Shown here: piece by piece, positions 1 to 64,000 of the stretch
Layout: every line of letters begins with the position of its first letter
Numbering within the stretch: position 1 is the stretch's first letter
Source of the DNA: Candidatus Omnitrophota bacterium
GTDB taxonomy: Bacteria; Omnitrophota; Gorgyraeia; B26-G9; JBDRCZ01
Assembly (NCBI GenBank): GCA_043821285.1
Contig: JBDRCZ010000017.1
Location: 15,947 to 79,946 of the forward strand
DNA length: 64,000 bases
Direction: 5' to 3'
Position numbers and translations under genes: made by a program
The notes under the pieces: model-generated
Seen by the model: the letters and a program-made list of their open reading frames with translations, nothing else
Databases searched by the model: none
What the model was told of the DNA's origin: nothing

Positions 1-1
1 G

Positions 2-982
2 GATACCCTGAGGATACTTTCAAAAATACTTGCTCATTCACCCGTTCCCGTTGGAACCGTACCGATATACCAGTCCGCGGTAGCGATGAAACAAAAGAAA
101 AAAAAGATTATCGATATGACGGCAGAGGATATGATCGCAGCGGTAGAAACCCATGCCAAAATGGGTGTGGATTTTATGACCATTCATTGCGGTGTCATTC
201 AGGAAACAGTAGCGCGGCTTAAGGCGGAAGGCCGGATTTTAGATATTGTTAGCCGCGGCGGGTCATTTCTCCTGGAATGGATGGTCCATAACAAAAAGGA
301 AAATCCTTTCTACCGGTATTTTGATAAAATATTGCAGATTGCCAGCAGATATGACATGGTTTTAAGCTTAGGTGATGGATTAAGACCAGGGGCAATTATT
401 GATTCTACGGATCGGGCACAAATCCAGGAATTAATCATCTTGGGAGAACAGGCAAAAAAGGCGCAGGAACGCGGAATACAGGTAATTATTGAAGGTCCCG
501 GACACCTCCCGCTTTCTGATATTGAAGCGAACGTTTTGTTGGCAAAAAAGATTTGCCATGATGCACCTTTTTATGTTTTAGGACCGTTGGTTACGGATGT
601 TGCTTTAGGATACGATCATATCTGCGGAGCAATTGGGGGAGCAATTGCCGCAATGCACGGGGCAGATTTTTTATGTTACGTAACCCCATCCGAACACCTG
701 CATTTGCCAGATGCCGATGATGTAAAAGAGGGGGTAATTGCTTCACGGATTGCGGCGCATGCAGCAGATATTGCCAAGAATGTCCCTGGCGCCAAAGACT
801 GGGATTTAAAAATATCTTTAGCCCGCAGAAAGCGGGACTGGAAAACGCAGATAAAACTATCCCTTGACAAACAACGTGCAAAGAAATACCATAATAAGTC
901 TTCAGCCAGCCATACGGATGTATGTACGATGTGCGGGGAATATTGTTCGATAAAAATAGCCGAAAAGAATTTGCGGGGATAA
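2..982 (+). CDS. thiC: phosphomethylpyrimidine synthase ThiC, 3' portion (5' end upstream of window)
   Basis: Frame of ORF 86..982 is open to window start and reads ...VGTVPIYQ... (ThiC motif). C-terminal CTMCGEYCS Cys cluster typical of ThiC radical-SAM Fe-S site. Confidence 0.8.
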   Translation, partial: DTLRILSKILAHSPVPVGTVPIYQSAVAMKQKKKKIIDMTAEDMIAAVETHAKMGVDFMTIHCGVIQETVARLKAEGRILDIVSRGGSFLLEWMVHNKKENPFYRYFDKILQIASRYDMVLSLGDGLRPGAIIDSTDRAQIQELIILGEQAKKAQERGIQVIIEGPGHLPLSDIEANVLLAKKICHDAPFYVLGPLVTDVALGYDHICGAIGGAIAAMHGADFLCYVTPSEHLHLPDADDVKEGVIASRIAAHAADIAKNVPGAKDWDLKISLARRKRDWKTQIKLSLDKQRAKKYHNKSSASHTDVCTMCGEYCSIKIAEKNLRG

Positions 983-1047
983 TTCAGGGGCAGAATGCAA
1001 GCTTCCCAAGCTTGACGTCGCGGGTTCGAATCCCGTTCCCCGCTCCA
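973..1047 (+). tRNA. tRNA-Gly (anticodon CCC)
   Basis: Acceptor stem GCGGGGA/TCCCCGC, D-arm with GG, anticodon stem CAAGC/GCTTG with loop TTCCCAA (anticodon CCC), T-arm GGTTCGAATCC, 3' TCCA. Overlaps last codons of thiC ORF. Confidence 0.8.
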
Positions 1048-1121
1048 GTAAAGATAGTGTACAATGAACTATTTATAGTTTACAGCAGGAGAACCAGAAA
1101 AAATGGTTTTTAGGGAAAAAG

Positions 1122-1343
1122 ATGCCAATATATGAATTTGAATGTTTTAACTGTCATAAAGAATTTGAGCAGTTTTTTCATTCGGCAAATCAAGAGTTGA
1201 GCATACAGTGTTCTCATTGTAATTCAAGAAAAATTAAACGAATTTTTTCAATTTTTGGATTTAAATCAAAAGATAAAAGCTCTGGTAGTAATAGTTCAGG
1301 ATGCACGTCATGTACCACTGGTAATTGTAGTAGCTGTCAATAA
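1122..1343 (+). CDS. FmdB-family zinc-ribbon putative regulatory protein
   Basis: N-terminal MPIYEFECxxCxKEFE signature, two CxxC pairs, Cys/Ser-rich tail. Confidence 0.65.
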   Translation: MPIYEFECFNCHKEFEQFFHSANQELSIQCSHCNSRKIKRIFSIFGFKSKDKSSGSNSSGCTSCTTGNCSSCQ

Positions 1344-1593
1344 ATTATTGCCTTCAGCACTAATTTATTGACTACCTTTTCTTTTTCAAAGAAAAGAAAA
1401 AATAAAGTAACGGATTAACACTGATTAAACACAGACCTCGCCTATGCAGAGCTTCGGCGGGTATTTTGGGTAGTATTACTGTTAAGCAGGGGTCCATTAA
1501 AAATCCGTGCAACATCTGTGGCTAAAAAATATATGAAATTCACGCATTATTCAGAATAATCTCCTATAAAATTGTGGAAATCTGTGTATAAAT

Positions 1594-3228
1594 ATGTTTA
1601 GCGAGCCAGTTATAAAAGAAAAATTTTTCGGGCGCAAGCTGCTTCTGGACTTATTGAAAAAACGAATTGAGGCTTTTAAAAATGACTATCGCCAGAATGT
1701 TGCGCTGCTTGGACCGGAATTAATTGGTAAAACTTCCCTGGTATTAGAATTACTTAATCAACATAACGACAAGACGATTATTCCGGTTTATGTAGAGGTT
1801 AAATCAGAACCCCTGCAGTTTTTTGTGCAAAAATTCATTGGTGTCTTTTTAAACCGCTTTATCACCACGGTTGAACATCAATCTCCCGAAGATCTAAATT
1901 TGCTGATTAAAAAATGCCGCCAGCATGCCAGCAAAACTTATCTTGGAATTAAAGATGTTTTTTCCCATTTAGAAAATAATAATAATAATGAAGCCTTTGT
2001 TCGGTTACTGCAATTGCCGGTAATATTTTATGCCGAGACAAATAAACGCTGCCTGATTGCAATAGATGAGTTTCAGAATTTGGAAACTTTAAAAATCAAT
2101 AATCCATTTAAGGTCTTAAGTAATGCAATTATGATGCAAAAGACAACGATGTATATCATTACCAGCTCCTGGGAGGCAAAGGCCAGGCAAATATTGTCCG
2201 AAAAGCTTAGTCTGTTATTTGGAAATTTTGAAACCCTGCATATCACTTCATTTGATATGCCGACCAGTAAGTTTTTTTTGGATAAAAAACTTATGGATAT
2301 CGAAATGCAGGACCTGTGCAAGAAATTTTTATATAATTTAACCATGGGGAAACCATTTTATTTAGATTTGATTGTCGAACGTTTAAAACGCCTTTTTGCC
2401 GCAGATAAAACAAAAAAAATGACCAGAGAATTAATTATCGATGCATTAAATGATCTCTTGTTTGACCCGCGTGGCATATTACATCAGTACTTTGAACATC
2501 ATATCGGAACGTTTTTACAGAATCGTACGTACTGCACATTTTCTTTAATTTTAAATGCGCTTGCCGATGGACAAAAAAGGACAGCCGGTATTTCAAAATA
2601 TACCAATCGGCCGGTAAAAGACATCACACAACATCTCTCGCAATTGATCAATATGGAAATTGTTCAACGTAGCGGAAGCTTTAACCGCTTGCATGATCCG
2701 ATGTTGAAATTATGGCTGAAATATGTATATAAAACACGGCAACAGAATTATTCGACTAATCCACAGATGCTTTCTACCGCATTCAATATGGCGATTGATG
2801 ATAATTTTACCGCTTTTTGTGATACGGACCGTAAAAATTTAGGGGAAATTCTCTTGACACTTTTTGAATCTTTTGGCAATGAAATTGTAGAAATTGGCAA
2901 AAAAAGATTCAAATTGTCAAAATTTAAAAAAGTTGAATTAAAAAATCAATCGGGGTTCTGCTATATTATTGCTACTCCAGCCTCATCACAAAAACAATGG
3001 ATCTGCCTCTTGGAAAATAAACTGATTACGGAACAGGATATTATCGATTTTAGTCAATATCTGCGTAATGCTAAACTGCGCCCAATACGCAAGATTATTG
3101 TTACAATTCGCACGTTGGATGTTAATGCAAAACTGAAAGCATTAGAAGATAAGTTTATAATCTGGGAAATTGAAACTTTGAATTCGCTTTTGGATTTATA
3201 CAGCCGATGCGGCGTTGTTAGGTGGTAA
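1594..3228 (+). CDS. AAA+ ATPase (Arch_ATPase-type) with C-terminal DUF234-like region
   Basis: P-loop-like LLGPELIGKTSL, Walker B-like IAIDEFQNL, ~540 aa. Start has no obvious SD. Confidence 0.45.
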   Translation: MFSEPVIKEKFFGRKLLLDLLKKRIEAFKNDYRQNVALLGPELIGKTSLVLELLNQHNDKTIIPVYVEVKSEPLQFFVQKFIGVFLNRFITTVEHQSPEDLNLLIKKCRQHASKTYLGIKDVFSHLENNNNNEAFVRLLQLPVIFYAETNKRCLIAIDEFQNLETLKINNPFKVLSNAIMMQKTTMYIITSSWEAKARQILSEKLSLLFGNFETLHITSFDMPTSKFFLDKKLMDIEMQDLCKKFLYNLTMGKPFYLDLIVERLKRLFAADKTKKMTRELIIDALNDLLFDPRGILHQYFEHHIGTFLQNRTYCTFSLILNALADGQKRTAGISKYTNRPVKDITQHLSQLINMEIVQRSGSFNRLHDPMLKLWLKYVYKTRQQNYSTNPQMLSTAFNMAIDDNFTAFCDTDRKNLGEILLTLFESFGNEIVEIGKKRFKLSKFKKVELKNQSGFCYIIATPASSQKQWICLLENKLITEQDIIDFSQYLRNAKLRPIRKIIVTIRTLDVNAKLKALEDKFIIWEIETLNSLLDLYSRCGVVRW

Positions 3229-3229
3229 A

Positions 3230-3718
3230 ATGAAAATTGGTATTTTATCGGATACACACATACATCTGCCAAAAGATAAAATCCCGGCAGCTTTAATTGA
3301 TGGACTAAAAAACGTTGATTTAATTTTGCATGCGGGTGATATATTGGATTTGGCGGTGATTAGAAAATTAGAAAAAATTGCCCAGGTTAAAGCAGTACAG
3401 GGAAATATGGATACCCCAGTGCTTAAAGAGATATTGCCGGAGAGAGAATTAATACGCGCGGAACAGATTAAAATCGGGTTAATCCACGGCTGGGGGCCGC
3501 CGGTCGGCCTATTAGATCGGGTAAAAGAGCTGTTTTATACAATGAAGGTGGATGTAGTTATATTTGGACATTCACATACCCCGATGATAAAAAAAATAGA
3601 TGGAGTTTTGTTTATAAACCCGGGCAGCCCGACAGATAAAATTTTTGCCCCTTACAATTCATATGTTGTTTTAGAGGTCAAAGGGAATAAAGCAGAAGCG
3701 CAGATTGTTAAGATATAA
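3230..3718 (+). CDS. metallophosphoesterase, YfcE/MJ0936 family
   Basis: MKIGILSDTH, HAGDI, GNMD, GHSHTP motifs. ATG at 3230 preferred over the ORF-track alt start at 3215. Confidence 0.8.
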   Translation: MKIGILSDTHIHLPKDKIPAALIDGLKNVDLILHAGDILDLAVIRKLEKIAQVKAVQGNMDTPVLKEILPERELIRAEQIKIGLIHGWGPPVGLLDRVKELFYTMKVDVVIFGHSHTPMIKKIDGVLFINPGSPTDKIFAPYNSYVVLEVKGNKAEAQIVKI

Positions 3719-3827
3719 CAACAATTAACAGTTTACGGTTTACAGTGAGATCGTGATGCGTAACTGTTGGCCAGGCAGAAATAAGTTATAACTTATAGGT
3801 AGTGTCAAAAATAAAATGAAAAACCGG

Positions 3828-4201
3828 AAAGCAACCACAGATTACGCAGATAGTTATAAAGATTTTAAGAGGGGAGAAAATCTGTGGTGAATGGATCAGT
3901 GGTGAAAGAAAGAGAAAAAGATTTTCCATATTCAAGGAGATAATATACAAGATAATTGGTGCGGCAATGGAAGTCCACAAGTAGTTAGGATGTGGAATTC
4001 TTGAAGCAGTAGATGAAGAAGGAGTAAGTAGAGAATTTAGAAGAAAATGATTATTATTTAACATAGGTAGAGTTTCTTTAGAATATAAGAGAGTAATAAG
4101 GTAGAAAATACACTTATAACCACAGATTAAATCACCACAGATTTATACAAATAATTTAAAAGAATAAAATCATTTTAATCTGTGAAATCTGTGGTTGCTT
4201 T
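3828..4201. repeat. MITE-like ~370-bp non-coding element bounded by perfect 15-bp inverted repeats (AAAGCAACCACAGAT / ATCTGTGGTTGCTTT); internal copies of CCACAGAT
   Basis: Perfect terminal inverted repeats at 3828-3842 and 4187-4201; AT-rich interior with no credible ORF; sits in a 500-bp gap between two plus-strand genes. Confidence 0.35.
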
Positions 4202-4257
4202 AAAAGATATACGAAAGATTTTTGACAGAACCAACTTATAAACAAGGGGTAGTCGTA

Positions 4258-5079
4258 ATGAATATAAATGGTAACATCCCGGTATTTTTGGTTCAGGGTG
4301 AGACTCTCCCTGAAGTTTGGGAGCGCGCGGTTATTAAAATCTGGGAAAATGGGGTTGATATTAAAACAGAATATGATAAAAAAGACGATCCGCCAAGTAA
4401 AGATGCAACAATGACAATGGTTGTCAATCAACCTTTTTCCGAGCCAAGAATTCACCGTGCGTTTCCCGCAGGGCTGGAGGACCTTGAAATTTACAAGCAA
4501 GAGGTCGTCTATGGCGTTCATGACCATTGGATAAATCCAGAAGAAGGTAAATGGACATATACCTACCATAAACGTTTATTTGAATATGAAATCGAGCAGG
4601 AAATAATCAGACAAATAGATTATATTATTAAAAAATTATCACAAAACGGCTATTCCCGCCGTGCACAAGCAATAACATGGAATCCAAAACTTGACCCGCA
4701 GACTGATGATCCTCCGTGTCTGCAGAGAATTTGGTGCCGGCTTATGACCAATAGCGATGGAAAAAAGGTATTGAACATGAACACCCATTGGCGAAGCCGA
4801 GATGCGTATAAAGCAGCATTTATGAATATTTTTGCCTTGACGGAACTGCAGAAGCTGATTGCCGATAGAATATCCGAAATATTAAAATTCGAAGTTATTG
4901 TTGGCCGCTATGTAGATATAAGCGATAGTTTTCATATCTATGGTTCTTATTATCAGGAATTTCAGAAATTTTTAAATCTTGTTAAAAACCGAACATTTGC
5001 CGAGCGCACCTGGACGACGGAATTTGCCCAGAGTTTTTTTGACGAAGCTGACAAAAAACTACATGATCGTGCGGTGTAG
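4258..5079 (+). CDS. thymidylate synthase (ThyA) family protein, divergent
   Basis: ITWNP (cf. SAWNP), DDPPC nucleophile Cys box (PCH with H->L), HWRSRD (cf. YQRSxD), NIFALTEL (cf. NIASYALL). ATG 4258 preceded by AAGGGG. Confidence 0.5.
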   Translation: MNINGNIPVFLVQGETLPEVWERAVIKIWENGVDIKTEYDKKDDPPSKDATMTMVVNQPFSEPRIHRAFPAGLEDLEIYKQEVVYGVHDHWINPEEGKWTYTYHKRLFEYEIEQEIIRQIDYIIKKLSQNGYSRRAQAITWNPKLDPQTDDPPCLQRIWCRLMTNSDGKKVLNMNTHWRSRDAYKAAFMNIFALTELQKLIADRISEILKFEVIVGRYVDISDSFHIYGSYYQEFQKFLNLVKNRTFAERTWTTEFAQSFFDEADKKLHDRAV

Positions 5080-5289
5080 AACATCAAAAATAATAAAAAA
5101 GAAAAAGATAATGCCACAGATTTTCACTGATTGAACACGGATAAAAAACAAAAGACAAATATTAAATAAAAATCCGTGTTTCATTCGTGTGAATCCGTGG
5201 CTAAAAAAATAGTTAAACTACGCGTAACACAAATTAACACGAACAGCAAAGGCTTTATTCTTAAAAGGGTAGGTAATTTTTGACAGAAC

Positions 5290-5796
5290 TTGCTGTCACA
5301 GCGGAGAAGATACGTGGATAGGCTTTGGGCACCATGGCGGATAGCTTATGTTAACAAAAGGGTAAAGAGAAAATGCATATTTTGTATAGAAGCTAAAAAG
5401 ATAAATCTTAGAAAAAACTATATTGTTGAAACAGGCAGGTACAGTTTTGTGATTTTGAATATTTTTCCCTATAACAATGGACATTTGATGATTGTACCAT
5501 ACCGGCACTTGCCTGACGTCTCTATACTGAGAACTGAAGAGTGGAATGAAATGTTAAAATTTATTAAAATATATAAATCTTATCTCTCAAAAATACTTAA
5601 TCCCGACGGCTATAATCTGGGTATAAACATTGGACGCGCGGCTGGGGCCGGTTTTGCCAACCATGTGCATTTACATATTGTTCCGCGCTGGATCGGGGAT
5701 AGTAATTTTATGCCCGCGATAACAAAGACTAAGATAATCTCTCAGTCACTCGATGAATTGTATAAGCAGTTAAAAAAATGGCAGAAAAAGAAGTAA
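5290..5796 (+). CDS. HIT-family (histidine triad) hydrolase
   Basis: [10 protein letters not shown] histidine triad. TTG/GTG start uncertain. Confidence 0.75.
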
Positions 5797-7322
5797 TATT
5801 AATTCTTGATTTTGGCTCTCAATATACCCAGTTAATTGCCAGACGCGTGCGGGAACTGGATGTTTATTCAGAGGTCTTACCGGCAAATGCCGCATTTAAT
5901 CTTATAAAAAAACATAATCCTTGCGGGATAATCCTCTCTGGCGGACCGGCTAGTGTTTATAAAGATTGTGCGCCAGAGTGCCATAAGGAGATCCTGCACT
6001 TAGGAATTCCGATTTTAGGCATCTGTTATGGCATGCAGTTAATCGTAAAATTTTTTGGCGGGCAAGTAATATCAGGACATAAACGGGAATATGGGCCAGC
6101 CAAACTCAAAATTATAGATAAAACGGATTTGTTTTATAAAATTGATACAACAATAAGCTGCTGGATGAGTCATGGTGACCGGGTCAATACTTTACCGGAT
6201 GATTTTAAGGCGCTTGCTTACACGGATAATTCTCGATATGCAGCAATTGCTAATAAAAGGCTTAATATTTACGGCGTACAGTTTCATCCGGAGGTTGTCC
6301 ATACCCCCTGTGGAAAAAAAATTATTCATAATTTTTTATATAAAATCTGCAGCTGTCAAGGTGCATGGTCAGTAACATCTTTTATTAAGGAAAAAATAAA
6401 AGAAATTAAATCAACCGTAAAAAACTCAAAAGTTATCCTGGGATTAAGCGGCGGAGTCGATTCCGCGGTTGCGGCAGTATTAATCCATCAGGCGATTGGC
6501 CGACAGTTAACCTGCATCTTTGTCGATAATGGACTGTTAAGACTTGGCGAGCTGAAAAAGGTTAAGGAAACATTTACCAGAAATTTTAATATAAATTTGC
6601 ATTGTCTGGATGCCCGCAGGCAGTTTTTGAAGAAACTTGCCGGGATTACTGATCCGGAACAAAAACGGAAAATAATTGGTAAGCTGTTTATCCGCGTATT
6701 TGAACAGGAAGCAAGAAAAACCGGCAACATCGAATACCTTGCCCAGGGCACGTTATATCCGGATGTCATCGAGAGCCGTTCCGTGTTTGGCGGACCGACC
6801 GCTAAAATAAAATCCCATCATAATGTCGGCGGGCTTCCGGAAAAGATGCATTTAAAATTGCTGGAACCGTTTAAATTTTTGTTTAAAGACGAAGTACGGC
6901 AAGTCGGTAAAAAAATGGGACTGGCTGCGGAAATTATCTCCCGTCAGCCGTTCCCCGGTCCGGGGCTAGCCGTTAGAATTATTGGTGCGGTAACTGAAAA
7001 TAGACTCGATATTTTGCGAAAGGCAGACCGGTGTGTGCTCGAAGAGATAAAAGCCAGTGGCCTTTATCAGCAGATATGGCAGGCATTTGCCGTGCTCTTA
7101 CCAATAAAAACAGTCGGGGTAATGGGCGATGAACGTACATATGAGAATGTTATTGCATTAAGGGCCGTTACCAGTTTAGATGGGATGACCGCAGACTGGG
7201 CAAGATTACCGTATAATGTCCTGGAAAAGATTTCCAATCGTATTATCAATGAAGTTAAAGGTGTTAACCGGGTAGTATACGACATTAGCACAAAACCACC
7301 GGCAACGATTGAGTGGGAATAA
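5778..7322 (+). CDS. guaA: GMP synthase (glutamine-hydrolysing)
   Basis: GATase [17 protein letters not shown]...GICYGMQ; ATP-PPase SGGVDSAV; conserved C-terminal dimerisation region. Confidence 0.93.
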
Positions 7323-7478
7323 GTAATAAAAAGTATTGCGTATCGAGCATTGCGTATTGCGTTTCTTTAAGATAAGAATTTTAATTTTTTTGCTTTTACT
7401 GTTAGCTGCTTGCCCCCAGGATAGGGGTAAACTGAACAGCATGCTCTGTACCCTTTGCTTTATGCTTTGCGTTTTATT

Positions 7479-7522
7479 CGCAATACTCAATACTCAATAC
7501 TCAATACTTAATACGCGATACG
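7479..7522. repeat. tandem heptamer array (CAATACT)n between guaA and dnaE, with inverted partial copy at 7332-7364
   Basis: CGCAATACTCAATACTCAATACTCAATACTTAATACGCGATACG; left arm GTATTGCGTATCGAGCATTGCGTATTGCG is its approximate reverse complement. Confidence 0.6.
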
Positions 7523-7528
7523 AAAAAA

Positions 7529-10500
7529 ATGAAGCATTCCGATTTTGTGCACTTACATGTGCATACACAATATAGTCTTTTAGATGGGGCCTGTATGATC
7601 GATAATTTGGTCGATCAGGCTTATCAGCTGAAAATGCCGGCCTTAGCCATGACCGACCATGGTAACATGTTTGGCACAATTGAGTTCTATCAAGCCGCAA
7701 TGAATAAAGGGGTAAAACCAATAATTGGATGTGAGGTATATATTGCACCGGAAAGCCGTTTAAAAAAAACATCCAAGGCCGGGCGGGATACCGCATATCA
7801 TTTATTACTCTTAGCTAAAGATGAACAGGGATACAAGAATTTAATGAAGCTTGTATCAATTGGTTATCTTGAAGGATTTTATTATAAACCGAGAATAGAT
7901 AAAGAAATCCTGGGAAAATATGCCAAAGGTTTGATTGGTCTGAGCAGCTGCCTTAAAGGAGAAATTCCGGTGTTGATTGCCTCCGGATTAATTGAACAGG
8001 CAAAAAAAACAACCGCAGAATTTATTGATATTTTTGGTAAAGACGATTTTTATTTAGAGCTGCAGGATTCCGGCATCACTCAGCAAAGAACGGTTAACCG
8101 GCACTTACTCGAATTTGCCAGACAATTTGAAATTTTACCCGTTGCTACAAACGATGTGCATTATTTACTTAAAGAGCATGCGCAGGCACATGAAATATTG
8201 TTATGTATCCAGACACAAACAACATTAGCTGATCCCGGTCATATGCGTTTTCAAACCGAAGAGTTTTATCTTAAAAATCCTCAAGAAATGCATAGTTTAT
8301 TTTCGGATGTCCCGCAAGCGCTGAGAAATACCTTGGCGATAACAGAAAAATGCAATTTAGAACTGGATTTTAGCAAAGTTTATTTGCCGAAATATAAGGT
8401 TCCCGACGGAAAAAAACCAGAGATTTATTTATCGGAGTTATGCCACCACAATTTAAAAACACGCTATCCGGAGCCTACGGAGATTATCTGTAACCGCCTA
8501 ATGCATGAATTAAAAGTAATCAAAGATTTAGGTTATGCCAGCTATTTTCTTATTGTTTGGGATTTTATAAATTTTGCAAAACAAAAATCTATCCCTGTCG
8601 GGCCGGGCCGGGGGTCGGCCGCCGGAAGTATCGTTAGCTATCTCTTAGGGATCACGGATATTGATCCTTTAAAATATGACCTATTATTTGAGAGATTTTT
8701 AAATCCCGAAAGAATCAGTTTACCAGATATTGATATTGATTTTTGTTACGAAAGACGGGAAGAGGTTATTAAATACGTTACCGAGGTGTATGGAAAGGAA
8801 AATGTTGCGCAGATAATTACTTTTGGCACGATGGCCGCTAAAGGGGTAATCCGTGATGTTGCCCGGGTTATGGGACTACCCTACGTAGATGCCGACCGTA
8901 TTGCTAAACTTGTTCCTTATGATATCAATATTACCTTGCAGGATGCAATTAATAATGTTTCTGAACTAACAAATTTATATAAAACAGACCCAACCATAAG
9001 ACAACTTTTGGATACATCTTTATCACTTGAAGGGCTTACGCGTCATGCCTCAACGCATGCGGCGGGGGTGGTGATTAGCAGTGATCGTTTGACCGAGCAC
9101 GTGCCATTGTTTAAGCCTAATGACGCGGGCCAAATTTCCACAGGATATCCCATGGGGGCACTTGAAAAAATAGGCCTTTTAAAAATGGATTTTTTGGGGC
9201 TTAAAACTTTAACCGTTATTGATCAAACACTCAAAATTTTAAAACGTACCGGTAATCTTGAGTTAATAATAGAACATATCCCCCCGGATGATAAAAAGAC
9301 ATATCAGATGCTCTCTGAGGGGAATTCCACCGGAGTATTTCAGCTTGAGAGTTCCGGGATGAGGGAAATATTACGGAAGTTAAGGCCAGAAATGTTTGAG
9401 GATTTAATTGCCATATTAGCGTTATATCGGCCGGGACCTTTAGGCAGCGGAATGGTTGATGATTTTATAAAACGTAAACATAATAAGACAAAAATAAAAT
9501 ATGATCACAAACTGCTGGAACCTATTTTAAAAGATACATATGGGATTATTATTTATCAGGAACAGGTGATGCGGATCGTAAATATTTTAGCCGGGTTTAC
9601 CCTCTCGCAGGCAGATACCATCCGCCGGGCAATGAGCAAGAAAATACCGGAGGTTATCGATCAGCTTCGTAATTCTTTTATCGAGGGTGCAGTAAAAAGA
9701 AATATTAATAAACGGATTGCAGAAAAGATATTTAATTTGATTGAATATTTTGCCGGTTATGGTTTTAATAAAAGTCATTCTGCCGCTTATGCGCAAATAT
9801 CATATTATACGGCCTATTTAAAGGCAAATTACCCGGTTGAATTTATGGCCGCATTGCTGACCAGTGAAAAAGATAATACCGATAAGATTGCTTTGTATAT
9901 TGATGAATTGAAAAGAATGAATATAAAAATCTTGCCGCCTGATATAAACGAAAGTTTTGGTAAATTTACCGTAGTTGGCGGCGCAATAAGATTTGGACTT
10001 TCCGCGGTAAAAAATGTTGGCATCGTTGCGGTCGATGCAATCGTGCGTTCGCGTATTGAGAAAGGTGCGTTTACATCACTTTATGATTTTTCTGAGCGAG
10101 TTGATTTGAGAACGGTTAACCGAAAAGTTATTGAGAGTCTGATAAAATGCGGCGCTTTTGATAGCTTTAAAAAATCAAGGGCATGTCTAATAACATCTAT
10201 CGATAATGCACTGGAAGTGGCGACTTCCATGCAGAAAGATAAACAAAATGGACAATTGACCTTTATCGATAACTTCGGGTATAGTTTATTTAATAAAAAA
10301 GAGAATGACAATATCGAGGTTAAGGAATGGCCGCAAGGTCAGCTGCTTTCGTTCGAAAAGGAGATGCTCGGATTATATATCACCGGACATCCCTTAGCAC
10401 AATATGCCAAGATCTTAAGCAAATTTAATCATTGTTCTTTAAAAAATATTGCCGAATTCAATAATAATGACGTTATGCTTGGCGGTTTAATTGTAAAAGT

Positions 10501-10969
10501 TAAGTTTACGGTGACAAAAAGAAAACAGGAAAAAATGGCAGTAATTAAACTGGAAAATCTTGACGGAGCTATCGAAGTAGTGATTTTTCCGGAAACGTTT
10601 AAAAAGGTACAAAATAATGTTCGTGCAGACGCAATAGTATTTGTTAAAGGTAACGTAAACGTTCAGGAGGGATTACGTCCGAAAATCATTGCCCGTGATT
10701 TAATTCCGCTGGAAGATGTATCTTCTTCTCTTACTCAGTCAATAAGTTTACAGGTCGACCGGATAAACCATGAGGAATGTTTAATAAAAATAAAAAACAT
10801 TGTTAGAAATCATCCGGGAAAAGTACCCCTTTATTTAAATTTCAACAGTAGTGTACGCACCCCAACACAAATACTTACGGGAATGAAAGTTAAACCGACG
10901 GAAAAGCTGCTCAATGAGTTAGAAGACCTCATCGGAGCAGATAATATAAAATTCGAGCTCTCTCAATAA
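7529..10969 (+). CDS. dnaE: DNA polymerase III alpha subunit
   Basis: PHP domain FVHLHVHTQYSLLDGA, 1146 aa, polymerase core motifs (GSAAGS, DIDIDF). Confidence 0.93.
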   Translation: MKHSDFVHLHVHTQYSLLDGACMIDNLVDQAYQLKMPALAMTDHGNMFGTIEFYQAAMNKGVKPIIGCEVYIAPESRLKKTSKAGRDTAYHLLLLAKDEQGYKNLMKLVSIGYLEGFYYKPRIDKEILGKYAKGLIGLSSCLKGEIPVLIASGLIEQAKKTTAEFIDIFGKDDFYLELQDSGITQQRTVNRHLLEFARQFEILPVATNDVHYLLKEHAQAHEILLCIQTQTTLADPGHMRFQTEEFYLKNPQEMHSLFSDVPQALRNTLAITEKCNLELDFSKVYLPKYKVPDGKKPEIYLSELCHHNLKTRYPEPTEIICNRLMHELKVIKDLGYASYFLIVWDFINFAKQKSIPVGPGRGSAAGSIVSYLLGITDIDPLKYDLLFERFLNPERISLPDIDIDFCYERREEVIKYVTEVYGKENVAQIITFGTMAAKGVIRDVARVMGLPYVDADRIAKLVPYDINITLQDAINNVSELTNLYKTDPTIRQLLDTSLSLEGLTRHASTHAAGVVISSDRLTEHVPLFKPNDAGQISTGYPMGALEKIGLLKMDFLGLKTLTVIDQTLKILKRTGNLELIIEHIPPDDKKTYQMLSEGNSTGVFQLESSGMREILRKLRPEMFEDLIAILALYRPGPLGSGMVDDFIKRKHNKTKIKYDHKLLEPILKDTYGIIIYQEQVMRIVNILAGFTLSQADTIRRAMSKKIPEVIDQLRNSFIEGAVKRNINKRIAEKIFNLIEYFAGYGFNKSHSAAYAQISYYTAYLKANYPVEFMAALLTSEKDNTDKIALYIDELKRMNIKILPPDINESFGKFTVVGGAIRFGLSAVKNVGIVAVDAIVRSRIEKGAFTSLYDFSERVDLRTVNRKVIESLIKCGAFDSFKKSRACLITSIDNALEVATSMQKDKQNGQLTFIDNFGYSLFNKKENDNIEVKEWPQGQLLSFEKEMLGLYITGHPLAQYAKILSKFNHCSLKNIAEFNNNDVMLGGLIVKVKFTVTKRKQEKMAVIKLENLDGAIEVVIFPETFKKVQNNVRADAIVFVKGNVNVQEGLRPKIIARDLIPLEDVSSSLTQSISLQVDRINHEECLIKIKNIVRNHPGKVPLYLNFNSSVRTPTQILTGMKVKPTEKLLNELEDLIGADNIKFELSQ

Positions 10970-11338
10970 AAAATTTCTTTTACGAGAAATTTTTTATGTA
11001 TTTTTTACTAAAACCTGTGTTCAAAAGGGCTTGACCAAGTTAGTAAAATCTGCGATCATCCTGTGTTATTGTGTTATTTAGTTTGACAAATTAACAGTAA
11101 TAACTTATTATAGTTATTGCTGAAAAACCCCAGCAATGACTTGATTACAGTGATATTCGTCCTTTACCTTTGCTGAAAGGTCATTGCTTGAACTAATGCC
11201 AAGTTACATCAAGGGAAAAAGCTGCAGCACTTAGAGAAAGCTTGAAAACCGTAGGTTCTAATATCACAAGCTGGACGAGTCAAAAGCAAGCATGATAAAG
11301 AATAATTTGACTCGTCCAGTTTGAAAAAAACTACGATT

Positions 11339-12718
11339 ATGAGAATTGAAAGTAGAAAATCTACGCGGCTCCGTACGCGCTTACGAATTAAATATCAGAT
11401 TGTTGCCAGTGACGACAGTTTATCAGGTCCAGTATATACAACTAACCGTGATATAAGCGCAAGCGGGATGCTGTTTGAAAGCCCGCGATTAATACCAATT
11501 GATACAGAACTTTACATAACTTTTAATATCCCGGGAATTGATCATCCCTCCCATGTTAAAGGAAGAGTTATCCGCATTGAAGAAAAAGAATTGGGTAAAT
11601 GGTTTTTAATTGGGGTAATTTTTACGGAAATAACGGATGATAATAAAAATGAGATAATCCGCCGCATCGAATTAATGGATATAATGCGGTTATTGCAGGT
11701 TACACATCAACGGCATGCCTCAGATTTACATTTAACTTATAATCGGCCGCCAATCTTGAGAATACATGGAAATTTAAAATTACTGGAGATGGAACCATTA
11801 GATTGTGATGATTTAAAAAACATGATCTATAGTATAATGACAGATGATCATATAGACAGATTTGAAAAACTTAAAGAATTAGATTTTGCATTTTCCCCTA
11901 ATCCGGAACTGCGTTTTCGCGTTAATGTACATCAGCAGCGCGGTAATATTGAAGCAGCTTTTAGAGCGATTATGCCAGAAATACGCTCGATCAGAGAATT
12001 AGGACTGCCATCGGTAGTTGAAAATTTAGCCAGAAAAAAGAAGGGAATTATTGTAATTGCCGGAGCAACCGGAACGGGAAAAACAACAACCTTAGCATCA
12101 ATGGTTGACTTAATTAACAAAGAAAGAGAAACAGTAATAATTTGCCTGGAAGACCCGATTGAATATGTGCATACTAATATTAATAGCATTGTTAAGCAAA
12201 GAGAAATCGGAACCGATACCCTGTCTTTTGCCGGCGCCCTAAAACAAGCGCTACGGCAGGACCCTGATGTGATTATGATTGGAGAGATGTTAGATGCCTC
12301 AACGGTTCGTACCGCAATAACCGCCGCAGAAACCGGGCATTTGGTAATTACTTCTTTGCATGCACCGGATACGGTACAGGCAATTGATCGATTAATTAAT
12401 ATCTTTCCGCCGCAGCAGAAACATCAATTCAGTTTTCAACTCTCTAATTGCCTCGAAGGAATTATTACCCAACTTTTACTCCCGCGTCGGGACAGGGAAG
12501 GCCGGGTGGTAGCAACCGAGGTTATGACGATTACAGATGCTGTGCGCAATCTAATCCGCGATTGTAATACCGTACAAATTCCTTCTGTTATCCAAACCGG
12601 GGCAAAATATATGATGCATACAATGGCCGAATCCATAAAAAGATTGTATGAAAATGGGTTGATTACCAAACGTGTGGCAATTGACCATTGTCCTGAACTT
12701 GAAGAAATTTTATCTTGA
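11339..12718 (+). CDS. pilT: type IV pilus retraction ATPase PilT/PilU family with N-terminal PilZ domain
   Basis: N-term RxxxR (RKSTRLRTR) + DISASGM PilZ signature; Walker A GATGTGKTTTL; PilT His-box ITSLHAPD. ATG 11339 preferred over TTG 11321. Confidence 0.8.
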   Translation: MRIESRKSTRLRTRLRIKYQIVASDDSLSGPVYTTNRDISASGMLFESPRLIPIDTELYITFNIPGIDHPSHVKGRVIRIEEKELGKWFLIGVIFTEITDDNKNEIIRRIELMDIMRLLQVTHQRHASDLHLTYNRPPILRIHGNLKLLEMEPLDCDDLKNMIYSIMTDDHIDRFEKLKELDFAFSPNPELRFRVNVHQQRGNIEAAFRAIMPEIRSIRELGLPSVVENLARKKKGIIVIAGATGTGKTTTLASMVDLINKERETVIICLEDPIEYVHTNINSIVKQREIGTDTLSFAGALKQALRQDPDVIMIGEMLDASTVRTAITAAETGHLVITSLHAPDTVQAIDRLINIFPPQQKHQFSFQLSNCLEGIITQLLLPRRDREGRVVATEVMTITDAVRNLIRDCNTVQIPSVIQTGAKYMMHTMAESIKRLYENGLITKRVAIDHCPELEEILS

Positions 12719-12773
12719 CATATATAATTTTATTATGATATATTAATATAACAACTAATAAAATCAAAAGTTT

Positions 12774-13262
12774 ATGATAAGTAAAGCGCTAGAAAATAAA
12801 ATCCAGGCAGTAGAAGAATATTTGGAATTGTGGCTGCGTTTTCACGACTTGTATAAAGAAGTTACACAAACGCAGGTAGTTAACCCCACTAAAGAAAAAG
12901 AATTTATGGATTTAAAAAGCTTGCTAACCCGTAAATATCAGGGACTGTTGGATACTTTAAATATACAATTAACTACGGAAGACCGCACTTTTGATGTTGT
13001 ATCACAACTCCTTTCTTTAAAAGATGTTATAAATATTTCCGAACTGCAAATGCAGAAAATTGAAACAGAATGGCATAATTCATATATTTCCTTAAATAAG
13101 ATGCTCGGGTCATTAGAAAATAGAAAAACAGAACTTGCCAATATAAGCCATGTAAAAGTAATTATTAACAAAATATTTTCTGGCCCATTGGTTTCGTTAT
13201 TATCGGTAATTATTGCCATTATTATCTTTTACTTGATTTATACAAAATTTTTTAATTACTAA
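12774..13262 (+). CDS. hypothetical coiled-coil protein with C-terminal TM anchor
   Basis: ORF only; hydrophobic C-terminus LVSLLSVIIAIIIFYLIY. Confidence 0.3.
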   Translation: MISKALENKIQAVEEYLELWLRFHDLYKEVTQTQVVNPTKEKEFMDLKSLLTRKYQGLLDTLNIQLTTEDRTFDVVSQLLSLKDVINISELQMQKIETEWHNSYISLNKMLGSLENRKTELANISHVKVIINKIFSGPLVSLLSVIIAIIIFYLIYTKFFNY

Positions 13263-13382
13263 TGGAGAACCACGAGTATAACCCGTGATTTATCCATATT
13301 CAAAAAATGTTTCGCATTTTTGGGTTAGCTTAACCAATAATTATACAGTAGCAAAAAATACAAGAAAGGAGGCGGGTAATCT

Positions 13383-13655
13383 ATGACAAAAAAAGATATT
13401 GTGATAAAAATCTCGAATGAAACAAAAATAAAACAGCTGGAAGTAAAAAGGGTTGTGCAGAAAATACTTGATGTGATTATTGAAAGTTTAGTAAACGGGC
13501 AAACAGTTGAACTGCGAAATTTTGGCGTTTTTAAGGTAAAGTCCCGCAGAGGACGCACGGGCAGAAATCCGCGTACTGGTGAAGTAGTACCGGTTCCGCC
13601 AAAAAAGATTGCGGTGTTCAAACCCGGGCTGGAAATGAAAAAACAGGTAAAATAA
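13383..13655 (+). CDS. HU/IHF-family DNA-binding protein
   Basis: GRNPRTGE arm motif, 90 aa, SD AAGGAGG upstream. Confidence 0.85.
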   Translation: MTKKDIVIKISNETKIKQLEVKRVVQKILDVIIESLVNGQTVELRNFGVFKVKSRRGRTGRNPRTGEVVPVPPKKIAVFKPGLEMKKQVK

Positions 13656-13770
13656 ATACGCGATATCGAATTACTATTTATTTATCAATAGGTTAAGATA
13701 AAAGATATTCGTAAAATATAAGAACCCCAATGCATTAATTGGTATGGCAATGGGGTATTTTTCTAATTAA

Positions 13771-15063
13771 ATGAAGGAAATTAAGCGGTTAAAAGGTATC
13801 AATGATATATTGCCAGGGGAGGCCGTTGCCTGGCAGTTTATAGAAGATAATGCCCGTACTATTTTTGAGCATTATGGATATGAACAAATCCGCCTGCCGC
13901 TCATTGAATATTTGGATTTATTTACCCGCAGTATTGGCGAAACTGCAGATATTGTCCAGAAGGAAATGTATCGCTTTACAGATCGTGCCGGTAGAGTTAT
14001 TGCCCTGCGGCCGGAAGCAACTGCGGGTGTAGTCCGGGCATATATAGAAAATGATCTAAAACGGGAAGGATTAAAAAAATTATACTATAGCGGAGCAATG
14101 TTTCGCGGAGAAAATCCTCAAGCCGGCAGATATCGTCAGTTTCATCAAATCGGGGTAGAGGCAATTGGGTCATCTAGTCCATATCTTGACTGTGAAATTA
14201 TTGTCATGCTGGATAACTTTTTGCAAAAAAATACCCTGACAAATTATGAAATCATTTTGAATAATGTTGGCTGTTTACAAGATCGAGAGAAATTTTCAAA
14301 GCATTTAAAACAGATTCTTAATCCACAAATTGATCTTCTTTGCATAGATTGTAGAGTCCGTCTTACAAAAAATCCCTTGCGAATTTTCGATTGTAAAAAT
14401 GCGCCGTGCAAAAAATTGCTGCAAAACCTGCCGAAAATTTCTGAAAATATCTGCCCTGACTGTGCCGCACATTTTACAACTGTTACAAAACTTTTGACAG
14501 ATTTAAATATTCGATATATTATTGACCATAATCTTGTAAGAGGATTAGATTATTATACAAAAACCGTGTTTGAAATTACCCATAAAGAATTAAGCGCACA
14601 AAATGCAATATGTGCCGGAGGACGTTACGATAATCTCATCGCAGAACTTGGCGGGACAGCAACTGGCGCATGCGGCTTTGCCCTTGGGGTTGAAAGATTG
14701 ATTATCGCACTTAAAAATACCGGTTTTGGTAAGTTAACGTACAATTATCCCAAAGTATATATTGCCACCTTAGGTGATCAGACAGTAAATGAAGGATTTA
14801 ATATCTGGCATGCCTTACATCAGGAAACTATTTCTACGACAATAAATTATGAAGGAAAATCATTAAAAGCTAAATTACGGCTGGCAAATAAACAAAATGC
14901 ATTATTGGTAATTATTCTTGGGGAAAATGAAATGTCCGCGGGAACCGTCATGGTAAAAGATATGCATACTAAATCACAAGATGTTGTTGCACGGGAAAAT
15001 CTTGTTTCTTATATAAAGGATCGTCTGAATATCCCCCCAATTTGCCGCAGTACTGGTGGATAA
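13771..15063 (+). CDS. hisS: histidyl-tRNA synthetase
   Basis: Class II motifs (RPEATAGVVRA; RYRQFHQIGVE), anticodon-binding C-terminus. Contains a Cys-rich insertion. Confidence 0.9.
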   Translation: MKEIKRLKGINDILPGEAVAWQFIEDNARTIFEHYGYEQIRLPLIEYLDLFTRSIGETADIVQKEMYRFTDRAGRVIALRPEATAGVVRAYIENDLKREGLKKLYYSGAMFRGENPQAGRYRQFHQIGVEAIGSSSPYLDCEIIVMLDNFLQKNTLTNYEIILNNVGCLQDREKFSKHLKQILNPQIDLLCIDCRVRLTKNPLRIFDCKNAPCKKLLQNLPKISENICPDCAAHFTTVTKLLTDLNIRYIIDHNLVRGLDYYTKTVFEITHKELSAQNAICAGGRYDNLIAELGGTATGACGFALGVERLIIALKNTGFGKLTYNYPKVYIATLGDQTVNEGFNIWHALHQETISTTINYEGKSLKAKLRLANKQNALLVIILGENEMSAGTVMVKDMHTKSQDVVARENLVSYIKDRLNIPPICRSTGG

Positions 15064-15111
15064 GACCGGGGATAAATTCTCTTCGCCAAAAAGCATAGCC
15101 GGTTATTAAAA

Positions 15112-16263
15112 ATGTTAAGTATCGATAAAATTTATAATATAGAAGAGTTGACGTTAGCGCCCTATGCGATGAAATCGAAAGACAGTCGCGGCCGGGGACA
15201 TAAGGAAAAAGAGCATGCCTACCGGAGTATTTATCAACGGGACCGAGACAGAATTGTCTATTCTACGGCATTTCGACGTTTACAGTATAAAACCCAGGTT
15301 TTTGTTAATTATGAAGGGGATCATTACCGTACACGCTTAACCCATACATTGGAAGTTGCTCAAATTGCAAGATCAATTGCCCGGGCACTACAATTAAACC
15401 AGGATTTAACCGAGGCGATTGCCATGGCACACGATATCGGGCACACGCCGTTTGGTCATGCTGGTGAAGCAGAGCTTCACGAATTAATGAAAGATCATCG
15501 CGGGTTTGAACACAACCGGCAAGGATTAAGAATCGTCGATCTGCTGGAAAAAAAATATCCAAACTTTACGGGACTAAACCTTACATGGGAAGTGCGTGAG
15601 GGGATAATAAAACACCAGACATTATATGACCGGCCGGAAGCAAAAGAATTTGAACCAAACAAGTTTCCTACACTCGAAACGCAAGTGGTCAATTGTGCAG
15701 ACGAAATTGCATATGACAATCATGATTTGGATGATGGGCTGCGCAGTGGTTTGATTTCGATTGCGGAGCTTAAAGATATCAGTCTCTATAAAGACATGTC
15801 AATGCAAATGAAGAATAACGATTTTGATGGTTCTTCGGATATATACCGGCATCAATTGGTACGTAATTTAATAGATTTTCAAATAAATAATCTCCTAATT
15901 TATTCTGAAAAAATATTAAAAGAACTAAAAATAAAATCTGTTTTAGATGTACGAAATGCAAAAAAAACATTAATTACTTTTACTCCGAATATGCTAAGTA
16001 AAAGAAAATATTTACAATCTTTTCTCATGGAAAAACTTTATAAAAATTATAAAGTAATGCGCATGTCTGATAAAGCGCGGCGTTTTATAAATCAGTTGTT
16101 TAAGGTGTATCTTGCAAAACCAAAACAACTCCCGCCAACTGTTCAGCAATGGATTAAGGCAGAATCAAAATACAGAGCAATATGTGACTATATTGCCGGA
16201 ATGACTGACCGTTATGCCCTTGATGAATACAAAAAGCTTTTTACCCCTTACGAGCGTGTCTGA
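15112..16263 (+). CDS. dgt: dGTPase-like triphosphohydrolase (HD domain)
   Basis: RTRLTHTLEVAQI...MAHDIGHTPFGHAGE. Confidence 0.85.
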   Translation: MLSIDKIYNIEELTLAPYAMKSKDSRGRGHKEKEHAYRSIYQRDRDRIVYSTAFRRLQYKTQVFVNYEGDHYRTRLTHTLEVAQIARSIARALQLNQDLTEAIAMAHDIGHTPFGHAGEAELHELMKDHRGFEHNRQGLRIVDLLEKKYPNFTGLNLTWEVREGIIKHQTLYDRPEAKEFEPNKFPTLETQVVNCADEIAYDNHDLDDGLRSGLISIAELKDISLYKDMSMQMKNNDFDGSSDIYRHQLVRNLIDFQINNLLIYSEKILKELKIKSVLDVRNAKKTLITFTPNMLSKRKYLQSFLMEKLYKNYKVMRMSDKARRFINQLFKVYLAKPKQLPPTVQQWIKAESKYRAICDYIAGMTDRYALDEYKKLFTPYERV

Positions 16264-16525
16264 TACACAGATGATCAGGAATAATGCGTGAAAACACTAT
16301 TTTTAATAGCCTTTTCAGACGACAACTGTGTAAAAGTTTTTAGCAAAAGTGTAGAATTTATCGAAACTTGATTTTTTGCATGCTCTTAAATGCAAAGGCT
16401 GATGAAACAGGGAAAGATAAAGCCACGGATTAACACTGATTGCACTCGGATAAAAAAAGACGAGGCCTAAATATTAAATTCACGTATTATTCAGGATAAT
16501 CTGTGTTTTAAGTGGTTTAAAGGGC

Positions 16526-16554
16526 TTGACAAAATATATTGCAAGTGTTAATAT
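16526..16554 (+). promoter_or_regulatory. sigma70-like promoter (TTGACA-17-TAATAT) upstream of PilZ/HD-GYP genes
   Basis: Consensus -35 and near-consensus -10 with 17-bp spacer, ~185 nt upstream of the 16739 start. Confidence 0.35.
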
Positions 16555-16738
16555 TAAAATATGAAGTATAAGTTGTAATTAAAGATTTAAAAAGTGTGTT
16601 GTATTCAAAAAAGGGGGATAAATTTCCCGTAAAAGGAACAGGGCGGATCATCAAAGAAGTGCGCGTGATATCCGCCTAACAAACTGGCGGATTAAATTCC
16701 CCGCCAAAAGACATGGCGGGTCATTTAAAGGAGGGGGA

Positions 16739-17125
16739 ATGAAAAAGGGAGGACCAATTGCAGAAAAACGGAAGTTTAACCGTATTATCACCGCGGATGT
16801 TGCTGTAAGCTATAAGCTGTATAATACACAAACACTTCCCATGTATCAAGAAATGATCGAAGAAGATGCAAGAAATATAAGTTTAGGTGGTATTGCATTT
16901 AAAACCCATGCGTTACTGCCTGTTGATACACCAATTGGTTTAACTATTCGTTTTGGAAAAACAGCTCCAATAAAAACTTTTGGCCGTGTTGCATGGATAA
17001 GTCAATCAGAAGGATTATCTCAATATAATGTGGGAATTCGTTTTTCCTGGTGGGTGTCAAATGAAGATCGGAAAATCCTGAACAACTATATTGACAAACA
17101 ATTGCCACCAGGAAGTTCAAACTAA
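16739..17125 (+). CDS. PilZ-domain c-di-GMP receptor protein
   Basis: RKFNRI (RxxxR) and NISLGGIAF (D/NxSxGG). Confidence 0.65.
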   Translation: MKKGGPIAEKRKFNRIITADVAVSYKLYNTQTLPMYQEMIEEDARNISLGGIAFKTHALLPVDTPIGLTIRFGKTAPIKTFGRVAWISQSEGLSQYNVGIRFSWWVSNEDRKILNNYIDKQLPPGSSN

Positions 17126-18621
17126 TGAGAAATAAATATCAGGAAGAATTATTTAATAAAATCTTTGAATTAAGTGAATGGAAAAAGACACAGCAGCTTA
17201 TTACAACCTATCTTGGTAAAGAAGGAAGATGGTGGTTCATTCCCAAGATTAGCAGAAAAACCCTATATTTGCTTAAAAATACGGTCTGTGTTCGCCAGCG
17301 GATTGCGAGTTGTATCACCAGATGGCTGCGATACCTGCAAACTGCAAAACGTAAACATACCCCGGTAATATTCACTTGTAACAATAGATATGTTTACTGT
17401 TTCCCCTTATGCCGCGGAGATAAATTATATGGCTACGTGGGCACTTGTAATGTCCGAGCAAAGATTTCAGACAATCTTCTCGAGTTTTTTGATCTACTTA
17501 TAAAAACAATCATTGAAAATGCACAAAAAGAGTTGGAACTTTCAAAGTTGTACGAAACAATTCGTCCGCGGGCAATTGCCCTTTCAACGATACATACGGT
17601 AAATCGTATTATCAGCGCAAATCTTGACCTGGATAATTTATTACCGCGTATTGCTAGATTAACTCTGCAGGTTATTAAGGCACAACGTTGTTCGATAATG
17701 TTACTGGATTCAGATAAAGATCAATTACGTCCGATGGCCGTTATTGATCTAAAACAAAAAATAGTAGATCTAAACAAAAAAGTTTTTTTAAAGAAGGGAT
17801 TGCCGGCAAAGGTTGTTCGAACGGGTAGGGCGATATTTAAAAATCAATATATATCAATTCCCATGGTCAGTGACGAAAAAATCATTGGGGTGATAACTGT
17901 TTCTAACAACATTAATAAAAAATCATTTAATTTGTTTGACTTTGAAATACTTTCAACCCTCACCGAACAAGCAGTTATTGCGATAAAAAATGCCAAACTT
18001 CATACGAAACAAAAAGAGATAACCTATGGCAGTATTAAAGCGCTGGCATCAGTTTTAGATATTGGCATGAATGATCGTTCAACTTCACCCGCGATTTTTA
18101 TAAATGTTACTATAGCAATCGCCCGGGAGCTAAGAATGCCAGAATCGGAAATGAAAATTTTGTATTTTGCATCTATGCTGCATCATGCCGGAAAAACAAG
18201 TATCCCGGAAAAAATAATCAAAAAAAGATCGCCGCTTACGGGGAAGGAACTGAACATTATAAAAAAACATCCTATTGTTGGCGCACAGATTATCCAGCCG
18301 TTAGACGACTTAGAGCCAGTGATCCCGATTATTTTACACCACCATGAACGCTATGACGGTACCGGATACCCGCAGGGATTAAAACAGAATGAAATCCCAT
18401 TTGGTGCAAGAATAATGTCGATTGCAGATTCTTTTGAAGCAATGATTTCAAAACGTCCATATCGTAAACCCATGACGGTTAAGCAGGCAATGTTGGAAAT
18501 CACCAGACATAGCGGAACACAGTTTGATCCGCAAGTGGTCGATGCATTTTGCCATGTTATTAAAAGAACCAATTACAAAAAAATATTATACAACGAGAAG
18601 TATTTTCAGAATTTTCTATAA
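17125..18621 (+). CDS. GAF-domain / HD-GYP c-di-GMP phosphodiesterase
   Basis: HHERYDGTGYPQGL HD-GYP signature; GAF-like region upstream; start overlaps preceding stop (TAATG). Confidence 0.85.
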   Translation: MRNKYQEELFNKIFELSEWKKTQQLITTYLGKEGRWWFIPKISRKTLYLLKNTVCVRQRIASCITRWLRYLQTAKRKHTPVIFTCNNRYVYCFPLCRGDKLYGYVGTCNVRAKISDNLLEFFDLLIKTIIENAQKELELSKLYETIRPRAIALSTIHTVNRIISANLDLDNLLPRIARLTLQVIKAQRCSIMLLDSDKDQLRPMAVIDLKQKIVDLNKKVFLKKGLPAKVVRTGRAIFKNQYISIPMVSDEKIIGVITVSNNINKKSFNLFDFEILSTLTEQAVIAIKNAKLHTKQKEITYGSIKALASVLDIGMNDRSTSPAIFINVTIAIARELRMPESEMKILYFASMLHHAGKTSIPEKIIKKRSPLTGKELNIIKKHPIVGAQIIQPLDDLEPVIPIILHHHERYDGTGYPQGLKQNEIPFGARIMSIADSFEAMISKRPYRKPMTVKQAMLEITRHSGTQFDPQVVDAFCHVIKRTNYKKILYNEKYFQNFL

Positions 18622-18910
18622 GGACTTGTACGCCAATTATATCAATCGGCAAAAAAAATTTTTGGTGCTACCAGCTTGACATAATACCCTGCAGTTTTGC
18701 TGAGTGATAGTTAAGCTGAAGGAAATTTTTTATATCTATTTTAATGTTTTATTAAAAGCCTTATTATGATATACTAATAATCCGGGCATAAAAAGGGTAA
18801 TTAAATTGAGTGAGAATTAGAAAAACTTATTCCCAGATGCTTTCTAATGAAAGCAAAACCGTGGAACAAAATTCCCGCGAAAAGGCATTGTGGGAATTTA
18901 GGAGATTAAG

Positions 18911-19534
18911 ATGCATTTTTGGAAAAATGAAATCCAGCCTGATTTGTTTAAAAATGTAGATTCCTCAAAAAAACAGGGACTACGTAATTTTATTTTTAGC
19001 AAAAAAATGGAGTTGACAATACAATATGATTCTATTGTTGTTTTAGTTATCAGTTTTTTAATGATTAATATTGTTGTATATACGTTAGGCGTAGAACGCG
19101 GCAAGAGAATGTCAGGTATTCCTGATTACATTGCTGATTTAAAACATATTGTAGAAAATAAAAAAGATAAAAAAAATATTAATTGCAATCCAACAACGGA
19201 GCAAAAGGAAGATGCTATAAATATAAAAACAACACAACCAGTAGAAAAGAAGAAAATAAAAACAATGCCGGCTGATTCGATTACGGTTAAACAATCCGAT
19301 ACCTGCTACTCAATACAGGTTGCAACATATTTGTCGGATAACTATGCGCGGACAGAAGAATTAAATTGGCGGAAAAACGGGCATAAAACGTTTATTATTA
19401 AAAAGGGGAAATATTACGTGCTTTGTATTGGTGATTTTATAAGTAAAAATGTTGCATCGAACGAGCTTAAAAATTTTAAAAAACGCTTCAAAGATTGTTT
19501 TATCAGAACGATAGCAAAAGAAGATGAAGTTTGA
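18911..19534 (+). CDS. membrane-anchored SPOR-like domain protein
   Basis: N-terminal TM; C-terminal YSIQVATY...YYVLCIGDF resembles SPOR fold sequence pattern. Confidence 0.4.
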   Translation: MHFWKNEIQPDLFKNVDSSKKQGLRNFIFSKKMELTIQYDSIVVLVISFLMINIVVYTLGVERGKRMSGIPDYIADLKHIVENKKDKKNINCNPTTEQKEDAINIKTTQPVEKKKIKTMPADSITVKQSDTCYSIQVATYLSDNYARTEELNWRKNGHKTFIIKKGKYYVLCIGDFISKNVASNELKNFKKRFKDCFIRTIAKEDEV

Positions 19535-19778
19535 TTAAAAGCATGCAGCATTGACCCTGCCGAGAGTATGGAAGGCGTATCCTTTTAAGTACAGTTGTGT
19601 CGCAAATAACAGTCTGGAAAATACATTGCATATTATGTGTTTAGCCGTGTTAGGAATTATTTTCATAGGTAATACTAATTAGGGTCTGATCGATAAAATT
19701 TATGTTTGTTGTAAAAGTTTCTGTATGCTCCGTTATTTTTTGGTTTTAGCACGTCTATGTTAGGAGGTGTAAACAGTT

Positions 19779-20033
19779 ATGTCTATTCATACGAGTTTAT
19801 CGGCAAAAAAAGGCAGTAAGCACCGTAGTGTGCTGAAAAGATATGAGCGGATTCAATGTTTAAAAAAGAAAGAAAAATGGACAGAAGAAACTTCGGCATA
19901 TAATCTGCCAAAGATTAAAAATATTAAGGTAAAGATAAAGAAGACAAAGACCGCGGCAGCAAAAACAGAAACACCGGCAGCTACTGCCTCTACGAAAGAA
20001 GGCAGCGGGGCAAAAGCAGCAGGCAAAAAATAG
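19779..20033 (+). CDS. small lysine-rich basic protein
   Basis: 84 aa, K/A-rich tail, SD GGAGGTG upstream. Confidence 0.4.
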   Translation: MSIHTSLSAKKGSKHRSVLKRYERIQCLKKKEKWTEETSAYNLPKIKNIKVKIKKTKTAAAKTETPAATASTKEGSGAKAAGKK

Positions 20034-20041
20034 CGGTTAAA

Positions 20042-20992
20042 ATGAAAAACAGTAAATCTTTAATTTTGGCATTAATATTTATTTTTCTTGATCCGGCGCA
20101 CCTGGTTGCCGCATCGGATAAATTTGCCGGTATGGTTTGTGCTGACCGGGTTAATGTCCGTGCCGGGCCAAGTACTAATTTTGAGCCGCTGTTTCAATTA
20201 GAGAAATCAGCAATTGTTAAGGTGCTGGGAGAAAATTCCGATTGGTACCGGATTGTCCTTCCAGAAGAGGCATCATGTTTTATTAGCGCTAAATATTTGG
20301 AAAAAATAGATAATAATTATTTTAGAATTACCGGTAAAAATGTGAATGTCCGAGGTGGCCCGAGCACAAACTATAATGTTCTTTGTCAGGTAAATACCGG
20401 TGATACAATTTTTGTTAGAGAAATTAAAGACGATTGGGCAAAAATTTATCCGCCGCAGGACTCAGCGGGATGGATACATAAAGACTATGTAAAGTATTAT
20501 ACTACGCTTGCCAGATATGCAATCGAAGAGCAGAAAGAGCAGGAAACTGTTCAACTGTTTGCTGCCGCTGAAGAAGAATATTGCAAAATGCAGAAAAAGA
20601 CAATGCTTGATGCAGATTTTTCCAGTCTGCTTATCAAATACAAACAGATTTTAGATAAATATAACCCTACGGCAGAACAATCAAGGCTTATCCAACAGAG
20701 AATAGACGAGCTTTGTAATAAAGCAAAAGAGATTGCCTTGCTTAAAAATGATTTATATACCCGTCATACGCCATTGGCGGTCGGGAAAATACAGGATTTA
20801 GGGTGGTATATTAAACGGCCAGGAACGCATAAATTAATTGATCATAATAAAAATACATTATATTATTTAAAAGGCGACCGGAAACTTTTAAATCAATATG
20901 CCAATGAATATGTAAAAATATGGGGCACATTAGAACAAGAAAGACGTTATAAACATTCAATAATTATTGTTGAAAAGATCGAACCAATGTAG
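20042..20992 (+). CDS. secreted protein with two bacterial SH3 (SH3b) domains
   Basis: Signal peptide; duplicated VNVRxGPSTN...DW(Y/A)(R/K)I motif. Confidence 0.55.
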   Translation: MKNSKSLILALIFIFLDPAHLVAASDKFAGMVCADRVNVRAGPSTNFEPLFQLEKSAIVKVLGENSDWYRIVLPEEASCFISAKYLEKIDNNYFRITGKNVNVRGGPSTNYNVLCQVNTGDTIFVREIKDDWAKIYPPQDSAGWIHKDYVKYYTTLARYAIEEQKEQETVQLFAAAEEEYCKMQKKTMLDADFSSLLIKYKQILDKYNPTAEQSRLIQQRIDELCNKAKEIALLKNDLYTRHTPLAVGKIQDLGWYIKRPGTHKLIDHNKNTLYYLKGDRKLLNQYANEYVKIWGTLEQERRYKHSIIIVEKIEPM

Positions 20993-20996
20993 CAAA

Positions 20997-21569
20997 ATGA
21001 ATAGTATTGCCAGATATATTACCACATTACCGGCCTTTTTAACCGCGGTTGTAATACACGAATATGCCCATGGCTGGATTGCTTATAAATTAGGCGATAA
21101 TACGGCAAAAGACAGCGGAAGACTGACCTTAAATCCACTAAGCCATATTGATCCGATCGGGACAGTAGTATTACCACTATTTTTAATACTAACACGTTCA
21201 CCGATTGTGTTTGGCTGGGCAAAACCTGTCCCAGTTAATATTTATAATTTAAGAAACCCAAAACGTGACATGATTTGGGTGGGATTAGCTGGACCGCTGG
21301 CTAATTTTTTAGGCGTATTTATTTTTTACAACTTTTTCCGCTTACAGATATTTCCTGAATTTAGTGCTGCGGCATATTTTTTAGAGACAGCTGTAGTGAT
21401 TAATTTAATTTTGGGGATTTTCAATCTTATCCCTATGCCTCCTTTGGATGGTTCAAAAATAGTAATTGGACTGTTGCCAAGGAGACTGGCTTATAATTAT
21501 AGCCGTATCGAACCATATGGAGTTGTTATCTTAATCCTGCTTTTGTTATTATTACAATCAATATTTTAG
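20997..21569 (+). CDS. site-2 protease (M50) family zinc metalloprotease-like membrane protein
   Basis: VIHEYAHGW HExxH; LTLNPLSHIDPIGT; multiple TM helices. Confidence 0.75.
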   Translation: MNSIARYITTLPAFLTAVVIHEYAHGWIAYKLGDNTAKDSGRLTLNPLSHIDPIGTVVLPLFLILTRSPIVFGWAKPVPVNIYNLRNPKRDMIWVGLAGPLANFLGVFIFYNFFRLQIFPEFSAAAYFLETAVVINLILGIFNLIPMPPLDGSKIVIGLLPRRLAYNYSRIEPYGVVILILLLLLLQSIF

Positions 21570-21672
21570 CTTGTGGAAACGAAATAGCATTTGACATTTT
21601 CGTGCTTTAAAAACCGCGTGAACATACCTTGTTATTTTTGATTATAATCTGTCCAAACATGGAGAGATAGCC

Positions 21673-22758
21673 GTGATTAGGGTTAAATTAAATAGCCGTA
21701 GTTATAATATTGTTGTTGAATCGGATAATTTAAAAAAATTTGCAAAAATTGCAAAAAGATTAAGCCTGGGACCGGATGCAGTCATTATAACTAATAATCA
21801 GATAAGACAGTATTATGGACAAAGACTTACAAAAGTATTAATGTTAGAAAAATTTAATACATTTTTTATAACAGTTTTGGATTCGGAAAAAAGTAAATCT
21901 TTGGACATATACAAAAGTGTTATTTCAAAAATTACCCGTTTAGATAAAAAACGAAAACTTTTTCTTATCGCATTTGGCGGAGGGGTAATTGGGGATCTTA
22001 CCGGGTTCATTGCCGCAACGTATAAACGTGGTATTCCATATTTACAACTTCCGTCAACCTTACTTGCCCAGGTTGACTCGGCAATTGGCGGTAAAACGGG
22101 CATTGATTTACCTGCAGGTAAAAATTTAGTCGGGGCAATTTACCAGCCACGCGTGGTATTTTCTGATATTTCACTGCTTAAGACCCTGCCACGAAGACAA
22201 ATTATCAGCGGGATGGCCGAGGTTATCAAATACGCAGTTATTTTTGACCGGAATTTATTTATTTTTTTGGATAAGAACGCAAAGGAAATCCTGAACCTTA
22301 AGCCAGATAAAATCTTATATATAGTTAAAAGATGCAGCCAGCTAAAGGCAGAAGTTGTATCGAGAGATGAATTTGAGAAAAAGGGCTATCGTACTCTGCT
22401 CAATCTGGGACACACCATCGGCCATGCAATTGAGGCGGCAGGTAGTTATTCCTCATCTTACAGCCATGGTGAGGCAATTGCGGTGGGTCTAATCTGCGCC
22501 GCAGAAATTTCACACGCATTGGGAATTATGGAAAAGGGAGAGCTTAACCGTATTGAGGAGTTAATCTTAAAATATAATCTACCAAATAAAATTAAACATT
22601 GTAGCATAAAAGCAATTATGCGTGCGCAGATGCATGATAAGAAATACATACACCGGAAAAACAGATTAGTACTACCGGCTAAAATCGGCCATACCATCGT
22701 CGTAGAAGACATTTCCGAGAAGCTGATTAAGAAAATTATTCAGCAACACAGAGTTTAA
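21673..22758 (+). CDS. aroB: 3-dehydroquinate synthase
   Basis: GGGVIGDLTGFIAATYKRGIPYLQLPSTLLAQVDSAIGGKTGID. Confidence 0.9.
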   Translation: MIRVKLNSRSYNIVVESDNLKKFAKIAKRLSLGPDAVIITNNQIRQYYGQRLTKVLMLEKFNTFFITVLDSEKSKSLDIYKSVISKITRLDKKRKLFLIAFGGGVIGDLTGFIAATYKRGIPYLQLPSTLLAQVDSAIGGKTGIDLPAGKNLVGAIYQPRVVFSDISLLKTLPRRQIISGMAEVIKYAVIFDRNLFIFLDKNAKEILNLKPDKILYIVKRCSQLKAEVVSRDEFEKKGYRTLLNLGHTIGHAIEAAGSYSSSYSHGEAIAVGLICAAEISHALGIMEKGELNRIEELILKYNLPNKIKHCSIKAIMRAQMHDKKYIHRKNRLVLPAKIGHTIVVEDISEKLIKKIIQQHRV

Positions 22759-22759
22759 G

Positions 22760-23155
22760 ATGATTAGTTTTGAAGTTTCAACTCGATCACGTATAGAATT
22801 TATAGATATCACTGCAAAGATCAATCAAATTATCCAAAAAAATAGCATCAGTGAAGGGATATGTGTGATATTTGTACCACATACAACCGCCGCAATAACA
22901 ATTAATGAAAAAGCCGACCCGGCGGTAGTAAAAGATATAATCAAATATTTAAATAAAACCATTCCTAAAGATGGCGATTATCGTCACATAGAGAGCAACT
23001 CTGACGCACATATAAAATCAACACTTATCGGCAACAGTCAATCCATCGCTATTCATAATTCAAATCTCGCCTTAGGTACCTGGCAGGGGATATATTTTTG
23101 CGAATTTGATGGGCCACGTCGAAGAAAGGTTTGGGTCGAGACTGTTTCTGTTTAA
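22760..23155 (+). CDS. YjbQ/UPF0047 family protein
   Basis: Family-typical 131 aa; VPHTTAAITINE...IHNSNLALGTWQGIYFCEFDGPR. Confidence 0.8.
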   Translation: MISFEVSTRSRIEFIDITAKINQIIQKNSISEGICVIFVPHTTAAITINEKADPAVVKDIIKYLNKTIPKDGDYRHIESNSDAHIKSTLIGNSQSIAIHNSNLALGTWQGIYFCEFDGPRRRKVWVETVSV

Positions 23156-23505
23156 AAAATTGTACCATAATTTCCTGAGGTAATTGATCAGTATTGTAAT
23201 GTGGCAATTAAAGACGGAGCATAGATATCCACCACTAAGATTGACGAATTAAATTCGTATAAATAATTTACGCCGCTTTTTACTCCGTAAATTATACACT
23301 CAATGAAGCTACCCTGCAGCAAGAGACGTGGTATCTTCATACACGGAAAATGCAAGCATTTTTCGGTCATCCGGCCTAGAGGCGATGCAAGCGAAATTGT
23401 CTTCGCCCCGCCACGGCGGCGGATCTTCGACAATTTCGCAAAAAACAAAAACCTTTTACCCTGTACAAGCTACAGGTAATACTCAAGTTTAAGGAGGTGA
23501 AAAAG

Positions 23506-23976
23506 ATGTCGCTTGCAATTAAGGAATTTGAATCATGTTATGGATTGGCGGTGAGAAAATTAATCCTGAAAATTTTATTATCGGAATTTCCAGAAACAAT
23601 GGTAGCCTATCCAAGTACAGATCTGGAAGATATTACTGGTAATTATGGCGGCAAACGGGAAAGATTTTTTATTGCATTAGATGAGGAAAAAGTAGTCGGA
23701 ACAATTGCCGTCAAAGAAGATGATAAAAAAAATGCACTACTCCGGCGTATTTATGTACATCCTAATTATCGGAACAAAGGCTACGGCAAAATGCTGCTTA
23801 AGACCGCCATAGATTTTGCTAAAAGCCAAGGTTATCGCCGAATCGTTTTTCGTTCCACAGATAAAATGTCACTTGCTAATTTACTTTGTAAAAAAAACGG
23901 TTTTAATGAAGTATCTCAGGTAGGTTTTGGGGGAATAAAAATCGTGGAATTTGCCCATATTTTTAAGAACAAATAA
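23506..23976 (+). CDS. GNAT-family N-acetyltransferase
   Basis: RRIYVHPNYRNKGYGKMLL motif A; AAGGAGG SD 8 nt upstream of ATG 23506. Confidence 0.8.
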   Translation: MSLAIKEFESCYGLAVRKLILKILLSEFPETMVAYPSTDLEDITGNYGGKRERFFIALDEEKVVGTIAVKEDDKKNALLRRIYVHPNYRNKGYGKMLLKTAIDFAKSQGYRRIVFRSTDKMSLANLLCKKNGFNEVSQVGFGGIKIVEFAHIFKNK

Positions 23977-24200
23977 TTACGATATAACTGGCCTGACCAA
24001 AAATCCCCAGTTTTCCCGTACAAACCAACGTAATCAAATTAACAGGTTATGCACAGGAGATATATAACTGCTATAACTTATTTAAAATAAACAAGTTATA
24101 GCAGTTAATCGCTAATATTGTAGTTAACATAAGATACATTATAGGAAGTTAAGGATGGGCCAAGCAAGGCTGGGTTTGCTTGGGTATTTCGGAGTTTTGA

Positions 24201-25373
24201 ATGAAAAAATATTTAAAAACCTGGTCAAAATCACTGCCAGAACTCCTATTTTCCATAATATTCTTGGCCGGCATCATATTTCGGCTCTTAATGCTGCTAA
24301 AGTATAAAAATGTCCCACTGACATTTGATGCTAAAGGATATTATGACATGGCAGTTAACATGACCAATTTCTATGCAGCAAGCTTTCGGGAGCCTTTTTA
24401 CATTTTAATTGTTAAAATGTTTGTTAAGTTAACCGGATTAGGTGAGTTTGCTGTGCGCATTCAATCTTTTACCTTTTCTGTTTTTAGTATACTAATATTG
24501 TATTTATTAGGGCTAAGATTATTTAACCGTTTTGTCGGTATATGTTCTGCTGTATTCCTGTCCTTAAACCCCTTTTTAATTTACAATTGTACCCGCGGCC
24601 TGCGTACAGAAATTACAATTTTTCTATTACTTATTTTTACCTTTATTGCATTTCCCCTGAACTTTTTGTGCAATAACGCAAAATTAATAATTCTGACATT
24701 TATTGCGGCCGCCTTATCCCTTATAAAAATTTATTATTTACCAATTATGATTTTGCTTATATTTTATATATTTTTTAAAGAAAAATGTCCCGCTTGGTTT
24801 TTAAAAACAATGATTGCATTTATTGTCGTAATTTTATTAGTTATGCCGTTTCTTATCAGCAATAAAAATACATATAATGACATGTTCTGCATTTCTAATA
24901 TGAATGCTGTTTTTTGGCGTAATCAGGAATTTGCTGGTAAACCCGGGTTCCCCACTATTGCAGAAGTCAAAAAAAATCCTTACATTGGGCCAAAAATAAC
25001 TACATTTGATTATTTATTTAAACTGCACAGCATTAGGGAAGTTATTATGCGGTTTATACAAGGGTATTATTTTTGCATCTTTAAATATATTTATCAAACA
25101 ATGTGGATTTTTAGCCCGCTGGTTTATTTTGGTATGATCGGCATAATTGCTATGCTTTTTACCGACAAAAGATTATTTGTTTTATTAATGCTCATTGTAA
25201 TTTTGCCGAATGTATTTATATTACCAATCAATACGATTGGATATATCAGAGTCGACCGTCGTTTTGCAATGGTCATGTACCCATTTTTTTCCATATGTAT
25301 CAGCTATGGGATTTATTTTGTGTTTACAAAAATAAAGAATTTTAGGGATAGCAATGCTAAATTAAAAGCCTAA
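24201..25373 (+). CDS. polytopic membrane protein, GT-C (ArnT/PMT-like) glycosyltransferase fold
   Basis: >10 predicted TM helices; N-terminal loop YYDMAVNMT...REPFY typical of GT39/83. Confidence 0.4.
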   Translation: MKKYLKTWSKSLPELLFSIIFLAGIIFRLLMLLKYKNVPLTFDAKGYYDMAVNMTNFYAASFREPFYILIVKMFVKLTGLGEFAVRIQSFTFSVFSILILYLLGLRLFNRFVGICSAVFLSLNPFLIYNCTRGLRTEITIFLLLIFTFIAFPLNFLCNNAKLIILTFIAAALSLIKIYYLPIMILLIFYIFFKEKCPAWFLKTMIAFIVVILLVMPFLISNKNTYNDMFCISNMNAVFWRNQEFAGKPGFPTIAEVKKNPYIGPKITTFDYLFKLHSIREVIMRFIQGYYFCIFKYIYQTMWIFSPLVYFGMIGIIAMLFTDKRLFVLLMLIVILPNVFILPINTIGYIRVDRRFAMVMYPFFSICISYGIYFVFTKIKNFRDSNAKLKA

Positions 25374-25575
25374 ATTTTCATCGCTTTGAGGATTAAACTT
25401 GATTATTCCCTGTAGTTTGGCTATATGGTGATCTATTGGATGGAAAGTTTGAAAACCGTAGGTTTTCAAATGGATAAAAAATTTCCGTTGCTGCATTGCC
25501 TCATCAGCTTGGCAAAAGACCCTGTAATCTTGCTACAGGGATGGTCAAGCTAATGGAAATTTTTTATTAACCGAT

Positions 25576-26667
25576 TTATTTAGATTTTGTCATTTGGATT
25601 TTGGAATTAGTTTGTGGATTTTCCTGCGTTTCATTAATTGCCCTTATTGGATATGGTATAATTATGCCTTCTTTGGCATAGCGCGCGTGCAGCGCCTTGA
25701 TAAATTCATGTTTTATCAGGTAATTATCGACAAATTCCTTTGCCCGCAGGATGACGGTAAAATCAATACTATAGGCATTAAACGTGTGATAGCGGATAAA
25801 CGGCTTAAAATCAGCAACTCCGCCGGTAACCGTTTTCATAATTTTCTCCCCGACTTCAATCGTAACCCGCTCCACCTGTGTTAGGTCGGAGTCATAATGC
25901 ACGCCTACCTGTACAAGCACCGCCAAGTCAGTTGACGGATAATAATAATTGAGCACTTTGGAGTTGACCAAGACCTTATTCGGGATAACCACAATATTAT
26001 TTGGCAGCATTTTCACCCAGGTAGACCTCCACCCGATCTTTTCAACATACCCCTCTTCCCCTGAGTCAAGCTTAATAAACTGCCCTTTTTGTATTGGCTT
26101 ATCAATAACAATTTGTACCCCCGAGAAAAAATTTTCCAGTGTTGGCTGAAGCGCCAATGCCACGGCTAAAGAACCAATACCTAAAGAAGCAATCAGCGGT
26201 GTAATCGATATACCAAAACTATCCATTAATATAAGAATACCAATAACAATGACAATTGCGCGGACAACTCCCTGGGTAATACTCCCGGAGGTTTTTAATA
26301 TTTCTACTTTTTCAGAATATAGCTGAATTAAGTTTTTAAGTAATTTATCTAAAAAAATAATTACCGCGACAATGGTTGTTGCCTTAAACGCAACAAAGAT
26401 ATATTTTGTAAGTTCGGCGTCTTTTGCCAGTGGGGAGAACTGTTGCAACACCAGTCCCCCGCTAACATAGATAAATAGTGTCAAGGGAAATTGTAATGCG
26501 GCAATAAAGATATCATCAAGCTGGGTATGCGTTCGTTGGGCAAAGCGTTGAATACGGTTGAATACAATCCGGCGGACAATAAAAAGTCCACTTACCCAGA
26601 CAAAATAGATTACTGGTGCATATATCCATGCCGGCACGGAAATTCCAAATAATACTAAGTTTTTCAT
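25576..26667 (-). CDS. mechanosensitive ion channel, MscS family
   Basis: TM helices followed by ALALQPTLENFFSGVQIVIDKPIQKGQFI beta-domain. Confidence 0.85.
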   Translation of the reverse strand: MKNLVLFGISVPAWIYAPVIYFVWVSGLFIVRRIVFNRIQRFAQRTHTQLDDIFIAALQFPLTLFIYVSGGLVLQQFSPLAKDAELTKYIFVAFKATTIVAVIIFLDKLLKNLIQLYSEKVEILKTSGSITQGVVRAIVIVIGILILMDSFGISITPLIASLGIGSLAVALALQPTLENFFSGVQIVIDKPIQKGQFIKLDSGEEGYVEKIGWRSTWVKMLPNNIVVIPNKVLVNSKVLNYYYPSTDLAVLVQVGVHYDSDLTQVERVTIEVGEKIMKTVTGGVADFKPFIRYHTFNAYSIDFTVILRAKEFVDNYLIKHEFIKALHARYAKEGIIIPYPIRAINETQENPQTNSKIQMTKSK

Positions 26668-26700
26668 TTTTTTAGAATAATATATTTGCTGACGCGGTTT

Positions 26701-26970
26701 TCATGGACAATGGGTCAGGTCGGGTTCTAGTTTTAACGCTAATTCCTCGATCTTAGGAAGAATTGCATTCAAATATCCTGCTATTTCTGAGTGTTCAGCC
26801 CGGGTTATCATGATCAAGAGATTTTCCCGTGGGATAGGATTAATATTTTTAGTGTCATACGGGGGGATCAGCGGCTGAACATGGTCTATACTAAAAAAAA
26901 CACCCTGCGCCTGGGCTACCAGAGGTATAAAAACAAATACAAACAGTAATACAAGGGATATCTTTTTCAT
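26701..26970 (-). CDS. small secreted hypothetical protein
   Basis: Signal peptide LVLLFVFVFIPLVAQAQG. Confidence 0.3.
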   Translation of the reverse strand: MKKISLVLLFVFVFIPLVAQAQGVFFSIDHVQPLIPPYDTKNINPIPRENLLIMITRAEHSEIAGYLNAILPKIEELALKLEPDLTHCP

Positions 26971-27147
26971 TTTCCCCTCCTATTATTTTTTGGGGTTCTG
27001 TCAAAACTTACCTAAACTTTTAATAAGCAATGCAGATTACAAACGACTAATTATATTATATACTTATTTTCAATGGAAAGTCAAGAAAATAATGCCCTAC
27101 GTGACTTAGGAATATCAAATGTTTAATGACAAATCTCAAATGAATTT

Positions 27148-27954
27148 TTAAATAACTTCAAAGCTAAGCCCCCAGCATAGCTGGGGGCTTAGCTTTGAAG
27201 TTATTTTTTTCTTTTCCTTATCAGATATGCTATTTTCTTCAGTTATAAGTTTCAAAATTAACTGAGAGGGCTTAACGGATTGTTTTAATTTTCTTAGATC
27301 CGGCAAGTCACGTACCTTTTTATTTGTATCTACATATTTATTTTTTATTTTCATGGCAAACGCTTCATCTCCCAGAATACAGCCTTTTAACGTCAGTTTT
27401 TGCAAAGGGAATTTTTCTTTTAACATTCCTGCTGCAACAAACTGCCGATATGATTTTTTGCTCTCAAAAGAAGCCATTATGGTTTTTGTTTCCATGTAGT
27501 TAGGCAATATTTTTGAACCAACATAGTAATGATAACTGCACCAGGGATATTCATAAGGTGTATTAGATAATCCGGCAGCGACGGCGTTAAGATGTATGTA
27601 GCGTGACAGTTCATTAAGGTATGCATCTTTATCAACAACAATTGCTTTATATCTGCCTTGAAAGAGGTGTCCTACCCTCTTTTGTGCTTTATTATAATAT
27701 GTGGTGTAGCTTGAATTTATATACTGCATGCACCGGCTTAAATTAGCATATGGAGTTTCCATAAGCAAGTGATAATGATTAGGCATTAAACAATAGGCAT
27801 GAATTATAAAGCTAAAACGCAGGTATGCATTTTTAATATAAAATAAAAACTTATCTTTATCATAATCAGTAGTAAATATTTCATTTTTATCATTTCCTCT
27901 GGCACTGATATGATAAAAGGCTCCTGGATATTCAATTCTTAATGGTCTAGCCAT
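27148..27954 (-). CDS. IS200/IS605-like Y1 (HuH) transposase family protein (COG1943-type, long form)
   Basis: LMPNHYHLLM HuH motif, conserved Tyr region, 268 aa. Confidence 0.75.
   Translation of the reverse strand: MARPLRIEYPGAFYHISARGNDKNEIFTTDYDKDKFLFYIKNAYLRFSFIIHAYCLMPNHYHLLMETPYANLSRCMQYINSSYTTYYNKAQKRVGHLFQGRYKAIVVDKDAYLNELSRYIHLNAVAAGLSNTPYEYPWCSYHYYVGSKILPNYMETKTIMASFESKKSYRQFVAAGMLKEKFPLQKLTLKGCILGDEAFAMKIKNKYVDTNKKVRDLPDLRKLKQSVKPSQLILKLITEENSISDKEKKKITSKLSPQLCWGLSFEVI
27154..27202. repeat. perfect 23-bp-arm palindrome (loop ATA) at 3' end of IS200-like transposase gene, followed by T8
   Basis: AACTTCAAAGCTAAGCCCCCAGC-ATA-GCTGGGGGCTTAGCTTTGAAGTT; encodes the last residues of the transposase ORF on the minus strand. 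Confidence 0.7.
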
Positions 27955-28035
27955 AACCTCTCTTTCTGATGATAATAACCTTCGTATATATTATAGGCGT
28001 TATAGTCAATTTTGGCAAATGGCGAGGTCTGACCC

Positions 28036-28449
28036 CTACTTATTTTTATTTACTACTGATACCAGCTTTTTATTATCATGGGAGTCAATAATTATCATAC
28101 AGGTGTTAGAGTTTGTACATTTACAGGTTGTACCGTATATGTAATTAATATTAATTCCCGCGGCCTTTATTTTTCCGGCCATTTGTGCGGCTTGTCCGGG
28201 TTTATCTTCCAACTGTATTAAGACTACCTCCTGTTCGCTGATCGCATAATCTTTGGCTTTTAATGCGGACGCTGCTTTTCTGTTATCAGAAGTAATTAAG
28301 TAAAAATGTGCTTTATCTTGCATTGCGTAGGCACAGATTGCGGATATATTTGCACCAGCTGCGGATATTGCCAGACTTACCTCTTGCAGTATGCCAACCT
28401 TATTTTCCGTAATTACCGTTAGTTGTTTTATAATTTCTGCCTTAGCCAT
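28036..28449 (-). CDS. tandem ACT-domain protein
   Basis: Two ~65-aa ACT-like repeats (VITENKVGIL...; VLIQLEDKPGQAA...). Confidence 0.5.
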   Translation of the reverse strand: MAKAEIIKQLTVITENKVGILQEVSLAISAAGANISAICAYAMQDKAHFYLITSDNRKAASALKAKDYAISEQEVVLIQLEDKPGQAAQMAGKIKAAGININYIYGTTCKCTNSNTCMIIIDSHDNKKLVSVVNKNK

Positions 28450-28633
28450 ATCTCTCCCCCCTTATTTTTTGCTCCGCAAAAAATAGAGCAATTGAAAATA
28501 GATAATGGAACATAGAGAAATTTTCTATTGTGGTCTATTGTTCAATTTTCTATTTTCAAAACCCTTTTCATGACCTGCCACAATATTATCAGATCTTCGA
28601 CTTGTTAATCAGAAAATGCAACGCATTTTCTAT

Positions 28634-28930
28634 CTATTGTTTAGTACTACTATATAAGTCATCATACCTAAGCTTAAAATCCGCGTTAAGATTTCTAAAT
28701 TCTAAGATAATTGCTCTTAGAGGAATTCTTGCTAAATTACTATACGCAGAGAAGCTATCGGATAATTTTCTCAGTATGGTCCGTTCATCGCCTTTATAGC
28801 TAAGCACGTTACCTTGCTCATTCACTTGAAGCCCCTGAATTTTTAAAACAGCATTGAACGTTTTTTCTTCTCCCAGTAAACGCAGTTCTCTTTGTATCAC
28901 CGCCGTAAAAAATGCCTTATAGTCAGTCAT
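28634..28930 (-). CDS. hypothetical protein
   Basis: ORF only, co-directional between H-NOX-like and ACT genes. Confidence 0.3.
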   Translation of the reverse strand: MTDYKAFFTAVIQRELRLLGEEKTFNAVLKIQGLQVNEQGNVLSYKGDERTILRKLSDSFSAYSNLARIPLRAIILEFRNLNADFKLRYDDLYSSTKQ

Positions 28931-28968
28931 TATCCTAACCCTTTTTTTATTTTTCCGGTACTAAATAA

Positions 28969-29508
28969 TTATTTATTAAACTTGATTATGACCTTACAAT
29001 AATCGTCGCCTTTTTTTATACATAAAGGTTCTTCAATCGTTCCTTCTTCCTGATAAGCGTCAAGGGTGAACTGGACAAGGGATTTTAAAAAAACACAAAG
29101 TTTATTTGGCGAGTTATACATATAGGTTAGCTCATTCTCTGTTTCTTTTAAAATTGTAAGTTTTGCGGTTGGTGTGCCGGCTAACGTTGGCAGTTCAATA
29201 TGATGCCCGGGAACACGGCGCAGCGCCTCTTTAGCACTCCCGGCATCTTCAAAATATCCGGGAAAAGTATTGCTGATCACTTGTCCGGCAAATTTGCCAA
29301 ATTTATCTTCAACTACTTCCGGTGCTTCGCTAAAACATGCCGCGGCTTCTCGATAAAGTTTTTGAAACTCTACTTCCGGATATATTCTTTCATCCTGATA
29401 TTTATCAGTTATCCCTATTTTTTTCATCAGGTCGTTTTTTTTATCCGGTCCCTTTTCTTTTTCCACAAAGGCAAGCAATATATTATTGACTATTCCCATC
29501 ATCAGCAA
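28969..29508 (-). CDS. H-NOX (heme NO/O2-binding) domain protein, stand-alone
   Basis: Aligns along full length to the H-NOX fold pattern (N-terminal GxVxxxxxxFV...G; F..YF; proximal His in HHIELPT + Pro; YxSxx...; C-terminal KVxIKF). The YxSxR Arg appears substituted. Confidence 0.55.
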   Translation of the reverse strand: MLMMGIVNNILLAFVEKEKGPDKKNDLMKKIGITDKYQDERIYPEVEFQKLYREAAACFSEAPEVVEDKFGKFAGQVISNTFPGYFEDAGSAKEALRRVPGHHIELPTLAGTPTAKLTILKETENELTYMYNSPNKLCVFLKSLVQFTLDAYQEEGTIEEPLCIKKGDDYCKVIIKFNK

Positions 29509-29810
29509 TCCCCCCTTTGTACATGGTTTATTAGATTTTAACAGGATTAGAGGTGATTGTCAAGGATATATCGTGAAAAAGTAAGAAAAATCGTATTGTG
29601 TATTGAGTATTGTGGTTAAGAAATCTATCCACGAATGGTACAAAAAGCAGCGTTAATGACGAATGACGAAATCAGAACATTAAAATAAAAAACTCAAAAA
29701 AAGAAAATTAAATTTTAGCCACGAAATACACGAATCGCACGAAAAAAGAAAAGAGAATAAAAAGAAAAATATTTAACCACGAAGATCACGAAGTTTTTTT
29801 GTGAGAATAA

Positions 29811-29832
29811 TTTTTTGTCATAAGACAAAAAA
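29811..29832. terminator. palindromic terminator at 3' end of member A
   Basis: TTTTTTGTCATAAGACAAAAAA immediately 3' of the stop. Confidence 0.45.
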
Positions 29833-32820
29833 TTATATTGCTTGCTCTATAAATGTCAGGTTTTGGAATTGCGGTTTTGGAATTGCTGTTGTACTAGGGG
29901 GAAAATTAGGAAGTGGTGGATATCCAAAAAATTCTCTGGCAGTTGGATTTTGAATAGATTCAAAAGTAATCATACTTGGTGTCCCTCTATAAGTAGCTAT
30001 TTCTCCATTTAATTTTATTGTATTTTCATTATAATCATATGTAACAATTACCTGCAGTCTCTTACCTCTCTCTCCGCTTCTTGTGAGAACTAAGACGACA
30101 TTTAGTTCTGTAATTCTGCTTTGCATGGTATAAACTTGTATGCTTCCAATACTTTCAGGTATTTTAAGCTCTTTACTCCCAATTTTTTTACTCTCACTTA
30201 TAACTTCTTCTTCAATAATCTCTAAGCCTTCTGGCGCGTGAATTTCTCGTATCGCTTTCATCACTTCTTGCTTTAAATCTGGTGACAAATTTTGTACTAC
30301 TTCACTATTTTCTATAAATCTTATTTCCCTTGGATCAGTCCTCCGGCGTTCTTTGCCTTTTTTATCATCAAGTTCAAGAAATAGATATCCCCCGGTCGCG
30401 GAATTCCACGAAATCCTTGTTTGACCTTTATCATTGGCAGAAAAATTAATAGTAACATAGTTATTCGGACTGATTGTTAATATTGTTCCTTCACCAAATG
30501 ACGCGTGTTTCACCGTATCCCCTGCCCGCAATAGTGTTCCGTCAGGCAAAATAAGAGTAGGTCGAGCTAAGTTATTAATTACACTTCGTAACGCTATTTG
30601 TAGGTTTCCCTGGGAATTATTTTCAATATCAGGATAATTTTCAAAAAAGTCGTTTTGTGCCTTTTGTATTGCATTATAATGGCCTAATACTGAACAAATA
30701 GCTCCGTGATAGATGTATTCCTGGCGAATTAATGGATTATCCTGTTCACAAATTTGCCTTGATAACACTAAAGCCGGTTCAGGAAATAATTCGTTAAATT
30801 TCGCCTCACCTAAAATATTAATAATCTCTTGTTTTGTTTCTTCTGCATGTGAATAGAATTCAAGCACATAATCATCTTCTTGATTAAACACAACAGCATC
30901 AGTTACAATAATGCGTAATGGTATCTCACTTCCTGCAGTAGTATGCAAATACTTCCTTATTCTTTGTTCTATTTGTTCTATATCTTGCTTAAGATCATCA
31001 GTTTCATCGCGATACTGCCTATGGGAAAGATTATAGAGCATTTGTTTAAACGCACGGTCACCTTTGCGGATAAAGCCGCCTTCATTGTCTGTCGGATTAT
31101 TTTCTTTTGATCCTTCTCCTAATTCAGGAAGAAGGTGATATTGTTCAATTATTGCGGCTATTTCTTCAGGGTCATTTAGATTTCTGTTCCTAATTTTTTC
31201 ATAAACATCCGAATGCCAATTATCAATAGCATCACCTATAGCCTCATTTGACAACTCGCTACCTTGCGTTCGGGTAACTAAAAACATATACGATAATAAT
31301 GATAGTTTCATAGAATTTGGCAGAGTAGGTTCTTTGAGCATTTCTAATGGGGGTAACATACGGTTTTCTAAAACAGTTTTTACTTGTTCTGGAAAATCCT
31401 TCATAATAATAGGCCACAGCTTTAAAAAATTAACCAATGCTTCTTGATTTATTCTTTCAGGTGGAAACGCCTGGGAGTTTTTTTCAACTATTCTTTCTAT
31501 AAAATACAAAACTGCTCTGAGAGAGAAAATTTCTATGTTTGCATTTTGCGGAATTTCAACAGAAGAATTAACCCGTTCTCCATTAACAAGAATTATTGAT
31601 TTTTCAAAAGATAAGTCGTTTGCCTGGTATGTGGCTGAAATATAAGTAAGTAGTTCTGCTACAGTACTGCCTTTAGCAGGAATTCTAATTAATTCGTCAT
31701 TCCTACTGCCAATAAGTGAAGCAGAGATTCCTATTGTGTAAGGTAAAAGACAAACACTTATCCTTTCTTGATAAATTTGGCGTGTCTGTTTAGTTATAAT
31801 TATAGGTTTGCCAGCATTATCCCTTACTTCTACCCTACCCTCGTGTACGGCATGAAGAAGATTAAGAAAATCATCTGTGCTTTTAATTAAATTTTTATCT
31901 TTAGAAGCTAAATCATTCATAAGGCTAAGGGCATTAAGAAGATTTGCCCTATCATAAAGAGGAATCAAGCCTTCATTAATGCAGCGCTCGAGGTCTTCTG
32001 GTGTTTGAATAAATCTTGTATTAACATGAATCTCAAGTATCTTTTTAAGCGGGGCCCCGAGCGGTTCGTATTTACCAAAGATAAAGTTAAGCCCGCTTAT
32101 ATTATACATAGGAATATTCTTTGATATTCTAACTAAAGCATTACCGTATCCAATAAGACAGATTTTGGTCTCTTCAAAATCTTCTCTAGCGATTAAATCC
32201 TGAACCTGTATTAACCCCCTAAGCACCGCCTCTCTCCGAATATCTTGAATGTGTACTATTTCCTCGCGGATTTGCCGCATCGATCCTATCTTGCGCAAAA
32301 TTTGAGTTAATATTTTGGTATAAATTATAAAATGTAATAATTGGTCATCAGCTTCAACAATACCTTGTTTTTCCATTAAATACTGGATTAAAAATGCCCC
32401 ATGTTCAAACACATACTTGTCTTCATCAGAAACGCTATAAAATCTAACCAACCATTTATTAAGCGAACGCTTAAAAGACGATAAGGTATCAAAGCGTTGT
32501 ATAACATTTTTTGTTGCTAACAGGGCACTAAAGATAAGATTATGGATAATGTGACTAATGCCAGTTCTCTTGTTTTCTTGTAAAAGTTTATCAGCATCGA
32601 CTATTATTTTAGCTTCAGCAGATTCTTTTGCTAAAGTATCCGTTGCTTCGCCAGGATCACTAATATCTTTTGCAAAAATATCGCTATTTATGCTTAAGGG
32701 AGGGGCAAGATGGGTGTGTAGGCCTTTTAAATTGTTGCCGGCGGCCCAGGAGAGGTCGAGGCAGAAAAAAGCGTTAATTAGCATAATAACTGTTAGTTTA
32801 AACCAAATACTGCGTTTCAT
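29833..32820 (-). CDS. giant-array member A (995 aa): N-leader / C-terminal EQAI-tagged secreted or membrane protein
   Basis: N-term MKRSIWFKLTVIMLINAFFCLDLSWAAGNNLKGLHTHLAPPL; C-term ...NLTFIEQAI; no recognisable catalytic domain. Confidence 0.7.
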   Translation of the reverse strand: MKRSIWFKLTVIMLINAFFCLDLSWAAGNNLKGLHTHLAPPLSINSDIFAKDISDPGEATDTLAKESAEAKIIVDADKLLQENKRTGISHIIHNLIFSALLATKNVIQRFDTLSSFKRSLNKWLVRFYSVSDEDKYVFEHGAFLIQYLMEKQGIVEADDQLLHFIIYTKILTQILRKIGSMRQIREEIVHIQDIRREAVLRGLIQVQDLIAREDFEETKICLIGYGNALVRISKNIPMYNISGLNFIFGKYEPLGAPLKKILEIHVNTRFIQTPEDLERCINEGLIPLYDRANLLNALSLMNDLASKDKNLIKSTDDFLNLLHAVHEGRVEVRDNAGKPIIITKQTRQIYQERISVCLLPYTIGISASLIGSRNDELIRIPAKGSTVAELLTYISATYQANDLSFEKSIILVNGERVNSSVEIPQNANIEIFSLRAVLYFIERIVEKNSQAFPPERINQEALVNFLKLWPIIMKDFPEQVKTVLENRMLPPLEMLKEPTLPNSMKLSLLSYMFLVTRTQGSELSNEAIGDAIDNWHSDVYEKIRNRNLNDPEEIAAIIEQYHLLPELGEGSKENNPTDNEGGFIRKGDRAFKQMLYNLSHRQYRDETDDLKQDIEQIEQRIRKYLHTTAGSEIPLRIIVTDAVVFNQEDDYVLEFYSHAEETKQEIINILGEAKFNELFPEPALVLSRQICEQDNPLIRQEYIYHGAICSVLGHYNAIQKAQNDFFENYPDIENNSQGNLQIALRSVINNLARPTLILPDGTLLRAGDTVKHASFGEGTILTISPNNYVTINFSANDKGQTRISWNSATGGYLFLELDDKKGKERRRTDPREIRFIENSEVVQNLSPDLKQEVMKAIREIHAPEGLEIIEEEVISESKKIGSKELKIPESIGSIQVYTMQSRITELNVVLVLTRSGERGKRLQVIVTYDYNENTIKLNGEIATYRGTPSMITFESIQNPTAREFFGYPPLPNFPPSTTAIPKPQFQNLTFIEQAI

Positions 32821-33140
32821 ATTACATATATGCTTTCATTCTCGTATTGAGTATCGCGTATTAATGTTTTAAATTCGAAATCCGAATATCTAAATGTTTA
32901 GAATTTGCCATTCGTCATTATAAGTGTTTTATTTTATCTATCTAGTTGATCCTGTCTAATTCGTTCTCGTATTGCGTTTTTTTATTGTCGTCTACTTGTT
33001 TTTATACTCAATACTCGATACACAATACACAATGCGTTGTTTAATCATTTCTCTCCGTGTTCTCTGCGGCTCTGTGTGATAAATTTTAGCTTTTATTTTC
33101 TGTCTTCTGAATTCTGATTTCTGTTTTCTGCTGTTAACTG

Positions 33141-36100
33141 TTAGATTGCTTGCTCTGCTATAAATATATTAGGTACTGTTATTTCTCCGGCACTTGGTAT
33201 ATCTTCAAGTAATGTGTCCGGTGCAAATACATTTTCATTAGCAGGATTGGCTCTTGTGGCTATATCTTTAGCGTTTATAACACGTTGTGAGCGTCTGTCC
33301 TTATGAGCACTAGTGTCATTCGTTTCCTTTTGTAATTTTGCAAGAAGAACCGGATTATCTTTTATTTCACGGTGATTTTTGACGTTGGGAAAAAAACCTG
33401 TTGTCAGTTTTCTTGCGGCGGTTAAATCATCAACAGTTTGAATAATCATTCCTAATTCACCATTTAAATCTTCGCTATGAACAACACCAGCTTCTAATCT
33501 TACCTGCATGCCTAATTCTGAAATCACTTCATTAACTTTGATTTCGATCGCTTTCAAAGTAGCGGCAATTTTTTCCGAAGTAATTATCCCATCATCTTCT
33601 CTATAAGCTCCTGCAAATTGATTATAAACATTGTTATTAATTGATAGAATTACATCATTTCCAACATTGTGGCCAAATACATCATTAATAACCTTAAATC
33701 CAAAATGCAATTGTGCAAATTGTGCATCTCCATTTAAGTCTGTTTCTCTGTAAAACTCTCTGTTGCCGCTTGCTCTTATGAAATCATTTATATTTATGGA
33801 TGTAGAACTAACTATATAATGTGCTGATAGTTTTATCAGTTGTACACGGTTATTTTCTCTTTTTATAACGAGGTAGAACTTATCAGGCCGTTCATGTACA
33901 ATACTGATTGAAACAGCAGATTTGCCGTCTAAAATGTTTTGAATGGTTTTGCCCAACTTATCTCTTTCTATTACCGGGTAAAACTTGTCTAAATCTTCTT
34001 TCGAAATACCCGCATCTATCATTTCCTGACGTATTCTTTCTCCTTCAACTCCTAATTGAAATTTTTTATCGTCAGCTATTTTAATCGGTGATTTTCTCTC
34101 TTCGCGCTCAGGATCTGGGCGTTCGGATAATCCTATTCCTACTAACTTGTTGGCATATTTAGTCCTGCGCTGGGTGTATTCCGCCTCATCTCTAGCAATT
34201 CTTAGTTGTTCCAATAGACTCATTTGGGAAATATTAGGTATATCACTTATTTTTACTGCTCCTACCGGGGCAAAGGGAACATAAACAGGAAAATAAATCT
34301 TACCATTAATATCAATGTCAAGACATTTAAGATTAGCGAGTATCTCGGATAGAACAGTGTTTTCATCCTCTTCTACATCTTTAGTGAACAGTATAAATGT
34401 TTCCTTAGAAGCCTTTTCTTCTTCTGGCGTTAAAAATACTGATTTTGTGACCGTAGTAATGTTTCTTTTTTTATTTTCTCTTAATTTTTCTATCAACGCA
34501 TCTCTGTTACTATCATTTATATTTTTTAGGATTGCAAAAACGTATTTTCCTTCAATCCGTTCTATGACCTTGCGTTGAATTTGTACGAGAAAGTGCTCAA
34601 TAACTTCTTTTGGCAACATAGGTGGTAACAAACCAACAACCTCATCACCACTAACATGATAAACTGTTCTACCTCTTTCTTCAATTTCTTTACGAGCTGC
34701 CTCAATTAATGTGTTAATTGCAAGTATATTCACATTTTCCCAGCCATATACATCATTTCTACCCCTTAGTTCGCTGATGTCAAAGAATATCACCCAAGCA
34801 TTGTCGTCGTGTCTACCTAAAAATACCACTGCTTCTTTTTCCCATTTTTGTGCATTTTCTGGATAGGCTTCATTAAGAAAGTTTCTTACGCGTGTTGTAT
34901 TATCAAATAAAGTGGTTAAATACATTATAAACTCTTGCAGTTCGTTATAGGGTTCGTCAGTATCTTTTCTACTTAAAAGAACATCTATCACCTTAGTAGC
35001 CGCGTCCCTAAATTGCTGATCATTAATATTTTGGTTAATAATTTTTCTCCACTTCTCACCTAAACGCTTTATTTCAGCCTTCAGAAACATTTCTATTGCT
35101 TCCTCATCTTCGCCTTGTTCTTTACACCTATCTACTTCTAATATTACTTTTTCTACATCTGCGCCCAACTCAAAAGCAAAAAATTCCCCATCTCGTTCCT
35201 GACTGGAATTTTCTCTTGGCAAAATGCTTGCCATACCTAAGCTAAATGCTGCGATTAAACCTGCGGTTCCTCCTCCCATCCCTGATTGAAGCATTGATGC
35301 TGCGGAAAATTCTGGTTGAGATGGGAAATAACCAAGTGCTCGCATTAATGTTCCAATAGATGCTGCTAAAAGCACGATGGATATTTTAGGTTTATTTCCA
35401 AACCATGCAACTAACCTCCTAATTAGCGTACCTAACCTGTTCTCATGGGAAGGACTTTTGTTTAATGCCCTCCAACCAGTTGGATGCATAAATGCTACAT
35501 TAGTTGCTTTGCGTCTACGATGAAGAAGTCCGCTTATATTTGCAGGAAATATTATTTTTCTGCTTATCCACTTTTTTACCTCATAAGCAATATATATTAA
35601 TGTTAAAATTATGCCCAAACCAGGTATTACCATACAATCGCTAATAAAATTATTCCACTGTTTAACACGAGCATAACCTTCTCTTACAGTAAAACTATCA
35701 ATAAAAAACTCTTCTCCCATCGGTGGCATGATACCAAACTTAGCAATAAAATCTGCCTGGTTTTTAAATGCTTCTGTTGTTTCTGGATTGATATCAAAAA
35801 AAGGAATAACTAATCGAGCAATGTTAAAAATCAACGTTACTGGGTTATGTTTTATAAGAAATTCCATTGGGTTTTTAGGCAAATTATCGACATGATGACT
35901 TAAACGCACTAATGTAACAGCGTATTCAAAAATTCCTCGCTTAGTAAAGAAATTTAATCCAATATTAGGATTACCCCATGTTCCATTCCATCTTGAACCA
36001 TAGACAATATCAAAATTGCTTTCACGGATAGGTGGATTATTTGTCATAAGAATTTGGTAAGTTTCGGGAGAAACTAATTTTATCAAAAATAGCGCTGGTC

Positions 36101-39100
36101 CAATATGTTCTGCTCCTTCAGTTCCATCTCTTCGCTCAATAAAATCGTCCAACATGCCCGCAGCTTTATATTCATTGTAAAGTTTAATTACGGCTGTATC
36201 GATTTCCTGAGCTCTTTTTCGTGCTGTTGATTCTATAAATGATCCCGTGTTTTCATCAATTTTTGATGCAAGTGGAGAGTTTTGAAATGTTTCAATTAGA
36301 TTATGGAATTCATTTAAAGCTATTTGTAATTCTCCATTATTTTCTTGTAATGATACAGGTTGTGGTAATTCATTAAGTTTTAAACTGTCAGCTGGTGTTG
36401 GCTGTACTAATCCACTTTTTCCAACTGGTTCTAAAGATACAATGTTTAATGGTGCAGCAATTCCGATTGGTGCTAATATGGTCTGTGATCCGATAGCGAG
36501 GATAGTGAGTAAAGGCAATACTACCTTACGTGCAAAAGAGAAGTTAACACTGTGTTTAAAACCCCAGCCAAAAATAGCTAATCCTATCAGTCCTATTGCC
36601 GCAATTACAGCACCTGGCAAACCAAAAAATAACCCTGCAAACCCAATTGCCATAATTAACCCATCGATTGAAAGTGCTGTGGTTCCATTAGGTAACCTAC
36701 GGCTGGAATTATTATCCGGCGCAGTAATCTCTACATTATCTCCATGATTAAACGTCTGTTCTAAGTCTTCTACGCTTCTGGGCAAGCCGTTAACTTTTAA
36801 CACCAACTCCCCAGACTGGAGCATTTTTTGTGTGGTTAGGATGGCTTTGCGATTACGATCATTATAATAAGAAATCTGTGAAGTAATAGTCTTAATAAAT
36901 AAATATGCCAGCAGATCATAGATATTTGTTGCGGGAATCTGTTCTGCTGATATCAGTTCTCTAATACCATCTTGTTGACTATTACTGGCTTCTTTAGTTA
37001 TTGTTAATTGGATTAATGCTTTTTGTTCTTCTTCTTGCAATTTTTGAGTTTGCTGAGTTATTTCATCCTCTAAAAGAGCTAATCCAGCCCTATGCTGCTC
37101 TAAGATATCTTTTTCAGGATCAAATTCCCCTTCAGCACAAATTATTAACCCATTTGGCATAATATAGTAGACTATATTGAGATAGCCATGTGTGCTTTTG
37201 CCGATCATCAGTGAGTTTTTATTATTTAGCCAACCTTCGTACCTTTCCTTATGAAGCATAATTTGTTGGCTATGTGTATAATATCTTAACGTTGCATTAA
37301 TAAAACCTTGCGCATCGGCTTCCTCTTCTTTACGATAAGTAAGTGTTGTTCCATGCCCAATGAAACCATTTTTATAATGTTCAGGTAAGTTCTTCCATTC
37401 TTTGTTCAAACCACTTTCAATCCTTTGATGCAGTGATTTGTTTCCAGGAGCCGGTATGACACGTTCTGGCTCTGATGCTAATATCTCAAAGCTCGTGAAG
37501 GCATAAAAAATATTTTCTCTATCTGTCGCAATACCCATGCGTGTTTGACCCAAATTATCAGTTACTACCTGCCAGGTTGTTAATCCTATTTCTCGAGTAT
37601 ATGCAATTAGCGCCAGTTCGTATATTTCTTCTGTTAATAGTCCATCATTTACCATCCGCACAAAAAGCTTAAGAAATTCGTTGCTGTGATATATAAACCC
37701 GACCAATATTACTAAAGAAATTTTTCTTAATCTTTCTGTTGCGTTCTCTTCCTTTTTGAGTTTACAATAGATTGCTTCTATTGCAGTAACACAATCACTT
37801 TTGTATTCTGAGCCTATTGGATCGTCTTCTAACAAGATATTCCCTAATATCTGAACCGCGTATTCTGTTCCAATATCACCTAAAAGGTTTTTAACAGCCC
37901 TTAGGCGTAAGTAAAGCGGGTTAGTTTTATCATTCAACGCATTTGTCACAAGTTTTTCTGCAGGTTCACCAATTCCTCTTATAATCTCCTCACCAAGCAA
38001 AAGTAAGTTGGTTAAGTTCATATTAATTATATATCTATTTGGTTGTTGAATTAATGTTCTCATTCGCTTAATACAAGATTCAATCACATGTGCTCCCAAT
38101 ATCTCTTTCCTGCCAATTTCAACTAAATAGTCCTTTAAAAGTTCTTTTCTTATGTTAGCAAGCTCATAAGCTGAATGAAAAAATAAAATTATTAAACTAT
38201 CAGTTATTTTATCAACCATTTGTTTAATAATATTGTTTTGGTTTTCTGCTCTGGGATTTATTTTTAATGCATTGGCAATTTCAGTTATAAACTGTCTATC
38301 TCTATCTGATAATTCATCCTGTTGAATTCTATTGTATAAGACGAATAAATATCTTATAAAATAATTGAGTACCTCAATAACAGTTCTAAGAAAATCTAGT
38401 TCAGTTTCGTTAAATACTTCTTTTTTTTCAAATTTTTCCTGTGTCATTTGCTCAAATATTTCTTTTATCAATATAACCACTCGTATTTCATTACGTTCTT
38501 TAAGTATGTTAATAAGTAAACGTCTTATCCTCAGGTCAGAAGATTGAAGCACGTATTCTCTTATGTGGGGAAATGCCCGCTCGACAATATTACCTAACAC
38601 CGAAGAGGCAATTGTAACACGTGTTCCGCGATATATTAATCCCTGTTCACTTAATTCTGTAACAGCAGATTGAAGATTATCTTCTGATTTTTTTGCAATC
38701 TCCGTCAAAATATCAATAATCACATCTTGTTTTTTTTCTCCATGATCAAGCAGGTGCCGGATAGCTTTTACGCCAAACCCTTTAACCAAAATATCTTTAA
38801 TATCAGATGTTATTTCACGATCTTCACTATGAGCTGATAAGGCATCTGTTAAAAGGTCCATTGCCGTTGCAATTGTATCTTCATCTCTATTAGCAAATTC
38901 ACCAAGTTCAGCCATATTATCAGTACGTGAAGCGCGATCTCTATACGTAGCTAACTTATTAATCACATCCTGTATGTAAGCTCTCGTTGTACTATTATAA
39001 CTATTTCTATTGCTAAAATGCTTTGTTGTATCTTCTCCCGGATTGCCCCAATCTTGTAAACTAGAAAAAGGTAACTTTAATCCACCTATTCCGGCAAATG

Positions 39101-39581
39101 TCAGTTTAGGGTTTATGCATTGCCAAAATAAATAAACTACCCCTGTTATCATTAACAATACATAAGGATTATTAAAATAACCATGAGGTATATTAGAAGA
39201 TAAGGAAATAATTATTTGCTTAAGTGGGTATAAGATTGTGCTTAGCGGTATTATATTGCTTATTACCAACACAGAAAATATTGCTAAAGCAGTTATACCG
39301 GCAATATAAGCTAATGTTCTGAATCTGTTTAAAAAGATTGGTGATTCTGTTGTAGGTTGTTTTGTTGTGATGGTAGCTGGGGCATGAGGTGTCATTTTTT
39401 CTCCTGAAATTATGAAAGCATGTTCCGTTACGGAATTAGCTATTTGCAATTCAGGGGCAAGGTGGGTGTGTAGACCTTTTAGATTGCCGCCGGCGGCCCA
39501 GGAAATGTCCAGGCATAAAAAGGCATTGATTAATATTATGGAAATTAGTCTAAAATAAATTTTACGTGTTAAATTATTCAT
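33141..39581 (-). CDS. giant-array member B (2146 aa): leader, HEAT-like repeats, multiple internal TM bundles, EQAI tail
   Basis: N-term MNNLTRKIYFRLISIILINAFLCLDISWAAGGNLKGLHTHLAPEL; PBS-lyase/HEAT-like LRLRAVKNLLGDIGTEYAV; TM clusters mid-protein; C-term ...NIFIAEQAI. Confidence 0.7.
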   Translation of the reverse strand: MNNLTRKIYFRLISIILINAFLCLDISWAAGGNLKGLHTHLAPELQIANSVTEHAFIISGEKMTPHAPATITTKQPTTESPIFLNRFRTLAYIAGITALAIFSVLVISNIIPLSTILYPLKQIIISLSSNIPHGYFNNPYVLLMITGVVYLFWQCINPKLTFAGIGGLKLPFSSLQDWGNPGEDTTKHFSNRNSYNSTTRAYIQDVINKLATYRDRASRTDNMAELGEFANRDEDTIATAMDLLTDALSAHSEDREITSDIKDILVKGFGVKAIRHLLDHGEKKQDVIIDILTEIAKKSEDNLQSAVTELSEQGLIYRGTRVTIASSVLGNIVERAFPHIREYVLQSSDLRIRRLLINILKERNEIRVVILIKEIFEQMTQEKFEKKEVFNETELDFLRTVIEVLNYFIRYLFVLYNRIQQDELSDRDRQFITEIANALKINPRAENQNNIIKQMVDKITDSLIILFFHSAYELANIRKELLKDYLVEIGRKEILGAHVIESCIKRMRTLIQQPNRYIINMNLTNLLLLGEEIIRGIGEPAEKLVTNALNDKTNPLYLRLRAVKNLLGDIGTEYAVQILGNILLEDDPIGSEYKSDCVTAIEAIYCKLKKEENATERLRKISLVILVGFIYHSNEFLKLFVRMVNDGLLTEEIYELALIAYTREIGLTTWQVVTDNLGQTRMGIATDRENIFYAFTSFEILASEPERVIPAPGNKSLHQRIESGLNKEWKNLPEHYKNGFIGHGTTLTYRKEEEADAQGFINATLRYYTHSQQIMLHKERYEGWLNNKNSLMIGKSTHGYLNIVYYIMPNGLIICAEGEFDPEKDILEQHRAGLALLEDEITQQTQKLQEEEQKALIQLTITKEASNSQQDGIRELISAEQIPATNIYDLLAYLFIKTITSQISYYNDRNRKAILTTQKMLQSGELVLKVNGLPRSVEDLEQTFNHGDNVEITAPDNNSSRRLPNGTTALSIDGLIMAIGFAGLFFGLPGAVIAAIGLIGLAIFGWGFKHSVNFSFARKVVLPLLTILAIGSQTILAPIGIAAPLNIVSLEPVGKSGLVQPTPADSLKLNELPQPVSLQENNGELQIALNEFHNLIETFQNSPLASKIDENTGSFIESTARKRAQEIDTAVIKLYNEYKAAGMLDDFIERRDGTEGAEHIGPALFLIKLVSPETYQILMTNNPPIRESNFDIVYGSRWNGTWGNPNIGLNFFTKRGIFEYAVTLVRLSHHVDNLPKNPMEFLIKHNPVTLIFNIARLVIPFFDINPETTEAFKNQADFIAKFGIMPPMGEEFFIDSFTVREGYARVKQWNNFISDCMVIPGLGIILTLIYIAYEVKKWISRKIIFPANISGLLHRRRKATNVAFMHPTGWRALNKSPSHENRLGTLIRRLVAWFGNKPKISIVLLAASIGTLMRALGYFPSQPEFSAASMLQSGMGGGTAGLIAAFSLGMASILPRENSSQERDGEFFAFELGADVEKVILEVDRCKEQGEDEEAIEMFLKAEIKRLGEKWRKIINQNINDQQFRDAATKVIDVLLSRKDTDEPYNELQEFIMYLTTLFDNTTRVRNFLNEAYPENAQKWEKEAVVFLGRHDDNAWVIFFDISELRGRNDVYGWENVNILAINTLIEAARKEIEERGRTVYHVSGDEVVGLLPPMLPKEVIEHFLVQIQRKVIERIEGKYVFAILKNINDSNRDALIEKLRENKKRNITTVTKSVFLTPEEEKASKETFILFTKDVEEDENTVLSEILANLKCLDIDINGKIYFPVYVPFAPVGAVKISDIPNISQMSLLEQLRIARDEAEYTQRRTKYANKLVGIGLSERPDPEREERKSPIKIADDKKFQLGVEGERIRQEMIDAGISKEDLDKFYPVIERDKLGKTIQNILDGKSAVSISIVHERPDKFYLVIKRENNRVQLIKLSAHYIVSSTSININDFIRASGNREFYRETDLNGDAQFAQLHFGFKVINDVFGHNVGNDVILSINNNVYNQFAGAYREDDGIITSEKIAATLKAIEIKVNEVISELGMQVRLEAGVVHSEDLNGELGMIIQTVDDLTAARKLTTGFFPNVKNHREIKDNPVLLAKLQKETNDTSAHKDRRSQRVINAKDIATRANPANENVFAPDTLLEDIPSAGEITVPNIFIAEQAI

Positions 39582-40421
39582 AAGTTAATAGCCTATCAGT
39601 TAATTCCAAATGTTCCGCCTATCAAACCGGCGGACAGGCAAATAATAAAATCCAAATGACAAATGAATCATTTAATATCTCAATCTAAAAATCAAAATGA
39701 TATATTAAAATTCAAATATTTTTCTCTTTGACAGGATTTACAGGATTAACATGATTTTTTATCCAGTTAATCCTGTCTATTTTCTTATTTTCTCTGTGAA
39801 CTTTGTGTTCTCTGTGGTTATAAATTTTTTTATTTTTTTTAATCGTAATACTCAATACATGCTACTCAATACGCATTACTTTTTATAGTGTGCTCTCTGT
39901 GGTTAAAATATTTTTTGTTTTTTTATCTACATAATCATCCGTATTCTACGCTCTCTTTTATATGCACTATTTTCATTACAATCATACATATTGTAACCGC
40001 TAATAATTACAATCTGTTAAATATATTTATAACAATTTTAATATATACAAGTAAAGTATACCATATTTTTCTGATTTTTCAAGGATTTTGCTAAAAAAAT
40101 ATAGAAAATAACAGATTAAAAGATTCAGGTGATCACGGTTTTAAAACAGTATCAAGGCATTATTTATAACTTATTTATTTATAATATATTATAAAATAAT
40201 TATCGAATATGCCTACATGTTAATTATTCGTGAAATTCGTGTAATTTGTTGTTTAAAAATAAGCAGTTAAAGTTTTTCTTTGTGTGATAAATTTTATTTT
40301 TTACCGCAGAGAAAATCTAAAAGAAATCTCGTTCACAGATGTATGTAAGTTACATCCACTTTCTATTCTTAGTGCGTTACGTAAACGGTAAACTGCCTGC
40401 CTCCCGTTAGGGAGGTAAACT

Positions 40422-40446
40422 AAAAAATTGCCATAGGCAATTTTTT
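40422..40446. terminator. palindromic A6-TTGCC-ATA-GGCAA-T6 terminator (bidirectional in form) at 3' end of member C, overlapping its stop codon
   Basis: AAAAAATTGCCATAGGCAATTTTTT; second hairpin CCTCCCGTTAGGGAGG at 40400-40415. Confidence 0.5.
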
Positions 40447-43400
40447 AAATTGCCCGTTCAATTTCAAACAAATCTGCTATCTCTCTCTTCTCCAGTTTTG
40501 TATCTGATCCATTTATGCCTACCCTATAGCCAGTGTGTCTTTCTTGGGGAGCAACTATTAGAGAATAAAGAGCGTGTAGTAACAGCATATCAGAATCAGA
40601 AATATGAGGGTCTATATTTTTTGCTTCTAATATTGATTCATCATCGCTTATTATTTCTTGTATAATTGTTTTTACTATATCTCTATCTTCAGCTCTGCAT
40701 TTTTCATGAATTGCATTCAGACATTGTTCAAAAAATGGTCTGAGCATCATAAGCTGAACATTATCTTCTTGTGTATATGCATTGGCAACTGCTTTTGTAA
40801 CTGTTTCTAAAACAGTTTGCCGGTAATCTGGTCTTACCGTATAGATATTATCAAAAAAGATAAAAGTCCCGGCTGCGGCTTGTGGCATTATTGTCTTGTT
40901 TAGTATCTCATTAATAACATTTCGAGGAAAATATACTAAAATACTTAATAATTTATCTATTGTAGTATTACTTGGGGTTAAACCTTGCTGCTGGATCAAC
41001 TCTTGATATTTTCTTCCTATGATTCTATGCATAGATTCAAGACTTCTTCTATTTGCATTTATCATTAAATTATTTCCTTTAACTGCTGTAACTAAGTCCG
41101 TTAATTCGCTTCGTATCATTTCTCGTTCTTTCTCAAATACATCCGTATCTTCGTTCCTCTGAGATATAAATAACCCTAAAAATTCAAGTTCTAATGCTTT
41201 TTTAAAGGCATCTTCCGAAGTAAATGCGTTTAATCTAACAGTAATATTTTCTAACAACATTAGCTCAAAGCTGGTACCTTGACGAAAAATATGTTTTAGA
41301 AATTTTTCTGCATTAGTAAATTCGGGTGAAAAGATGATTTCTCCACTGACACCATCTACTGTTTTCTCCATCACTTCATTTATCAAATTACCTACTGAAT
41401 CTAAGTTGTGAAACTCGTTTAATCTATTTTCATCTTGTATAACAGCTCTTAAATAAACCTCCATTCTTAAAAGGTAATCAGCCAAAAAAACACCATCAAT
41501 TGCAAAACGTATATTTTCATTCGTATCTTGAGTTCTTGCAGTCAAGGCTTGATAAAGAAAATCATCTATATCGGTCAACATTCTATAAAAGATTTCCATT
41601 GCTGTTTCCTTATCCTGTTTTAGAGCAAGTTCGAGGACATTATTAACATTTGAAAAATCTCGTGAAATATACTCCTTAATTACATCACATAACGCATTGA
41701 ACAGTGGTTTTTTATCACGACGGTAAATAGCAAAACTTAGCCTAATAAATGCTGCTAATATCTCATGGGAATTAAATCCTGAATTTATTAAATAACTTTG
41801 CTCCTTTTCTATATAGATTGGTATAATTTTAGAAACGTCATATCCCGCAATAACTGTGTAAGCAACTGCAGCAAAAATAAGATTATGTGTTTCTGCATCA
41901 TGTTTAGGAATGTTTATTCGTTGTAAGATTTCTCCTAATACTTCTCCTGCCTCAGTAGTTCTCTCCTCTTTTCCTTCAATCTGCGCTTTTATTTTATTAG
42001 TAAAAAATTCAAAAACAAAATCAGGTTCTGCCTTAAGATACGCTTCTATTGTTTCCCAATCTGCTGCTAATAAATTACGCAGTTTTTGGATTTTATCTTG
42101 AACCACGATTAAGTTATTTCGTAGATTGCTTATTTTTTTCTGATTTTTTCTCGTTTGTTTTTGCTCTTTGTTTATGGTTTGCTGAATAGTTCTTTCATTG
42201 CTTTGGCGACGATTAAGTGCCTGCGTCCTTGTAATAACTCCTTCTAAGAGGATTGTTACTTCAGAGAGTTTTTCTCTACGCGCTTTTACTGCCGGGGGCA
42301 TATCTAAAAGTAGAGGTTCCCTTGTTGTCACTGGAGCCTGCCATGCTGGAAGTTCTTCAGATGCTACTTGCATAGCAGCAGCGCCTTGAAGGACCTGAGG
42401 ATATAATGAATGTTTTTGCATTGGGTCTTCAACTAACATAAGCTCACAACTTTGAGGCGGTTTGAGAGCATTAATTCTATTTTGGATAACTACTCCCAAT
42501 CCCCAAGCCCATTCTGCTTGACTTTTATATAAATCAACTAAGGCTTCAATATCCTCACTTTCGTTTATAATTGCGGTTATTCTCTCTACCAGAGGAGCCC
42601 GGCTGTTTCTGTTAGGATAGGTATTAAGCATTTGATATAATTCAGGTATATTACTTAAATCATTATAACCGAGTAATCTTTTTCTCAGTACCTCTGCTAT
42701 TACCCCCCTTATTTGCTTACATCCGTAGGTATATTTATTTATAGAATTATCTGTAAGTAAACGAAGCAGGTTTTCGATATCTAAGGAAAACACTTGCCTG
42801 ATAATACCGAAAATAATATATATTTCTACTTCAGAGTGAATTTTTTTACTAAGTAAATTAGCTAATGCAGCAAGTGCCTCGCCCCCCCATTTACTAACCA
42901 TCTCCTGAGCAATAGCTTGAGCTTGTGTTTTGTCATTATTTTCTGCTTGCTGACGTTTAAATCTATCGGAAATTGCGGTTAATCGTTCAATGCCATCTTC
43001 AATCGAAGAAACAGTTAGGTGTATTTCTGATATTTTTCCTTGAGAAGCAATACTATTACTTAATTGTGCGGCTGCTGCTTGCTTTGTTTTCTGGGGTAAC
43101 CTTGGATTTCGTGACCACTCTGAAAGCAAGCGATCATTTACTTCTGCTAATCTTTTTGCAGTGCTTAACGCCTTAATTCTATACCAAAGATAATTATTCC
43201 AGTATTCATCGTCCCATTCTTGGCTTAGATACACATCAACTAAGGCAACAATATCTTGATTATTTTTTATTATATGTTTCATCCTTCTTCTTGCCAGATC
43301 TTTAATGTCTTCGTTCGGACATAATGTTTCATTATTAATAACATAATATAATGCAGAAATACTTGTTACGTTTCGAGGAATGCTAACAGTTTTTATGATA

Positions 43401-46400
43401 ATTATGCTTTTAATCATACCTCTGGTAACTTCAGCTCCTTTAGTTTCTTGCTGATTCATCGCAGTATATAAATAAAATATTTCTGTAACAGACATTGAGT
43501 TAAGACAATTACCAAGTGCCGACATAGTTATTTCTATTGCTTCTTCATTAAGAAGATTCGTATCAATTTGCTCAGCAAATTGTTTAATAATTTCTAAAAA
43601 CTCATCTTTATCCTTTGTGTTATACATTTCTGTTATAATATTTTTAACTTCTTGAGGAGCGGATGCAATAAAGGCTTGTATTTCTTCGGGTGTCTGATAA
43701 TAATCAGCCAACTCTTTCTCCAGCTTTTCTATTTGTGACGCAATTGTCGTATCTAGTTCTGGTTTATTAATTCGCAGCCACTCTATTATTCTTTTTCTTA
43801 CTGTCCGATCTTGGATGCCAATCAATAATCCTAGTACATGCACTACCTCGTTTTCTAAACACATGTATTGTGACAAGATGTCGTTAAGTTCCGTATTCGC
43901 TGCATTGCTAAAGAATAGGTATATAGTACCAGCAATATGTTTTTGTATGCCCGTAAGTCTAAGGATTTTTTCACTCAAAATATTTCTTATGCTCGAACCC
44001 CAGCTTCTTTCTAAATATAATTCTACTGCTGTCTTTAAATTATCACATTCATTAACCAGTTCTCTTATTCTCATCCTTAGCAGTGCCCGGGTTCCTTCAT
44101 GGTACTCTCTATCATTGAGCAAATCTTGCAGTGGTTCGATACTAGCAATGCCTTGATATTCAGCAAGGCGCTGTTTGATCGCTTCTATTAATTGACTACT
44201 ATTGTCCCCATGATTTAACCTACGCAATAGTTCCTCTAAGGTGAGAGTTTTTATGGGGTCAAAATCTGCTAGTAGTTCTGCAAAAGTTACTTGATTATCA
44301 GAAGGCGCTGCAACTTCTCTTGTCGGGGGGGCATCCCTGTTGGTGTCGGCTCTTTGATTAGCGTTTCGCCATGCTGCTCTTAAGGCACGTGTATCTGACT
44401 GTGATGGTGGCTCTGGAAAATGTACCACCTGAGCTGCATTCGACGGAGCTGTTGTTCGTACAAACCTATCTGGAGGGGATAGTGATAGATCGAAAGCAGC
44501 TGCTAGTTTTTCTAATGAGTTTAGAGTCAAAGGGTTATTGTTTCCTGATGGAGGAACTGTATCTTTTGGTAAAGCAACTTCTGCTGTGTCAGTCCCTTCC
44601 TTTTCTGGTTGTCGCAAGTCACCTGATTGTAATGGTACGGTGTATGCTTGAGGGTTATTTTCTTTTTCCCTTTCCCTTTTCCTTTTCTTTCTTGCAATAG
44701 GAGGACTATCTGCTCTATATTGTTTACGTGCTTTCCTTTTCATTAATACAACTTTATCTTCTTCTTCATCATCATCATATTGGTCACTATCATCTATTGC
44801 ATTTATTAACTCCTCTATTATGAGCATTAAAGCAATCCGTATATTTTCTTCTGATAATTCACCCGAACCCTCTTGCATCAATTGCTCAATTTCTTCCTCT
44901 GACAAAGTTAAATCGTTTATAACACCAATGAGCTGTTCAATGATTTGACCATTCTCGTGTGCGCTTTCAATTATATTATCTATAGCATCTTTTAACGCTT
45001 CATGATATGTATCTTCATCAAGTAGTAAATAAGTTTTTACTAAAAAACTAAGATCTATTTCTAAAGCACTATTTCTCGTTGATCTTACGCCGGTACTACC
45101 AAGCAAGCATAGTAAACTAAATCCCCAAGCCAACCCCTTCCAAATAAAAAATGCCAGTGCATCTGGTCTTGCGGCAACAAAGTGTACTACTGGATATAAT
45201 AATCCTTCATGTCGTGCAAGAGAATTTATGATTGTAAATTCGATGTAGTCGATAATAATGAGCATAGCTGATTTAGCACCAGTAACCGCCTTTTTAACTA
45301 ATTCCCAAACATTTGGTATAAATTGTATCTGCGGTTGTATATATAAAGGAAAGGTCATTATTAAGGAAAGACCTAATATAGCGTGTATTGGTAAATGCCC
45401 TAAGTTTACACTAACCGGGATGCCCGTGATATTACTGATTACCTCTAATATAAAAGGTGCAATCAATAATAAAAAGAGGCCATTTATTAATGGATGGGAA
45501 TTCAGGGTAACACTCTTACCAGCATTACTTTCTTGATAAAATTCTCTTACCGCTCTATTTGTTTTTATTAAAGCACGTAAATCAATAATGATATTTCCAT
45601 TTCTATCTTTACGAAGGTCATGTTTATTTTCCTTGTCAGATAAAAATATCTTATCATCTTCTTTCACAATTTTATATTCCACGTTACCAATCCAAATAAT
45701 ATCATTTTCCCTGAAAGTTACTTCTTTCCTTAAAATATCAATGATTAATTCCTTGCTGTTTGCTTCGTTACGCAGAAGAATAGTATTACCAGCTATTGCA
45801 TATTTTGTATTATCTATCATTCTGTCTTGATGCCACCATGCTATTCTGAGTTTGTAACCATCACCCTTTCCCTCAGTTTTTATTTTTTTTAGACCATCTG
45901 TTGGGAAAAATTCTAACCGTTCTCGTAAACGCTGGATTTTAGTATTGTATTGTCTTATATCTAAAATTCGCTTGTTATGAATGTTCTGAATTACAGCTAA
46001 TAACTCGTTGTCCTTAATACTTGCTAATAATGCGCCATAAAAGGCCAGACCTAAGCTATCTACTCTTAAAACTATTCTTTCTATTTCTGTGTGTTTGTTT
46101 TTGTTAAATAGAGTTGTTAAATAATTAGCCAATATCAGTACAAATTCCCCGCCCCACCACTTTATAACCTCAACCAATTGACCAAGAGACTGCGGTGTAA
46201 TATTTTGATGTTCATTCAGGAGATTTTCAATAATTTGTAATACTGCAGAAACTGAATATACACCAAATTGTTCGGCCAAAGCTTTGATTATTGCCAATCT
46301 TTGCGTTTCATCAAAATTATTAAGATTAGCTTCTTTTTCTTTCATCATCTTAATATAATTTTCGGCTGAATCCCAATCTTGAGTAGACTTATTAGTATCC

Positions 46401-47536
46401 CAATACTGTACTGGTTTGCGATACACTGCTTTTGCTGCTACTAATATATTTTTTTCTTTCTCTGTAAGTGCGGTGTCATCATTTGTCCATATCCTAATCA
46501 TTCCGTGTCTTGGTGCTGTTATATAAAATGAAATTTTTGACGCAAGAAACTCTTCCCATTCTTCTGGAGAAGGCACAGTTGATAAATCAGCACGTAAACG
46601 TATAAAACGGTTATAGTTTTTATTTTCGTTATTAATTATGTCTGCCGGAAGCAGCCGCCGGCCAACATGAATTTCTATATTAGAGTTTTCTGGTATTGGT
46701 TGGGTATAACGGCTTCGATCAGGGGTTGAAACATTCCAGTAGTTTTGTGTTGATATACCAAATCTCAAAGATTCGTTATCTATTTTTATGCTCTCGGGAG
46801 CAAAAAACATCATCATAATTGCATGCGCAGGTAAACGTATTGCATCAATCCAGTAGTGAATTCCTTTACGATAACTATACTCAAGGATAATTTTAATACC
46901 ACGTTCAAACAGAACTTTTAATCCGGGTAAAAAGGCAATATTATTAAATACGCTGTTGGTATTTAATCTAAAGACTTCCATATCCCTGGGGACAGTAAGC
47001 ACTATTCGCGGAGACGCACCTTTAATATCTATTTTTCCATAAGTAGTAATTTCACTTTGCAAATCACGCGCCAACCCAAGCAAACTTAGAAAGTCAATTT
47101 CTTTTAGAACCGGGGGTATTCTTTCAACCGTCTCATCATCTGGACAAGGTATTTCTGGAATTTCCCTAATATTTAATTGATTGTTTTTTTTAGAAATTAC
47201 ATAAGAACGTTGTTTACCAGCTGCGCCTGTTGTTACAAACAATACTATCGAACCATCATTCGCAAATCTTTTCTCGCATGCATCAAACTCAAACTTATCT
47301 TTAATATAACTTACGCCAACATGTCCTTCTGCCCAAGTATATGCATCACTTATTTTTTTGTAAAGCATAATATTTTCTGCAAATAGAGGGTCATTTACTT
47401 CCAAAGGCGGGGCAAGATGGGTATGTAGACCTTTTAGATTGCCGCCGGCGGCCCATGAGATGTCTAAGCATAGAAAGGCATTGATTAATATTATGGAAAT
47501 TAGTCTAAAACAAATTGTACGTGTTAAATTATTCAT
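40445..47536 (-). CDS. giant-array member C (2363 aa): leader, TM bundle, basic/acidic low-complexity region, C-terminal module paralogous to member F, EIERAI tail
   Basis: N-term MNNLTRTICFRLISIILINAFLCLDISWAAGGNLKGLHTHLAPPL; RKKRKREREKE basic stretch; ~450-aa alignment with F; C-term ...DLFEIERAI. Confidence 0.7.
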   Translation of the reverse strand: MNNLTRTICFRLISIILINAFLCLDISWAAGGNLKGLHTHLAPPLEVNDPLFAENIMLYKKISDAYTWAEGHVGVSYIKDKFEFDACEKRFANDGSIVLFVTTGAAGKQRSYVISKKNNQLNIREIPEIPCPDDETVERIPPVLKEIDFLSLLGLARDLQSEITTYGKIDIKGASPRIVLTVPRDMEVFRLNTNSVFNNIAFLPGLKVLFERGIKIILEYSYRKGIHYWIDAIRLPAHAIMMMFFAPESIKIDNESLRFGISTQNYWNVSTPDRSRYTQPIPENSNIEIHVGRRLLPADIINNENKNYNRFIRLRADLSTVPSPEEWEEFLASKISFYITAPRHGMIRIWTNDDTALTEKEKNILVAAKAVYRKPVQYWDTNKSTQDWDSAENYIKMMKEKEANLNNFDETQRLAIIKALAEQFGVYSVSAVLQIIENLLNEHQNITPQSLGQLVEVIKWWGGEFVLILANYLTTLFNKNKHTEIERIVLRVDSLGLAFYGALLASIKDNELLAVIQNIHNKRILDIRQYNTKIQRLRERLEFFPTDGLKKIKTEGKGDGYKLRIAWWHQDRMIDNTKYAIAGNTILLRNEANSKELIIDILRKEVTFRENDIIWIGNVEYKIVKEDDKIFLSDKENKHDLRKDRNGNIIIDLRALIKTNRAVREFYQESNAGKSVTLNSHPLINGLFLLLIAPFILEVISNITGIPVSVNLGHLPIHAILGLSLIMTFPLYIQPQIQFIPNVWELVKKAVTGAKSAMLIIIDYIEFTIINSLARHEGLLYPVVHFVAARPDALAFFIWKGLAWGFSLLCLLGSTGVRSTRNSALEIDLSFLVKTYLLLDEDTYHEALKDAIDNIIESAHENGQIIEQLIGVINDLTLSEEEIEQLMQEGSGELSEENIRIALMLIIEELINAIDDSDQYDDDEEEDKVVLMKRKARKQYRADSPPIARKKRKREREKENNPQAYTVPLQSGDLRQPEKEGTDTAEVALPKDTVPPSGNNNPLTLNSLEKLAAAFDLSLSPPDRFVRTTAPSNAAQVVHFPEPPSQSDTRALRAAWRNANQRADTNRDAPPTREVAAPSDNQVTFAELLADFDPIKTLTLEELLRRLNHGDNSSQLIEAIKQRLAEYQGIASIEPLQDLLNDREYHEGTRALLRMRIRELVNECDNLKTAVELYLERSWGSSIRNILSEKILRLTGIQKHIAGTIYLFFSNAANTELNDILSQYMCLENEVVHVLGLLIGIQDRTVRKRIIEWLRINKPELDTTIASQIEKLEKELADYYQTPEEIQAFIASAPQEVKNIITEMYNTKDKDEFLEIIKQFAEQIDTNLLNEEAIEITMSALGNCLNSMSVTEIFYLYTAMNQQETKGAEVTRGMIKSIIIIKTVSIPRNVTSISALYYVINNETLCPNEDIKDLARRRMKHIIKNNQDIVALVDVYLSQEWDDEYWNNYLWYRIKALSTAKRLAEVNDRLLSEWSRNPRLPQKTKQAAAAQLSNSIASQGKISEIHLTVSSIEDGIERLTAISDRFKRQQAENNDKTQAQAIAQEMVSKWGGEALAALANLLSKKIHSEVEIYIIFGIIRQVFSLDIENLLRLLTDNSINKYTYGCKQIRGVIAEVLRKRLLGYNDLSNIPELYQMLNTYPNRNSRAPLVERITAIINESEDIEALVDLYKSQAEWAWGLGVVIQNRINALKPPQSCELMLVEDPMQKHSLYPQVLQGAAAMQVASEELPAWQAPVTTREPLLLDMPPAVKARREKLSEVTILLEGVITRTQALNRRQSNERTIQQTINKEQKQTRKNQKKISNLRNNLIVVQDKIQKLRNLLAADWETIEAYLKAEPDFVFEFFTNKIKAQIEGKEERTTEAGEVLGEILQRINIPKHDAETHNLIFAAVAYTVIAGYDVSKIIPIYIEKEQSYLINSGFNSHEILAAFIRLSFAIYRRDKKPLFNALCDVIKEYISRDFSNVNNVLELALKQDKETAMEIFYRMLTDIDDFLYQALTARTQDTNENIRFAIDGVFLADYLLRMEVYLRAVIQDENRLNEFHNLDSVGNLINEVMEKTVDGVSGEIIFSPEFTNAEKFLKHIFRQGTSFELMLLENITVRLNAFTSEDAFKKALELEFLGLFISQRNEDTDVFEKEREMIRSELTDLVTAVKGNNLMINANRRSLESMHRIIGRKYQELIQQQGLTPSNTTIDKLLSILVYFPRNVINEILNKTIMPQAAAGTFIFFDNIYTVRPDYRQTVLETVTKAVANAYTQEDNVQLMMLRPFFEQCLNAIHEKCRAEDRDIVKTIIQEIISDDESILEAKNIDPHISDSDMLLLHALYSLIVAPQERHTGYRVGINGSDTKLEKREIADLFEIERAI

Positions 47537-47855
47537 ATGTTAATACCCTGTTAGTTAATTCCAAATGTTCTAATTCAAGATTTAAAAATTCCAAGATTCC
47601 AGATTCTAAAATTATAAAATTCCCCGCTACAAGGTCGAAGATCCGCCATCGTATTAGTGAAGAACGCTGGCGAACAGGCAAATTCTCTAACCTTCGGCAA
47701 GTAAAACGTTTTGAATCGTTAAATCTTAAAATATTCAAATTTTGGAATTGTTTGTTTTATTCTTCTGTCTTCTATTCTCTACCTTCTGTTTTCTGCTTTC
47801 AATCAGCTGTATCAGTAAACGGTAAACTGCCTGCCTTCCATTAGGGAGGTAAACT

Positions 47856-47879
47856 AAAAAATTGCCGCAGCAATTTTTT
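47856..47879. terminator. palindromic terminator at 3' end of member D
   Basis: AAAAAATTGCCGCAGCAATTTTTT; adjacent CCTTCCATTAGGGAGG. Confidence 0.5.
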
Positions 47880-50800
47880 AGATTGCTTGTTCTACTGCCA
47901 ACATTTCATTCCACTCTAACTCTGTAAGTGCAGGGGGTTGTTTAGGCATTGTTGTCAATTGTCCTGGGTTATTATCATGAGGATCCAGTCTTTGCTGCTC
48001 TACAATCTTTATTGCTGCTTCAATAATCGCTGCAGTGTCCATCTTATGTGCACGGTATAATATCTCGTGACTTCTTGCGGATTGTCCCCAACCTTGGATT
48101 CCTAACGAAGTTACAGTTGAACCAGTTGTAAGCAGAGATGAAGTTACTACCTTACTTACTGCTCCGCTTAATATTTTTGGAGAAGCGTCTTGAACAGTAA
48201 TTATTGGCACTCCCCGTTCAAGAAGAGGTGGTAAAGCTTCATCGATTAAATCCAATCTGGTCAAATTTATTACTTTTGCGGTAATATCTTGACTTTCCAA
48301 TTGTTCGCTCGCGGCAATTGCAAATTCCACCATTGCTCCGGCAGCAATAATAATAATATCGCTATTTTGTCCGTTTTCTCTTGGATCTTTAATTACATAA
48401 GCACCTTGTTCTGGACTGGGATTTTCTCCTCTATTTAAAACTGGAACATTTTGACGGGTAAGCTGAAGATAAGAAGGTCCTTTACCATCTAATGCCCTGT
48501 GCATAGCAAAATCTACTGCTTCTTCAGCCTCACGGGCATCTGCAGGTATAAAACCAGTCATTTTTTGCAAAAAAGAAATATAGCGAATAACGCCAGCAAC
48601 GATTACTGACTGATGAGTAGAACCGTCTGGCCCAACGCCTAAGCCGGCATGACTTAACGCAACAATTACCGGTAGTTTTGCCCGGGCAATCACAATTATT
48701 TGACTAATCATTCGGTTAGCAAAACAATCAAAGGTTGCGATAACTGGTATCTTACCATATAATGCTAATCCAGCAGCAATTCCTGCCATTGCTTGTTCTC
48801 TTACTCCGGATGGAACGTATCTTCCATTGGTGTTATGACGAGAAAAAATGCCAAAGTCCCTAGCAAACCAATTCAGTCTTGTAGAACTGGCAATGTCCGC
48901 GCAGAAAGCAATAATCTTTTCGACGCGTTTTCCCCAGTCAAGCATCCTGTTACCAAAACCATCACGTGTAGCAAAATTCCTATTTGCTTGGTATCTAATT
49001 TCTGCCGGTGTTTGTAGCATTGTCATTTGAACCGGCTCTGGCTCTTGTGTTTGTTTAATGTTGCTATAAATAAGCAGATTGAATTCCCCAATCTTATAAG
49101 GAACCATTCCATTCAATGCTTCCATAATTGTTGTGGCCATGATGTGTTCATCAAAACCCCGGGTAATAATTAAAACAGGTTTTCCTGTATTATCCTTGTT
49201 TAGCTGTTCAAAGGTTTGACCTAAGATTTCAGCCTGTTCTTGATTATTATTAGCATTGAGCTCAATCACTCTCCAACCATAAGCTTGCCAAATATTAACT
49301 AATTCCGTGTTTGTCTCTGAAGCTTGAAGGACTAAGCAGAGATTATCTATGCCATTGTGTGCGGCGAATCTAGCTGTTTCTGCAAACTGACCTTCTCTTT
49401 CTTCTTTTTCCGTGGCTAAAGCAATAACTCTGCCAGATGCTGTATCCATTTTAGCTCCAAAAGCTATACCTGCGGCCAGAGAAAGACGCATACCCGCAGG
49501 GAATATTTCTTGAGGACTAAAATCTATTTTCATAAGCCCGTCCGTGGGTTTTTCTTTTCCATCAACTAATTCTTTTGCTACTTCTATTATATTTTCAATA
49601 TCCTTGTCACTCATGGACCAAACAACGGAACCTGCGGTTTTAGAAGATGAAGTTACAGTCCTGCTTACCGCATCACCTAAACATACTGGCAATCCATCAT
49701 AAATTGTAAGAATACGGCTTCCTGGCTCAATATACTCTAAGAGCTCACTTCCTGCACCTAATGAGTCTAATTGCGTAACATTTATGATCTTAGTCATCGT
49801 ACCTTGTGATTCTAACTCATTACTGACTTTTATGGTTTGATGAAGACTTTTACCTGAAGAAATAAGAATAACCCTCTTTTTTGCCGTGTCCCACCCTTCA
49901 GATTGACTTATAACATAGGCACCTTGCTCTGGCTGGGGATTTTCTCCTCTATCTATAACCGGAAGATCTGCAGAACTTAAACGAATATAAGAAGCAGTGT
50001 ACTCATCTGGGATATTAAGTGATGTAGGGGCTTTATTTGTTATTTTAGCCAATAATAATGCATTTTTTATTGCCATATCAGTCAACTCATTAGTTTCATT
50101 AGGATCCCCTGGTTCTAACGCAATTACATTATGCATCAGGTCCATAACTCCTGGGGTAAAACTTAACTCTTCAGATTCAGCCGCTAAAATAAACGGTACC
50201 CTTGCCTGAGCATTTATCCTTAATTGGTCTAACATTTTCATCGCATCATTTTCCGGCAGAAAGACAATCGGCAGCATACCCGAATAACCAAACCCAGCAG
50301 CAAAACTGGCTAAGTGCTGTTCTCTATCCTCAACTAAGAAACATCGCTCGATGAGTTTATTTCTTATATCTTCATCAGTAATCTGTGCAATAAATTCATC
50401 AATAAATCTTTGTTTAGAATCGGAATTATTAAAAATAAATACTATCCGTTCATCTTTTTCTGCCCACTGGAGTAGTCTATTTTTAAATGCAACAGATGGA
50501 GAGACTTCCTCATCCTGTGCATAGTTGGTTCTATCTGGTATTGTTGTCGTGTCTGTTTTTTGTAGAGTACTCTCTTTTGATAAATTGTTTTCTTCTTGTT
50601 CTGTCATTTGGTTATCTGAAATAAATCTATCTACATCTGTTGAAAATCCATAAAAATTCATTTGTTGACTAATATTTTCAATTGTGTTTTCTATTTGGGG
50701 GATAGCTTCAGATAGTTCTTTATCATTTAATGCTCTACCGTGAAACGCGGTTGGATCATCTTCCATAAAATCTACGCCTTTACCTTTTTTTGTCTTGGCA

Positions 50801-53553
50801 ATAATTGCTGTTGGCTTGTTTTTAATGTTTCTTGCTTCTTCACAAGCCGCGATAATTTCTAATGGTTCATGGCCATTAATTTCAATAACATGCCAGCCAC
50901 AACCTCTCCACGAACCTGCGACATCCGCACTATCTACTTCTTTAGTCAAGCTATCAATTTGTGCGCCATTAGCATTTACAAATAAGGTAAGATTATCTAA
51001 CCCTAATTCCGCAATATGCCTGGCAGCCTCTGCATATTGTCCTTCCTGTTCTTCCCCATCACCGGCAATAGCAAAGACGTTGGAGTCACGTCCATGCATT
51101 TTAGCTAGAAGCGCCATACCCGCGGCATTGGAGAGTCCCATACCTAAGGAACCGGTCAAGGCTTCTATACCACGAGTACAAATCCAGTCAGTATGTCCAG
51201 GAAGTCCACTGTTTAACTCTCTTAAATGGGATAATTGCTCTTTTGAAATATAGCCAAGTTTAGCTAAAATAGAATAAACTGCTGGCGCTATATGCCCTTC
51301 AGAAATAACTAACCGGTCACGGTCTGGCCAGCGCGGGTCATTTGGTGTATGATTCATAATCCGCGTTCCATCGGAATATCGTCCAAGATATAAAGTGACC
51401 AGTATCTCAGCCGCAGAGAGCGAACCTCCTGGATGTCCTGAACCAGCTATATTAATCATCTCCAGAATATCATTACGGCACATTTCTGCGATTTTCTTTA
51501 ACATCAAGCTTTGGCGCTGCTGTTCTATATAGTCTTTTCGCCAAAAAGCACCAATTATCAAAACACCAACAAGAAATATAGTATATGCGATCAATAAATG
51601 TATTGGAGATTGAAACAGTGTCATTATTGGTATTGAAATGGTTTCAAAACGATGGCTAAATGTTTTTAGTAGTTCGACAAAAGCTAATAAAATCGCACCA
51701 ATTGTGCCCAATAAGGCATAGGGGTTGAATTGTCGAAGGGTTAAATCTTGAGGAAATATATCTGAATTGTGGGGTGAAACATTAGAATCATCCCCTTTCC
51801 TTTTTAAATATTCTATTGCTCCATTAACCACCAAAAGAGCCCTAAAATATGCCTCTAAATAATCTTCTGCTGTTGTAAGAATAATTTTTTGATCATCTAA
51901 TCCAGAACGTGCTATCGGGTGACCTAAAATGTTTTCGTTTTCAGCCATTCTTTGTGAAGCAATCTTCCGCATATGTGTCCAGTTATGAAGTTGATTTACG
52001 CCTTTCAGCGGTAATAAGAGAGGGTTTCTTATACCCTGTGAGGTATAAAATTTTTCAACATCCTCGTCTTTGAGACCTGTCTGCTCTGGCACAAAATGAG
52101 GAGTATCACTAGGATATGCAGCCTCTGCCAAAAAAACATTTGCTGTTATTCTCCCCGAAGAATAATGTTCTGTTACACATTTTAGGTAAAAAACCAATGT
52201 TCCATTTAAAGCAGAGTCAATAAAGCATACTTGCGATGTATTATTATCAATAATTCCTTCATCAATTAACTGCTCATAAGTTTGTTTTGCTTGTTCAGCA
52301 AAAACCGTGTTTGTTTTTAATGTTTCTTCAAAGGATTGTCTTAATTGTGGATAGAAATTTTCCGGATCTCCTTGTTCTGTAGTATTGCGGCGAACTTTTC
52401 GCAATGTGTCTTCAATAATCTTAAAATTGTCGCGTTTTCTTTTTTCCGGAGTAGGATGATCATCTCCTATATAACCTAACATTTTTCGATCAAGATAAAA
52501 TACAAAAGAATTATCAGGGGGAGCCCCTTTTGTCAAAAGACTCAAATAATACTCGGACTCATAGTAAATTGCTCCATCACGTGCTAAATAAACTCTTCGT
52601 CCTTCAGCAGGTAATTGTTCTAATAAATAAGGGATGATTTTAGCTGTGCCTATTAACCACATAAAAGAATCTTTTTTTTGTCTTGAAGTCAAAAAATGGC
52701 AAAGGCTTCTTAGCTTTATATTCAAACTTCCAGTAAATAAGCCTTGATTTCTTACACCTTGTTCTGTCATTACCAATAACTCTTGCTCTCTTCTTCGTAA
52801 TTCTTCTGCTATTTCTACGTTACTTCTCCATCTCAATTGGTCTGGTTTAAGAACTTGATAATGCGTGCGTACCTCATGCCCTTCGATCGGGCTTAAAAAA
52901 TGTATCGGAAATGTTGGACTTATTTCTGGTACATTAATAGAGGTTAACATCATTTCTAAATCCATGGCTATACCTTCTTCGCCGAGTGGATGTCTTAATA
53001 CTGATAATGCGCGCTCTTTAACTTTATCATTGGGGTCTTCCAATATTATTTTTTTCAAAAATTCAACAACCTTTGTTTTAGCTGTCTCACTTTTGTTCCC
53101 AACAATTCCCAAGAGCCGTATTAAATTACTGCGTGGATTGTCTAACACAACACCACCACGATAAAGAAGATCATCAGGGTCAATAATGGTTGGATCATCC
53201 CAAGCAGCGATTAAGGCATTTATCAGTATAATAGCATCGAGACTTAATAATTTTGGAGCTTCATTTCGTCTCCAAATATTAAACTGCGAAAAAGTTAATC
53301 TTAAAACTTGCGTTAGTTCTTCCCTTTTTATCTCTATAGGGTACTTATTTACTGATTGTGTAGATATACCAAGTGTATTTTGTTCAAAAGGCTCTGTAAG
53401 TGAAGACTTACTTATCTCTAAAGGAGGCGAGAGGTGGGTGGACAAATTTTTCAAATTACTATTTGCCGCCCATGAAATGTCAAGACATAAAAAAGAGTTG
53501 ATTAATATAAAGGCTGTTAGTTTGAATAAAATGTCCCGTTTTATTTTTTTCAT
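47878..53553 (-). CDS. giant-array member D (1891 aa): leader, HEAT-like repeats, TM, two tandem transketolase-like units, EQAI tail
   Basis: N-term MKKIKRDILFKLTAFILINSFLCLDISWAANSNLKNLSTHLSPPL; TK TPP motifs GSGHPGGSLSAAEIL and AIAGDGEEQEG; TK Pyr motif GPDGSTHQ; C-term ...LAVEQAI. Confidence 0.75.
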   Translation of the reverse strand: MKKIKRDILFKLTAFILINSFLCLDISWAANSNLKNLSTHLSPPLEISKSSLTEPFEQNTLGISTQSVNKYPIEIKREELTQVLRLTFSQFNIWRRNEAPKLLSLDAIILINALIAAWDDPTIIDPDDLLYRGGVVLDNPRSNLIRLLGIVGNKSETAKTKVVEFLKKIILEDPNDKVKERALSVLRHPLGEEGIAMDLEMMLTSINVPEISPTFPIHFLSPIEGHEVRTHYQVLKPDQLRWRSNVEIAEELRRREQELLVMTEQGVRNQGLFTGSLNIKLRSLCHFLTSRQKKDSFMWLIGTAKIIPYLLEQLPAEGRRVYLARDGAIYYESEYYLSLLTKGAPPDNSFVFYLDRKMLGYIGDDHPTPEKRKRDNFKIIEDTLRKVRRNTTEQGDPENFYPQLRQSFEETLKTNTVFAEQAKQTYEQLIDEGIIDNNTSQVCFIDSALNGTLVFYLKCVTEHYSSGRITANVFLAEAAYPSDTPHFVPEQTGLKDEDVEKFYTSQGIRNPLLLPLKGVNQLHNWTHMRKIASQRMAENENILGHPIARSGLDDQKIILTTAEDYLEAYFRALLVVNGAIEYLKRKGDDSNVSPHNSDIFPQDLTLRQFNPYALLGTIGAILLAFVELLKTFSHRFETISIPIMTLFQSPIHLLIAYTIFLVGVLIIGAFWRKDYIEQQRQSLMLKKIAEMCRNDILEMINIAGSGHPGGSLSAAEILVTLYLGRYSDGTRIMNHTPNDPRWPDRDRLVISEGHIAPAVYSILAKLGYISKEQLSHLRELNSGLPGHTDWICTRGIEALTGSLGMGLSNAAGMALLAKMHGRDSNVFAIAGDGEEQEGQYAEAARHIAELGLDNLTLFVNANGAQIDSLTKEVDSADVAGSWRGCGWHVIEINGHEPLEIIAACEEARNIKNKPTAIIAKTKKGKGVDFMEDDPTAFHGRALNDKELSEAIPQIENTIENISQQMNFYGFSTDVDRFISDNQMTEQEENNLSKESTLQKTDTTTIPDRTNYAQDEEVSPSVAFKNRLLQWAEKDERIVFIFNNSDSKQRFIDEFIAQITDEDIRNKLIERCFLVEDREQHLASFAAGFGYSGMLPIVFLPENDAMKMLDQLRINAQARVPFILAAESEELSFTPGVMDLMHNVIALEPGDPNETNELTDMAIKNALLLAKITNKAPTSLNIPDEYTASYIRLSSADLPVIDRGENPQPEQGAYVISQSEGWDTAKKRVILISSGKSLHQTIKVSNELESQGTMTKIINVTQLDSLGAGSELLEYIEPGSRILTIYDGLPVCLGDAVSRTVTSSSKTAGSVVWSMSDKDIENIIEVAKELVDGKEKPTDGLMKIDFSPQEIFPAGMRLSLAAGIAFGAKMDTASGRVIALATEKEEREGQFAETARFAAHNGIDNLCLVLQASETNTELVNIWQAYGWRVIELNANNNQEQAEILGQTFEQLNKDNTGKPVLIITRGFDEHIMATTIMEALNGMVPYKIGEFNLLIYSNIKQTQEPEPVQMTMLQTPAEIRYQANRNFATRDGFGNRMLDWGKRVEKIIAFCADIASSTRLNWFARDFGIFSRHNTNGRYVPSGVREQAMAGIAAGLALYGKIPVIATFDCFANRMISQIIVIARAKLPVIVALSHAGLGVGPDGSTHQSVIVAGVIRYISFLQKMTGFIPADAREAEEAVDFAMHRALDGKGPSYLQLTRQNVPVLNRGENPSPEQGAYVIKDPRENGQNSDIIIIAAGAMVEFAIAASEQLESQDITAKVINLTRLDLIDEALPPLLERGVPIITVQDASPKILSGAVSKVVTSSLLTTGSTVTSLGIQGWGQSARSHEILYRAHKMDTAAIIEAAIKIVEQQRLDPHDNNPGQLTTMPKQPPALTELEWNEMLAVEQAI

Positions 53554-53752
53554 GATTTGTAGATATGTTTATCCATTCCAGATTTTAAAATTCCCCGCCA
53601 TAATGCGTTGACAGGCAGATTCAAAATTTAAATATTTTCTTTGAAACAAGTGTCACATGATTAATCTGATTTTTTATCCTTCTTTATCCTATTAATCCTG
53701 TCTATTTTTTCTGCTTTTTTGTCTTCCAAATTCTGACTTCTGTTTTCTATCA

Positions 53753-55231
53753 CAGTACTTTGTTAAAAATCAGGTCTTTTCAAAAAAATCATTTACGTAA
53801 GTCGTGAAAACTCATAACTTATGTAATTTCAATACTTTACGTTAATTTTTTCCTTGACAATATCCACAACTCCTGCTATGGTATATAGTTGTAATCAAAC
53901 CACCGTAACACACAACAGGAGGTGGATATGGGTATTTTTAATCTCACTATTTCGGTAATCAATAATTTCTTATTTCGTTTTAAACCTGCCTTCTCAAAAA
54001 AACAATTTATCGTTTTCTCCTTCCTGATCTATGCTTTGTTTAAAGACTACAAGAGAAATTCCCTTTATGCCCTCGCCTCTAAAACTCCAATCAACTATCA
54101 GGCTTGTCAGTACTTCTTATCTGAAGGAAAATGGAGTATCGATGATCTTAATAATATAAGGTTAAAAATTATTGAACATCAAAGAACTACTTCTGCTACT
54201 TCCTCCGGCGTCTTAGTTATTGATGATACTTCTCCTAAGCCTTTTGCTAAAGCTACCGCCGGTGCTAAACGTCAACACTGTGGTGTCTTAAATCGTGAAG
54301 AAATCTGTAATGTTGCTGTATTCTCTGCCTTCGCCTCCAAAACTAAACGCTTCCCGATAAACCTTAAATCTTATCTCCCCGCTGAAAAATTCTTATTTGG
54401 CAAAGAGGATGTAGATTTTAAAAGTAAGCTCGATCTTGCCCAAATATTAGTCGATGATGCCTTAGAAAGAAAAATTAAATTCTCTTCCCTCGTCATAGAT
54501 GCATGGTATGCTCAGTCTTCACAATTCCTTGAGTTTGTTCACTGCCAGAGAAAACTGCCCTTCATTGGTGAATTAAAGTCCAATCGTAACATCTTCTTTT
54601 ACCATCCGCTAAAGCGGAAACACTGCTGGATCCAGCAGGATGAGCTGGTGAAACTCATCAAAAAACATTATCCGCATAAGTGTAGGTTTTTTACCTCCAC
54701 GAGCAAAGATGGTAAGAAGAAGTCTTGGGTCTTCTACACCTTCAAGGGACTGCTGAAAGATTGTTCTGTTCCCTTAAGCATAGTGGTGATCTTTGGTAAG
54801 TGGGATAATCAGGATGATAAGAATGTTCATATCCTTATCTCCAATCAGACCCGCCTGGCTACTAAGACCATCATTTCCACCTACCTGCTTCGTTGGGGAA
54901 TAGAGCTTATCTTCAGGGAGCTCAAGGATGTCTTCTCCTTTGACCAATACCAGGTTAGACATACCAAACAGATCGAACGTTACTAGACACTATGCCTTAT
55001 TGCATGGAGCCTGTTATATTGGGTCAAACAAAATGCCTATCTTACCAAAATCCTTGAGCATAAACCTGCTACCTTCTATGACTACAAACAGGCCATTGAC
55101 TCCTTACTCCTTTATGATGCTCATCAGTCTCTTTCAAAGAACAGTCATCTTGCTCAGAAATATTTTAAAATTAAATCGGATAATTTTAAACAGCAAATCG
55201 CTCGCGTTGCCTGATTTTTAACAAAGTCCTG
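53753..55231 (+). mobile_element. IS4/IS701-family insertion sequence (~1.48 kb) with 22-bp imperfect TIRs and 8-bp TSD TTCTATCA
   Basis: IRL CAGTACTTTGTTAAAAATCAGG vs reverse complement of IRR (CAGGACTTTGTTAAAAATCAGG); direct repeat TTCTATCA at 53745-53752 and 55232-55239; DDE transposase ORF inside. Confidence 0.75.
53922..55221 (+). pseudogene. IS4/IS701-family DDE transposase interrupted by in-frame TAG (codon at 54984-54986)
   Basis: LVIDDTSPKP, LVIDAWYAQS, RWGIELIFRELK catalytic motifs. ORF stops 19 aa after the E motif and a conserved-looking hydrophobic tail (LCLIAWSLLYW...) continues in-frame after TAG. Confidence 0.55.
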
Positions 55232-55287
55232 TTCTATCATTTAAAACATATAGTAGACAGCAAACTGTACACTGTAAACGGTAAACT

Positions 55288-55312
55288 AAAAATTGCCGAT
55301 GGCAATTTTTTT
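55288..55312. terminator. palindromic terminator at 3' end of member E
   Basis: AAAAATTGCCGATGGCAATTTTTTT. Confidence 0.5.
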
Positions 55313-58300
55313 AGATTGCCTGTTCCACGGCCAAAACCGTATTCAATCCTACTCCTTCAAGTAGCGGAAGTAAAGACATCAATTTCTGCATAGGCTTTTC
55401 ACCCTGCTGTCTGCAACCATCTGGAGTGTCTTTTCTTTCTCCATCTTCCATGAAACTCTGAGAAGCTAAATATCTCATTAGTTCTCCTGTTTGATTAGGA
55501 TTGGTTACTCTTACTATCGTAATATTTTCAACTTTAAGAACTAATCGATCATTACCTCCACTCCAAAATTCATCACCAATATATATGTCAGCTGCTGCAT
55601 CTATTACAGCCGCGGCTTTATCTTCTAAGTTTTCAGTATGTTCTTCTACAAAATCTCCCATTTTTTCATCATAGATGAATTTATGATACCCCGGTTCAGA
55701 GGATATGGTATAAAGAACAAGATTTTTTAATAAACCCTGCTTATCTTTCGGGATAGCAAATAATACCTGGCCTTTTACATTAAATATGTTTCCGCCAGTA
55801 ATTATTCTTAGCTTATATCCAACCTCAAGTAAGTTAAGGAATGCATCCAGATTATCTTCTCCGATTATTCCCCAGTAAGGAACAAGTGTGCCATCCATAT
55901 CTATTCCTATAACCTGAATTTCTTCTAACGGTACATGGCCATTTATAATATCATGGACATTTAATGGAGTATTTTGGGTTGTATCTACTGGGGATAGCGT
56001 GCCAAGTGTTTGTTTTGGGACAAAACTGTTTTCTTGCTCACGCTTTGCTATAAATTTACGGTGTGCAAGGACAATAAAGGTAGAAAGTGCAAGACCTTTA
56101 CCCTGCAATTCTTCTACTGTTTCACGGTTATCTTTAAGCTGCGGATCTAAATATGCCGCCAATAATTGCATAAGCAAAGGTTCATTAAGTAATAAATCTA
56201 CTCCCACGTTAACTTCTTGATAAAGTTTTTTTGCCTTTACATAGTCTGAAAAAAGTTCTCCTAATAACGAGGATTCATTGGTTAATTCCGCATACAAATT
56301 ATCGAATATTTCTTCTACAGATATTAATATATCATTGTACATTTCATCAGAAAGATGGCTTCTTAAAAATTCTTCTTGTTCTTGTACTTTCCACGGAGGT
56401 AGATATTTACTTCTCAAACCGTATTGATTTAAACATTGCTCTAACTTATAAAAGATTATTTGTTCAAGAACACTCTCATTATCAACTTTACTGATCAAAT
56501 TTTCTGGCAAGCGGTTTTTAATAAGATTTTTAAGCAGTGTACCAGTCGCCGATGTACTCAATCCGGTTCCATCAGCAAGTGAGTTTGGTGTCCATTCAAA
56601 AGGCAGCCATTCTGACACAACTATTCCGTGAAGATACTCTCTTCCAAAAGATATTCTTCCTCTTGTTCCTAAACCAAAAGTGTGAAGTTGAATGCCAAAT
56701 TGTTCGTTAAGCTTAGCATTTGTAACAGTGGAAGAGTCAGAATTTTTAAGAAGAGCAGCGAAATGTGCTTCAACCTCTGCTAATGAATCAAGCAAACACC
56801 TTGCTTTATGAAGAGTTACACCAGTTTCAACAATATCATCAATTATAAGAACGTTGCGGTGTTCTCTGAGATACTCGACGACCTTTGTATCATTTAGAAA
56901 TAACCGCAGGTCTTCAGGAGAATCTAAAGAGTATACATCTCTTTCAAAACCCAAACGCACCCTTTCAGCTTCTGTCAATAATGACCAAATTATTGTTGTT
57001 AAATTTAACTTTTGAGTAATAATCCAACTTTGGAATTCAGGTATTTCCTTATTAAATAAGTTATTCGCTTTTAACTGAGTAAGCAAAATTTCCAATGCTT
57101 TGGCAATTGGATCAGCTCCTTTTGAGGGAAAGATAACTAAATTTATATCGTGTTGGATTAAATATTTAACAATAGGAAGAAGTATAGGAGCAAATTGCAA
57201 AACTTGTATGTCTGTTCCTAAAGAATCTATGTCTCCAATTTCTTCACCTAATGCAGCTTCGACCGCCTGCCGAAGCTTTCCAGTATATCTGGAGCGATAA
57301 GGACTACGCAGATATCCTTCAATCGTTGGCAAGTTTTTTGCGATCTCCTTTTCAAGCTCTTCTTCAGCCCTCAAAAACATCTGATGCCCTGTTTCTGTCC
57401 TGAATAAAGTTTCACCCAGAAAATTGCCGTCATCTTTGCCTGATTTTTCATAAAGTCTATACTCTTCTTCAAGGCGCTCTTTATTAGTTTTAAATCTGGC
57501 TCGGATCTGTTCAGGTGTTATTTCTATTCCCGCAGCTTCTAAATCAGCAATAATCCCTTGATAAGTACACATAAATAATCTGTCTGCCTCACGCCATACT
57601 GTTATTAATCTATAAAAAGAAGAAGCATTAGCAAAAGGCCCTTCAAAATTAAACAAAAACTGTCCTTTTTCATATAAAGAAGTATCAACACCCATATTTC
57701 TAAGCTCTACTAAGGCCTGTTCAATAGAAGGATTATCATGAGCTTTTACCACACCACAGATTAAATTTACATTTACATCAGTTGCACTTAAAATACCGGT
57801 TGAAATTAATTGTTGGATTAATTCCCTAATCATTTCGGGGGCTTTTTTCATATGCGCAAGCCTAAACGCGATTGTGTTCTGCGCTAATTCTTTTGCCTTT
57901 AACGAATTTCTCTGTTCAATTTTCTTGCGTATTTGAATAATTCTTGCCCGTGAGCCTTCTAACTTGGCGTACCCAATATCATGTAATAAGGCTAATATTG
58001 CTGCGTTTTTAAATTCTTCATAGGTAAAATCTTCTCCTAATCCAATCTGCACCGCGTTCTCTAAGACTTGAGTATGATGATTTACAGGGTTGCCATTTGC
58101 TCCAGCTTTAAAATGAGGTAAGGCGCTCCAAAAAAGTGTGAAGAGAATATTTTGAATTTCTTGTTTTTGCTGGTCTGTAAATGTGCGGTCTTTTTCAATG
58201 CGGCTTAGTGCATTTTCCAAATTCTGAACTGCTAAACTTTTCTTACACTGAACAAGATAGTAGCCATTCTTTTCTTCAATTACTGCTTCTAATCCATTGT

Positions 58301-59036
58301 CTGTAAGAAATTGTTCAAATTCTGCTTTATTAGAAAAACTAAATCGACCACGTCCAGCGTTTATTGGTTCGGCAATCAATATTTCACCTTCTGAACTAAC
58401 TGCCCGAATATACTCCTTTAATAACTGATCACGTTCTTCACGATTACTAAACATGGTAAAGAACCGAATGCTGACCACTTTAGAAAAACTTCCGTCTTTA
58501 AACCGCATGTCCAAGGCACTGGCTTTTACCAAATCAACATTTTTGCTATCTTGCTTTCTATTTTGAGCAATGTTAAGTAAAATTTCATTGGTATCTAACC
58601 CTGTTATATGTTTGCAAAATTGAGAAATATAAAAAGTGAAATGTCCGGAACCACAACCTATTTCTAAAACTTCATCATCATTATCAATATTAGCTTCAAG
58701 CCAGTCTTTAGGGAAGTCTACAAGATAAGATGCAAGCGTACGATCATAAAAATAGGAAAAATATATCTTTTTGAGCCAATCAACGAGTCTTTCAGTCCAA
58801 GACCTGTGAGGAGAAATATCTCGTGTATCGTTAGGCAGCTTTAGCTGAGTTATATTTATTGTTTCTGCAACGTGTTCTTTAAGAATAGAATTATTTATTT
58901 GCAAAGGCGGAGCAAGGTGGGTGGACAAATTTTTTAAATTACCATTAGCAGCCCAGGAAATATCTAAGCATAAAAAGGCGTTAATTAATATAATCGCTGT
59001 TAGTTTGAATAATATATTTTTTTTAATGTTCAACAT
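55311..59036 (-). CDS. giant-array member E (1241 aa): leader + class I SAM-methyltransferase + HD phosphohydrolase + type I phosphoribosyltransferase + HAD hydrolase domains, EQAI tail
   Basis: LEIGCGSGHF (MTase motif I); VNHHT...LLHDIGY (HD); NVLIIDDIVETGVTL (PRTase); VIGIDMDGTL...GDEFWSGGND (HAD motifs I/IV); N-term MLNIKKNILFKLTAIILINAFLCLDISWAANGNLKNLSTHLAPPL; C-term ...LAVEQAI. Confidence 0.75.
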   Translation of the reverse strand: MLNIKKNILFKLTAIILINAFLCLDISWAANGNLKNLSTHLAPPLQINNSILKEHVAETINITQLKLPNDTRDISPHRSWTERLVDWLKKIYFSYFYDRTLASYLVDFPKDWLEANIDNDDEVLEIGCGSGHFTFYISQFCKHITGLDTNEILLNIAQNRKQDSKNVDLVKASALDMRFKDGSFSKVVSIRFFTMFSNREERDQLLKEYIRAVSSEGEILIAEPINAGRGRFSFSNKAEFEQFLTDNGLEAVIEEKNGYYLVQCKKSLAVQNLENALSRIEKDRTFTDQQKQEIQNILFTLFWSALPHFKAGANGNPVNHHTQVLENAVQIGLGEDFTYEEFKNAAILALLHDIGYAKLEGSRARIIQIRKKIEQRNSLKAKELAQNTIAFRLAHMKKAPEMIRELIQQLISTGILSATDVNVNLICGVVKAHDNPSIEQALVELRNMGVDTSLYEKGQFLFNFEGPFANASSFYRLITVWREADRLFMCTYQGIIADLEAAGIEITPEQIRARFKTNKERLEEEYRLYEKSGKDDGNFLGETLFRTETGHQMFLRAEEELEKEIAKNLPTIEGYLRSPYRSRYTGKLRQAVEAALGEEIGDIDSLGTDIQVLQFAPILLPIVKYLIQHDINLVIFPSKGADPIAKALEILLTQLKANNLFNKEIPEFQSWIITQKLNLTTIIWSLLTEAERVRLGFERDVYSLDSPEDLRLFLNDTKVVEYLREHRNVLIIDDIVETGVTLHKARCLLDSLAEVEAHFAALLKNSDSSTVTNAKLNEQFGIQLHTFGLGTRGRISFGREYLHGIVVSEWLPFEWTPNSLADGTGLSTSATGTLLKNLIKNRLPENLISKVDNESVLEQIIFYKLEQCLNQYGLRSKYLPPWKVQEQEEFLRSHLSDEMYNDILISVEEIFDNLYAELTNESSLLGELFSDYVKAKKLYQEVNVGVDLLLNEPLLMQLLAAYLDPQLKDNRETVEELQGKGLALSTFIVLAHRKFIAKREQENSFVPKQTLGTLSPVDTTQNTPLNVHDIINGHVPLEEIQVIGIDMDGTLVPYWGIIGEDNLDAFLNLLEVGYKLRIITGGNIFNVKGQVLFAIPKDKQGLLKNLVLYTISSEPGYHKFIYDEKMGDFVEEHTENLEDKAAAVIDAAADIYIGDEFWSGGNDRLVLKVENITIVRVTNPNQTGELMRYLASQSFMEDGERKDTPDGCRQQGEKPMQKLMSLLPLLEGVGLNTVLAVEQAI

Positions 59037-59935
59037 AATAAATATCTCCAGTTATTTAATTTTAAATGTCCCGCCTATCAAACCGGCGACAGGCAAATGA
59101 ATCATTAAATAATTCAATCTTTAAAATTTATTTATGTAATTTGTGTGATTTGTTGTTAATAAAATAAGTACTTGAAATCTTTCTTTGTGTGCTCCGTGTC
59201 TCTGTGTGACAAATCTAATATTTTTGTTTCGCTTGTCCGCCGTGCTCTGTTTGGCGGGTCATTCTGGTTTCGTTATTCGTTATTAAATTATCCTGTCTAT
59301 CATCCACAATGATTGGCGGATCTTCAATTTTTTATATTTTCTCTGTGAACTTTGCGAGCTCTGTGGTGATAAATTTTTTATTTTTTTTTACCGCGATACT
59401 CAATACTCATTGCTTTTTATAGTGTGCGCTCTGTGATGATAATTTTTGTTTTGTTTTTTTAGCCACAATGCTCAATACACAATACCCGATACTTAATCAT
59501 ATTACTTTTCATAATGCCTTGTTATAAATAAATTTATAACATCTTTTAAATAGTTTTATAAGTATACCATATAATTACGCAATTTTCAAGGGTTTGGGGA
59601 AATTTTTTTTGATTTTGTGATTTCTATGCTTATTGTTTTAACTATTTGGTATTAAAAAAGATATGGCATAGAAAATTAACAACAGCATTATTTAGGCAAG
59701 AATTGATTATATTTTTATTAAAGAAATAAATTGTAAGAGAAAATAATTATTACGATTAGATTTTATTGATTCTAAAATTTTAAATAAATTTTAACTTTAT
59801 TTTTCACCACAGAAAACACTGAGCCCACAAAGAAAAACTTGATACAAATCATACAAATATTTACATGCATAGCCTTCTTCCGTATAATCTGATTCTGCCT
59901 GCCTCCGGTAGGACGGTAAACAGTAAACGGTTAAC

Positions 59936-59960
59936 AAAAAGTTGCCATAGGCAACTTTTT
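59936..59960. terminator. palindromic terminator at 3' end of member F
   Basis: AAAAAGTTGCCATAGGCAACTTTTT. Confidence 0.5.
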
Positions 59961-62900
59961 AAATTGCCTGTTCTATAGCATACACCATATCTAATTCAAA
60001 CAAGTTAATCTCTGGCGCATCATCCGGTTGAGATACAATCATTAGAGCAGTGCTTGGTTTTATAGGAGGATTATTTTGATCTAACTCATCTGGGTCATTG
60101 CGGAAAGACCCATATTCATCTTCGCTCCAGGGATAACAATATATTGAAGTTCCCCCATCCTTTTTTTTCTCAAGAAGACCGTATTCTGATAATCGATTAA
60201 GAACTGTCCTTACCCTGTCTGTGCCCATATATCTATAATTGCGGAATTCATCTCTCAATACCTCAGCAACCTCTGATGCTTTAAACTCCCTACCGTTAGC
60301 AAAATTCGCCCAGACTGTACGAAGTATAACTTTTTCATTACCGGGCTGATTGTTCTCCTGTAGTGTAATATTGTCCCAGTAAGATAAATATGATTGGTCA
60401 AATTCCTCTTTTGACAAATCCCGCAATTCCCGTTTATGTTCTTGGTCAATTGCTGCCATCTCACGATATACAATGCATTTGTTTAAGTGTGCGAGTGACA
60501 GCAATAACGGCACATTTTTTATCTGCCCCTTGTTTATTCTTTGCGTTTCTGATATTCTTAAAATCTGTTTATAATATTCTATTGTTTTGTCATAACACGA
60601 TAGTGCTTTTATATATTCTTCTTTATCATTTTGCTCAAAACCATTTTCCGCATATTCAGCGCCTTCTTCAGCATACCATGCAGCTGCTTCTGTAAAAATA
60701 TCTACTGCACCAGCAAAATATTTTTCCTTAATATATTTACTAGCTAACGCTTTATAAACATTAGCGGACATTGGCATACTGCTATCTGGATAAAATTGTT
60801 TTCCTGTTGACTGGTTACTAGTTCTCGTGTGTGATGGTATTATCATTCTTGCAGGTGTGCTACTTTGGGGAGAAACTCCATTATATGTTGTATCAAAACC
60901 CCTAGTATATGCGAATTGCCATTTTTGTGGTATGATATTTCGTAATACCTCCGCGATAAAGGCAGGTGGGGTTAAAATCCAATTTGCTACCTTGATTAAG
61001 GCTTCAGAATATCTTTTACCTTCTAATTTATCCTCCATCCATTTTAGTACTGTAGCGCGCTGCCAGAAGCCAAGATATTCTCCAAAGAAATAGAAAAATA
61101 CTACTGCTGCCCATCCTCCCACACCCGCCAGGTCAAAAGGTATAATTAAACGGCCCGCACCTCTATTTCTGAGTCTATCTTGTATAACAAAATGCGGCAG
61201 TGGGACATTAAACCTTAATATCTGCCTTTCTCTACTTAATATTAAATCAGCATTGCCTAAATTTGCTTTACCGATAACTTCATCTATAATACTCCTCACA
61301 ATCACTTTTTCTCGATTATTACACCCGCGGTAAATCGCTCTAAAATATTCTCTTAGTAGAGAACGGATCATTATAAGCTGAACATTGTCTTGTCTTATGT
61401 ATACTTCAGCAGCTGAACGTACTGCTATTTCAAGTGCTTCTTGTTTGTGCGCTGGCAATATTCTGTATGTCTGATTAGCCACTGTGCCCCTATCTTGTGT
61501 GACATAAGGGGCTATCACTTTAAAAAGTACATGCCGTGCATCTGCTTGAGAAAGATATACTAATCCTTTTAATGTGTCATCCATGACCGCTTTAGTTAAC
61601 GGGTGTTGTCCTGGATTTTGAATAGAACTGTAAATTCTAGCGATAATTTCTATATTAATTCTCTCTATAGGTGTAGAATCTATTTTAAATTCATAGCTTC
61701 CTACATCGTCTTTTCTAACGGTCTGCACAATTTCATTTACTTTTTGAATAATCTCTTGTCTTTCATCTTTTAAAAGGCCTATATCTTCTCTTGATAAAAA
61801 GCTTGCTAAAAACTCCAGTTCTAATGCTTGCTGAAGAGCATTTTCTGGAGAAAAATTATTAATCCCTTGTTTAAGAGCATCCATCATGGAAACTTCTAAG
61901 TTTATACCAGGGCGATAAGTGTGTAAAAAAAACCTTTTGATATTGATAAATTCTGGCAAAAGAATAACCTCTTTAGTGTCTAAATTTATAGTCTCATTTA
62001 TAGTTTCTTCTAATATAGAGCTAAACGGGCGAAGAAGTACTAATCTTTCATAAAGAGTCTCATCTGAATGAAAAAATGTTAAATAGATCACAAGTCTTAA
62101 ATAATAATCCGCCAGAAAAACACCATCTACAGTAAACTCTATGTTACCATCTTTATCTCTACGGCTTACAGTTAAACATTTGTACAAAAAATTATCTATC
62201 TCTGTAAGCATCCGATATAAGATTTCCATCGCGGTTTCTGTATTCTGTTCTAAGGCAAGCTCAAGAACATTAGTGACATTTGAGAAATCTTGCAAAACAA
62301 CATATTCTTTAAGAACACCCCATAGACTATCAAACAACTCATGGTCTTCACGATGATAAGCAAATGCAGCCAGGCCAACAAATGACGCTAAGTTTGCTTT
62401 TAAATTTAAACCGGTATTTATCAAATAGCTTATTTCCTTTTCTATATAAATGAGTATAATTTTAGAAACATCACCTCCGGCAATAAAGGTATAAACAATC
62501 ACTGCAAAAAGGGCGTCGTGTAATTCCTCATCTTCCGGAGATATATTTAATCGTTGAAGTATTTCAGCCAACACTGCTATTACCATATCAATTTCTTCGA
62601 TATTATCTTGTATATGCACGCGCATTTTATTAATAAAAAATACCAAAACATGGCGAAGTTCATTTTTTAGATGACTGTCCAATTTTTCCCAGTCTCCTTC
62701 TTCCGTTTCTGTTAAACTTTGTATTTCAGCTTGGACACGGTCTAATTCTTCATTCAACGAGTTTATTCTTTCTGTATTTGAAGGGGCCGGACTTCTCTGT
62801 CTCTGTCTTTGTCTCTGCCGCCTTGAGCTTCTTGGTTCTGACCTACGCTGTAAGTTTTGTATTTCCCGGGTAATCTCTTGCTCTCGCCCTTTCAGCGCCG

Positions 62901-64000
62901 TTAGTTCTTTTCTGCTGGCAATAATATGCTCTAATAAATTGCTTATATCTGTTTGTAATCGGTCATCTGCTGGTCTAACGACCGATGGTTGCTTATCTTC
63001 AGCAGTTGGTTGTTCTGTAGGAATTAATGCTATTGATACTTTTATCGGGTCATCAAACGGCCAATCAATACTTTGGCTTAGCATTCTCTGAAACTCCACA
63101 AATAATTCTTTACTGTTTTTTTGCCCATTAACCTGCTCTGCAAAAATTTCAAACATATCTTCTCTGGTAAGACTACCTTCAATTAACGGTCTAATATCGG
63201 CTGTAGATTCTACAAGAATCATACTAACCGAGCGCAGTGAATTTTCGATTGTATCAGCCTTAATAACCCTATCTTCTTTATCTTGCAAATATTCTCTGAT
63301 TAAATATTGCAGTGCTTCTCGGTTAACACTAAGGGTTGAGCTGGCAAAATACATTACTATCTCTAAATAGTACATCCGCATCTCTTGCTTTCTTGCCCCG
63401 GCAATTTTTTTGATAATTTCTTCAAAATAATCTTTATCCTCCTCAAGTTTATCTTGCCAGAGATTTGCTAACTGGTAAAGAGCCGTCCTTCTTGTATTTT
63501 CATCTCTACTTTCTCTTAGTTTTCTGATAAGCTGTGCTTCGCGCTGTGTAGCAAGATTTTGATAGATTTCATCTATTTCAAACAATATCTCCAATTTTTC
63601 TCTTAATTTTATTCTTTCATTACCCAAACGGCCATCATCCGTGCCTTGGAGAACTAAATTCCCTAATATCTCAATGGCACATCTCTTGCGCATCTTATTA
63701 AGCGGTGTGAAGTTATTAAAGGATGCTTCTATTAATACTAAACCCATTCTTTCTAAAGAAGCGCCTTGAGCAAAAAGGGTTCTAAAATATAGACCGATAT
63801 TATAGTGGTCCGGCGGCAGTTCTGTAAACATCTCTATTTCAGAACGGTCAACAATCTCTTGAAACAATATTTCGATTAAGATAGTTAGCAATCTGTAACG
63901 TCTATTTTCAACCCCAGTAAGATAGAGTACTAAACTATTAGTAAACTCCGCTAGACCAATTATTACTTCTTCTGGTAATTCGGCTGTTTTCAGTTCGGGT
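59959..64000 (-). CDS. giant-array member F (>1345 aa, 5' end beyond window): RQ-repeat, module paralogous to member C, TPR-like C-terminal region, EQAI tail
   Basis: Frame open to window edge; RRQRQRQRQRS; ~450-aa alignment with C; C-term ...VYAIEQAI. Confidence 0.7.
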   Translation of the reverse strand, partial: PELKTAELPEEVIIGLAEFTNSLVLYLTGVENRRYRLLTILIEILFQEIVDRSEIEMFTELPPDHYNIGLYFRTLFAQGASLERMGLVLIEASFNNFTPLNKMRKRCAIEILGNLVLQGTDDGRLGNERIKLREKLEILFEIDEIYQNLATQREAQLIRKLRESRDENTRRTALYQLANLWQDKLEEDKDYFEEIIKKIAGARKQEMRMYYLEIVMYFASSTLSVNREALQYLIREYLQDKEDRVIKADTIENSLRSVSMILVESTADIRPLIEGSLTREDMFEIFAEQVNGQKNSKELFVEFQRMLSQSIDWPFDDPIKVSIALIPTEQPTAEDKQPSVVRPADDRLQTDISNLLEHIIASRKELTALKGREQEITREIQNLQRRSEPRSSRRQRQRQRQRSPAPSNTERINSLNEELDRVQAEIQSLTETEEGDWEKLDSHLKNELRHVLVFFINKMRVHIQDNIEEIDMVIAVLAEILQRLNISPEDEELHDALFAVIVYTFIAGGDVSKIILIYIEKEISYLINTGLNLKANLASFVGLAAFAYHREDHELFDSLWGVLKEYVVLQDFSNVTNVLELALEQNTETAMEILYRMLTEIDNFLYKCLTVSRRDKDGNIEFTVDGVFLADYYLRLVIYLTFFHSDETLYERLVLLRPFSSILEETINETINLDTKEVILLPEFINIKRFFLHTYRPGINLEVSMMDALKQGINNFSPENALQQALELEFLASFLSREDIGLLKDERQEIIQKVNEIVQTVRKDDVGSYEFKIDSTPIERINIEIIARIYSSIQNPGQHPLTKAVMDDTLKGLVYLSQADARHVLFKVIAPYVTQDRGTVANQTYRILPAHKQEALEIAVRSAAEVYIRQDNVQLIMIRSLLREYFRAIYRGCNNREKVIVRSIIDEVIGKANLGNADLILSRERQILRFNVPLPHFVIQDRLRNRGAGRLIIPFDLAGVGGWAAVVFFYFFGEYLGFWQRATVLKWMEDKLEGKRYSEALIKVANWILTPPAFIAEVLRNIIPQKWQFAYTRGFDTTYNGVSPQSSTPARMIIPSHTRTSNQSTGKQFYPDSSMPMSANVYKALASKYIKEKYFAGAVDIFTEAAAWYAEEGAEYAENGFEQNDKEEYIKALSCYDKTIEYYKQILRISETQRINKGQIKNVPLLLSLAHLNKCIVYREMAAIDQEHKRELRDLSKEEFDQSYLSYWDNITLQENNQPGNEKVILRTVWANFANGREFKASEVAEVLRDEFRNYRYMGTDRVRTVLNRLSEYGLLEKKKDGGTSIYCYPWSEDEYGSFRNDPDELDQNNPPIKPSTALMIVSQPDDAPEINLFELDMVYAIEQAI

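Follow-up and report, generated by a model that had tools for sequence, protein, structure and literature searches.

Heptamer Repeats in the Spacers of a Giant-Gene Row of an Uncultured Omnitrophota Bacterium and a Putative Duplicated Promoter and Leader Unit

Introduction

In an uncultured Omnitrophota bacterium, the DNA spacers that separate a row of giant genes carry short 7-base tandem repeats. What are they? Arrays of heptamers have been known from the intergenic DNA of bacteria for decades, but no function has been assigned to them. The present locus offers a compact natural comparison: the same repeat words are seen next to a start codon, behind a stop codon or far inside a long leader, as single arrays and as inverted pairs, and in diverged paralogous copies of a whole unit. 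An earlier note on this DNA had described the spacers as duplicated regulatory modules and the repeats as iteron-type protein binding sites and/or slipped-strand contingency control. Here, these claims are followed up across the window, i.e., the whole stretch of 64 kb that was analyzed (Table 1). The genes downstream of the spacers are 6–7 kb long and encode giant proteins with a signal-peptide-like N-terminus.

Table 1. Positions of spacers, repeats and signals, counted from the first letter of the window.
Feature	Positions	Strand	Details
B spacer	39582-40444	-	Whole intergenic unit, gene C stop to gene B ATG; from ORF list, sequence and homology to E spacer
E spacer	59037-59958	-	922 bp; paralogue of the 863-bp B spacer
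A spacer	32821-33140	-	Short; without the promoter common to B and E
Putative sigma-70 promoter, B spacer	40055-40082	-	TTGAAA-N16-TGgTATACT; motif kept in E spacer
Putative promoter, E spacer	59561-59589	-	TTGAAA-N16/17-TGgTATACT motif; position homologous to B spacer
A-spacer heptads	33001-33035	-	5 units
A-spacer inverted heptad array	32844-32861	-	24 nt before gene A ATG; absent from the earlier note
B-spacer heptads	39846-39880	-	Degenerate, 5 units; GTATTGN on sense, CAATACN on + strand
E-spacer heptads	59393-59413	-	3 units
E-spacer heptads, second array	59465-59499	-	5 units
guaA-dnaE spacer	7332-7521	+	Inverted heptad pair
guaA-side array	7332-7362	+	GTATTGC x4, directly 3' of guaA stop
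dnaE-side array	7476-7521	+	CAATACT x6, ends 8 nt before dnaE ATG
H-NOX upstream array	29593-29612	-	CAATACN, 3 units, ~30 nt upstream of the -35 of the H-NOX-gene promoter
Box ii, distal copy, B spacer	39895-39926	-	A-run, then TTTTAACCACAGAG; family D5
Box ii, proximal copy, B spacer	39790-39840	-	A8-T-A7, then TTTATAACCACAGAG; family D5
Third, diverged box ii with inverse-type arm (CTCTGCGG)	40278-40311	-	5' of promoter; family D16
Box ii copies, E spacer	59338-59389, 59429-59460, 59200-59225	-	
Box ii, A spacer	33051-33095	-	
Box iii hairpin, B spacer	39730-39780	-	GACAGGATTAAC ... GTTAATCCTGTC; -18.5 kcal/mol, z -4.8
Box iii, E spacer	59290-59300	-	
Box iii, A spacer	32949-32959	-	
Conserved GC hairpin, B spacer	39615-39639	-	GCCTGT-CCGCC..GGCGG, 35-60 nt before ATG; family D20
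Intrinsic terminator of gene C	40420-40447	-	13-bp stem and U run, z -3.2; stop codon within 5' arm
GTTTAC heptads around hairpin CCTCCC-TAAC-GGGAGG (3' module)	40381-40419	-	
TTCTG run, A spacer	33097-33130	-	
TTCTGNN run, C spacer	47746-47802	-	Family D6
TTCTGNN run, D spacer	53700-53752	-	Interrupted by IS element

Heptamer Repeats in the Window

First, the window was scanned for RATAC heptads with the pattern ATACNNNATACNNNATAC at no more than one mismatch, which gave 17 matches against 0.34 expected. Eight RATAC arrays were located in five intergenic regions, two of which lie outside the giant-gene array. The tandem CAATAC(T/A) runs described before, including the inverted pair between guaA and dnaE and the array upstream of the H-NOX gene, were recovered. 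Indeed, all four box types of the earlier note were found where it had placed them, far above chance frequency and in intergenic DNA only, the single exception being a one-mismatch RATAC match at 19299. Second, the GTTTAC heptad pattern GTAAACNGTAAAC gave 8 matches (0.41 expected), TTCTGNN likewise 8 (0.11 expected; A, C and D spacers only), and the CTCTGTG..ATAAATTTTTT box, here box ii, 4 (0.04 expected; two each in the B and E spacers). Box iii, ATCCTGTCTAT, was present in four copies in the window, in the A (one mismatch), B, D and E spacers, always in spacers and in a single orientation. GTAAAC heptads also occurred at 3731, and a single GTAAAC stood beside a GC hairpin in the guaA-dnaE spacer. 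RATAC heptads, GTAAAC heptads and the CCACRGA box are not specific to the giant genes, being present in unrelated intergenic regions as well.

The integrity of the arrays bears on slipped-strand contingency, by which changes in heptad copy number would act as an on/off switch for each giant gene. The paralogous spacers do vary in copy number, as had been claimed, although many other indels distinguish the B and E spacers too, among them one of 15 nt, which is not a multiple of 7. None of the spacer arrays contained more than 2.3 identical units in succession (longest tracts of 11–16 nt, i.e., 1.6–2.3 units; 12 nt of perfect periodicity in the B-spacer array), and slippage is therefore unlikely today. 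Four perfect units were found only at dnaE, an essential gene. The spacer arrays are outside any reading frame, and none separates a -35 from a -10. Giant proteins with a signal-peptide-like N-terminus belong to a class that is often phase-variable, and repeats in a 5' UTR can tune expression, as a passage in PMC4679880 cites for the AGAT repeats of Moraxella uspA2. Taken together, on/off switching by these arrays is very improbable, and this part of the earlier note was not upheld.

Mismatches were distributed unevenly over the seven heptad positions (6, 8, 3, 0, 5, 1 and 15) and concentrated in the linker position. In the A spacer, the TTCTG core was perfect in five units whose final two bases all differed. 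Because mismatches cluster in the linker and the TTCTG core is perfect, a dedicated DNA- or RNA-binding protein is possible; such core/linker variation fits sequence-specific recognition better than neutral decay. Regarding structure, the two guaA-dnaE arrays paired as a long-range stem in the predicted fold (z -2.6). The inverted arrays of the A spacer also paired in the predicted fold, but this fold was not significant compared to shuffles (z -1.25).

Comparison of the B and E Spacers

From stop codon to ATG, the two spacers aligned end to end as paralogues. The portion from promoter to ATG, with 70% nucleotide identity, was the best-conserved part of the duplicated junction. It exceeded the distal spacer and the coding DNA on both sides: identity was 0.65 for the leader peptide region, 0.56 and 0.43 for the C/F coding DNA alongside, and 0.45 for the bodies of genes B and E, with a shuffled background of about 0.46. 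The boxes ranked among the best-conserved blocks. Both spacers share a sigma-70-type promoter motif with an extended -10; the evidence for it is conservation between just these two paralogues, and promoter-like matches in AT-rich spacer DNA overall were not above chance. Thus, whole-length alignment, a common promoter motif and the elevated promoter-to-ATG identity bore out the claim of duplicated regulatory modules. The spacers are homologous, each being a paralogous copy of a single intergenic unit; the overall explanation favored here, a duplicated promoter and leader unit that carries ordinary heptamer repeats, has a probability of roughly 0.55.

The putative promoter would yield an A-rich 5' leader of about 470–520 nt in B and E. 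The heptads and boxes of both spacers lie downstream and not upstream of it, and would be part of the leader RNA if the promoter is used; the arrays are located about 170–240 nt 3' of the promoter and 170–440 nt 5' of the ATG. For the block of box ii and heptads, no fold was predicted in B or E (z -0.05 and +0.55). An Rfam search with gathering and E-value thresholds returned tRNA only and no family matching the spacers.

This arrangement also bears on operator arrays on DNA, where a dedicated transcription factor would bind heptads and CACRRAG units cooperatively and co-regulate the giant genes. Each heptad type indeed combines a conserved core with a variable linker, the boxes are well conserved between B and E, and the H-NOX upstream array stands just 5' of a -35 (TTGACA-N17-TAAAAT). 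However, a contiguous period of 7 or 9 bp puts neighbouring sites on different helix faces, and the B/E arrays lie 3' of the only conserved promoter. In addition, like arrays flank the housekeeping genes guaA and dnaE and are present in many phyla. Among the window ORFs, Pfam scans revealed no dedicated regulator beside the gene array; the only regulator-like matches were an ArsR-type HTH (1594-3228) and, in the tail of gene F, a penicillinase-repressor domain. Operator arrays are considered improbable.

For the duplicated promoter and leader unit, the following order is proposed: an upstream terminator module, an AT-rich stretch, the sigma-70-type promoter with extended -10, the A-rich leader and the ATG with a common 55-aa signal/leader peptide. 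The unit would have been duplicated along with the ends of the flanking giant genes. Heptads and box ii would populate intergenic DNA generally in this Omnitrophota genome, the supposed 7-bp iterons being ordinary heptanucleotide simple-sequence repeats, and the spacers would have inherited both by duplication. Transcription would start at the shared promoter, and the B/E arrays would be single-stranded leader RNA (GUAUUGN, A-run-CCACAGAG). Any action of the repeats would then be on RNA, where they would offer a single-strand-binding factor a multi-site platform or a spacer, while the inverted arrays of gene A and dnaE would pair across the spacer and occlude the stretch just before the start codon. 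A functional leader with its repeats would account for co-expression of a private giant-protein family in this uncultured bacterium.

Relatives of the 55-aa leader were not found in genome contigs or metagenome contigs, and a search of 5.8 billion proteins returned it only in the same NCBI MAG (locus tags ABH952_). Exact look-ups of guaA, P0001, P0005 and P0006 gave no match on record. Similar small ORFs are present in both spacers on either strand (+ strand, 45 and 37 aa; - strand, 47 and 23 aa). They were rejected, as they translate T-rich/A-rich repeat DNA, have no counterpart in the A spacer, and owe their similarity to nucleotide conservation.

Box ii and Dispersed Inverted Doublets

Box ii had been stated to occur once or twice per spacer, which held for three of five spacers; it was not found in the C and D spacers. 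Diverged copies were located at 33070, 40278 and 59200 (family D16). The proximal copy of the B spacer contains three CACRRAG units with a 9-nt period and is 87% identical to the E copy. The related word W5-RCCACRGA gave 7 matches in the window against 0.26 expected, 5 of them in unrelated intergenic regions, and dispersed CCACRGA inverted doublets form strong hairpins (5098-5216, z -6.2; 4104-4206, z -4.9). Box ii is probably a single arm of a short repeat element that has copies scattered over the genome.

The same data are relevant to mobile-element footprints. Under this explanation, box ii would be a REPIN/MITE-like non-autonomous element that landed in an ancestral spacer, as the inverted heptad pairs perhaps did too, and mobilisation may have been by the RAYT-like transposase of the window. 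Besides the excess of W5-RCCACRGA and the dispersed hairpins, this would be in line with a Y1 transposase (27148-27954) that matches the REP-associated family over the full profile with 75.7 bits, and with similar CCACAGA(G/T) doublets in Ignavibacteria (L078) and Prolixibacteraceae (L106). However, the transposase match is below the curated cut-off of 80, and the gene is flanked by other palindromes, its inverted repeats including no CCACRGA doublet. For most REPs, a 20–40-bp palindrome with a GTAG or CGTC tag on one side is reported (PMC3733652), whereas the box ii arms end in ..CNGTGG(C/T)TAAAA, with neither tag. Moreover, the word varies by copy (CACAGAG, CACGGAT, CACGAA) and provides no constant recognition sequence, and the B/E copies are single arms with neither partner nor hairpin. 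A MITE bounded by heptad inverted repeats was rejected, as the interiors of the guaA-dnaE and A-spacer pairs are unrelated. The mobile-element explanation has a low probability.

Hairpins, Terminators and TTCTG Runs

Box iii had been interpreted as a -35-like element, TAGACAGGAT. This is plausible for gene A (10/12 matches) and weakly so for gene B (9/12); in the D and E spacers, no acceptable -10 follows downstream. In the B spacer, the TAGACAGGAT box forms one arm of a strong hairpin. The B copy of the conserved GC hairpin was 91% identical to the E copy (59071-59094), with variants in the C and D spacers. The terminator module of gene C also occurs 3' of genes D, E and F (family D3), and the 3' module with GTTTAC heptads after gene C is 89% identical to the copy after gene D (family D9).

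TTCTGNN runs had been placed just 3' of the terminator of the preceding gene. This applies to the C and D spacers and fails for the A spacer, where the upstream gene B is without a terminator. The IS element at 53753-55231 has 22-bp inverted ends, an 8-bp target duplication (TTCTATCA) and a transposase matching DDE_5. Its insertion into a TTCTG run was confirmed, the target duplication placing it at the end of the run.

Heptamer Repeats in Other Genomes

Stretches of (CAATACT)3 or longer were found at least 120 times in other genomes, mostly of Bacteroidota and Ignavibacteria, and in four Omnitrophota MAGs. In viral contigs, the one collection in which permuted words of the same composition were run as a control, three permuted heptamers gave 26, 17 and 20 stretches compared to 9 for CAATACT. 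Thus, CAATACT was rejected as a special cross-phylum word, permuted heptamers being at least as frequent in that collection. The arrays of other genomes are polar: of 122 cases, 46 have a gene boundary directly at the 3' end of the array (CAATACT strand), compared to 11 for the other end. A strand bias near start codons was rejected as clean support for an RNA function, since it follows the polarity of the array itself, whose 3' end meets a gene start in some cases and, in others, the end of an oppositely oriented gene. Inverted partner arrays were detected at 3 of 120 loci with a strict pattern.

The frequency of permuted words would suit a further explanation, in which the repeats have no function and are neutral slippage products, the identity of the spacers resulting from recent gene conversion between paralogues. 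The arrays are decayed, and the block of box ii and heptads is without predicted structure. At the 5' ends of genes B and C (family D1) and in the 3' modules of genes C and D, 89%-identity blocks abut unrelated sequence, and this mosaic suggests recombination; high spacer identity may reflect recent gene conversion instead of selection. Neutral origin is at odds with the non-uniform variation of core and linker, with the polarity in other genomes and with the better conservation of the promoter-to-ATG portion relative to the distal spacer. An absence of function is considered unlikely, if still worth reckoning with. If the repeats are neutral, the locus cautions against naming such arrays iterons or phase-variation switches by sequence alone.

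Discussion

Iterons of plasmids and chromosomes are 17–22 bp long, keep helical register, lie at an origin beside a rep gene and bind the Rep initiator. The spacer repeats resemble them as non-coding direct repeats of variable copy number. In contrast to iterons, the units in the window are contiguous 7-mers or 9-nt CACRRAG units, are dispersed and cross-phylum, and would be leader RNA if the promoter is used. In Pfam scans that covered 26 of the 29 window ORFs of at least 150 aa, no Rep initiator was matched, nor did the window show any feature of an origin; in its GC skew and gene orientation, it is terminus-like and not origin-like. DnaA boxes were also rejected: TTAGCCACA and TTAACCACA match TTATNCACA at 8 of 9 positions, with the mismatch always at position 4, in a terminus-like region. 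The reading as iteron-type sites was not supported. The repeats do not qualify as plasmid-style iterons, nor do they form an obvious on/off switch, and they belong to a class common in many bacteria; any function that they may have is only proposed.

As to such a function, ring-shaped proteins are known to bind RNA leaders: TRAP binds (G/U)AG repeats and HutP binds UAG at a 7-nt period. By analogy, an oligomeric single-strand-binding regulator might load at the GUAUUG-N, CAGAA-NN and GUUUAC-N arrays and CACRRAG triplets, which lie in the leaders and 3' ends of what would be a lineage-specific family of giant secreted proteins; it would work like TRAP or HutP, or in the manner of a processivity factor for 6–7-kb genes. 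This proposal is quite doubtful. If true, the heptamer arrays that stand flush with gene boundaries in Bacteroidota, Ignavibacteria, Omnitrophota and cyanobacteria would make up a hitherto overlooked class of elements for post-transcriptional control. As in TRAP and HutP leaders, short conserved cores alternate with non-conserved linkers in 3–11 repeats within a 5' leader, a likeness by analogy only. Unlike in those systems, neither a TRAP/HutP homologue nor a terminator/antiterminator pair was identified here.

Two other systems share traits with the locus. As at the AGAT contingency locus of uspA2, short tandem repeats lie between promoter and start codon of genes with a signal-peptide-like N-terminus, but contingency tracts of that type are long and perfect, whereas about two identical adjacent units at most occur here. 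As in REP/REPIN and RAYT systems (PMC3116915, PMC3733652), intergenic hairpin doublets are dispersed and a RAYT-like gene is present in the window, but the arms here are built of variable sub-repeats and the spacer copies are single and untagged.

The closest relatives are the heptanucleotide simple-sequence repeats, a class that includes the STRR heptamers of heterocystous cyanobacteria. Intergenic heptamer arrays of this kind have already been described, e.g., the TAACTGA repeats of Beggiatoaceae, Cyanobacteria and Bacteroidetes (MacGregor 2015, PMC4679880). The same article, in summarising Mrazek 2007, states that most prokaryotic genomes have heptamers as the most frequent unit of their longer (5–11 nt) simple repeats. 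The heptads of the window agree with the LSSR/STRR/TAACTGA type: 7-nt units stand head to tail at least three times, the same word recurs in intergenic DNA at several unlinked loci within 64 kb, and the arrays exceed chance and are present in other genomes. Thus, the locus is a further case of this known class, within a duplicated promoter/leader module, and if functional it would provide a testable model for many similar arrays in Bacteroidota and cyanobacteria. As in the known cases, units typically number 2–6 copies, one word is found at many loci, different heptamers are often mixed, and arrays often end a few nt from a start codon, here those of dnaE and gene A. Unlike in the known cases, the words are CAATACN, TTCTGNN and GTAAACN and the phylum is Omnitrophota; many arrays are degenerate, and several form inverted pairs bracketing a spacer or lie deep in a long leader.

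Six Large Genes with Shared Protein Ends

The stretch from 29.8 to 64 kb of the window (G+C content of about 36%) is occupied by six large minus-strand genes, A to F (Table). Only two features are common to the encoded proteins, i.e., the N-terminal ~55 residues (M..LINAFLCLDISWAAGGNLKGLHTHLAPPL), which have the look of a signal peptide, and the C-terminal residues, ..EQAI in all but the gene C protein, which has ..ERAI. The protein bodies are unrelated apart from one region of C and one of F (36% identity across ~590 residues); transketolase domains occur in D, and a methyltransferase domain in E. Among 5.8 billion proteins, the 55-residue leader peptide had no match outside this MAG, and only further genes of the same MAG were found. 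At least nine giant proteins of the MAG (995–3205 aa; P0001 and P0003–P0007 in the window) possess it. An ..E(Q/R)AI-type tail is present on most full-length members, one has ..MEAI, and transketolase, methyltransferase and site-2 protease domains occur among the bodies.

Coordinates of the features in the window.
Feature	Position	Strand	Remarks
Gene A	29833-32820	-	
Gene B	33141-39581	-	
Gene C	40445-47536	-	
Gene D	47878-53553	-	
Gene E	55311-59036	-	
Gene F	59959 to past window end	-	
Putative promoter, B spacer	40082..40055	-	TTGAAA-N16/17-TGgTATACT
Putative promoter, E spacer	59589..59561	-	TTGAAA-N16/17-TGgTATACT
Terminators of C, D, E, F	40420-40462, 47850-47896, 55283-55329, 59931-59977	-	begin at stop codon
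Inverted RATAC array	32844-32861		just 5' of gene A ATG
Array at guaA			GTATTGC x4, 10 nt past stop
Array at dnaE			CAATACT x6, ends 8 nt before ATG
GGAATYTT octamers, C and D leaders	47572-47623, 53570-53600		between GC hairpin and ATG
IS element	53753-55231		22-bp inverted ends, 8-bp target duplication TTCTATCA, DDE_5 transposase
IS transposase frame	53922-55210		stops at TAG 54984-54986
Antisense ORFs	39751-39888, 59309-59422	+	45 aa, 37 aa
W5-RCCACRGA, unrelated intergenic regions	1515, 4114, 5108, 5194, 16417		
Dispersed palindromes	1419-1527, 3830-3900, 4104-4206, 5098-5216, 16417-16510, 28470-28566		
Y1 (IS200-like) transposase	27148-27954	-	268 aa
Inverted repeat in its last codons	27150-27206		perfect, 27 nt, 3-nt loop
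11-mer TTTGACAGAAC	4221-4231, 5279-5289, 26995-27005	+, +, -	each just 5' of a gene

Heptad Repeats and Boxes in the Spacers

The repeat elements that the earlier note had listed for the spacers, i.e., the intergenic DNA 5' of these genes, were all recovered, each in its place or a few bases off. The ATAC heptads (CAATACN on the plus strand, GTATTGN on the coding strand) gave 17 matches with 0.34 expected by chance, TTCTGNN (CAGAANN on the coding strand) 8 with 0.11, and box ii, a CTCTGTG-type box with CCACRGA/CACRRAG sub-repeats, 4 with 0.04. Box iii (ATCCTGTCTAT) was matched four times (0.92 expected), always in a spacer and in a single orientation. An additional heptad type, GTAAACN (8 matches, 0.41 expected), and an additional inverted RATAC array were detected, and period 7 was the dominant strict tandem periodicity in the non-coding segments of the window. 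The C and D spacers lack box ii, and the long spacers of B and E lack TTCTG runs. As for the IS element, which had been placed inside a TTCTG run, it did insert at the end of such a run. Its transposase gene may be interrupted; about 245 nt of the element remain beyond the in-frame TAG. The C and D leaders contain GGAATYTT octamers, and at an Ignavibacteria locus (L089) GGAATTT heptamer arrays adjoin a CAATACT array.

B and E Spacers as Paralogous Modules

The spacers of B (863 bp) and E (922 bp), read on the coding strand, could be aligned over their full length. Each begins with the upstream gene's terminator (12-13-bp stem and U run, with the stop codon in the 5' arm), followed by GTTTAC heptads surrounding a small GC hairpin, an inverse-type CTCTGNGG arm and an A-run, about 200 nt of AT-rich DNA, and a putative sigma-70-type promoter with extended -10 at homologous positions. 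The rest, ~470 nt in B and ~520 nt in E, is a leader conserved between the two. It contains two higher-order units in tandem, each made of an A-run, the sequence TTTAT(A/C)ACCACAGAG, in which CACRRAG is repeated up to three times every 9 nt, and a GTATTGN heptad array; box iii is also present, as is a GC hairpin (GCCTGT-CGCC..GGCG) 35-60 nt 5' of the ATG. Spacers A, C and D measure only 270-340 nt, not counting the IS, start with a CAGAANN run and are without this promoter.

Nucleotide identity between the B and E junctions peaked in the part from promoter to ATG (0.70), with 0.65 for the leader-peptide codons and 0.55 for the distal spacer from stop to promoter. The B/E gene bodies reached 0.45, C/F homologous coding DNA 0.56 and the last 200 codons of C/F 0.43; the shuffled background was about 0.46. 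The two spacers are thus paralogous promoter/leader modules, for which the proposed label of duplicated regulatory module is fair.

Judged from the sequence, transcription would start at the shared promoter. Provided that this promoter is used, the repeats would belong to a transcribed leader and not to upstream operator DNA, because they lie 3' of it. The 146-nt block of box ii and heptads is predicted to be unstructured in both spacers (z -0.05 and +0.55), and box iii of the B spacer forms one arm of a predicted hairpin (11-bp stem, z -4.8). Rfam contained no family for these repeats or leader elements. Two similar small hydrophobic ORFs (..IFSVNF..SVVINF..LNTH.FL) run antisense over box ii and the heptads, and the 15-nt indel between them preserves the frame; the two probably result incidentally from conserved T-rich sequence.

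Iteron, Contingency and -35 Readings

Iteron-type binding sites, as suggested earlier, are not supported: the arrays fail on unit length, spacing and context, Pfam scans, which covered 26 of the 29 ORFs of at least 150 aa in the window, found no Rep initiator, and both GC skew and gene orientation resemble those of a terminus rather than an origin. Gene orientation switches at ~25.4 kb, from plus-strand genes only on the left to minus-strand genes only on the right, and GC skew changes there from positive to negative, as at a replication terminus.

Phase variation by slipped-strand mispairing, also suggested, is likewise not supported. The arrays are degenerate, with at most 2.3 identical consecutive units in the spacers, and only the dnaE array has four. 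With so few identical units, and with the 15-nt indel being one of many indels between the B and E arrays, switching by slippage at the present day appears unlikely. The reading of box iii as a -35 element (TAGACA) is plausible in part: a usable -10 follows it in the A spacer (10/12 matches) and weakly in B (9/12), and none in D and E.

Repeats outside the Gene Array

The repeats are not private to the giant-gene array. The guaA-dnaE spacer is bracketed by RATAC arrays, and a further one lies 5' of the promoter of an H-NOX gene. Box ii is a single arm of a dispersed element. W5-RCCACRGA had seven matches (0.26 expected), five of them in unrelated intergenic regions; there, arms of 2-3 CACNGAN sub-repeats are arranged as inverted doublets, predicted to form strong hairpins (z -6.2 at 5098-5216, z -4.9 at 4104-4206), whereas the box ii copies of the B and E spacers are partnerless.

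Dispersed intergenic palindromes have arms of 2-3 tandem sub-repeats (CACNGAT, or AAAATAGA at 28470-28566), A-runs at their flanks and strong predicted folds (z -4 to -6), and most lie just 5' of promoter-like TTGACA motifs. A Y1 transposase matched the model of REP-associated tyrosine transposases along its entire length (75.7 bits, cut-off 80); the inverted repeat in its last codons could reflect truncation, rearrangement or an assembly join. The 11-mer TTTGACAGAAC, present in three exact copies, may be an extended -35 or a shared operator; at one mismatch its count was not above chance.

Hints of Function

Conservation of the leader between B and E speaks for a role of some kind. Mismatches in the RATAC heptads (6, 8, 3, 0, 5, 1 and 15 by position) were concentrated in linker positions, with a like, weaker trend in other genomes (57, 35, 54, 40, 26, 23 and 60). 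The TTCTG core is intact in five A-spacer units, and the last two bases all differ. This pattern of core and linker is only suggestive of some function, the units being non-independent. The inverted guaA-dnaE arrays are predicted to form a ~30-bp stem ending a few bases 5' of the start codon (z -2.6), and a like pairing ~20 nt 5' of the gene A ATG was not significant (z -1.25). In other genomes, CAATACT arrays are polar: in 46 of the 122 arrays listed, the 3' end lay no more than 30 nt from a gene boundary, compared with 11 of 122 for the 5' end; the 46 boundaries comprised 24 forward gene starts and 22 ends of reverse genes. At the RNA level, the repeats might act as a single-stranded protein platform or pair with an inverted array.

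At the terminators of C to F, the codons of the final Ala-Ile (GCAATT/C) are able to pair with the terminator 5' arm as an alternative, which is the predicted minimum-energy fold for the E copy; the F copy has a compensatory stem change (AGTTGCC/GGCAACT). The alternative pairing could couple translation to termination.

Heptamer Arrays in Other Genomes

These short tandem repeats occur genome-wide and across phyla. An exact scan for (CAATACT)2CAATAC returned at least 120 stretches in species-representative genomes. Among the matches listed, most were from Bacteroidota and Ignavibacteria, and the remainder included at least four Omnitrophota MAGs, an Auribacterota MAG, candidate-phyla-radiation bacteria and cyanobacteria; the listed arrays were usually intergenic and often beside other heptamer arrays. 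CCACAGA(G/T) doublets resembling box ii were found on one Ignavibacteria and one Prolixibacteraceae contig. In an Omnitrophota MAG (L057, JAPLLU010000050.1, 4214-4290), (CAATACT)4 followed by (CCGTCGA)4 lies within a uvrA-like open reading frame; thus, heptamer arrays can occupy coding sequence.

CAATACT as a special word was rejected, since in viral contigs, to which this control was confined, three permuted heptamers of the same seven bases were found in 26, 17 and 20 stretches versus 9 for CAATACT. The finding gains most of its value from the unusual gene family served by these repeats and leaders. MacGregor (PMC4679880) described arrays of TAACTGA, along with assemblages of mixed heptamers, in Beggiatoaceae, cyanobacteria and Bacteroidetes. 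As relayed there, Mrazek (2007) reported that in most genomes heptamers are the most abundant unit among the longer prokaryotic simple repeats (5-11 nt), an abundance put down to polymerase slippage. With permuted heptamers more frequent than CAATACT in viral contigs, the repeats here are this generic phenomenon already described, and the finding is genuine but rather ordinary, an example of a class that is known but poorly understood.

What the first reader, a model, noticed from the sequence alone, without database searches (positions are those of the whole stretch)
40640..41950. ~450-aa module shared between members C and F: mosaic cargo architecture
C (aa ~1863-2300) and F (aa ~400-880, nt ~61252-62694) align with many identical blocks: DVSKII(P/L)IYIEKE(Q/I)SYLIN, FSNV(N/T)NVLELAL(K/E)Q(D/N)(K/T)ETAMEI(F/L)YRMLT(D/E)ID(D/N)FLY, DGVFLADY(L/Y)LR, ALELEFL(G/A)(L/S)F(I/L)S, (T/R)QEDNVQL(M/I)M(L/I)R. 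In C it is the C-terminal module directly before the tail. In F it is internal, with an extra ~450-aa TPR-like region before the tail. Cargo is therefore assembled from shuffled modules between fixed leader and tail.
Basis: seen in the sequence. Interest (0 to 1): 0.55.

Follow-up and report, generated by a model that had tools for sequence, protein, structure and literature searches.

The report
Shared helical domain in two Omnitrophota proteins
Two neighbouring giant genes of an uncultured Omnitrophota bacterium really do share a ~570-residue domain, which is an old, very rare, all-helical scaffold-type domain of unknown function, not evidence of active module shuffling.

Summary
C (40445-47536, minus strand) and F (59959 to beyond 64000, minus strand) share a 565-590 aa block. 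It is 36-37% identical, with BLASTP E 4e-98 and a Smith-Waterman score 108 SD above shuffles. This is longer than the ~450 aa reported. It is the only similarity among the six proteins apart from the ~47-aa leader and the E(Q/R)AI tail.

A profile search of 1.84 billion representative proteins found the block in only two other proteins. Both come from MAG assemblies; only P0002's source names it Omnitrophota. Both lack the leader, and the complete one also lacks the tail. In them the block sits near the N-terminus or in the middle. F carries a second, diverged partial copy at the window edge.

Synonymous sites are saturated, so the duplication is old. The spacers downstream of C and F are colinear homologues. 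One old segmental duplication plus a 1.1-kb indel therefore explains the C/F pattern better than free cassette shuffling.

Verdict: a new but ordinary domain family.

The parts
40646..42337 (-). Module copy in protein C (aa 1734-2297 of 2363). The match to P0002 widens the outer limits to about 40619-42391.
   Evidence: BLASTP C vs F, E 4e-98. Profile hit over positions 1-590. P0002 aligns to C aa 1716-2306.
42029..42295 (-). N-terminal sub-part of the C module: a long antiparallel helical hairpin (module aa 15-103), basic and coiled-coil-like.
40646..42025 (-). C-terminal sub-part of the C module: a ~460-aa irregular alpha-solenoid (about 24 helices and three small beta-hairpins). It carries the invariant motifs E-x-H, Y..KE..YL, VLE....Q..E, DG.FL.D, N...F, N.F and LE..F.
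61270..63030 (-). Module copy 2 in protein F (aa 288-874 from the TTG at 63891; aa 324-910 counted from the window end).
   Evidence: DNA repeat families D2, D8 and D14 share a constant offset of about 20,630 nt.
63586..63951 (-). Significant core of a second, diverged module copy in F (copy 1). It matches profile positions 307-435. The alignment continues to about 63100, where it abuts copy 2. Its N-terminal half lies beyond the window end.
   Evidence: hmmsearch domain E 1.3e-9. BLASTP to P0003 aa 1185-1313, E 6e-8. Alignment (20-24% identity; N342, F346, E358, N370, F372 and E383 kept).
60109..61155 (-). F-specific insert between module and tail: hydrophobic TM-like segment (61057-61155), SNAP/TPR-like stretch (60478-60801) and winged-helix Penicillinase_R-like domain (60109-60336).
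   Evidence: Pfam, hydropathy scan, sequence. Its ~1.1 kb equals the difference between the module offset (20,630) and the tail/spacer offset (about 19,450-19,530).
40448..40471 (-). C-terminal tail of C (LFEIERAI-COOH), one instance of the shared hydrophobic-E(Q/R)AI ending.
   Evidence: Exactly 6 of 184 open frames of at least 60 aa end in E[QR]AI, and they are the six family members.
59962..59985 (-). C-terminal tail of F (VYAIEQAI-COOH).
47396..47536 (-). Leader of C (aa 1-47: basic N-region, hydrophobic core, LDISWAA, then NLKGLHTHLAPPL). It is shared by A-E.
   Evidence: Alignment A2. BLASTP 55-89% identity. Synonymous sites are mostly saturated, so conservation is at the protein level.
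39582..40444 (-). Spacer downstream of C (upstream of B): a terminator hairpin directly after the stop codon, then repeat elements. It is colinear with the spacer downstream of F (59037-59958).
   Evidence: blastn finds five colinear blocks at 74-91% identity. Repeat families D3, D4, D6, D7, D15, D16. No credible ORFs. No Rfam match.

Best explanation
The shared segment is one homologous protein domain of about 570 aa. It consists of a ~90-aa antiparallel helical hairpin followed by a ~460-aa non-repetitive alpha-solenoid. It belongs to a very small domain family with no Pfam, NCBIfam or PDB sequence match, found so far in three MAGs, two of them labelled Omnitrophota. It occurs inside long multidomain proteins.

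The C and F copies most likely descend from one old segmental duplication. The duplicated unit ran from the start of the module through the tail, terminator, spacer and the next gene's promoter and leader. Afterwards F gained, or C lost, a 1.1-kb TM/TPR/winged-helix insert, and F's module was also duplicated in tandem.

The domain most likely acts as a rigid protein-protein interaction scaffold or spacer that holds or presents the neighbouring enzymatic or regulatory domains, as HEAT/ARM solenoids do. It is probably not a catalytic unit or a swappable cargo cassette.

Shown here: the homology, its extent, its rarity, its different positions, the age of the duplication, and the colinear flanks. 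Predicted with good confidence: the fold. Inferred: the scaffold function and the order of evolutionary events.
For: Homology and extent.

Rarity: the profile search of 1.84e9 representatives gave only C itself, P0002 (395 bits) and P0003 (267 bits). Nothing was found in JGI metagenome contigs or IMG/VR.

Discrete unit: P0002 and P0003 share only this block with C and F. The module sits at aa 135-672 of at least 3365, at 918-1462 of 1610, at 1734-2297 of 2363, and internally in F.

Source: C is ABH952_01585 of a Candidatus Omnitrophota MAG. P0002 is also from an Omnitrophota MAG.

Age: identical-codon fraction 0.52 against 0.476 expected. C-F identity (37%) is barely above C-P0002 (34%).

Segmental duplication: the spacers downstream of C and F are colinear homologues, and the offset arithmetic fits.

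Context: HEAT repeats are the commonest annotated domain in giant Omnitrophota proteins, alongside TPR, methyltransferase, HAD and GGDEF domains (West-Roberts et al., bioRxiv 10.1101/2023.11.21.568195).
Against: - No sequence repeats are detectable.
- About 18 polar residues are invariant across four copies at 27-37% identity (E-x-H, K-E, DG.FL.D, N, E, R). That would also fit a ligand-binding or catalytic site.
- The spacer elements also occur, in part, next to A, D and E. Their similarity may reflect shared regulatory elements or gene conversion, not common descent of the whole segment. The B and E leaders are not each other's closest relatives.
- The AF2 models rest on only four sequences.
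Confidence: 0.55

Rival explanations
1. The leader/tail genes are a cassette system whose bodies are actively assembled by recombination of interchangeable modules, and the C/F module is one such cassette.
For: The same module sits at different distances from the tail in C and F. Its upstream flanks are unrelated. It is repeated within F and occurs in other architectures elsewhere. Leader and tail are strongly conserved while the bodies are unrelated. Two transposases lie in or beside the array.
Against: Only one shared module exists among six proteins. Identity is 37% with saturated synonymous sites. There are no repeats or recombination sites at the module borders. The module also occurs in proteins without the leader, one of them complete and without the tail. 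Homology continues colinearly past the tail into the spacer. C aa 57-1733 has no relative anywhere.
Confidence: 0.15
2. The module is an all-alpha enzyme or small-molecule-binding domain, and its conservation reflects an active site, not a scaffold.
For: There are many invariant polar residues in short motifs (E149-x-H151, K178-E179, E236/Q241/E244, D281-G-x-F-L-x-D287, N342, N370, E383, D397, R405). Several are retained even in the 20-24% identical copy 1 of F. No internal repeats are detectable, unlike typical HEAT/ARM arrays. The neighbouring domains in these proteins are enzymes.
Confidence: 0.2
3. The similarity is an artefact of low complexity, coiled-coil composition, or MAG mis-assembly.
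For: The first ~100 aa are charged and coiled-coil-like, and F has an RQRQRQ run there. The source is a metagenome-assembled genome.
Against: z = 108 over shuffles, with composition-corrected E 4e-98. The best-conserved blocks lie in the non-coiled-coil part: 39% identity in the solenoid part, against 37% over the whole module. Independent homologues exist in two other assemblies. At 55% nucleotide identity the copies cannot be an assembly duplication.
Confidence: 0.01

Closest known systems
HEAT/ARM/TOG-type alpha-solenoid scaffolds (for example Listerin, Scc2/SA2 cohesin HEAT subunits, PP2A A subunit, importin-beta, CLASP TOG domains)
Archaeovorin-type giant proteins of Omnitrophota (West-Roberts et al. 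2023, bioRxiv 10.1101/2023.11.21.568195) and the long-protein catalogue of bioRxiv 10.64898/2026.06.07.730766
   Same: Same phylum. N-terminal signal-peptide or TM features, helical-repeat blocks (HEAT, TPR) interspersed with methyltransferase, HAD, GGDEF-like and other enzyme domains.
   Different: The proteins here are 1-2.4 kaa, not 30 kaa or more. They form a tandem array of paralogues with a common 47-aa leader and an E(Q/R)AI C-terminus. My term searches of those two papers turned up neither feature. The module itself has no annotated counterpart.
Ordinary domain duplication and accretion in multidomain proteins (segmental duplication followed by indels)
   Same: One domain is shared between paralogous neighbours. 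The flanking non-coding DNA is colinear, there is a tandem intragenic copy, and the divergence is old.
   Different: Nothing unusual, except that the domain family is extremely rare: three 50%-identity clusters in 1.84e9 representatives.
Polymorphic-toxin or variable-surface-protein loci (conserved N-terminus, swappable C-terminal cassettes)
   Same: A tandem array of genes with conserved 5' ends and unrelated bodies.
   Different: The 3' end is also conserved. There are no toxin or immunity domains or small immunity ORFs. No orphan cassettes and no recent recombination are seen.

Membership tests
HEAT/ARM/TPR helical-repeat families (Pfam clans) | Sequence profile match to a HEAT, ARM or TPR repeat model | tested here: not met
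   No such Pfam hit on C or on the four module copies, even at E up to 5. F's SNAP/TPR-like hit lies outside the module.
HEAT/ARM/TPR helical-repeat families (Pfam clans) | Tandem internal repeats of about 35-50 aa | tested here: not met
   hhalign of the module profile against itself: the best off-diagonal hit has E 0.67.
HEAT/ARM/TPR helical-repeat families (Pfam clans) | Three-dimensional alpha-alpha solenoid of stacked helix pairs | tested here: inconclusive
Archaeovorin-type giant Omnitrophota proteins | Encoded by Omnitrophota | tested here: met
   C = MFH1776244.1, ABH952_01585, Candidatus Omnitrophota bacterium.
Archaeovorin-type giant Omnitrophota proteins | Giant length (tens of thousands of aa) | tested here: not met
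   C is 2363 aa and F at least 1346 aa.
Archaeovorin-type giant Omnitrophota proteins | Helical-repeat blocks combined with enzyme domains and N-terminal signal or TM segments | tested here: inconclusive
   The family as a whole shows this: transketolase in D, methyltransferase/PRT/HAD in E, TPR-like in F, and a signal-like leader plus extra hydrophobic segments. C itself has no recognisable enzyme domain. No topology predictor was available.
Proteins with a C-terminal sorting tag (LPXTG, PEP-CTERM, GlyGly-CTERM, T9SS CTD) | NCBIfam/TIGRFAM sorting-domain match, or a motif followed by a TM helix and a basic tail | tested here: not met
   No NCBIfam hit on any tail. The proteins end directly in E(Q/R)AI-COOH with no TM segment or basic cluster. 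No sortase or exosortase was found among the window genes scanned.
Polymorphic toxin / cassette systems | C-terminal toxin domain with an adjacent immunity gene, and orphan cassettes | tested here: not met
   No toxin families in Pfam or PADLOC. The spacers hold no credible small ORFs.

The most novel reading that the evidence does not exclude
The array (A-F, plus at least two more genes elsewhere in the same MAG) may encode substrates of a lineage-specific export or sorting route. In that reading, substrates are recognised by the conserved signal-like leader and the free E(Q/R)AI C-terminus. The shared hairpin-plus-solenoid module would be a new adaptor domain that docks such substrates, which carry cytoplasm-type enzymes (transketolase, SAM methyltransferase, PRTase) or a winged-helix domain, onto a partner or a host/prey target. 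This would amount to an effector repertoire of a predatory or parasitic Omnitrophota bacterium.
Probability: 0.12. Interest if true: 0.65.

Novelty: new member of a known kind. Interest (0 to 1): 0.3.

Why it matters
The result defines a new protein domain family that is not in Pfam. It has five copies in four proteins from three MAGs, and its predicted fold is confident, so it can be used to annotate the otherwise blank long proteins of Omnitrophota.

The result also removes the main sequence argument for a cassette-shuffling reading of this locus. The one shared module is an old duplicate, and it is not tied to the leader/tail frame.

The more interesting question is what the genome-specific leader and the E(Q/R)AI tail do on proteins that carry cytoplasm-type enzymes. 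This module does not answer that question.

Tried and rejected
1. Word-indexed homologue search with the C module found nothing. That negative is unreliable because it missed even the self hit that later returned. The exhaustive profile search was used instead.
2. Searches of GTDB genomes and JGI metagenomes with the leader profile found no loci. The protein search found only two more leader genes, both in the same MAG.
3. Looking up the window's own contig to read F's N-terminus failed. C and E are 'not on record' in that index, as are P0004 and P0005.
4. The afdb50 fold library was unavailable.
6. PADLOC, PHROGs and NCBIfam gave nothing on C or on the module.
7. Module profile scans of JGI metagenome contigs and IMG/VR found no loci.
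8. Self-comparison for internal repeats found none.
9. I checked whether the E(Q/R)AI tail is just a by-product of the terminator hairpin DNA that abuts the stop codon in C-F. Rejected: A and B keep EQAI with different downstream DNA, and the E, Q and I codons vary synonymously.
10. A phage or defence-island origin was rejected: the context is a bacterial chromosome and there are no viral hits.

Full report
**Layout**

The window carries six long ORFs on the minus strand:

| Protein | Coordinates | Length |
|---|---|---|
| A | 29833-32820 | 995 aa |
| B | 33141-39581 | 2146 aa |
| C | 40445-47536 | 2363 aa |
| D | 47878-53553 | 1891 aa |
| E | 55311-59036 | 1241 aa |
| F | 59959 to beyond 64000 | at least 1346 aa |

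F's frame is still open at the window end, so its N-terminus is missing. The rest of the window is ordinary bacterial chromosome: thiC, guaA, dnaE, hisS, aroB, an MscS channel, an IS200-type transposase, and a DDE transposase between D and E.

C is identical to MFH1776244.1 (ABH952_01585) of a 'Candidatus Omnitrophota bacterium' MAG, on a contig of 85,997 bp. The nearest GuaA in one-genome-per-species GTDB is only 61-64% identical over the full length. One partial match, covering residues 159-514, reaches 70%. The lineage is therefore poorly sampled.

**Checking the observation**

All-against-all BLASTP shows three kinds of similarity among the six proteins.

- The N-terminal ~47-55 aa of A-E are 55-89% identical.
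- C aa 1734-2297 matches F aa 288-874 (numbered from the TTG at 63891): 35.9% identity over 590 columns, E 4.4e-98.
- All six share the short E(Q/R)AI ending. Exactly 6 of 184 open frames end this way.

At E up to 1 no other credible pair appears.

The Smith-Waterman score is 897 against 47.5 +/- 7.8 for 200 shuffles (z = 108), and composition is unremarkable.

The homologous block is longer than reported.

**A second copy in F**

A profile of the C and F copies also matches the first visible residues of F. Window-end numbering aa 17-138 aligns to profile positions 307-435, with domain E 1.3e-9. The same stretch hits P0003 at E 6e-8.

Aligned to the family, this copy runs on to the module's C-terminal end and stops about 20 aa before copy 2 begins. 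F therefore has a tandem intragenic duplication of the module. The older copy is cut by the window edge.

**Distribution**

An exhaustive HMMER profile search of 1.84 billion representative proteins returned three proteins:

- C itself.
- P0002: at least 3365 aa, cut by a contig end, from an Omnitrophota MAG where it is annotated 'sigma factor, partial'. The module is at aa 135-672.
- P0003: 1610 aa, from assembly GCA_041643215.1. The module is at aa 918-1462, after a VTT/DedA membrane domain.

Neither protein has the leader. P0003, which is complete, also lacks the tail. They share nothing but the module with C, F or each other. No further loci were found in JGI metagenome contigs or IMG/VR.

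Pairwise identities:

| Pair | Identity |
|---|---|
| C - F copy 2 | 37% |
| C - P0002 | 34% |
| F copy 2 - P0002 | 32.5% |
| P0003 - any other | 27-28% |
| F copy 1 - any other | 20-24% |

The remaining 1677 aa of C have no relative at all in the word-indexed search.

**What the module is**

Pfam, NCBIfam, PADLOC, PHROGs and PDB sequence searches find nothing beyond coiled-coil noise in its first ~100 residues.

AlphaFold2 on the four-sequence alignment gives a confident model (pLDDT 87.6, pTM 0.82). It has two parts:

- A long antiparallel helical hairpin (module aa 15-60 and 66-103).
- About 460 aa of packed helices with three small beta-hairpins.

F's RQ-rich 18-aa insertion falls exactly at the hairpin tip, which supports the model.

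This is a fold-class resemblance, not a family relationship. No internal sequence repeats are detectable. About 18 polar residues are invariant across the four copies, and several are kept in F's copy 1. A binding or catalytic site therefore cannot be excluded.

**Age and origin**

At residues identical between C and F, codons are identical in 52% of cases, against 48% expected from codon usage alone. Synonymous sites are saturated, so the duplication is old. There has been no recent exchange or gene conversion in the module.

DNA-level repeats show the module copies at a constant offset of about 20,630 nt. The tails, the terminator hairpins and the long spacers downstream of C (39582-40444) and F (59037-59958) match at offsets of about 19,430-19,530 nt. 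The two spacers align colinearly in five blocks at 74-91% identity.

The ~1.1-kb difference between the two offsets equals F's extra segment between module and tail. That segment holds a TM-like stretch, a SNAP/TPR-like region and a winged-helix domain.

The simplest history is as follows:

- One old segmental duplication covered module, tail, terminator, spacer and the next gene's 5' end.
- An indel followed between module and tail.
- The module was duplicated in tandem within F.
- The sequence upstream of the module start was replaced, leaving unrelated sequence there.

One caveat applies. Parts of the spacer elements recur next to A, D and E, and leader similarities (B-C and D-E are the closest pairs) do not mirror this history. 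Shared regulatory elements or gene conversion may therefore contribute to the spacer similarity.

**Function**

On the evidence, the module is most likely a rigid interaction scaffold inside long multidomain proteins. This matches published descriptions of giant Omnitrophota proteins. In those proteins HEAT repeats are the commonest annotated domain and are interspersed with TPR, methyltransferase, HAD and GGDEF domains. Most long proteins there carry a signal peptide or TM helices.

The cellular side on which the module acts is unresolved:

- P0002 has no signal peptide and no convincing TM segment in 3365 aa, and it carries a sigma-70 region-2-like stretch. That argues for a cytoplasmic setting.
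- C has the signal-like leader plus two further hydrophobic segments (aa 683 and 794).
- F has a hydrophobic segment directly after the module.
- No topology predictor was available.

'Mosaic architecture' is fair as a description. The module is a discrete unit found at different positions, with unrelated upstream flanks. 'Cargo assembled from shuffled modules between fixed leader and tail' is not supported, for five reasons:

- It is the only shared body segment among the six proteins.
- It is ancient.
- It also occurs outside leader/tail proteins.
- F's leader is unseen.
- The C/F similarity extends colinearly beyond the genes.

**The leader and tail**

The leader and tail remain the more unusual feature of the locus.

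- The leader is conserved at the protein level, because synonymous sites are mostly saturated.
- It looks like a Sec signal with an SWA|A site followed by NLKxLxTHLAPPL (the cleavage site is my inference).
- It was found only in this MAG: the five genes here plus P0004 and P0005 on other contigs. The GTDB and JGI scans found nothing.
- The tail is conserved at the protein level independently of the downstream terminator DNA.
- Their combination with cytoplasm-type enzymes (transketolase in D; SAM methyltransferase, PRTase-like and HAD-like domains in E) is unexplained. It is the basis of the 'novel case' reading.

**Verdict**

The shared domain is real and statistically overwhelming, and it defines a new, very rare helical domain family. 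Biologically it is an ordinary case of old domain duplication in multidomain proteins. Interest 0.3.

Noticed in passing
window 40422-40470, 47855-47903, 55288-55336, 59936-59984 (minus-strand genes C, D, E, F): The stop codon of C, D, E and F is followed at once by a conserved hairpin AAAAAATTGCC-nnn-GGCAATTTTTT and then GTTTACC repeats. The last codons (GCA ATx TAA) form a third GCAAT arm that could pair with the middle arm in place of the terminator stem. This may be a translation-coupled terminator/antiterminator arrangement. A and B keep the EQAI ending without this DNA.
   Followed up: partly
window 39582-40444 and 59037-59958: The two unusually long spacers (864 and 922 nt) downstream of C and F are colinear homologues at 74-91% identity, better conserved than the adjacent coding DNA. 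They contain no credible ORF and no Rfam match. Their function is unknown; they could be regulatory or a non-coding RNA.
   Followed up: partly
window 39600-39632, 59056-59088 (variants upstream of C near 47600 and D near 53620): A conserved hairpin, CGCCGGTTTGATAGGCGG preceded by TTTGCCTGTC, lies about 20-50 nt upstream of the start codons of B and E (91% identical). Looser versions lie upstream of C and D.
   Followed up: no
window 32680-32820, 39441-39581, 47396-47536, 53413-53553, 58896-59036; also P0004 and P0005 from other contigs of the same MAG: The ~47-aa leader (K/R-rich, hydrophobic core, LDISWAA, NLKxLxTHLAPPL) was found only in this one MAG, in at least 7 genes, among 5.8 billion proteins, GTDB genomes and JGI metagenomes. 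It sits on proteins that carry cytoplasm-type enzymes.
   Followed up: partly
window 47878-53553 (protein D): D contains a nearly complete transketolase (aa 677-1307) plus a second pyrimidine-binding and C-terminal domain set (aa 1527-1832). An 83%-identical 58-nt DNA repeat (48392-48449 and 49910-49967) marks the internal duplication. Two TM-like segments (aa 611 and 653) lie just before the transketolase.
   Followed up: partly
window 53922-54986 (+) and 27148-27954 (-): A DDE-family transposase sits on the opposite strand between D and E, interrupting the array. An IS200/Y1 transposase lies just downstream of A.
   Followed up: no
window 55311-59036 (protein E): E combines a SAM methyltransferase (aa 108-236; also PADLOC mad2, E 3e-17) with weak phosphoribosyltransferase (aa 725-767; ShosT-like) and HAD (aa 1045-1087) signals, behind a signal-like leader.
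   Followed up: no
window 973-1044 (+): A tRNA gene (Rfam, 63 bits) starts 10 nt before the end of the thiC ORF (86-982).
   Followed up: no
tool behaviour, vs 78: The word-indexed protein search with the C module (an exact substring of P0001) returned no hit at all, while a query with the rest of C returned P0001. Negatives from that tool should not be trusted for this locus.
   Followed up: yes

Follow-up and report, generated by a model that had tools for sequence, protein, structure and literature searches.

ORF D occupies positions 47878..53553 of the window (the whole 64,000-nucleotide stretch of DNA analysed here) on the minus strand, like the parts of it described below, and encodes 1,891 aa in a reading frame that runs without interruption over 5.7 kb. 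Its product consists of a leader, an N-domain, a transmembrane hairpin, a tandem transketolase (TK) and a VEQAI tail, and is 100% identical to a protein from an NCBI metagenome-assembled genome, 'transketolase C-terminal domain-containing protein [Candidatus Omnitrophota bacterium]'. A first-pass annotation of this DNA had called the protein giant; at 1,891 aa it is large, but below the field's usage of that term. A word-index search with the full-length protein, run on a lossy index, retrieved ORF D and, through the leader, a single paralogue; with aa 960-1530 as the query, the same index retrieved nothing, ORF D included.

The conserved N-terminal leader (aa 1-48; 53410..53553) comprises KKIKRD, a hydrophobic core, DISWA|A and NLKNLSTHLSPPL. 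Homology was not detected for the region that follows (aa 49-610; 51724..53409), where hydropathy indicated a weak hydrophobic segment at aa 99-117. Specifically, Pfam, NCBIfam and PDB searches with the N-terminal 610 aa returned zero matches, and the HEAT-like repeats previously proposed ahead of the TK module found no backing in these databases across aa 31-610. A transmembrane segment proposed in the same place fared better, as hydropathy supports a hairpin of two hydrophobic helices (aa 611-629 and 646-673; 51535..51723; Kyte-Doolittle peaks of 1.91 and 2.48) immediately upstream of the TK module. At the other end, the C-terminal VEQAI-COOH tail (47881..47895) is common to the leader-bearing paralogues.

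Two TK units in tandem make up the last 1,200 aa of ORF D. When aa 676-1345 were compared with aa 1346-1891 by BLASTP, residues 804-1314 paired with 1354-1817 at 30% identity (E 4e-50), a similarity that is far beyond chance. A TK profile HMM matched ORF D at aa 675-1312 (HMM 6-621), 1354-1465 (128-245) and 1512-1852 (320-655), a coverage equivalent to about 1 + 0.8 TK copies. Each unit carries the remains or the whole of a ThDP-diphosphate-binding (PP) domain, a pyrimidine-binding (Pyr) domain and a TK C-terminal domain. The nearest non-orthologous relative of the second PP domain (PP2) is the first (PP1), at 40% identity, compared with at most 34% for the other TKs compared, which supports an internal duplication. 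The two units also share a GENPxPEQGAYVI tract, with GENP motifs at aa 1203 and aa 1709. Its copies, in the LPVIDRGENPQPEQGAYVI region at the Pyr1/C1 junction (49910..49967) and the VPVLNRGENPSPEQGAYVI region at the Pyr2/C2 junction (48392..48449), are 58 nt long and 83% identical in nucleotides (E 1.5e-12), whereas the units elsewhere share ~30% protein identity. This linker had been taken as confirmation of the duplication. However, the tract is missing from the orthologue described below and therefore looks like a local gene-conversion patch, so that the duplication rests on the other evidence.

In unit 1, the PP domain is intact and the Pyr domain is degenerate. PP1 (aa 686-949; 50707..51498) matched Pfam Transketolase_N (E 5e-51, 174 bits) and carries GHPG at aa 706 and the ThDP motif GDG-X(~26)-N(N), with GDG at 831-833 and NAN at 860-862. 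Our residue map showed that PP1 holds all six PP-side positions (H707, H754, H787, D832 of the GDG, N862 and H938), and that its four histidines correspond to the conserved TK set (human H37, H77, H110 and H258); the closest solved chain is 6yak, the N-subunit of a split TK (E 5e-62). The reported intact GHPG and GDG of this half were thus confirmed, together with the remaining PP-side catalytic residues. Pyr1 (aa ~1016-1200; 49954..50508), delimited by internal alignment and the residue map, has lost the equivalents of human R318, F389, F392, H416, D424, Q428 and R474, where S1020, P1100, D1103, S1127, a gap, a second gap and S1194 are found instead. Only S1044 and E1078 are left of its catalytic residues. 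The absence of DGPTHQ from this half, as first described, is part of a deletion of the whole ..H.G.G.DG.THQ motif. The C1 domain (aa ~1201-1330; 49564..49953) was recognised by a weak Pfam match (Transketolase_C_1/C, E 1.7e-5), by the TK HMM, whose coverage reaches position 621, and by the structural model. Unit 1 adopts the fold of a TK protomer, with AlphaFold pLDDT >90 in PP1 and of about 90 or above through Pyr1 (modelled with a Pyr-domain fold) and C1, and TM 0.83 against the human TK chain.

The pattern is reversed in unit 2. PP2 (aa 1354-1470; 49144..49494) is a truncated remnant that covers HMM positions 128-245 only and gave a marginal Pfam match (E 0.066). Its first ~125 aa, including the three N-terminal histidines, are deleted and its GDG has become TEK, which bears out the degenerate second TPP-like half of the first-pass annotation. 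The PP positions read gap/gap/gap/E1382/S1412, the equivalent of N185 being a serine. Pyr2 (aa 1527-1704; 48442..48975), by comparison, is intact according to Pfam (Transket_pyr, E 3e-35), the residue map and alignment with human TK. It keeps 9/9 Pyr-side positions (R1530, S1557, E1586, F1608, F1611, H1635, D1643, H1647 and R1700), among them the cofactor-activating glutamate E1586 and the aromatic pocket F1608 + F1611. The TK motif SHAGLGVGPDGSTHQ (1634-1648) is complete, with THQ at aa 1646, and the sugar-phosphate residues R1530, S1557, H1635, R1700 and D1643 match human R318, S345, H416, R474 and D424. An intact Pyr half with DGSTHQ had been noted correctly, but its position (48613-48630) was one codon off: aa 1643-1648 correspond to nt 48610-48627. 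C2 (aa 1705-1852; 47998..48441) was identified by Pfam (Transketolase_C_1, E 1e-17; Transketolase_C at aa 1717-1832) and by the model, and Pyr2-C2 matched the split-TK C-subunit 6yaj (E 3e-29). Modelled alone, unit 2 also has a TK fold (pLDDT 88, pTM 0.90; PP2 84-97, C2 >90), with aa 1336-1348 disordered and TM 0.74 over 541 columns against the human TK chain. These AlphaFold unit models are homology-driven and do not constitute independent evidence. For the whole 1,182-aa module, Pyr2 had pLDDT <50 with an alignment that covered unit 1 only.

The same arrangement occurs in a second genome. UCD14944.1 (P0122), annotated as 'tetratricopeptide repeat protein, partial', is encoded on chromosome CP070797.1 of Ca. 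Omnitrophota bin140 and aligns with ORF D in a single stretch over 1,166 aa (BLASTP, 49% identity). It shares the truncation boundary at HMM position 128, the change of GDG to xEK, and a dead Pyr1 with a live Pyr2; the length and position of the linker from C1 to PP2 are conserved as well. Identity between the two proteins is 66% for PP1, 54% for Pyr1, 55% for PP2 and 56% for Pyr2 compared with 28-33% for the linkers, which indicates that the dead halves are conserved like the live ones, an argument drawn from one pairwise comparison between the two examples known. The two tandem units with complementary degeneration that had been described over 48004-51486 (aa 690-1850 of ORF D) are therefore corroborated by the residue map and by the same pattern in this second genome. 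The proteins differ in other respects. UCD14944.1 is at least 3,487 aa long and has its TK module in mid-protein, where TPR repeats and a P-loop domain flank it and a multi-transmembrane region lies downstream; its Pyr1 is also without the glutamate (G1587, unlike E1078 in ORF D). A leader and an EQAI tail were not visible, though both ends of the protein are masked. The 150 best matches in 1.84 billion cluster representatives included no further tandem TK, the scan of a genome collection for tandem relatives recovered CP070797.1 only, and that of a metagenome collection gave one weak ordinary match.

TKs are obligate dimers in which each active site lies between protomers, one contributing its PP domain and its partner the Pyr domain; known TKs assemble as symmetric homodimers or as (alpha-beta)2 complexes, and their two sites are equivalent. 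With sites of this interprotomer kind, the complementary losses in ORF D suggest that its pair of units can form a live site from PP1+Pyr2 and a dead one from PP2+Pyr1. From sequence, the two units can assemble one complete site only, and not the symmetric pair of equivalent sites. We consider it probable that the old internal duplication of a short-type TK in ORF D is now an obligate pseudo-heterodimer with one competent site. Unit 1 (PP1-Pyr1-C1) would provide the PP-side histidines and the site for the ThDP diphosphate and Mg2+, and unit 2 (PP2-Pyr2-C2) the glutamate that activates the cofactor, the aromatic pocket for its pyrimidine and the residues that bind phosphate and sugar. The PP2+Pyr1 site is dead and partly deleted, and its halves would be retained as structural scaffold. 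The module would then most likely still catalyse ketol (two-carbon) transfer between sugar phosphates, within a membrane-tethered Omnitrophota multi-domain protein. The window also contains thiC, guaA, aroB and a thymidylate-synthase-like gene, whose presence implies that ThDP, R5P and E4P are required; as had been stated, there is no separate tkt in the window, where we found no other TK-like ORF.

Unit 1 probably pairs with unit 2 within one chain, which would bring the stoichiometry to one ThDP per chain. It is possible, though unlikely, that unit 1 pairs instead with unit 2 of another chain; a dimer of chains would then have two live sites and two dead ones. Such an arrangement would be consistent with the obligate dimers of TKs in general and with the short distance from the structured end of C1 (HMM match to aa 1312) to the start of PP2 (aa 1354), only ~20-40 residues. 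However, covalently linked units meet at a very high local concentration, which makes pairing within the chain more favourable, ORF D is membrane-tethered, and the length and position of the linker are kept in UCD14944.1.

With regard to enzyme identity, the best NCBIfam match of ORF D was transketolase NF004559 at 478.8 bits, under its cut-off of 488, and other NCBIfam TK equivalogs scored far under theirs. A TK score below the cut-off is expected because the TK arrangement is split and degenerate. Related ThDP enzymes share the three-domain PP/Pyr/C fold, and weak matches to both 1-deoxyxylulose-5-phosphate synthase (DXS) and 2-oxoacid dehydrogenase E1 were found. Both DXS_N (E 1e-5) and E1_dh (E 5e-10) were far weaker than the TK Pfam matches, and on the PP domain they scored far under TK (DXP_synthase_N 25.5 bits vs Transketolase_N 174 bits). 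The DXS model TIGR00204 (142 bits vs a cut-off of 466, E 2e-41) was confined to the Pyr2/C2 half, which also matched the DXS structure 6xxg (E 4e-25, vs 3e-29 for the split-TK C-subunit). We therefore rejected a DXS or E1 identity, as PP1 is of TK type by Pfam and NCBIfam and the TK-specific substrate residues are kept; a domain search that returned DXS- or E1-like proteins, or the loss of catalytic residues from the intact-looking halves, would have spoken against the original TK assignment, and those halves retain all of theirs.

On the basis of these residues and profile matches, the module is predicted to have TK chemistry. That the module is a working ThDP enzyme which belongs to the TK superfamily but performs another reaction, such as a DXS-like condensation, glycolaldehyde transfer of the natural-product type or that of a sulfosugar transketolase, appears rather improbable. 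The DXS matches of the Pyr2/C2 half, a TK equivalog score slightly under the cut-off and a genomic context without a pathway clue could be read in its favour. Nonetheless, PP1 is unambiguously TK-type, the equivalents of R318, S345, H416, R474, D424 and H481 (yeast) are all there, and the nearest relatives are annotated as TK or fused with transaldolase.

The closest solved sequences and folds are those of short-type and split TKs (Carboxydothermus hydrogenoformans 6yak+6yaj; human TK 4kxu/3mos), whose full catalytic set is held by PP1 and Pyr2 of ORF D together. Unlike these enzymes, ORF D fuses two diverged protomers on one chain and has one site destroyed. As a carrier, ORF D is of the same kind as the multi-enzyme long proteins of Omnitrophota (10.64898/2026.06.07.730766; West-Roberts et al., 10.1101/2023.11.21.568195), with which it shares a signal-peptide-like N-terminus and/or transmembrane helices, cytoplasm-type metabolic enzymes and an Omnitrophota origin; at 1.9 kaa, however, it is well under the classes of at least 10 kaa in those two preprints. 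Transketolase is mentioned in neither bioRxiv 10.64898/2026.06.07.730766 nor 10.1101/2023.11.21.568195, and a tandem or pseudo-dimeric TK was not found described in our literature search. An embedded TK was found in 21 further large proteins, and every one with a named source came from Omnitrophota. These embedded TKs are single-copy and mostly intact (12/21 agree with the reference at each of the 15 positions, while a further 5/21 differ by GDG to GGG only), which suggests that TK modules in such proteins are under catalytic constraint; transaldolase, PMI and Fe-ADH are among the domains that accompany them. Whereas these 21 proteins have one complete TK, that of ORF D is tandem and half-decayed.

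The same collection bears on whether the whole module is a pseudoenzyme, its TK folds serving as scaffold or as a sugar-phosphate/ThDP sensor, which we regard as distinctly improbable. Half of each unit is decayed, function loss does occur in such proteins (the 5/21 embedded TKs with GGG are without the metal-binding Asp), and ORF D is without a fused pentose-phosphate partner, unlike P0003 with its transaldolase. Yet the six PP-side and nine Pyr-side positions survive in complementary halves of both ORF D and UCD14944.1 at ~50% divergence, and random decay would not leave exactly one site whole. Finally, although the source is a metagenome-assembled genome, a collapsed or duplicated assembly region, or two genes joined by sequencing error, was rejected as next to impossible considering that the units are only 30% identical, that the ORF is unbroken over its 5.7 kb, and that the same architecture is found in an independent 1.5-Mb chromosome assembly.

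The fused double TK with one predicted live site is a variant on the Omnitrophota multi-enzyme long proteins, in which single intact TKs are common, and offers a clear case of domain-level subfunctionalisation within them. To our knowledge, paired active sites are found in every characterised TK and in ThDP enzymes at large. Communication between TK sites, half-of-the-sites reactivity and non-equivalent cofactor binding have long been debated, and consensus is lacking on cooperativity in TK (PMC6834573). A natural fused TK with one site deleted would show whether a single site works alone and which parts of the second protomer serve purely as scaffold, and engineered TK biocatalysts with a single chain and a single site could be modelled on it. 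By analogy, ORF D may have followed a route like that of other pseudo-heterodimers, in which a homodimer was duplicated and fused and complementary mutations left one catalytic and one dead or regulatory site. Mammalian adenylyl cyclase (C1-C2) and heterodimeric ABC exporters, with their degenerate ATP site, are pseudo-heterodimers with one degenerate interface site; their folds and chemistry are unrelated to those of the ORF D TK.

The location of the module is less straightforward. By eye and by hydropathy, the leader (KKIKRD / ILFKLTAFILINSFLCL / SWA|A) resembles a Sec signal, with its positively charged n-region, an h-region of 12-20 aa and a small-x-small cleavage site, while the cargo domains are of cytoplasm type; a Tat signal was rejected, as the RR motif occurs in 0/5 leaders. 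Taken with the two transmembrane helices, a naive topology puts the TK outside the cytoplasm, which counts against the TK reading because neither ThDP nor sugar phosphates would be expected there. We infer that the module faces the cytoplasm. It is doubtful that the leader truly directs export, and that leader and [IV]E[QR]AI tail mark an Omnitrophota family exporting cytoplasm-type enzymes. If this were true, the cargo would include a single-site TK, a SAM methyltransferase with a phosphoribosyltransferase, and others; the destination would be the periplasm, the surface coat or a host cell; and fusion into a one-site TK would let an obligate-dimer enzyme work as a single exported polypeptide. 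Domains that depend on ThDP, SAM and ATP and are conserved in their catalytic residues lie behind signal-peptide-like leaders, which sharpens this localisation paradox. Six large minus-strand ORFs in the window terminate in [IV]E[QR]AI, and the leader is common to five paralogous ORFs of the window (55-89% identity) that are otherwise unrelated. Nucleotide differences among the paralogues within the leader are mostly synonymous.

ORF D (47878-53553, minus strand; 1,891 aa) was found to carry two tandem transketolase (TK) units, each consisting of diphosphate-binding (PP), pyrimidine-binding (Pyr) and C-terminal (C) TK domains, as proposed in the first-pass annotation. Specifically, Pfam assigned aa 686-949 to Transketolase_N (E 5e-51), aa 1527-1704 to Transket_pyr (E 3e-35) and aa 1717-1832 to a TK C-terminal domain, and the top NCBIfam model was a transketolase equivalog (479 bits, just below the cut-off of 488). 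A DXS or E1 identity was checked with Pfam and rejected, as the scores of those models were orders of magnitude weaker than those for TK. The nearest solved sequences were human TK and the split-gene TK of Carboxydothermus hydrogenoformans (N-subunit 6yak, E 5e-62; C-subunit 6yaj, E 3e-29). When aa 676-1345 were compared with aa 1346-1891 (BLASTP), aa 804-1314 aligned with aa 1354-1817 at 30% identity (E 4e-50), and a TK profile HMM made from 70+ single-copy homologues matched D three times, at aa 675-1312 (HMM 6-621), 1354-1465 (128-245) and 1512-1852 (320-655). Every one of the single-copy homologues aligned to both units in the same pattern. Based on the HMM match boundaries, unit 2 lacks the first ~125 PP residues and the segment that would hold the last PP histidine. 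The truncated PP2 was nearest to PP1 (40% identity, vs. at most 34% to any other TK compared), which points to internal duplication rather than fusion of two unrelated TK genes as the origin of the tandem.

The two units have decayed in complementary halves, as had been noticed at first reading. Catalytic positions were read from an alignment of both units with what we take to be the human TK reference sequence, which agrees with the 6rjb alignment; residue roles follow established structural knowledge of TK from yeast, human and E. coli. Unit 1 keeps all PP-side positions (H707, H754, H787, D832 of the GDG motif, N862 and H938). On its Pyr side only S1044 and E1078 survive; S1020, P1100, D1103, S1127, two deletions and S1194 stand at R318, F389, F392, H416, D424, Q428 (H481 in yeast) and R474, respectively. 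Unit 2 has the opposite pattern, with three PP-side histidines deleted, GDG changed to TEK (the degenerate motif reported earlier) and N changed to S, while all Pyr-side positions are kept (R1530, S1557, E1586, F1608, F1611, H1635, D1643, H1647 and R1700). Each TK active site is built across two protomers, one contributing PP and its partner Pyr. Pairing of unit 1 with unit 2 can therefore, as read from this alignment, yield exactly one complete site (PP1+Pyr2), and the symmetry-related site (PP2+Pyr1) is by the same reading destroyed on both faces. PP2 also retains the E160/E165-equivalent glutamates (EEREGQFAE); speculatively, this acidic cluster may still be required where the protomers meet.

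When 1.84 billion cluster representatives were searched exhaustively with HMMER, 17,838 matches were obtained, among which P0122 (UCD14944.1; 3,487 aa) aligned in one stretch across query residues 4-1169. This orthologue is encoded on the 1.5-Mb chromosome CP070797.1 of another Candidatus Omnitrophota MAG, and shares with D the truncation boundary at HMM 128, the dead Pyr1 and the intact Pyr2. Its PP2 has GDG changed to GEK, and its Pyr1 has lost even the Glu. Identity between D and P0122 was 66% in PP1, 54% in Pyr1, 38% in C1, 55% in PP2, 56% in Pyr2 and 48% in C2, compared with 28-33% in the linkers. As the dead halves are no less conserved than the live ones, they are kept under selection, presumably as a scaffold. 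The dead-site GDG reads xEK in both orthologues (aa 1382-1383 of D, 1875-1876 of P0122), and the lysine might, speculatively, fill the former metal/diphosphate pocket. The ORF containing P0122 (L001, CP070797.1 914895-937396; 3,597 codons open) enters masked N stretches at both ends, and the orthologue is therefore longer than annotated; NNSRLISSPVAGDRLAAAAA occurs twice in it.

Taken as a whole, D is probably a fused pseudo-heterodimeric TK in which PP1 and Pyr2 would form the sole live ThDP site, with the two units probably pairing within one chain, the chemistry probably still sugar-phosphate ketol transfer, and the module presumably tethered to the membrane. The same pairing could instead occur between chains, which we consider unlikely. 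A ThDP chemistry other than that of TK is less likely again, given that the TK substrate-binding set is complete, and the module being a fully dead scaffold is marginally less so, because exactly one complete site has been spared in both D and P0122. That the tandem is an artefact is barely conceivable.

The case for a tandem TK rests on two sequences, D and P0122. The same architecture was not seen in any further protein among the best 150 representatives of the 17,838 matches, and pattern scans of GTDB (one genome per species) and JGI metagenomes yielded no further tandem TK. P0144 (1,143 aa) has a different kind of duplication: behind its complete TK lies an additional domain of PP type only (HMM 12-278). 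No tandem, complementarily degenerated TK or naturally single-site TK was described in the literature searched, and we know of none. A similar evolutionary logic is known from C1/C2 of adenylyl cyclase and from ABC transporters in which one site has degenerated. The fold of D is that of TK, and so, probably, is its chemistry. D would offer a natural experiment on site communication in ThDP enzymes.

In a full-length structural model built with the natural alignment, all homologues fell on unit 1, where pLDDT was mostly >90 (degenerate Pyr1 and C1 included), and Pyr2 remained <50 owing to the lack of alignment depth. This model superposed on single human TK chains with a target-normalised TM of 0.83 (~688 aligned columns). 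Unit 2 modelled alone (aa 1336-1861) reached a mean pLDDT of 88 and a pTM of 0.90 (PP2 remnant 84-97), and a TM of 0.74 across 541 columns on a human TK chain. Judged by pLDDT and superposition, each unit is, as modelled, a TK protomer, complete in unit 1 and N-terminally truncated in unit 2; the unit models are homology-driven and no independent proof.

The repeated GENP(Q/S)PEQGAYVI linker, previously taken to confirm the duplication, does exist (aa 1203 and 1709) but is not read here as a signature of the ancient duplication. It belongs to a 58-nt tract at the Pyr/C junction of each unit (49910-49967 and 48392-48449, minus strand) with 83% nucleotide identity; outside it the units are ~30% identical with almost no nucleotide similarity, and the tract is absent from P0122 in its alignment with D. 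It looks like recent, lineage-specific local gene conversion within the gene.

The first 48 aa of D form a leader, made up of KKIKRD, a hydrophobic core, DISWA|A and NLKNLSTHLSPPL. Such a ~48-aa leader (ILFKLTAIILINAFLCLDISWAAGGNLKGLHTHLAPPL) is common to five large minus-strand ORFs (29833-32820, 33141-39581, 40445-47536 [C], 47878-53553 [D] and 55311-59036 [E]) at 55-89% identity, and most of the nucleotide differences within it are synonymous. The bodies of these ORFs are unrelated, and leader and tail are all that the five have in common; an [IV]E[QR]AI-COOH tail ends all six large minus-strand ORFs, including ORF F (59959-63891; EQAI). We recognised no known sorting-signal family for this leader and tail combination. 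The called TTG start of F at 63891 lies near the window end without a leader and may be miscalled. C (aa 1734-2297) and F (aa 288-874) have a common module of 590 aa (36% identity, E 4e-98), to which Pfam assigns no family.

Upstream of the TK module, D has two strong hydrophobic helices (aa 611-629 and 646-673), in agreement with the membrane segment noted earlier; the 560 aa between leader and helices had no detectable homology in Pfam, NCBIfam or the PDB, and the HEAT-like repeats assigned there were not recovered. A naive reading, in which the leader is cleaved and the two helices form a hairpin, would place the TK outside the cytoplasm; if an additional weak hydrophobic segment at aa 99-117 is counted, whose counterpart in paralogue B is strong, the TK would lie inside. 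In paralogues A and E the leader is the sole hydrophobic segment. Directly behind its leader, E has a methyltransferase domain of the SAM-dependent type at aa 108-236 (E 3e-16) and, at aa 725-767, a weak match to a phosphoribosyltransferase. We favour the cytoplasmic face because of the cofactor and substrate needs of such enzyme domains, with aroB, guaA and thiC also encoded in the window; export is considered unlikely.

Embedding in large proteins is common, as 21 further proteins of 1.3-5.4 kaa contain a TK domain, and all those with a named source are Omnitrophota. Partner domains include transaldolase, phosphomannose isomerase and Fe-ADH. About 16 of the 21 start with a signal-peptide-like N-terminus (e.g., ...IVLIAFLLNTVASDLAFAQ; P0003, P0124, P0127, P0130, P0131, P0140, P0148, P0150, P0161, P0177, P0182, P0186, P0189 and others), most of them without another strong TM segment by hydropathy, and many end in short ..AA/..SA/..GV tails. 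Cytoplasm-type enzymes behind such N-termini are a family-wide localisation paradox. All 15 catalytic positions equal the reference in 12 of the 21, and five more were flagged as GDG to GGG (P0003, P0124, P0125, P0150 and P0177), losing the Mg2+-binding Asp; P0125 has further changes, and the other four keep all remaining catalytic residues. These may have altered cofactor binding or be incipient pseudoenzymes. A 2026 preprint on Omnitrophota long proteins gives 94% as the share with TM helices or signal peptides and discusses a topological puzzle of the same kind (bioRxiv 10.64898/2026.06.07.730766). The TK-bearing proteins fit its 'multi-enzyme metabolic cluster' class, among which D is a further oddity; transketolase is mentioned neither there nor in West-Roberts et al. 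(bioRxiv 10.1101/2023.11.21.568195).

The window belongs to a Candidatus Omnitrophota MAG contig of 86 kb. Among the ORFs of the window there is no second TK-like one, in line with the earlier remark that no separate tkt is evident there. Ordinary chromosomal genes occupy the left half of the window (thiC, guaA, dnaE, hisS, aroB and, at 11321-12718 on the plus strand, a PilB/T2SSE-type ATPase whose N-terminal domain is PilZ), and from ~29.8 kb on the minus strand is a row of large ORFs. D is separated from E, the paralogue with the methyltransferase domain, by an IS701-family transposase (53922-54986, plus strand; NCBIfam E 9e-49). An IS200-like Y1 transposase (27148-27954, minus strand) lies at the opposite edge of the row, and an H-NOX (haem-NO-binding) protein (28969-29508, minus strand) is encoded just downstream of it.

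Follow-up and report, generated by a model that had tools for sequence, protein, structure and literature searches.

Can one polypeptide hold a methyltransferase, an HD phosphohydrolase, a phosphoribosyltransferase (PRTase), and a HAD hydrolase behind a leader shared with its neighbors, and what would such a protein do? These are the questions raised by gene E, which lies in the 64,000-nucleotide stretch of DNA analyzed here (the window). The initial annotation had read gene E as a four-enzyme ORF, rather than as separate genes wrongly merged.

Gene E and the tandem array

An ORF scan placed gene E in one reading frame that opens with ATG and is uninterrupted by stop codons, and a GGAG is found at 59046-59049, 9 nt 5' of the ATG. 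The product was compared with NCBI proteins and matched one of them along its entire length with 100% identity ([quoted passage not shown], encoded on an 85,997-bp contig). Given this identical protein and the single ORF, merged separate genes and a frameshift were both rejected. GC content is even, at 0.34-0.37, over all four domain segments, and there is therefore no sign of a chimeric assembly. We conclude that the product of gene E is a single, genuine multi-enzyme polypeptide, and that it comes from an Omnitrophota bacterium. From the N- to the C-terminus it reads as a leader, a class I SAM-dependent methyltransferase (MTase), an HD module, a PRTase-like (PRT) module, a cap-less HAD, and a ..VEQAI end. 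Its features are as follows, with the PRPP-binding loop and the motifs of the MTase, HD, and HAD domains read from the sequence.

55311..59036, minus strand: gene E, whole ORF of 1,241 aa (ORF scan), stop codon at 55311-55313
58947..59036, minus strand: leader, aa 1-30, Sec-type signal peptide-like (manual reading, -3/-1 rule)
58896..58946, minus strand: conserved stretch NGNLKNLSTHLAPPLQI, aa 31-47, after the signal peptide (comparison of tagged genes)
58329..58715, minus strand: class I SAM-dependent MTase, aa 108-236 (Pfam)
58638-58667, minus strand: MTase motif I LEIGCGSGHF, aa 124-133
57342..58241, minus strand: HD-domain phosphohydrolase module, aa 266-565 (homology and fold)
57969-57989, minus strand: HD motif LLHDIGY, aa 350-356
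56637..57209, minus strand: PRTase-like core of the PRT module, aa 610-800 (sub-threshold Pfam and family profile)
57102-57125, minus strand: candidate PPi loop SKGADPIA (manual reading)
56811-56855, minus strand: predicted PRPP/ribose-5-phosphate-binding loop NVLIIDDIVETGVTL, aa 728-742
56007..56636, minus strand: helical C-terminal half of the PRT module, aa 801-1010, with DGxGL and PWK motifs (conserved in 7/7 members)
55467..55925, minus strand: HAD-IIB type phosphatase/mutase core, aa 1038-1190 (profile search and motifs)
55884-55904, minus strand: HAD motif I IDMDGTL, aa 1045-1051
55548-55577, minus strand: HAD motif IV GDEFWSGGND, aa 1154-1163
55314..55334, minus strand: C-terminal tail LAVEQAI-COOH, common to six tagged genes

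All five motifs quoted in the initial annotation were located within the nucleotide ranges it gave for them. Three features are additions to it: the ~440-aa PRT module with its helical C-terminal half, the loss of the HAD cap, and the common C-terminal tail.

Aside from the identical NCBI protein, database searches returned no full-length match to E. This agrees with the earlier statement that no characterized protein has this order of domains, and the exact four-domain fusion is unique in the databases searched.

Gene E is one of six tandem genes (A-F) that have a common tail, a leader in A-E, and mostly unrelated cargo.

29833-32820, minus strand: gene A, same leader and tail as E, unrelated cargo (sequence comparison)
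33141-39581, minus strand: gene B, same leader and tail as E, unrelated cargo (sequence comparison)
40445-47536, minus strand: gene C, same leader and tail as E, unrelated cargo (sequence comparison)
47878..53553, minus strand: gene D, same leader and tail as E, cargo a double transketolase (sequence and domain comparison)
59959..63891, minus strand: gene F, same tail as E, its N-terminus probably past the window end

A hairpin and T-run stand after gene F, so E would be transcribed separately. Genes D and E are not co-transcribed now because an IS element lies between them. A link between the two is found outside this genome in P0006, which is collinear with them and joins the double transketolase (the catalytic part of D) to the PRT module of E.

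Domain assignments

A Pfam domain scan, the check proposed in the initial annotation, placed the MTase of E above cut-off and the HD, PRTase, and HAD domains of E itself below. The MTase scores 60.5 bits with Methyltransf_11 (PF08241; cut-off 21.2, E 2.6e-16) and 58.5 bits with Methyltransf_25 (PF13649; cut-off 27). The acidic post-I residue that closes strand 2 is read in ITGLD (aa 144-148); in PDB methyltransferases, the regions aligned with this one and with motif I belong to the SAM-binding part. The closest solved relatives are phosphoethanolamine N-methyltransferases (PDB, E 5e-10). All NCBIfam equivalog matches were far below their cut-offs (e.g., CpaM, 59.8 bits against 180). As a prediction from profiles and motifs, the MTase assignment is solid.

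The HD domain of E itself reaches 15.2 bits with Pfam HD (PF01966; cut-off 22), and P0002, a homolog 40% identical to it, scores 42.8 bits. Its ligands H320, H352-D353, H395, H433-D434, and D485 are invariant in a four-sequence module alignment and form a complete six-residue set of the dinuclear type (H..HD..H..H..D). A fold test returned the all-helical HD/PDEase fold, with (d)NTP hydrolases and Legionella SidE-family PDE domains among the fold neighbors. The HD assignment is thus supported by homology plus fold. At ~300 aa the module is longer than B. subtilis YpgQ and related small HD phosphohydrolases of ~180-215 aa (5dqv, 2pq7, E. coli YedJ 3gw7). Its ligand set is the one usual at dinuclear sites, whereas the site of YpgQ is mononuclear, with Mn (PMC8177086), and we do not claim membership in the YpgQ subfamily.

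The order MTase-HD-PRTase-HAD given in the initial annotation is essentially right, and the MTase, HD, and HAD stand; the PRTase holds only at the PRPP loop and ~45 surrounding residues. With PF00156 the whole protein scores 20.7 bits and the module alone 22.3 (cut-off 26.3), and the match spans only profile positions 86-128 of 158. The PRPP-binding motif (four hydrophobic residues, D-D/E, x, x, T/S-G, x, T) is present as VLIIDDIVETGVT (aa 729-741). The loop of E has the acidic pair and TG..T, with the first Asp and the Gly invariant in all seven PRT family members. Searched against the PDB, the PRT family profile gave 27 matches, every one a PRTase, PRPP synthetase, or PyrR (best, a PRPP synthetase, E 8e-4), and a spliced-core profile gave mostly PRTase-fold matches (best E 5e-4). 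A profile of the N-terminal part of the module alone returned no PRTase match. Similarity to ShosT was also seen at the PRPP loop. The PRTase call for E is therefore partly supported as a prediction, at the PRPP-loop half (~50 residues).

As compared to type I PRTases and PRPP synthetases (PF00156; HGPRT 1bzy, S. solfataricus PRPP synthetase 4twb), the loop of E is alike, with four hydrophobics, the acidic pair, and x-T/S-G-x-T followed by a helix and a strand; the similarity to HGPRT extends to its 'SLLVK' strand. The module differs from type I PRTases in its length (~440 aa), in its conserved C-terminal half (~200 aa, helical), and, in homologs, in a long insert that precedes the loop. A PPi loop and hood cannot be demonstrated, and SKGADPIA resembles the XGPRT loop 'SRGGLVP' by manual reading only. 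The AF2 model of the module has a pLDDT of 41, which makes its Foldseek matches meaningless; in it the C-terminal half is predicted, at low confidence, to be helical. That half had no meaningful match in the PDB and no known relatives. The module is rare (11 relatives in 1.84 billion proteins) and is fused elsewhere to RpiA (P0011; PF06026, E 1.3e-39) or to the double transketolase of P0006. Unlike in type I PRTases, these partners indicate ribose-5-phosphate as much as PRPP.

The HAD of E alone matches the PfHAD1-type HAD 4qjb (E 1.5e-4). A HAD family profile aligns full length with L. lactis alpha-phosphoglucomutase 4bnd (E 3.8e-12) and also matches PfHAD1, and PMM2 at E 5e-6. Hydrolase_3 of Pfam is matched by 7/8 family members, and E itself scores 16.3-16.9 bits (cut-off 20.9). 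All four motifs known from 4bnd, eukaryotic phosphomannomutases, and Cof-type phosphatases (PfHAD1) are found in E, including GDxxxxGGxD: D1046-x-D1048-x-T1050 (I), T1080 (II), K1140 (III), and G1154-D1155...D1163 (IV). In an alignment of eight HAD sequences, D1046, D1048, T1050, T1080, K1140, and D1163 fall in invariant columns, and the D1155 column is Asp in six copies and Asn in two. Judged by these profiles and motifs, the HAD of E is real and of type IIB. HAD-IIB relatives and solved structures carry a C2B cap between motifs II and III, whereas E does not. The ~100 aligned residues present in 7/7 homologous copies are reduced in E to a short hairpin-sized stretch, so cap-dependent sugar-phosphate specificity or mutase chemistry is unlikely to have been kept. 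The cap-less HAD may act on a different type of substrate or may have no small-molecule specificity.

Leader and tail

As the initial annotation had claimed, E carries the shared leader; its first ~55 aa are 60-76% identical to those of genes A-D. Manual reading and a hydropathy scan gave a basic n-region (K5, K6, K11), a 13-residue hydrophobic core (LTAIILINAFLCL), and a c-region DISWA|A, with no second TM segment in E. The core is far more conserved than in ordinary signal peptides, and recognition by something beyond or besides Sec is therefore possible. The stretch that follows, NGNLKNLSTHLAPPLQI, contains the xLAPxhxh motif common to all tagged genes, with variants in the P0006, P0009, and L002 genes. 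At the C-terminus, the six tagged genes share the consensus [LIV]xE[QR]AI. Both leader and tail recur in other Omnitrophota MAGs. One further leader-bearing protein has UDPGP-like and guanylate kinase domains, which suggests that the cargo is biased to sugar-phosphate and nucleotide enzymes.

Proposed function and alternatives

We regard it as somewhat probable that E is an exported multi-enzyme protein acting on ribose-phosphate or nucleotide substrates, and the earlier suggestion that an exported scaffold carries out nucleotide/nucleoside chemistry is plausible. The leader would send E through Sec, and leader and tail together may constitute a family-specific sorting tag; E would then work outside the cytoplasm, whether in the periplasm, at the cell surface, or inside a host or prey cell after delivery. 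The PRTase-like module may bind ribose-5-phosphate or PRPP, which could be supplied by the gene D transketolase here and by fused RpiA or transketolase in other organisms. The HD domain would hydrolyze phosphoanhydride or phosphoester bonds of nucleotides, the HAD, open and without a cap, would remove a phosphomonoester, and the MTase could modify the substrate or product. The overall logic would be ribosyl-phosphate transfer followed by dephosphorylation, as in nucleoside synthesis or salvage.

A two-step route of this type takes a base and PRPP to a 5'-phosphoriboside and then to the riboside, as CobT and CobC do in alpha-ribazole synthesis. Anantharaman and colleagues reportedly described, in 2012, PRTase and HAD genes in Ter-associated 'nucleoside-like metabolite' clusters. 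E and the PRTase-plus-phosphatase routes to ribosides (CobT/CobC) both pair a PRTase-type domain with a phosphatase, a HAD in E. The CobT/CobC and Ter-associated enzymes are separate cytoplasmic proteins encoded in operons, whereas E is fused, bears an export-type leader, and adds an HD domain and an MTase; the likeness is one of logic.

SAM, PRPP, and the thiamine diphosphate of gene D are cytoplasmic cofactors, and an extracytoplasmic site is therefore awkward unless E ends up inside another cell. The need of all four E domains and the D transketolase for cytoplasmic cofactors or substrates, established for these families, favors a membrane-tethered cytoplasmic metabolon. The leader would then stay uncleaved as an anchor or family-specific assembly tag, the body would not be exported, and the four enzymes with the tagged D transketolase would serve the pentose-phosphate and nucleotide metabolism of a genome-reduced cell. 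The housekeeping-like tagged cargo (transketolase, guanylate kinase, UDPGP) and the unusual conservation of the leader core point the same way, as does a topology survey in which many long Omnitrophota proteins are read as inner-membrane-anchored with cytoplasmic domains (bioRxiv 10.64898/2026.06.07.730766). Nonetheless, positive charges precede a core of only ~13 residues that is followed by S-W-A|A, as in cleavable N-in signal peptides, which would leave the body outside. The single hydrophobic segment leaves nothing to return the body inside, and a plain anchor would hardly account for conservation at the extreme C-terminus. We consider the tethered arrangement unlikely.

Delivery into another cell could also serve attack, with E as a secreted anti-host or anti-prey effector that harms or reprograms that cell by draining nucleotide, PRPP, or SAM pools in place of synthesis or salvage; the multi-domain 'polyvalent proteins' that phages and conjugative elements encode are similar in concept. 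Two preprints (bioRxiv 10.1101/2023.11.21.568195; 10.64898/2026.06.07.730766) treat the long proteins of Omnitrophota as extracellular effectors, and a host-dependent or predatory way of life has been proposed for the phylum; polyvalent multi-enzyme proteins are likewise known from conflict systems (PMC5512222). The HD fold neighbors, the resemblance of the PRPP loop to the defense effector ShosT, and a leader plus tail suggestive of dedicated secretion are consistent with such a role. However, the transketolase next door and the RpiA fused to the module elsewhere are housekeeping-type enzymes of anabolism and not typical of toxins. No toxin, immunity, or defense context was found for E, and no delivery apparatus is encoded beside the array; a PilZ-T2SSE ATPase is encoded on the opposite strand, ~17 kb away from the closest array gene. 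An effector role is accordingly quite improbable.

It is very unlikely that E is largely a non-catalytic scaffold in which the MTase and possibly the HD are the only enzymes, while the PRTase-like module, perhaps along with the cap-less HAD, survives as a remnant that binds ligands or has a structural role. For this reading, three of four domains lie below Pfam cut-offs, the HAD has lost its cap, the PRT module is no longer recognizable outside the PRPP loop, and relatives are extremely rare. Against it, the HD set, the HAD DxDxT, T, K, and D1163, and the first Asp and loop Gly of the PRT module are invariant across few, highly diverged homologs, a pattern that fits purifying selection on active sites.

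The favored reading, an exported multi-enzyme protein, has precedent in the phylum. Long or giant multi-enzyme proteins of Omnitrophota appear in earlier reports as 'Archaeovorins' (bioRxiv 10.1101/2023.11.21.568195) and as 'multi-enzyme metabolic clusters' or Pfam module 1 (bioRxiv 10.64898/2026.06.07.730766). The latter gives a co-occurrence module of MTase (PF08241), HATPase, GNAT, HAD, and HD; its long proteins commonly join MTase, HAD, and HD domains and bear a signal peptide or TM helices. On size, one of the two preprints catalogues proteins from the 10,000-residue scale to >100,000, and the other calls them giant. E resembles these giants in phylum, in its N-terminal signal peptide-like leader, and in joining unrelated enzymes (MTase, HAD, HD) in one chain. 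It is far smaller, at only 1,241 aa, has a predicted 'signal peptide only' topology, and lacks HEAT repeats, glycosyltransferases, and a TM bundle; Pfam gave no match to HEAT or GT/GH families in E, which thus falls outside Archaeovorins by size, HEAT, and GT-hydrolase content. E also differs from Archaeovorins in its PRTase-like module, the word 'phosphoribosyl' being absent from the 2023 preprint (bioRxiv 10.1101/2023.11.21.568195). Neither the shared leader nor the ..EQAI tail is mentioned at the 'N-terminal' and 'C-terminal' passages of the two preprints. E is thus a multi-enzyme protein of a type described in Omnitrophota before, and its exact fusion is unique in the databases searched.

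Gene E as a single reading frame within a tagged array

Six consecutive minus-strand genes (A to F) form an array that covers over half of the window, with gene E as its fifth member; the plus-strand half consists of ordinary housekeeping genes.

Genes of the tagged array and the transposase ORF lying among them
29833-32820, minus strand: gene A
33141-39581, minus strand: gene B
40445-47536, minus strand: gene C
47878-53553, minus strand: gene D, a double transketolase
53922-54986, plus strand: DDE_5 transposase ORF, inside the IS element between genes D and E
55311-59036, minus strand: gene E, a single ORF with its ATG at 59036 and 1,241 codons without an internal stop
59959-63891+, minus strand: gene F, which runs off the window end, its N-terminus lying outside the window

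GGAG is found 9 nt upstream of the gene E start codon. The initial annotation had described gene E as a four-enzyme fusion, a reading open to the objection that separate genes were wrongly merged. This objection falls, since the ORF is continuous, its product matches at 100% identity, along the whole chain, the NCBI entry 'MAG: methyltransferase domain-containing protein [Candidatus Omnitrophota bacterium]', encoded on an 85,997-bp contig, and GC content is even across the domain segments (0.34-0.37). Every motif quoted in that annotation is present within the range given for it.

Catalytic and ligand motifs of gene E
58638-58667, minus strand: methyltransferase motif I, LEIGCGSGHF
57969-57989, minus strand: HD motif, LLHDIGY
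56811-56855, minus strand: PRPP loop, NVLIIDDIVETGVTL
55884-55904, minus strand: HAD motif I, IDMDGTL
55548-55577, minus strand: HAD motif IV, GDEFWSGGND

The gene E modules have no paralogs elsewhere within the window. The IS element between D and E is bounded by 23-nt inverted repeats (53752-53774 and 55210-55232, 96% complementary), and a hairpin with a T-run lies 3' of gene F; together these argue that gene E is its own transcription unit. A promoter/terminator scan gave nothing above shuffled expectation, and Rfam and tRNA scans gave no match near gene E.

The spacer upstream of gene E (59037-59958) is unusually long (~920 nt), AT-rich and marked by repeated 'cacagag' words; it contains no ORF of at least 60 aa and no Rfam match. 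A hairpin-forming motif, CGCCGGTTTGATAGGCGG, with GCCTGT before it, occurs at 59071-59088 and 39615-39632 (minus strand), ~35-50 nt upstream of the E and B starts, and a copy with two mismatches is found at 16672-16689 (minus strand); chance alone would give no copy. In addition, a ACATTTGGAATTAAC-like sequence directly before the ATG is common to genes B, C, D and E. These upstream sequences are possibly a shared regulatory element or the trace of a 5'-end duplication. Gene A is the last gene of the array, and ~1.9 kb beyond its 3' end there is an IS200/Y1-type transposase-like ORF (PF01797, E 2e-14; 27148-27954, minus strand). A gene at 11321-12718 (plus), ~17 kb away from the array and on the opposite strand, encodes a fusion of a PilZ domain with a type II/IV secretion ATPase (T2SSE). 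T2SS and pilZ genes have been observed near Omnitrophota giant genes (bioRxiv 10.1101/2023.11.21.568195).

Domain assignments

Against Pfam, the methyltransferase (MTase) call of the initial annotation stands above cut-off, whereas its HD and PRTase (PF00156) calls both fall below cut-off in gene E. The MTase assignment (aa ~108-236) is unambiguous, with 60.5 bits for Methyltransf_11 (cut-off 21.2) and 58.5 bits for Methyltransf_25 (cut-off 27). Among solved structures it is closest to phosphoethanolamine N-methyltransferases and to generic small-molecule MTases, and no NCBIfam equivalog comes near its cut-off.

The HD region (aa 266-565) scores 15.2 bits against Pfam HD (cut-off 22). This ~300-aa stretch is a conserved module with relatives in two database proteins. 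In P0003 the module forms the C-terminal half, behind a ROK kinase domain, and shares 44% identity with that of gene E. P0002, a protein that exceeds the Pfam HD cut-off at 42.8 bits, contains two tandem copies, at 40% and 28% identity. The contigs that encode P0002 and P0003 are too short for their gene context to be informative. Residues H320, H352-D353, H395, H433-D434 and D485 are invariant in the four-sequence alignment and match the H..HD..H..H..D pattern that is diagnostic of a dinuclear site in the HD superfamily (PMC8177086).

The PRTase-like (PRT) module (aa ~575-1010) is the weakest of the four domain calls. No Pfam model rises above threshold, and PF00156 reaches 20.7-22.3 bits (cut-off 26.3) over profile positions 86-128 only. 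When 1.84 billion representative proteins were scanned exhaustively with HMMER, aa 567-1241 being the query, only 11 matches were returned, six of which (P0006, P0008, P0009, P0011, P0014 and P0015) share with gene E a collinear PRT module of ~440-520 aa. As P0009 (574 aa) and P0015 (517 aa) contain little else, the module is an autonomous unit. A profile of these seven sequences matched 27 PDB proteins, all 27 with the type I PRTase fold (PRPP synthetases, HGPRT, OPRT, Gpt, APRT and PyrR), and every match falls at the PRPP loop plus the next helix and strand. The best was a Sulfolobus PRPP synthetase (E 8e-4); removal of the variable insert gave the same picture (best E 5e-4). The loop itself is canonical (VLIIDDIVETGVT), and its first Asp and Gly are invariant across the seven-member family.

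Used as its own profile, the N-terminal part of the PRT core found no PRTase, only spurious ankyrin 'GADP' and calmodulin matches; manual reading suggests a possible PPi-loop correspondence. An hhalign comparison of the family with E. coli Gpt, an uninformative single-sequence template, aligned the PRPP loop only (probability 4.5%). An AlphaFold model from a two-sequence alignment had a pLDDT of 41, too low to use, and Foldseek with this model gave no match below E 0.4, its matches being noise. Conservation extends through the C-terminal ~200 residues (DGxGL, PWK), which are predicted to be helical and have no detectable relatives. A NAMPT_N similarity at aa 855-902 was rejected as chance, being matched in one of seven members and absent from the family profile of the region. 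A metagenome contig scan with a PRT subgroup found no match, and a word-indexed search with the family alignment, for which such an index is too insensitive, returned P0015 alone. We describe this segment as a putative PRPP/ribose-5-phosphate-binding, PRTase-like module and do not claim PF00156 membership.

In P0011 the PRT module follows a bona fide ribose-5-phosphate isomerase A (PF06026, E 1.3e-39), and in P0006 a double transketolase. P0006 is collinear with the catalytic part of gene D (aa 683-1840), itself a double transketolase with the common leader and tail, and then with gene E aa 572-992. P0006 thereby provides a gene-fusion connection of the classic 'Rosetta stone' type between gene D and gene E, the two genes separated by the IS element here, and it ties the PRT module to enzymes that make ribose-5-phosphate. 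Given the fusions and the PRPP-synthetase best match, the ligand would be either PRPP or ribose-5-phosphate.

The HAD domain (aa ~1038-1190) on its own matches a Plasmodium Cof-type phosphatase (E 1.5e-4). Homologous copies occur in giant proteins, namely P0007 and, three each, P0010 and P0013. In the eight-sequence alignment D1046, D1048 and T1050 (motif I), T1080 (II), K1140 (III) and D1163 (IV) are invariant; at the position of D1155, six copies have Asp and two have Asn. The family profile aligns over its full length with L. lactis alpha-phosphoglucomutase (4bnd, E 3.8e-12) and also matches PfHAD1, phosphomannomutases and other IIB members; seven of eight family members match Pfam Hydrolase_3. 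Where all other copies have the C2B cap, between motifs II and III, the gene E HAD lacks ~100 aligned residues. Its catalytic core is intact and the specificity-determining lid gone. P0010 (4,423 aa) and P0013 (4,408 aa) carry a related leader (..ILIxSFLxYDxxWAG..), and their HAD-IIB copies are full-length and capped, which suggests that the gene E HAD derives from a module widespread in giant proteins. Near its C-terminus P0010 also has a 'GRYGTLHE' motif, which we take to be LOG-like.

The leader and tail

As the initial annotation had proposed, gene E opens with a shared leader: it begins all five complete genes (A to E; consensus M..L.R.I.FKL.AIILINAFLCLDISWAA.GNLKGL.THLAPPL.I, in short form ..LINAFLCLDISWAA-GNLKxLxTHLAPPLxI). 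All six genes close with the tail [LIVAF][IVA]E[QR]AI-stop, also written [LIV]xE[QR]AI-COOH (FIEQAI, IAEQAI, EIERAI, AVEQAI, AVEQAI and AIEQAI). Between the initial ~55 residues and the tail, the genes are mostly unrelated, the exception being a 590-aa region without Pfam annotation common to C (aa 1734-2297) and F (aa 288-874; 36% identity). Unrelated interiors between common ends argue for a tag on diverse cargo. Neither end is covered by a Pfam or NCBIfam model.

In the gene E leader three lysines precede a 13-residue hydrophobic core, after which comes S-W-A|A, and gene E has no further TM segment; on manual reading it looks like a cleavable Sec signal peptide. A near-invariant hydrophobic core, as seen in the tagged genes, is unusual for ordinary signal peptides. 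Gene D consists, in this order, of the leader, ~600 aa without a Pfam match, two to three TM-like segments (aa 611-673) and two transketolase units; to find a thiamine-diphosphate enzyme after a leader of export type is no less puzzling than gene E itself.

Each of the two tags is also seen elsewhere in the Omnitrophota. The tail is found in three other assemblies, in two tandem genes of locus L002 (332-4243, ..VLVEQAI; 4565-7840, ..LELIEQAI), in a gene of locus L001 (98-2752, ..AELIEIAI) and in P0005, a protein with UDPGP-like and guanylate kinase domains (..LALIEASI). A leader scan of species-representative genomes found two loci only, both Omnitrophota; a metagenome contig scan with the leader found no match, and the word-indexed search, too insensitive for such queries, returned only the 67-aa fragment P0016. 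An xLAPxhxh motif just past the signal peptide (aa ~38-47 in genes A to E, ~28-36 in P0006, ~38-46 in P0009, and in the L002 genes) recurs in signal-peptide-bearing multidomain proteins of different MAGs (THLAPPLQI, THLSPPLEI, ETLAPKLQL, STLSPAINL, FYLAPPSGP and FMLAPETEV). Two of these proteins hold a PRT module and have no EQAI tail.

Predicted function and significance

Gene E has four enzyme-type domains whose catalytic or ligand residues are kept in highly diverged relatives. We lean, if guardedly, towards a protein exported and sorted through its leader and tail that processes ribose-phosphate or nucleotide compounds. The PRT module would bind or transfer a phosphoribosyl unit, the HD domain would cleave nucleotide phosphoanhydride or ester bonds, the open HAD would remove a phosphomonoester, and the MTase would methylate substrate or product. 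The main difficulty for export is that SAM, PRPP and thiamine diphosphate are cytoplasmic, which leaves two options: action of the enzymes within another cell, or a leader that fails to export the protein body. We regard the second, a tethered, cytoplasmic protein, as unlikely. For action in another cell, an effector or host-dependent lifestyle has been discussed for Omnitrophota (bioRxiv 10.1101/2023.11.21.568195; bioRxiv 10.64898/2026.06.07.730766); a pure toxin-like effector is a somewhat poorer candidate still, and a largely non-catalytic scaffold is improbable. A defence-system reading was rejected, PADLOC giving only a generic MTase match (mad2) and a ShosT PRPP loop.

A bolder form of the export reading, which we offer as speculation and consider doubtful, is that leader and tail form an undescribed two-part Omnitrophota sorting signal that routes cytoplasmic-type enzymes out, possibly into host or prey. 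The ..EQAI tail may be its C-terminal half. A possible route is Sec export, after which a PDZ-type component of a type II-like secretion machine would recognise the free C-terminus. Known cargo includes transketolase, guanylate kinase, UDPGP and the MTase-HD-PRT-HAD fusion. On this view the product of gene E would be a secreted 'metabolic effector' with a new family of ribose-phosphate-binding enzymes at its core.

In Omnitrophota long proteins, numerous unrelated enzymes follow on signal peptides or TM segments (bioRxiv 10.1101/2023.11.21.568195; bioRxiv 10.64898/2026.06.07.730766), and MTase (PF08241), HATPase, GNAT, HAD and HD form a Pfam co-occurrence module in them (bioRxiv 10.64898/2026.06.07.730766). 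The general phenomenon of multi-enzyme signal-peptide proteins is thus already published, and the function of gene E is a prediction. Gene E is a small member of this group, of the 'signal peptide only' kind, at 1.2 kaa as compared to 10-100 kaa for the giants. New here are its architecture, with no other full-length match in 5.8 billion clustered or 1.84 billion representative proteins (the initial annotation likewise knew of no characterised protein with this domain order); the PRTase-like family with its RpiA and transketolase fusions; a natural cap-less HAD-IIB; and the paired leader and ..EQAI tail, of which a term search of bioRxiv 10.1101/2023.11.21.568195 and bioRxiv 10.64898/2026.06.07.730766 found no mention.

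Should the inference be right, the locus is a small and experimentally tractable case of a puzzling Omnitrophota habit, the placing of cytoplasmic-type enzymes on signal-peptide-bearing polypeptides. It offers as testable points a rare PRTase-like module as a new enzyme family fused to ribose-5-phosphate-producing enzymes, a HAD that would be a natural cap-less HAD-IIB, and a paired terminal tag that may mark a new sorting route. The answer on localisation, either way, would constrain models of how host-dependent Omnitrophota feed on or manipulate their partners.
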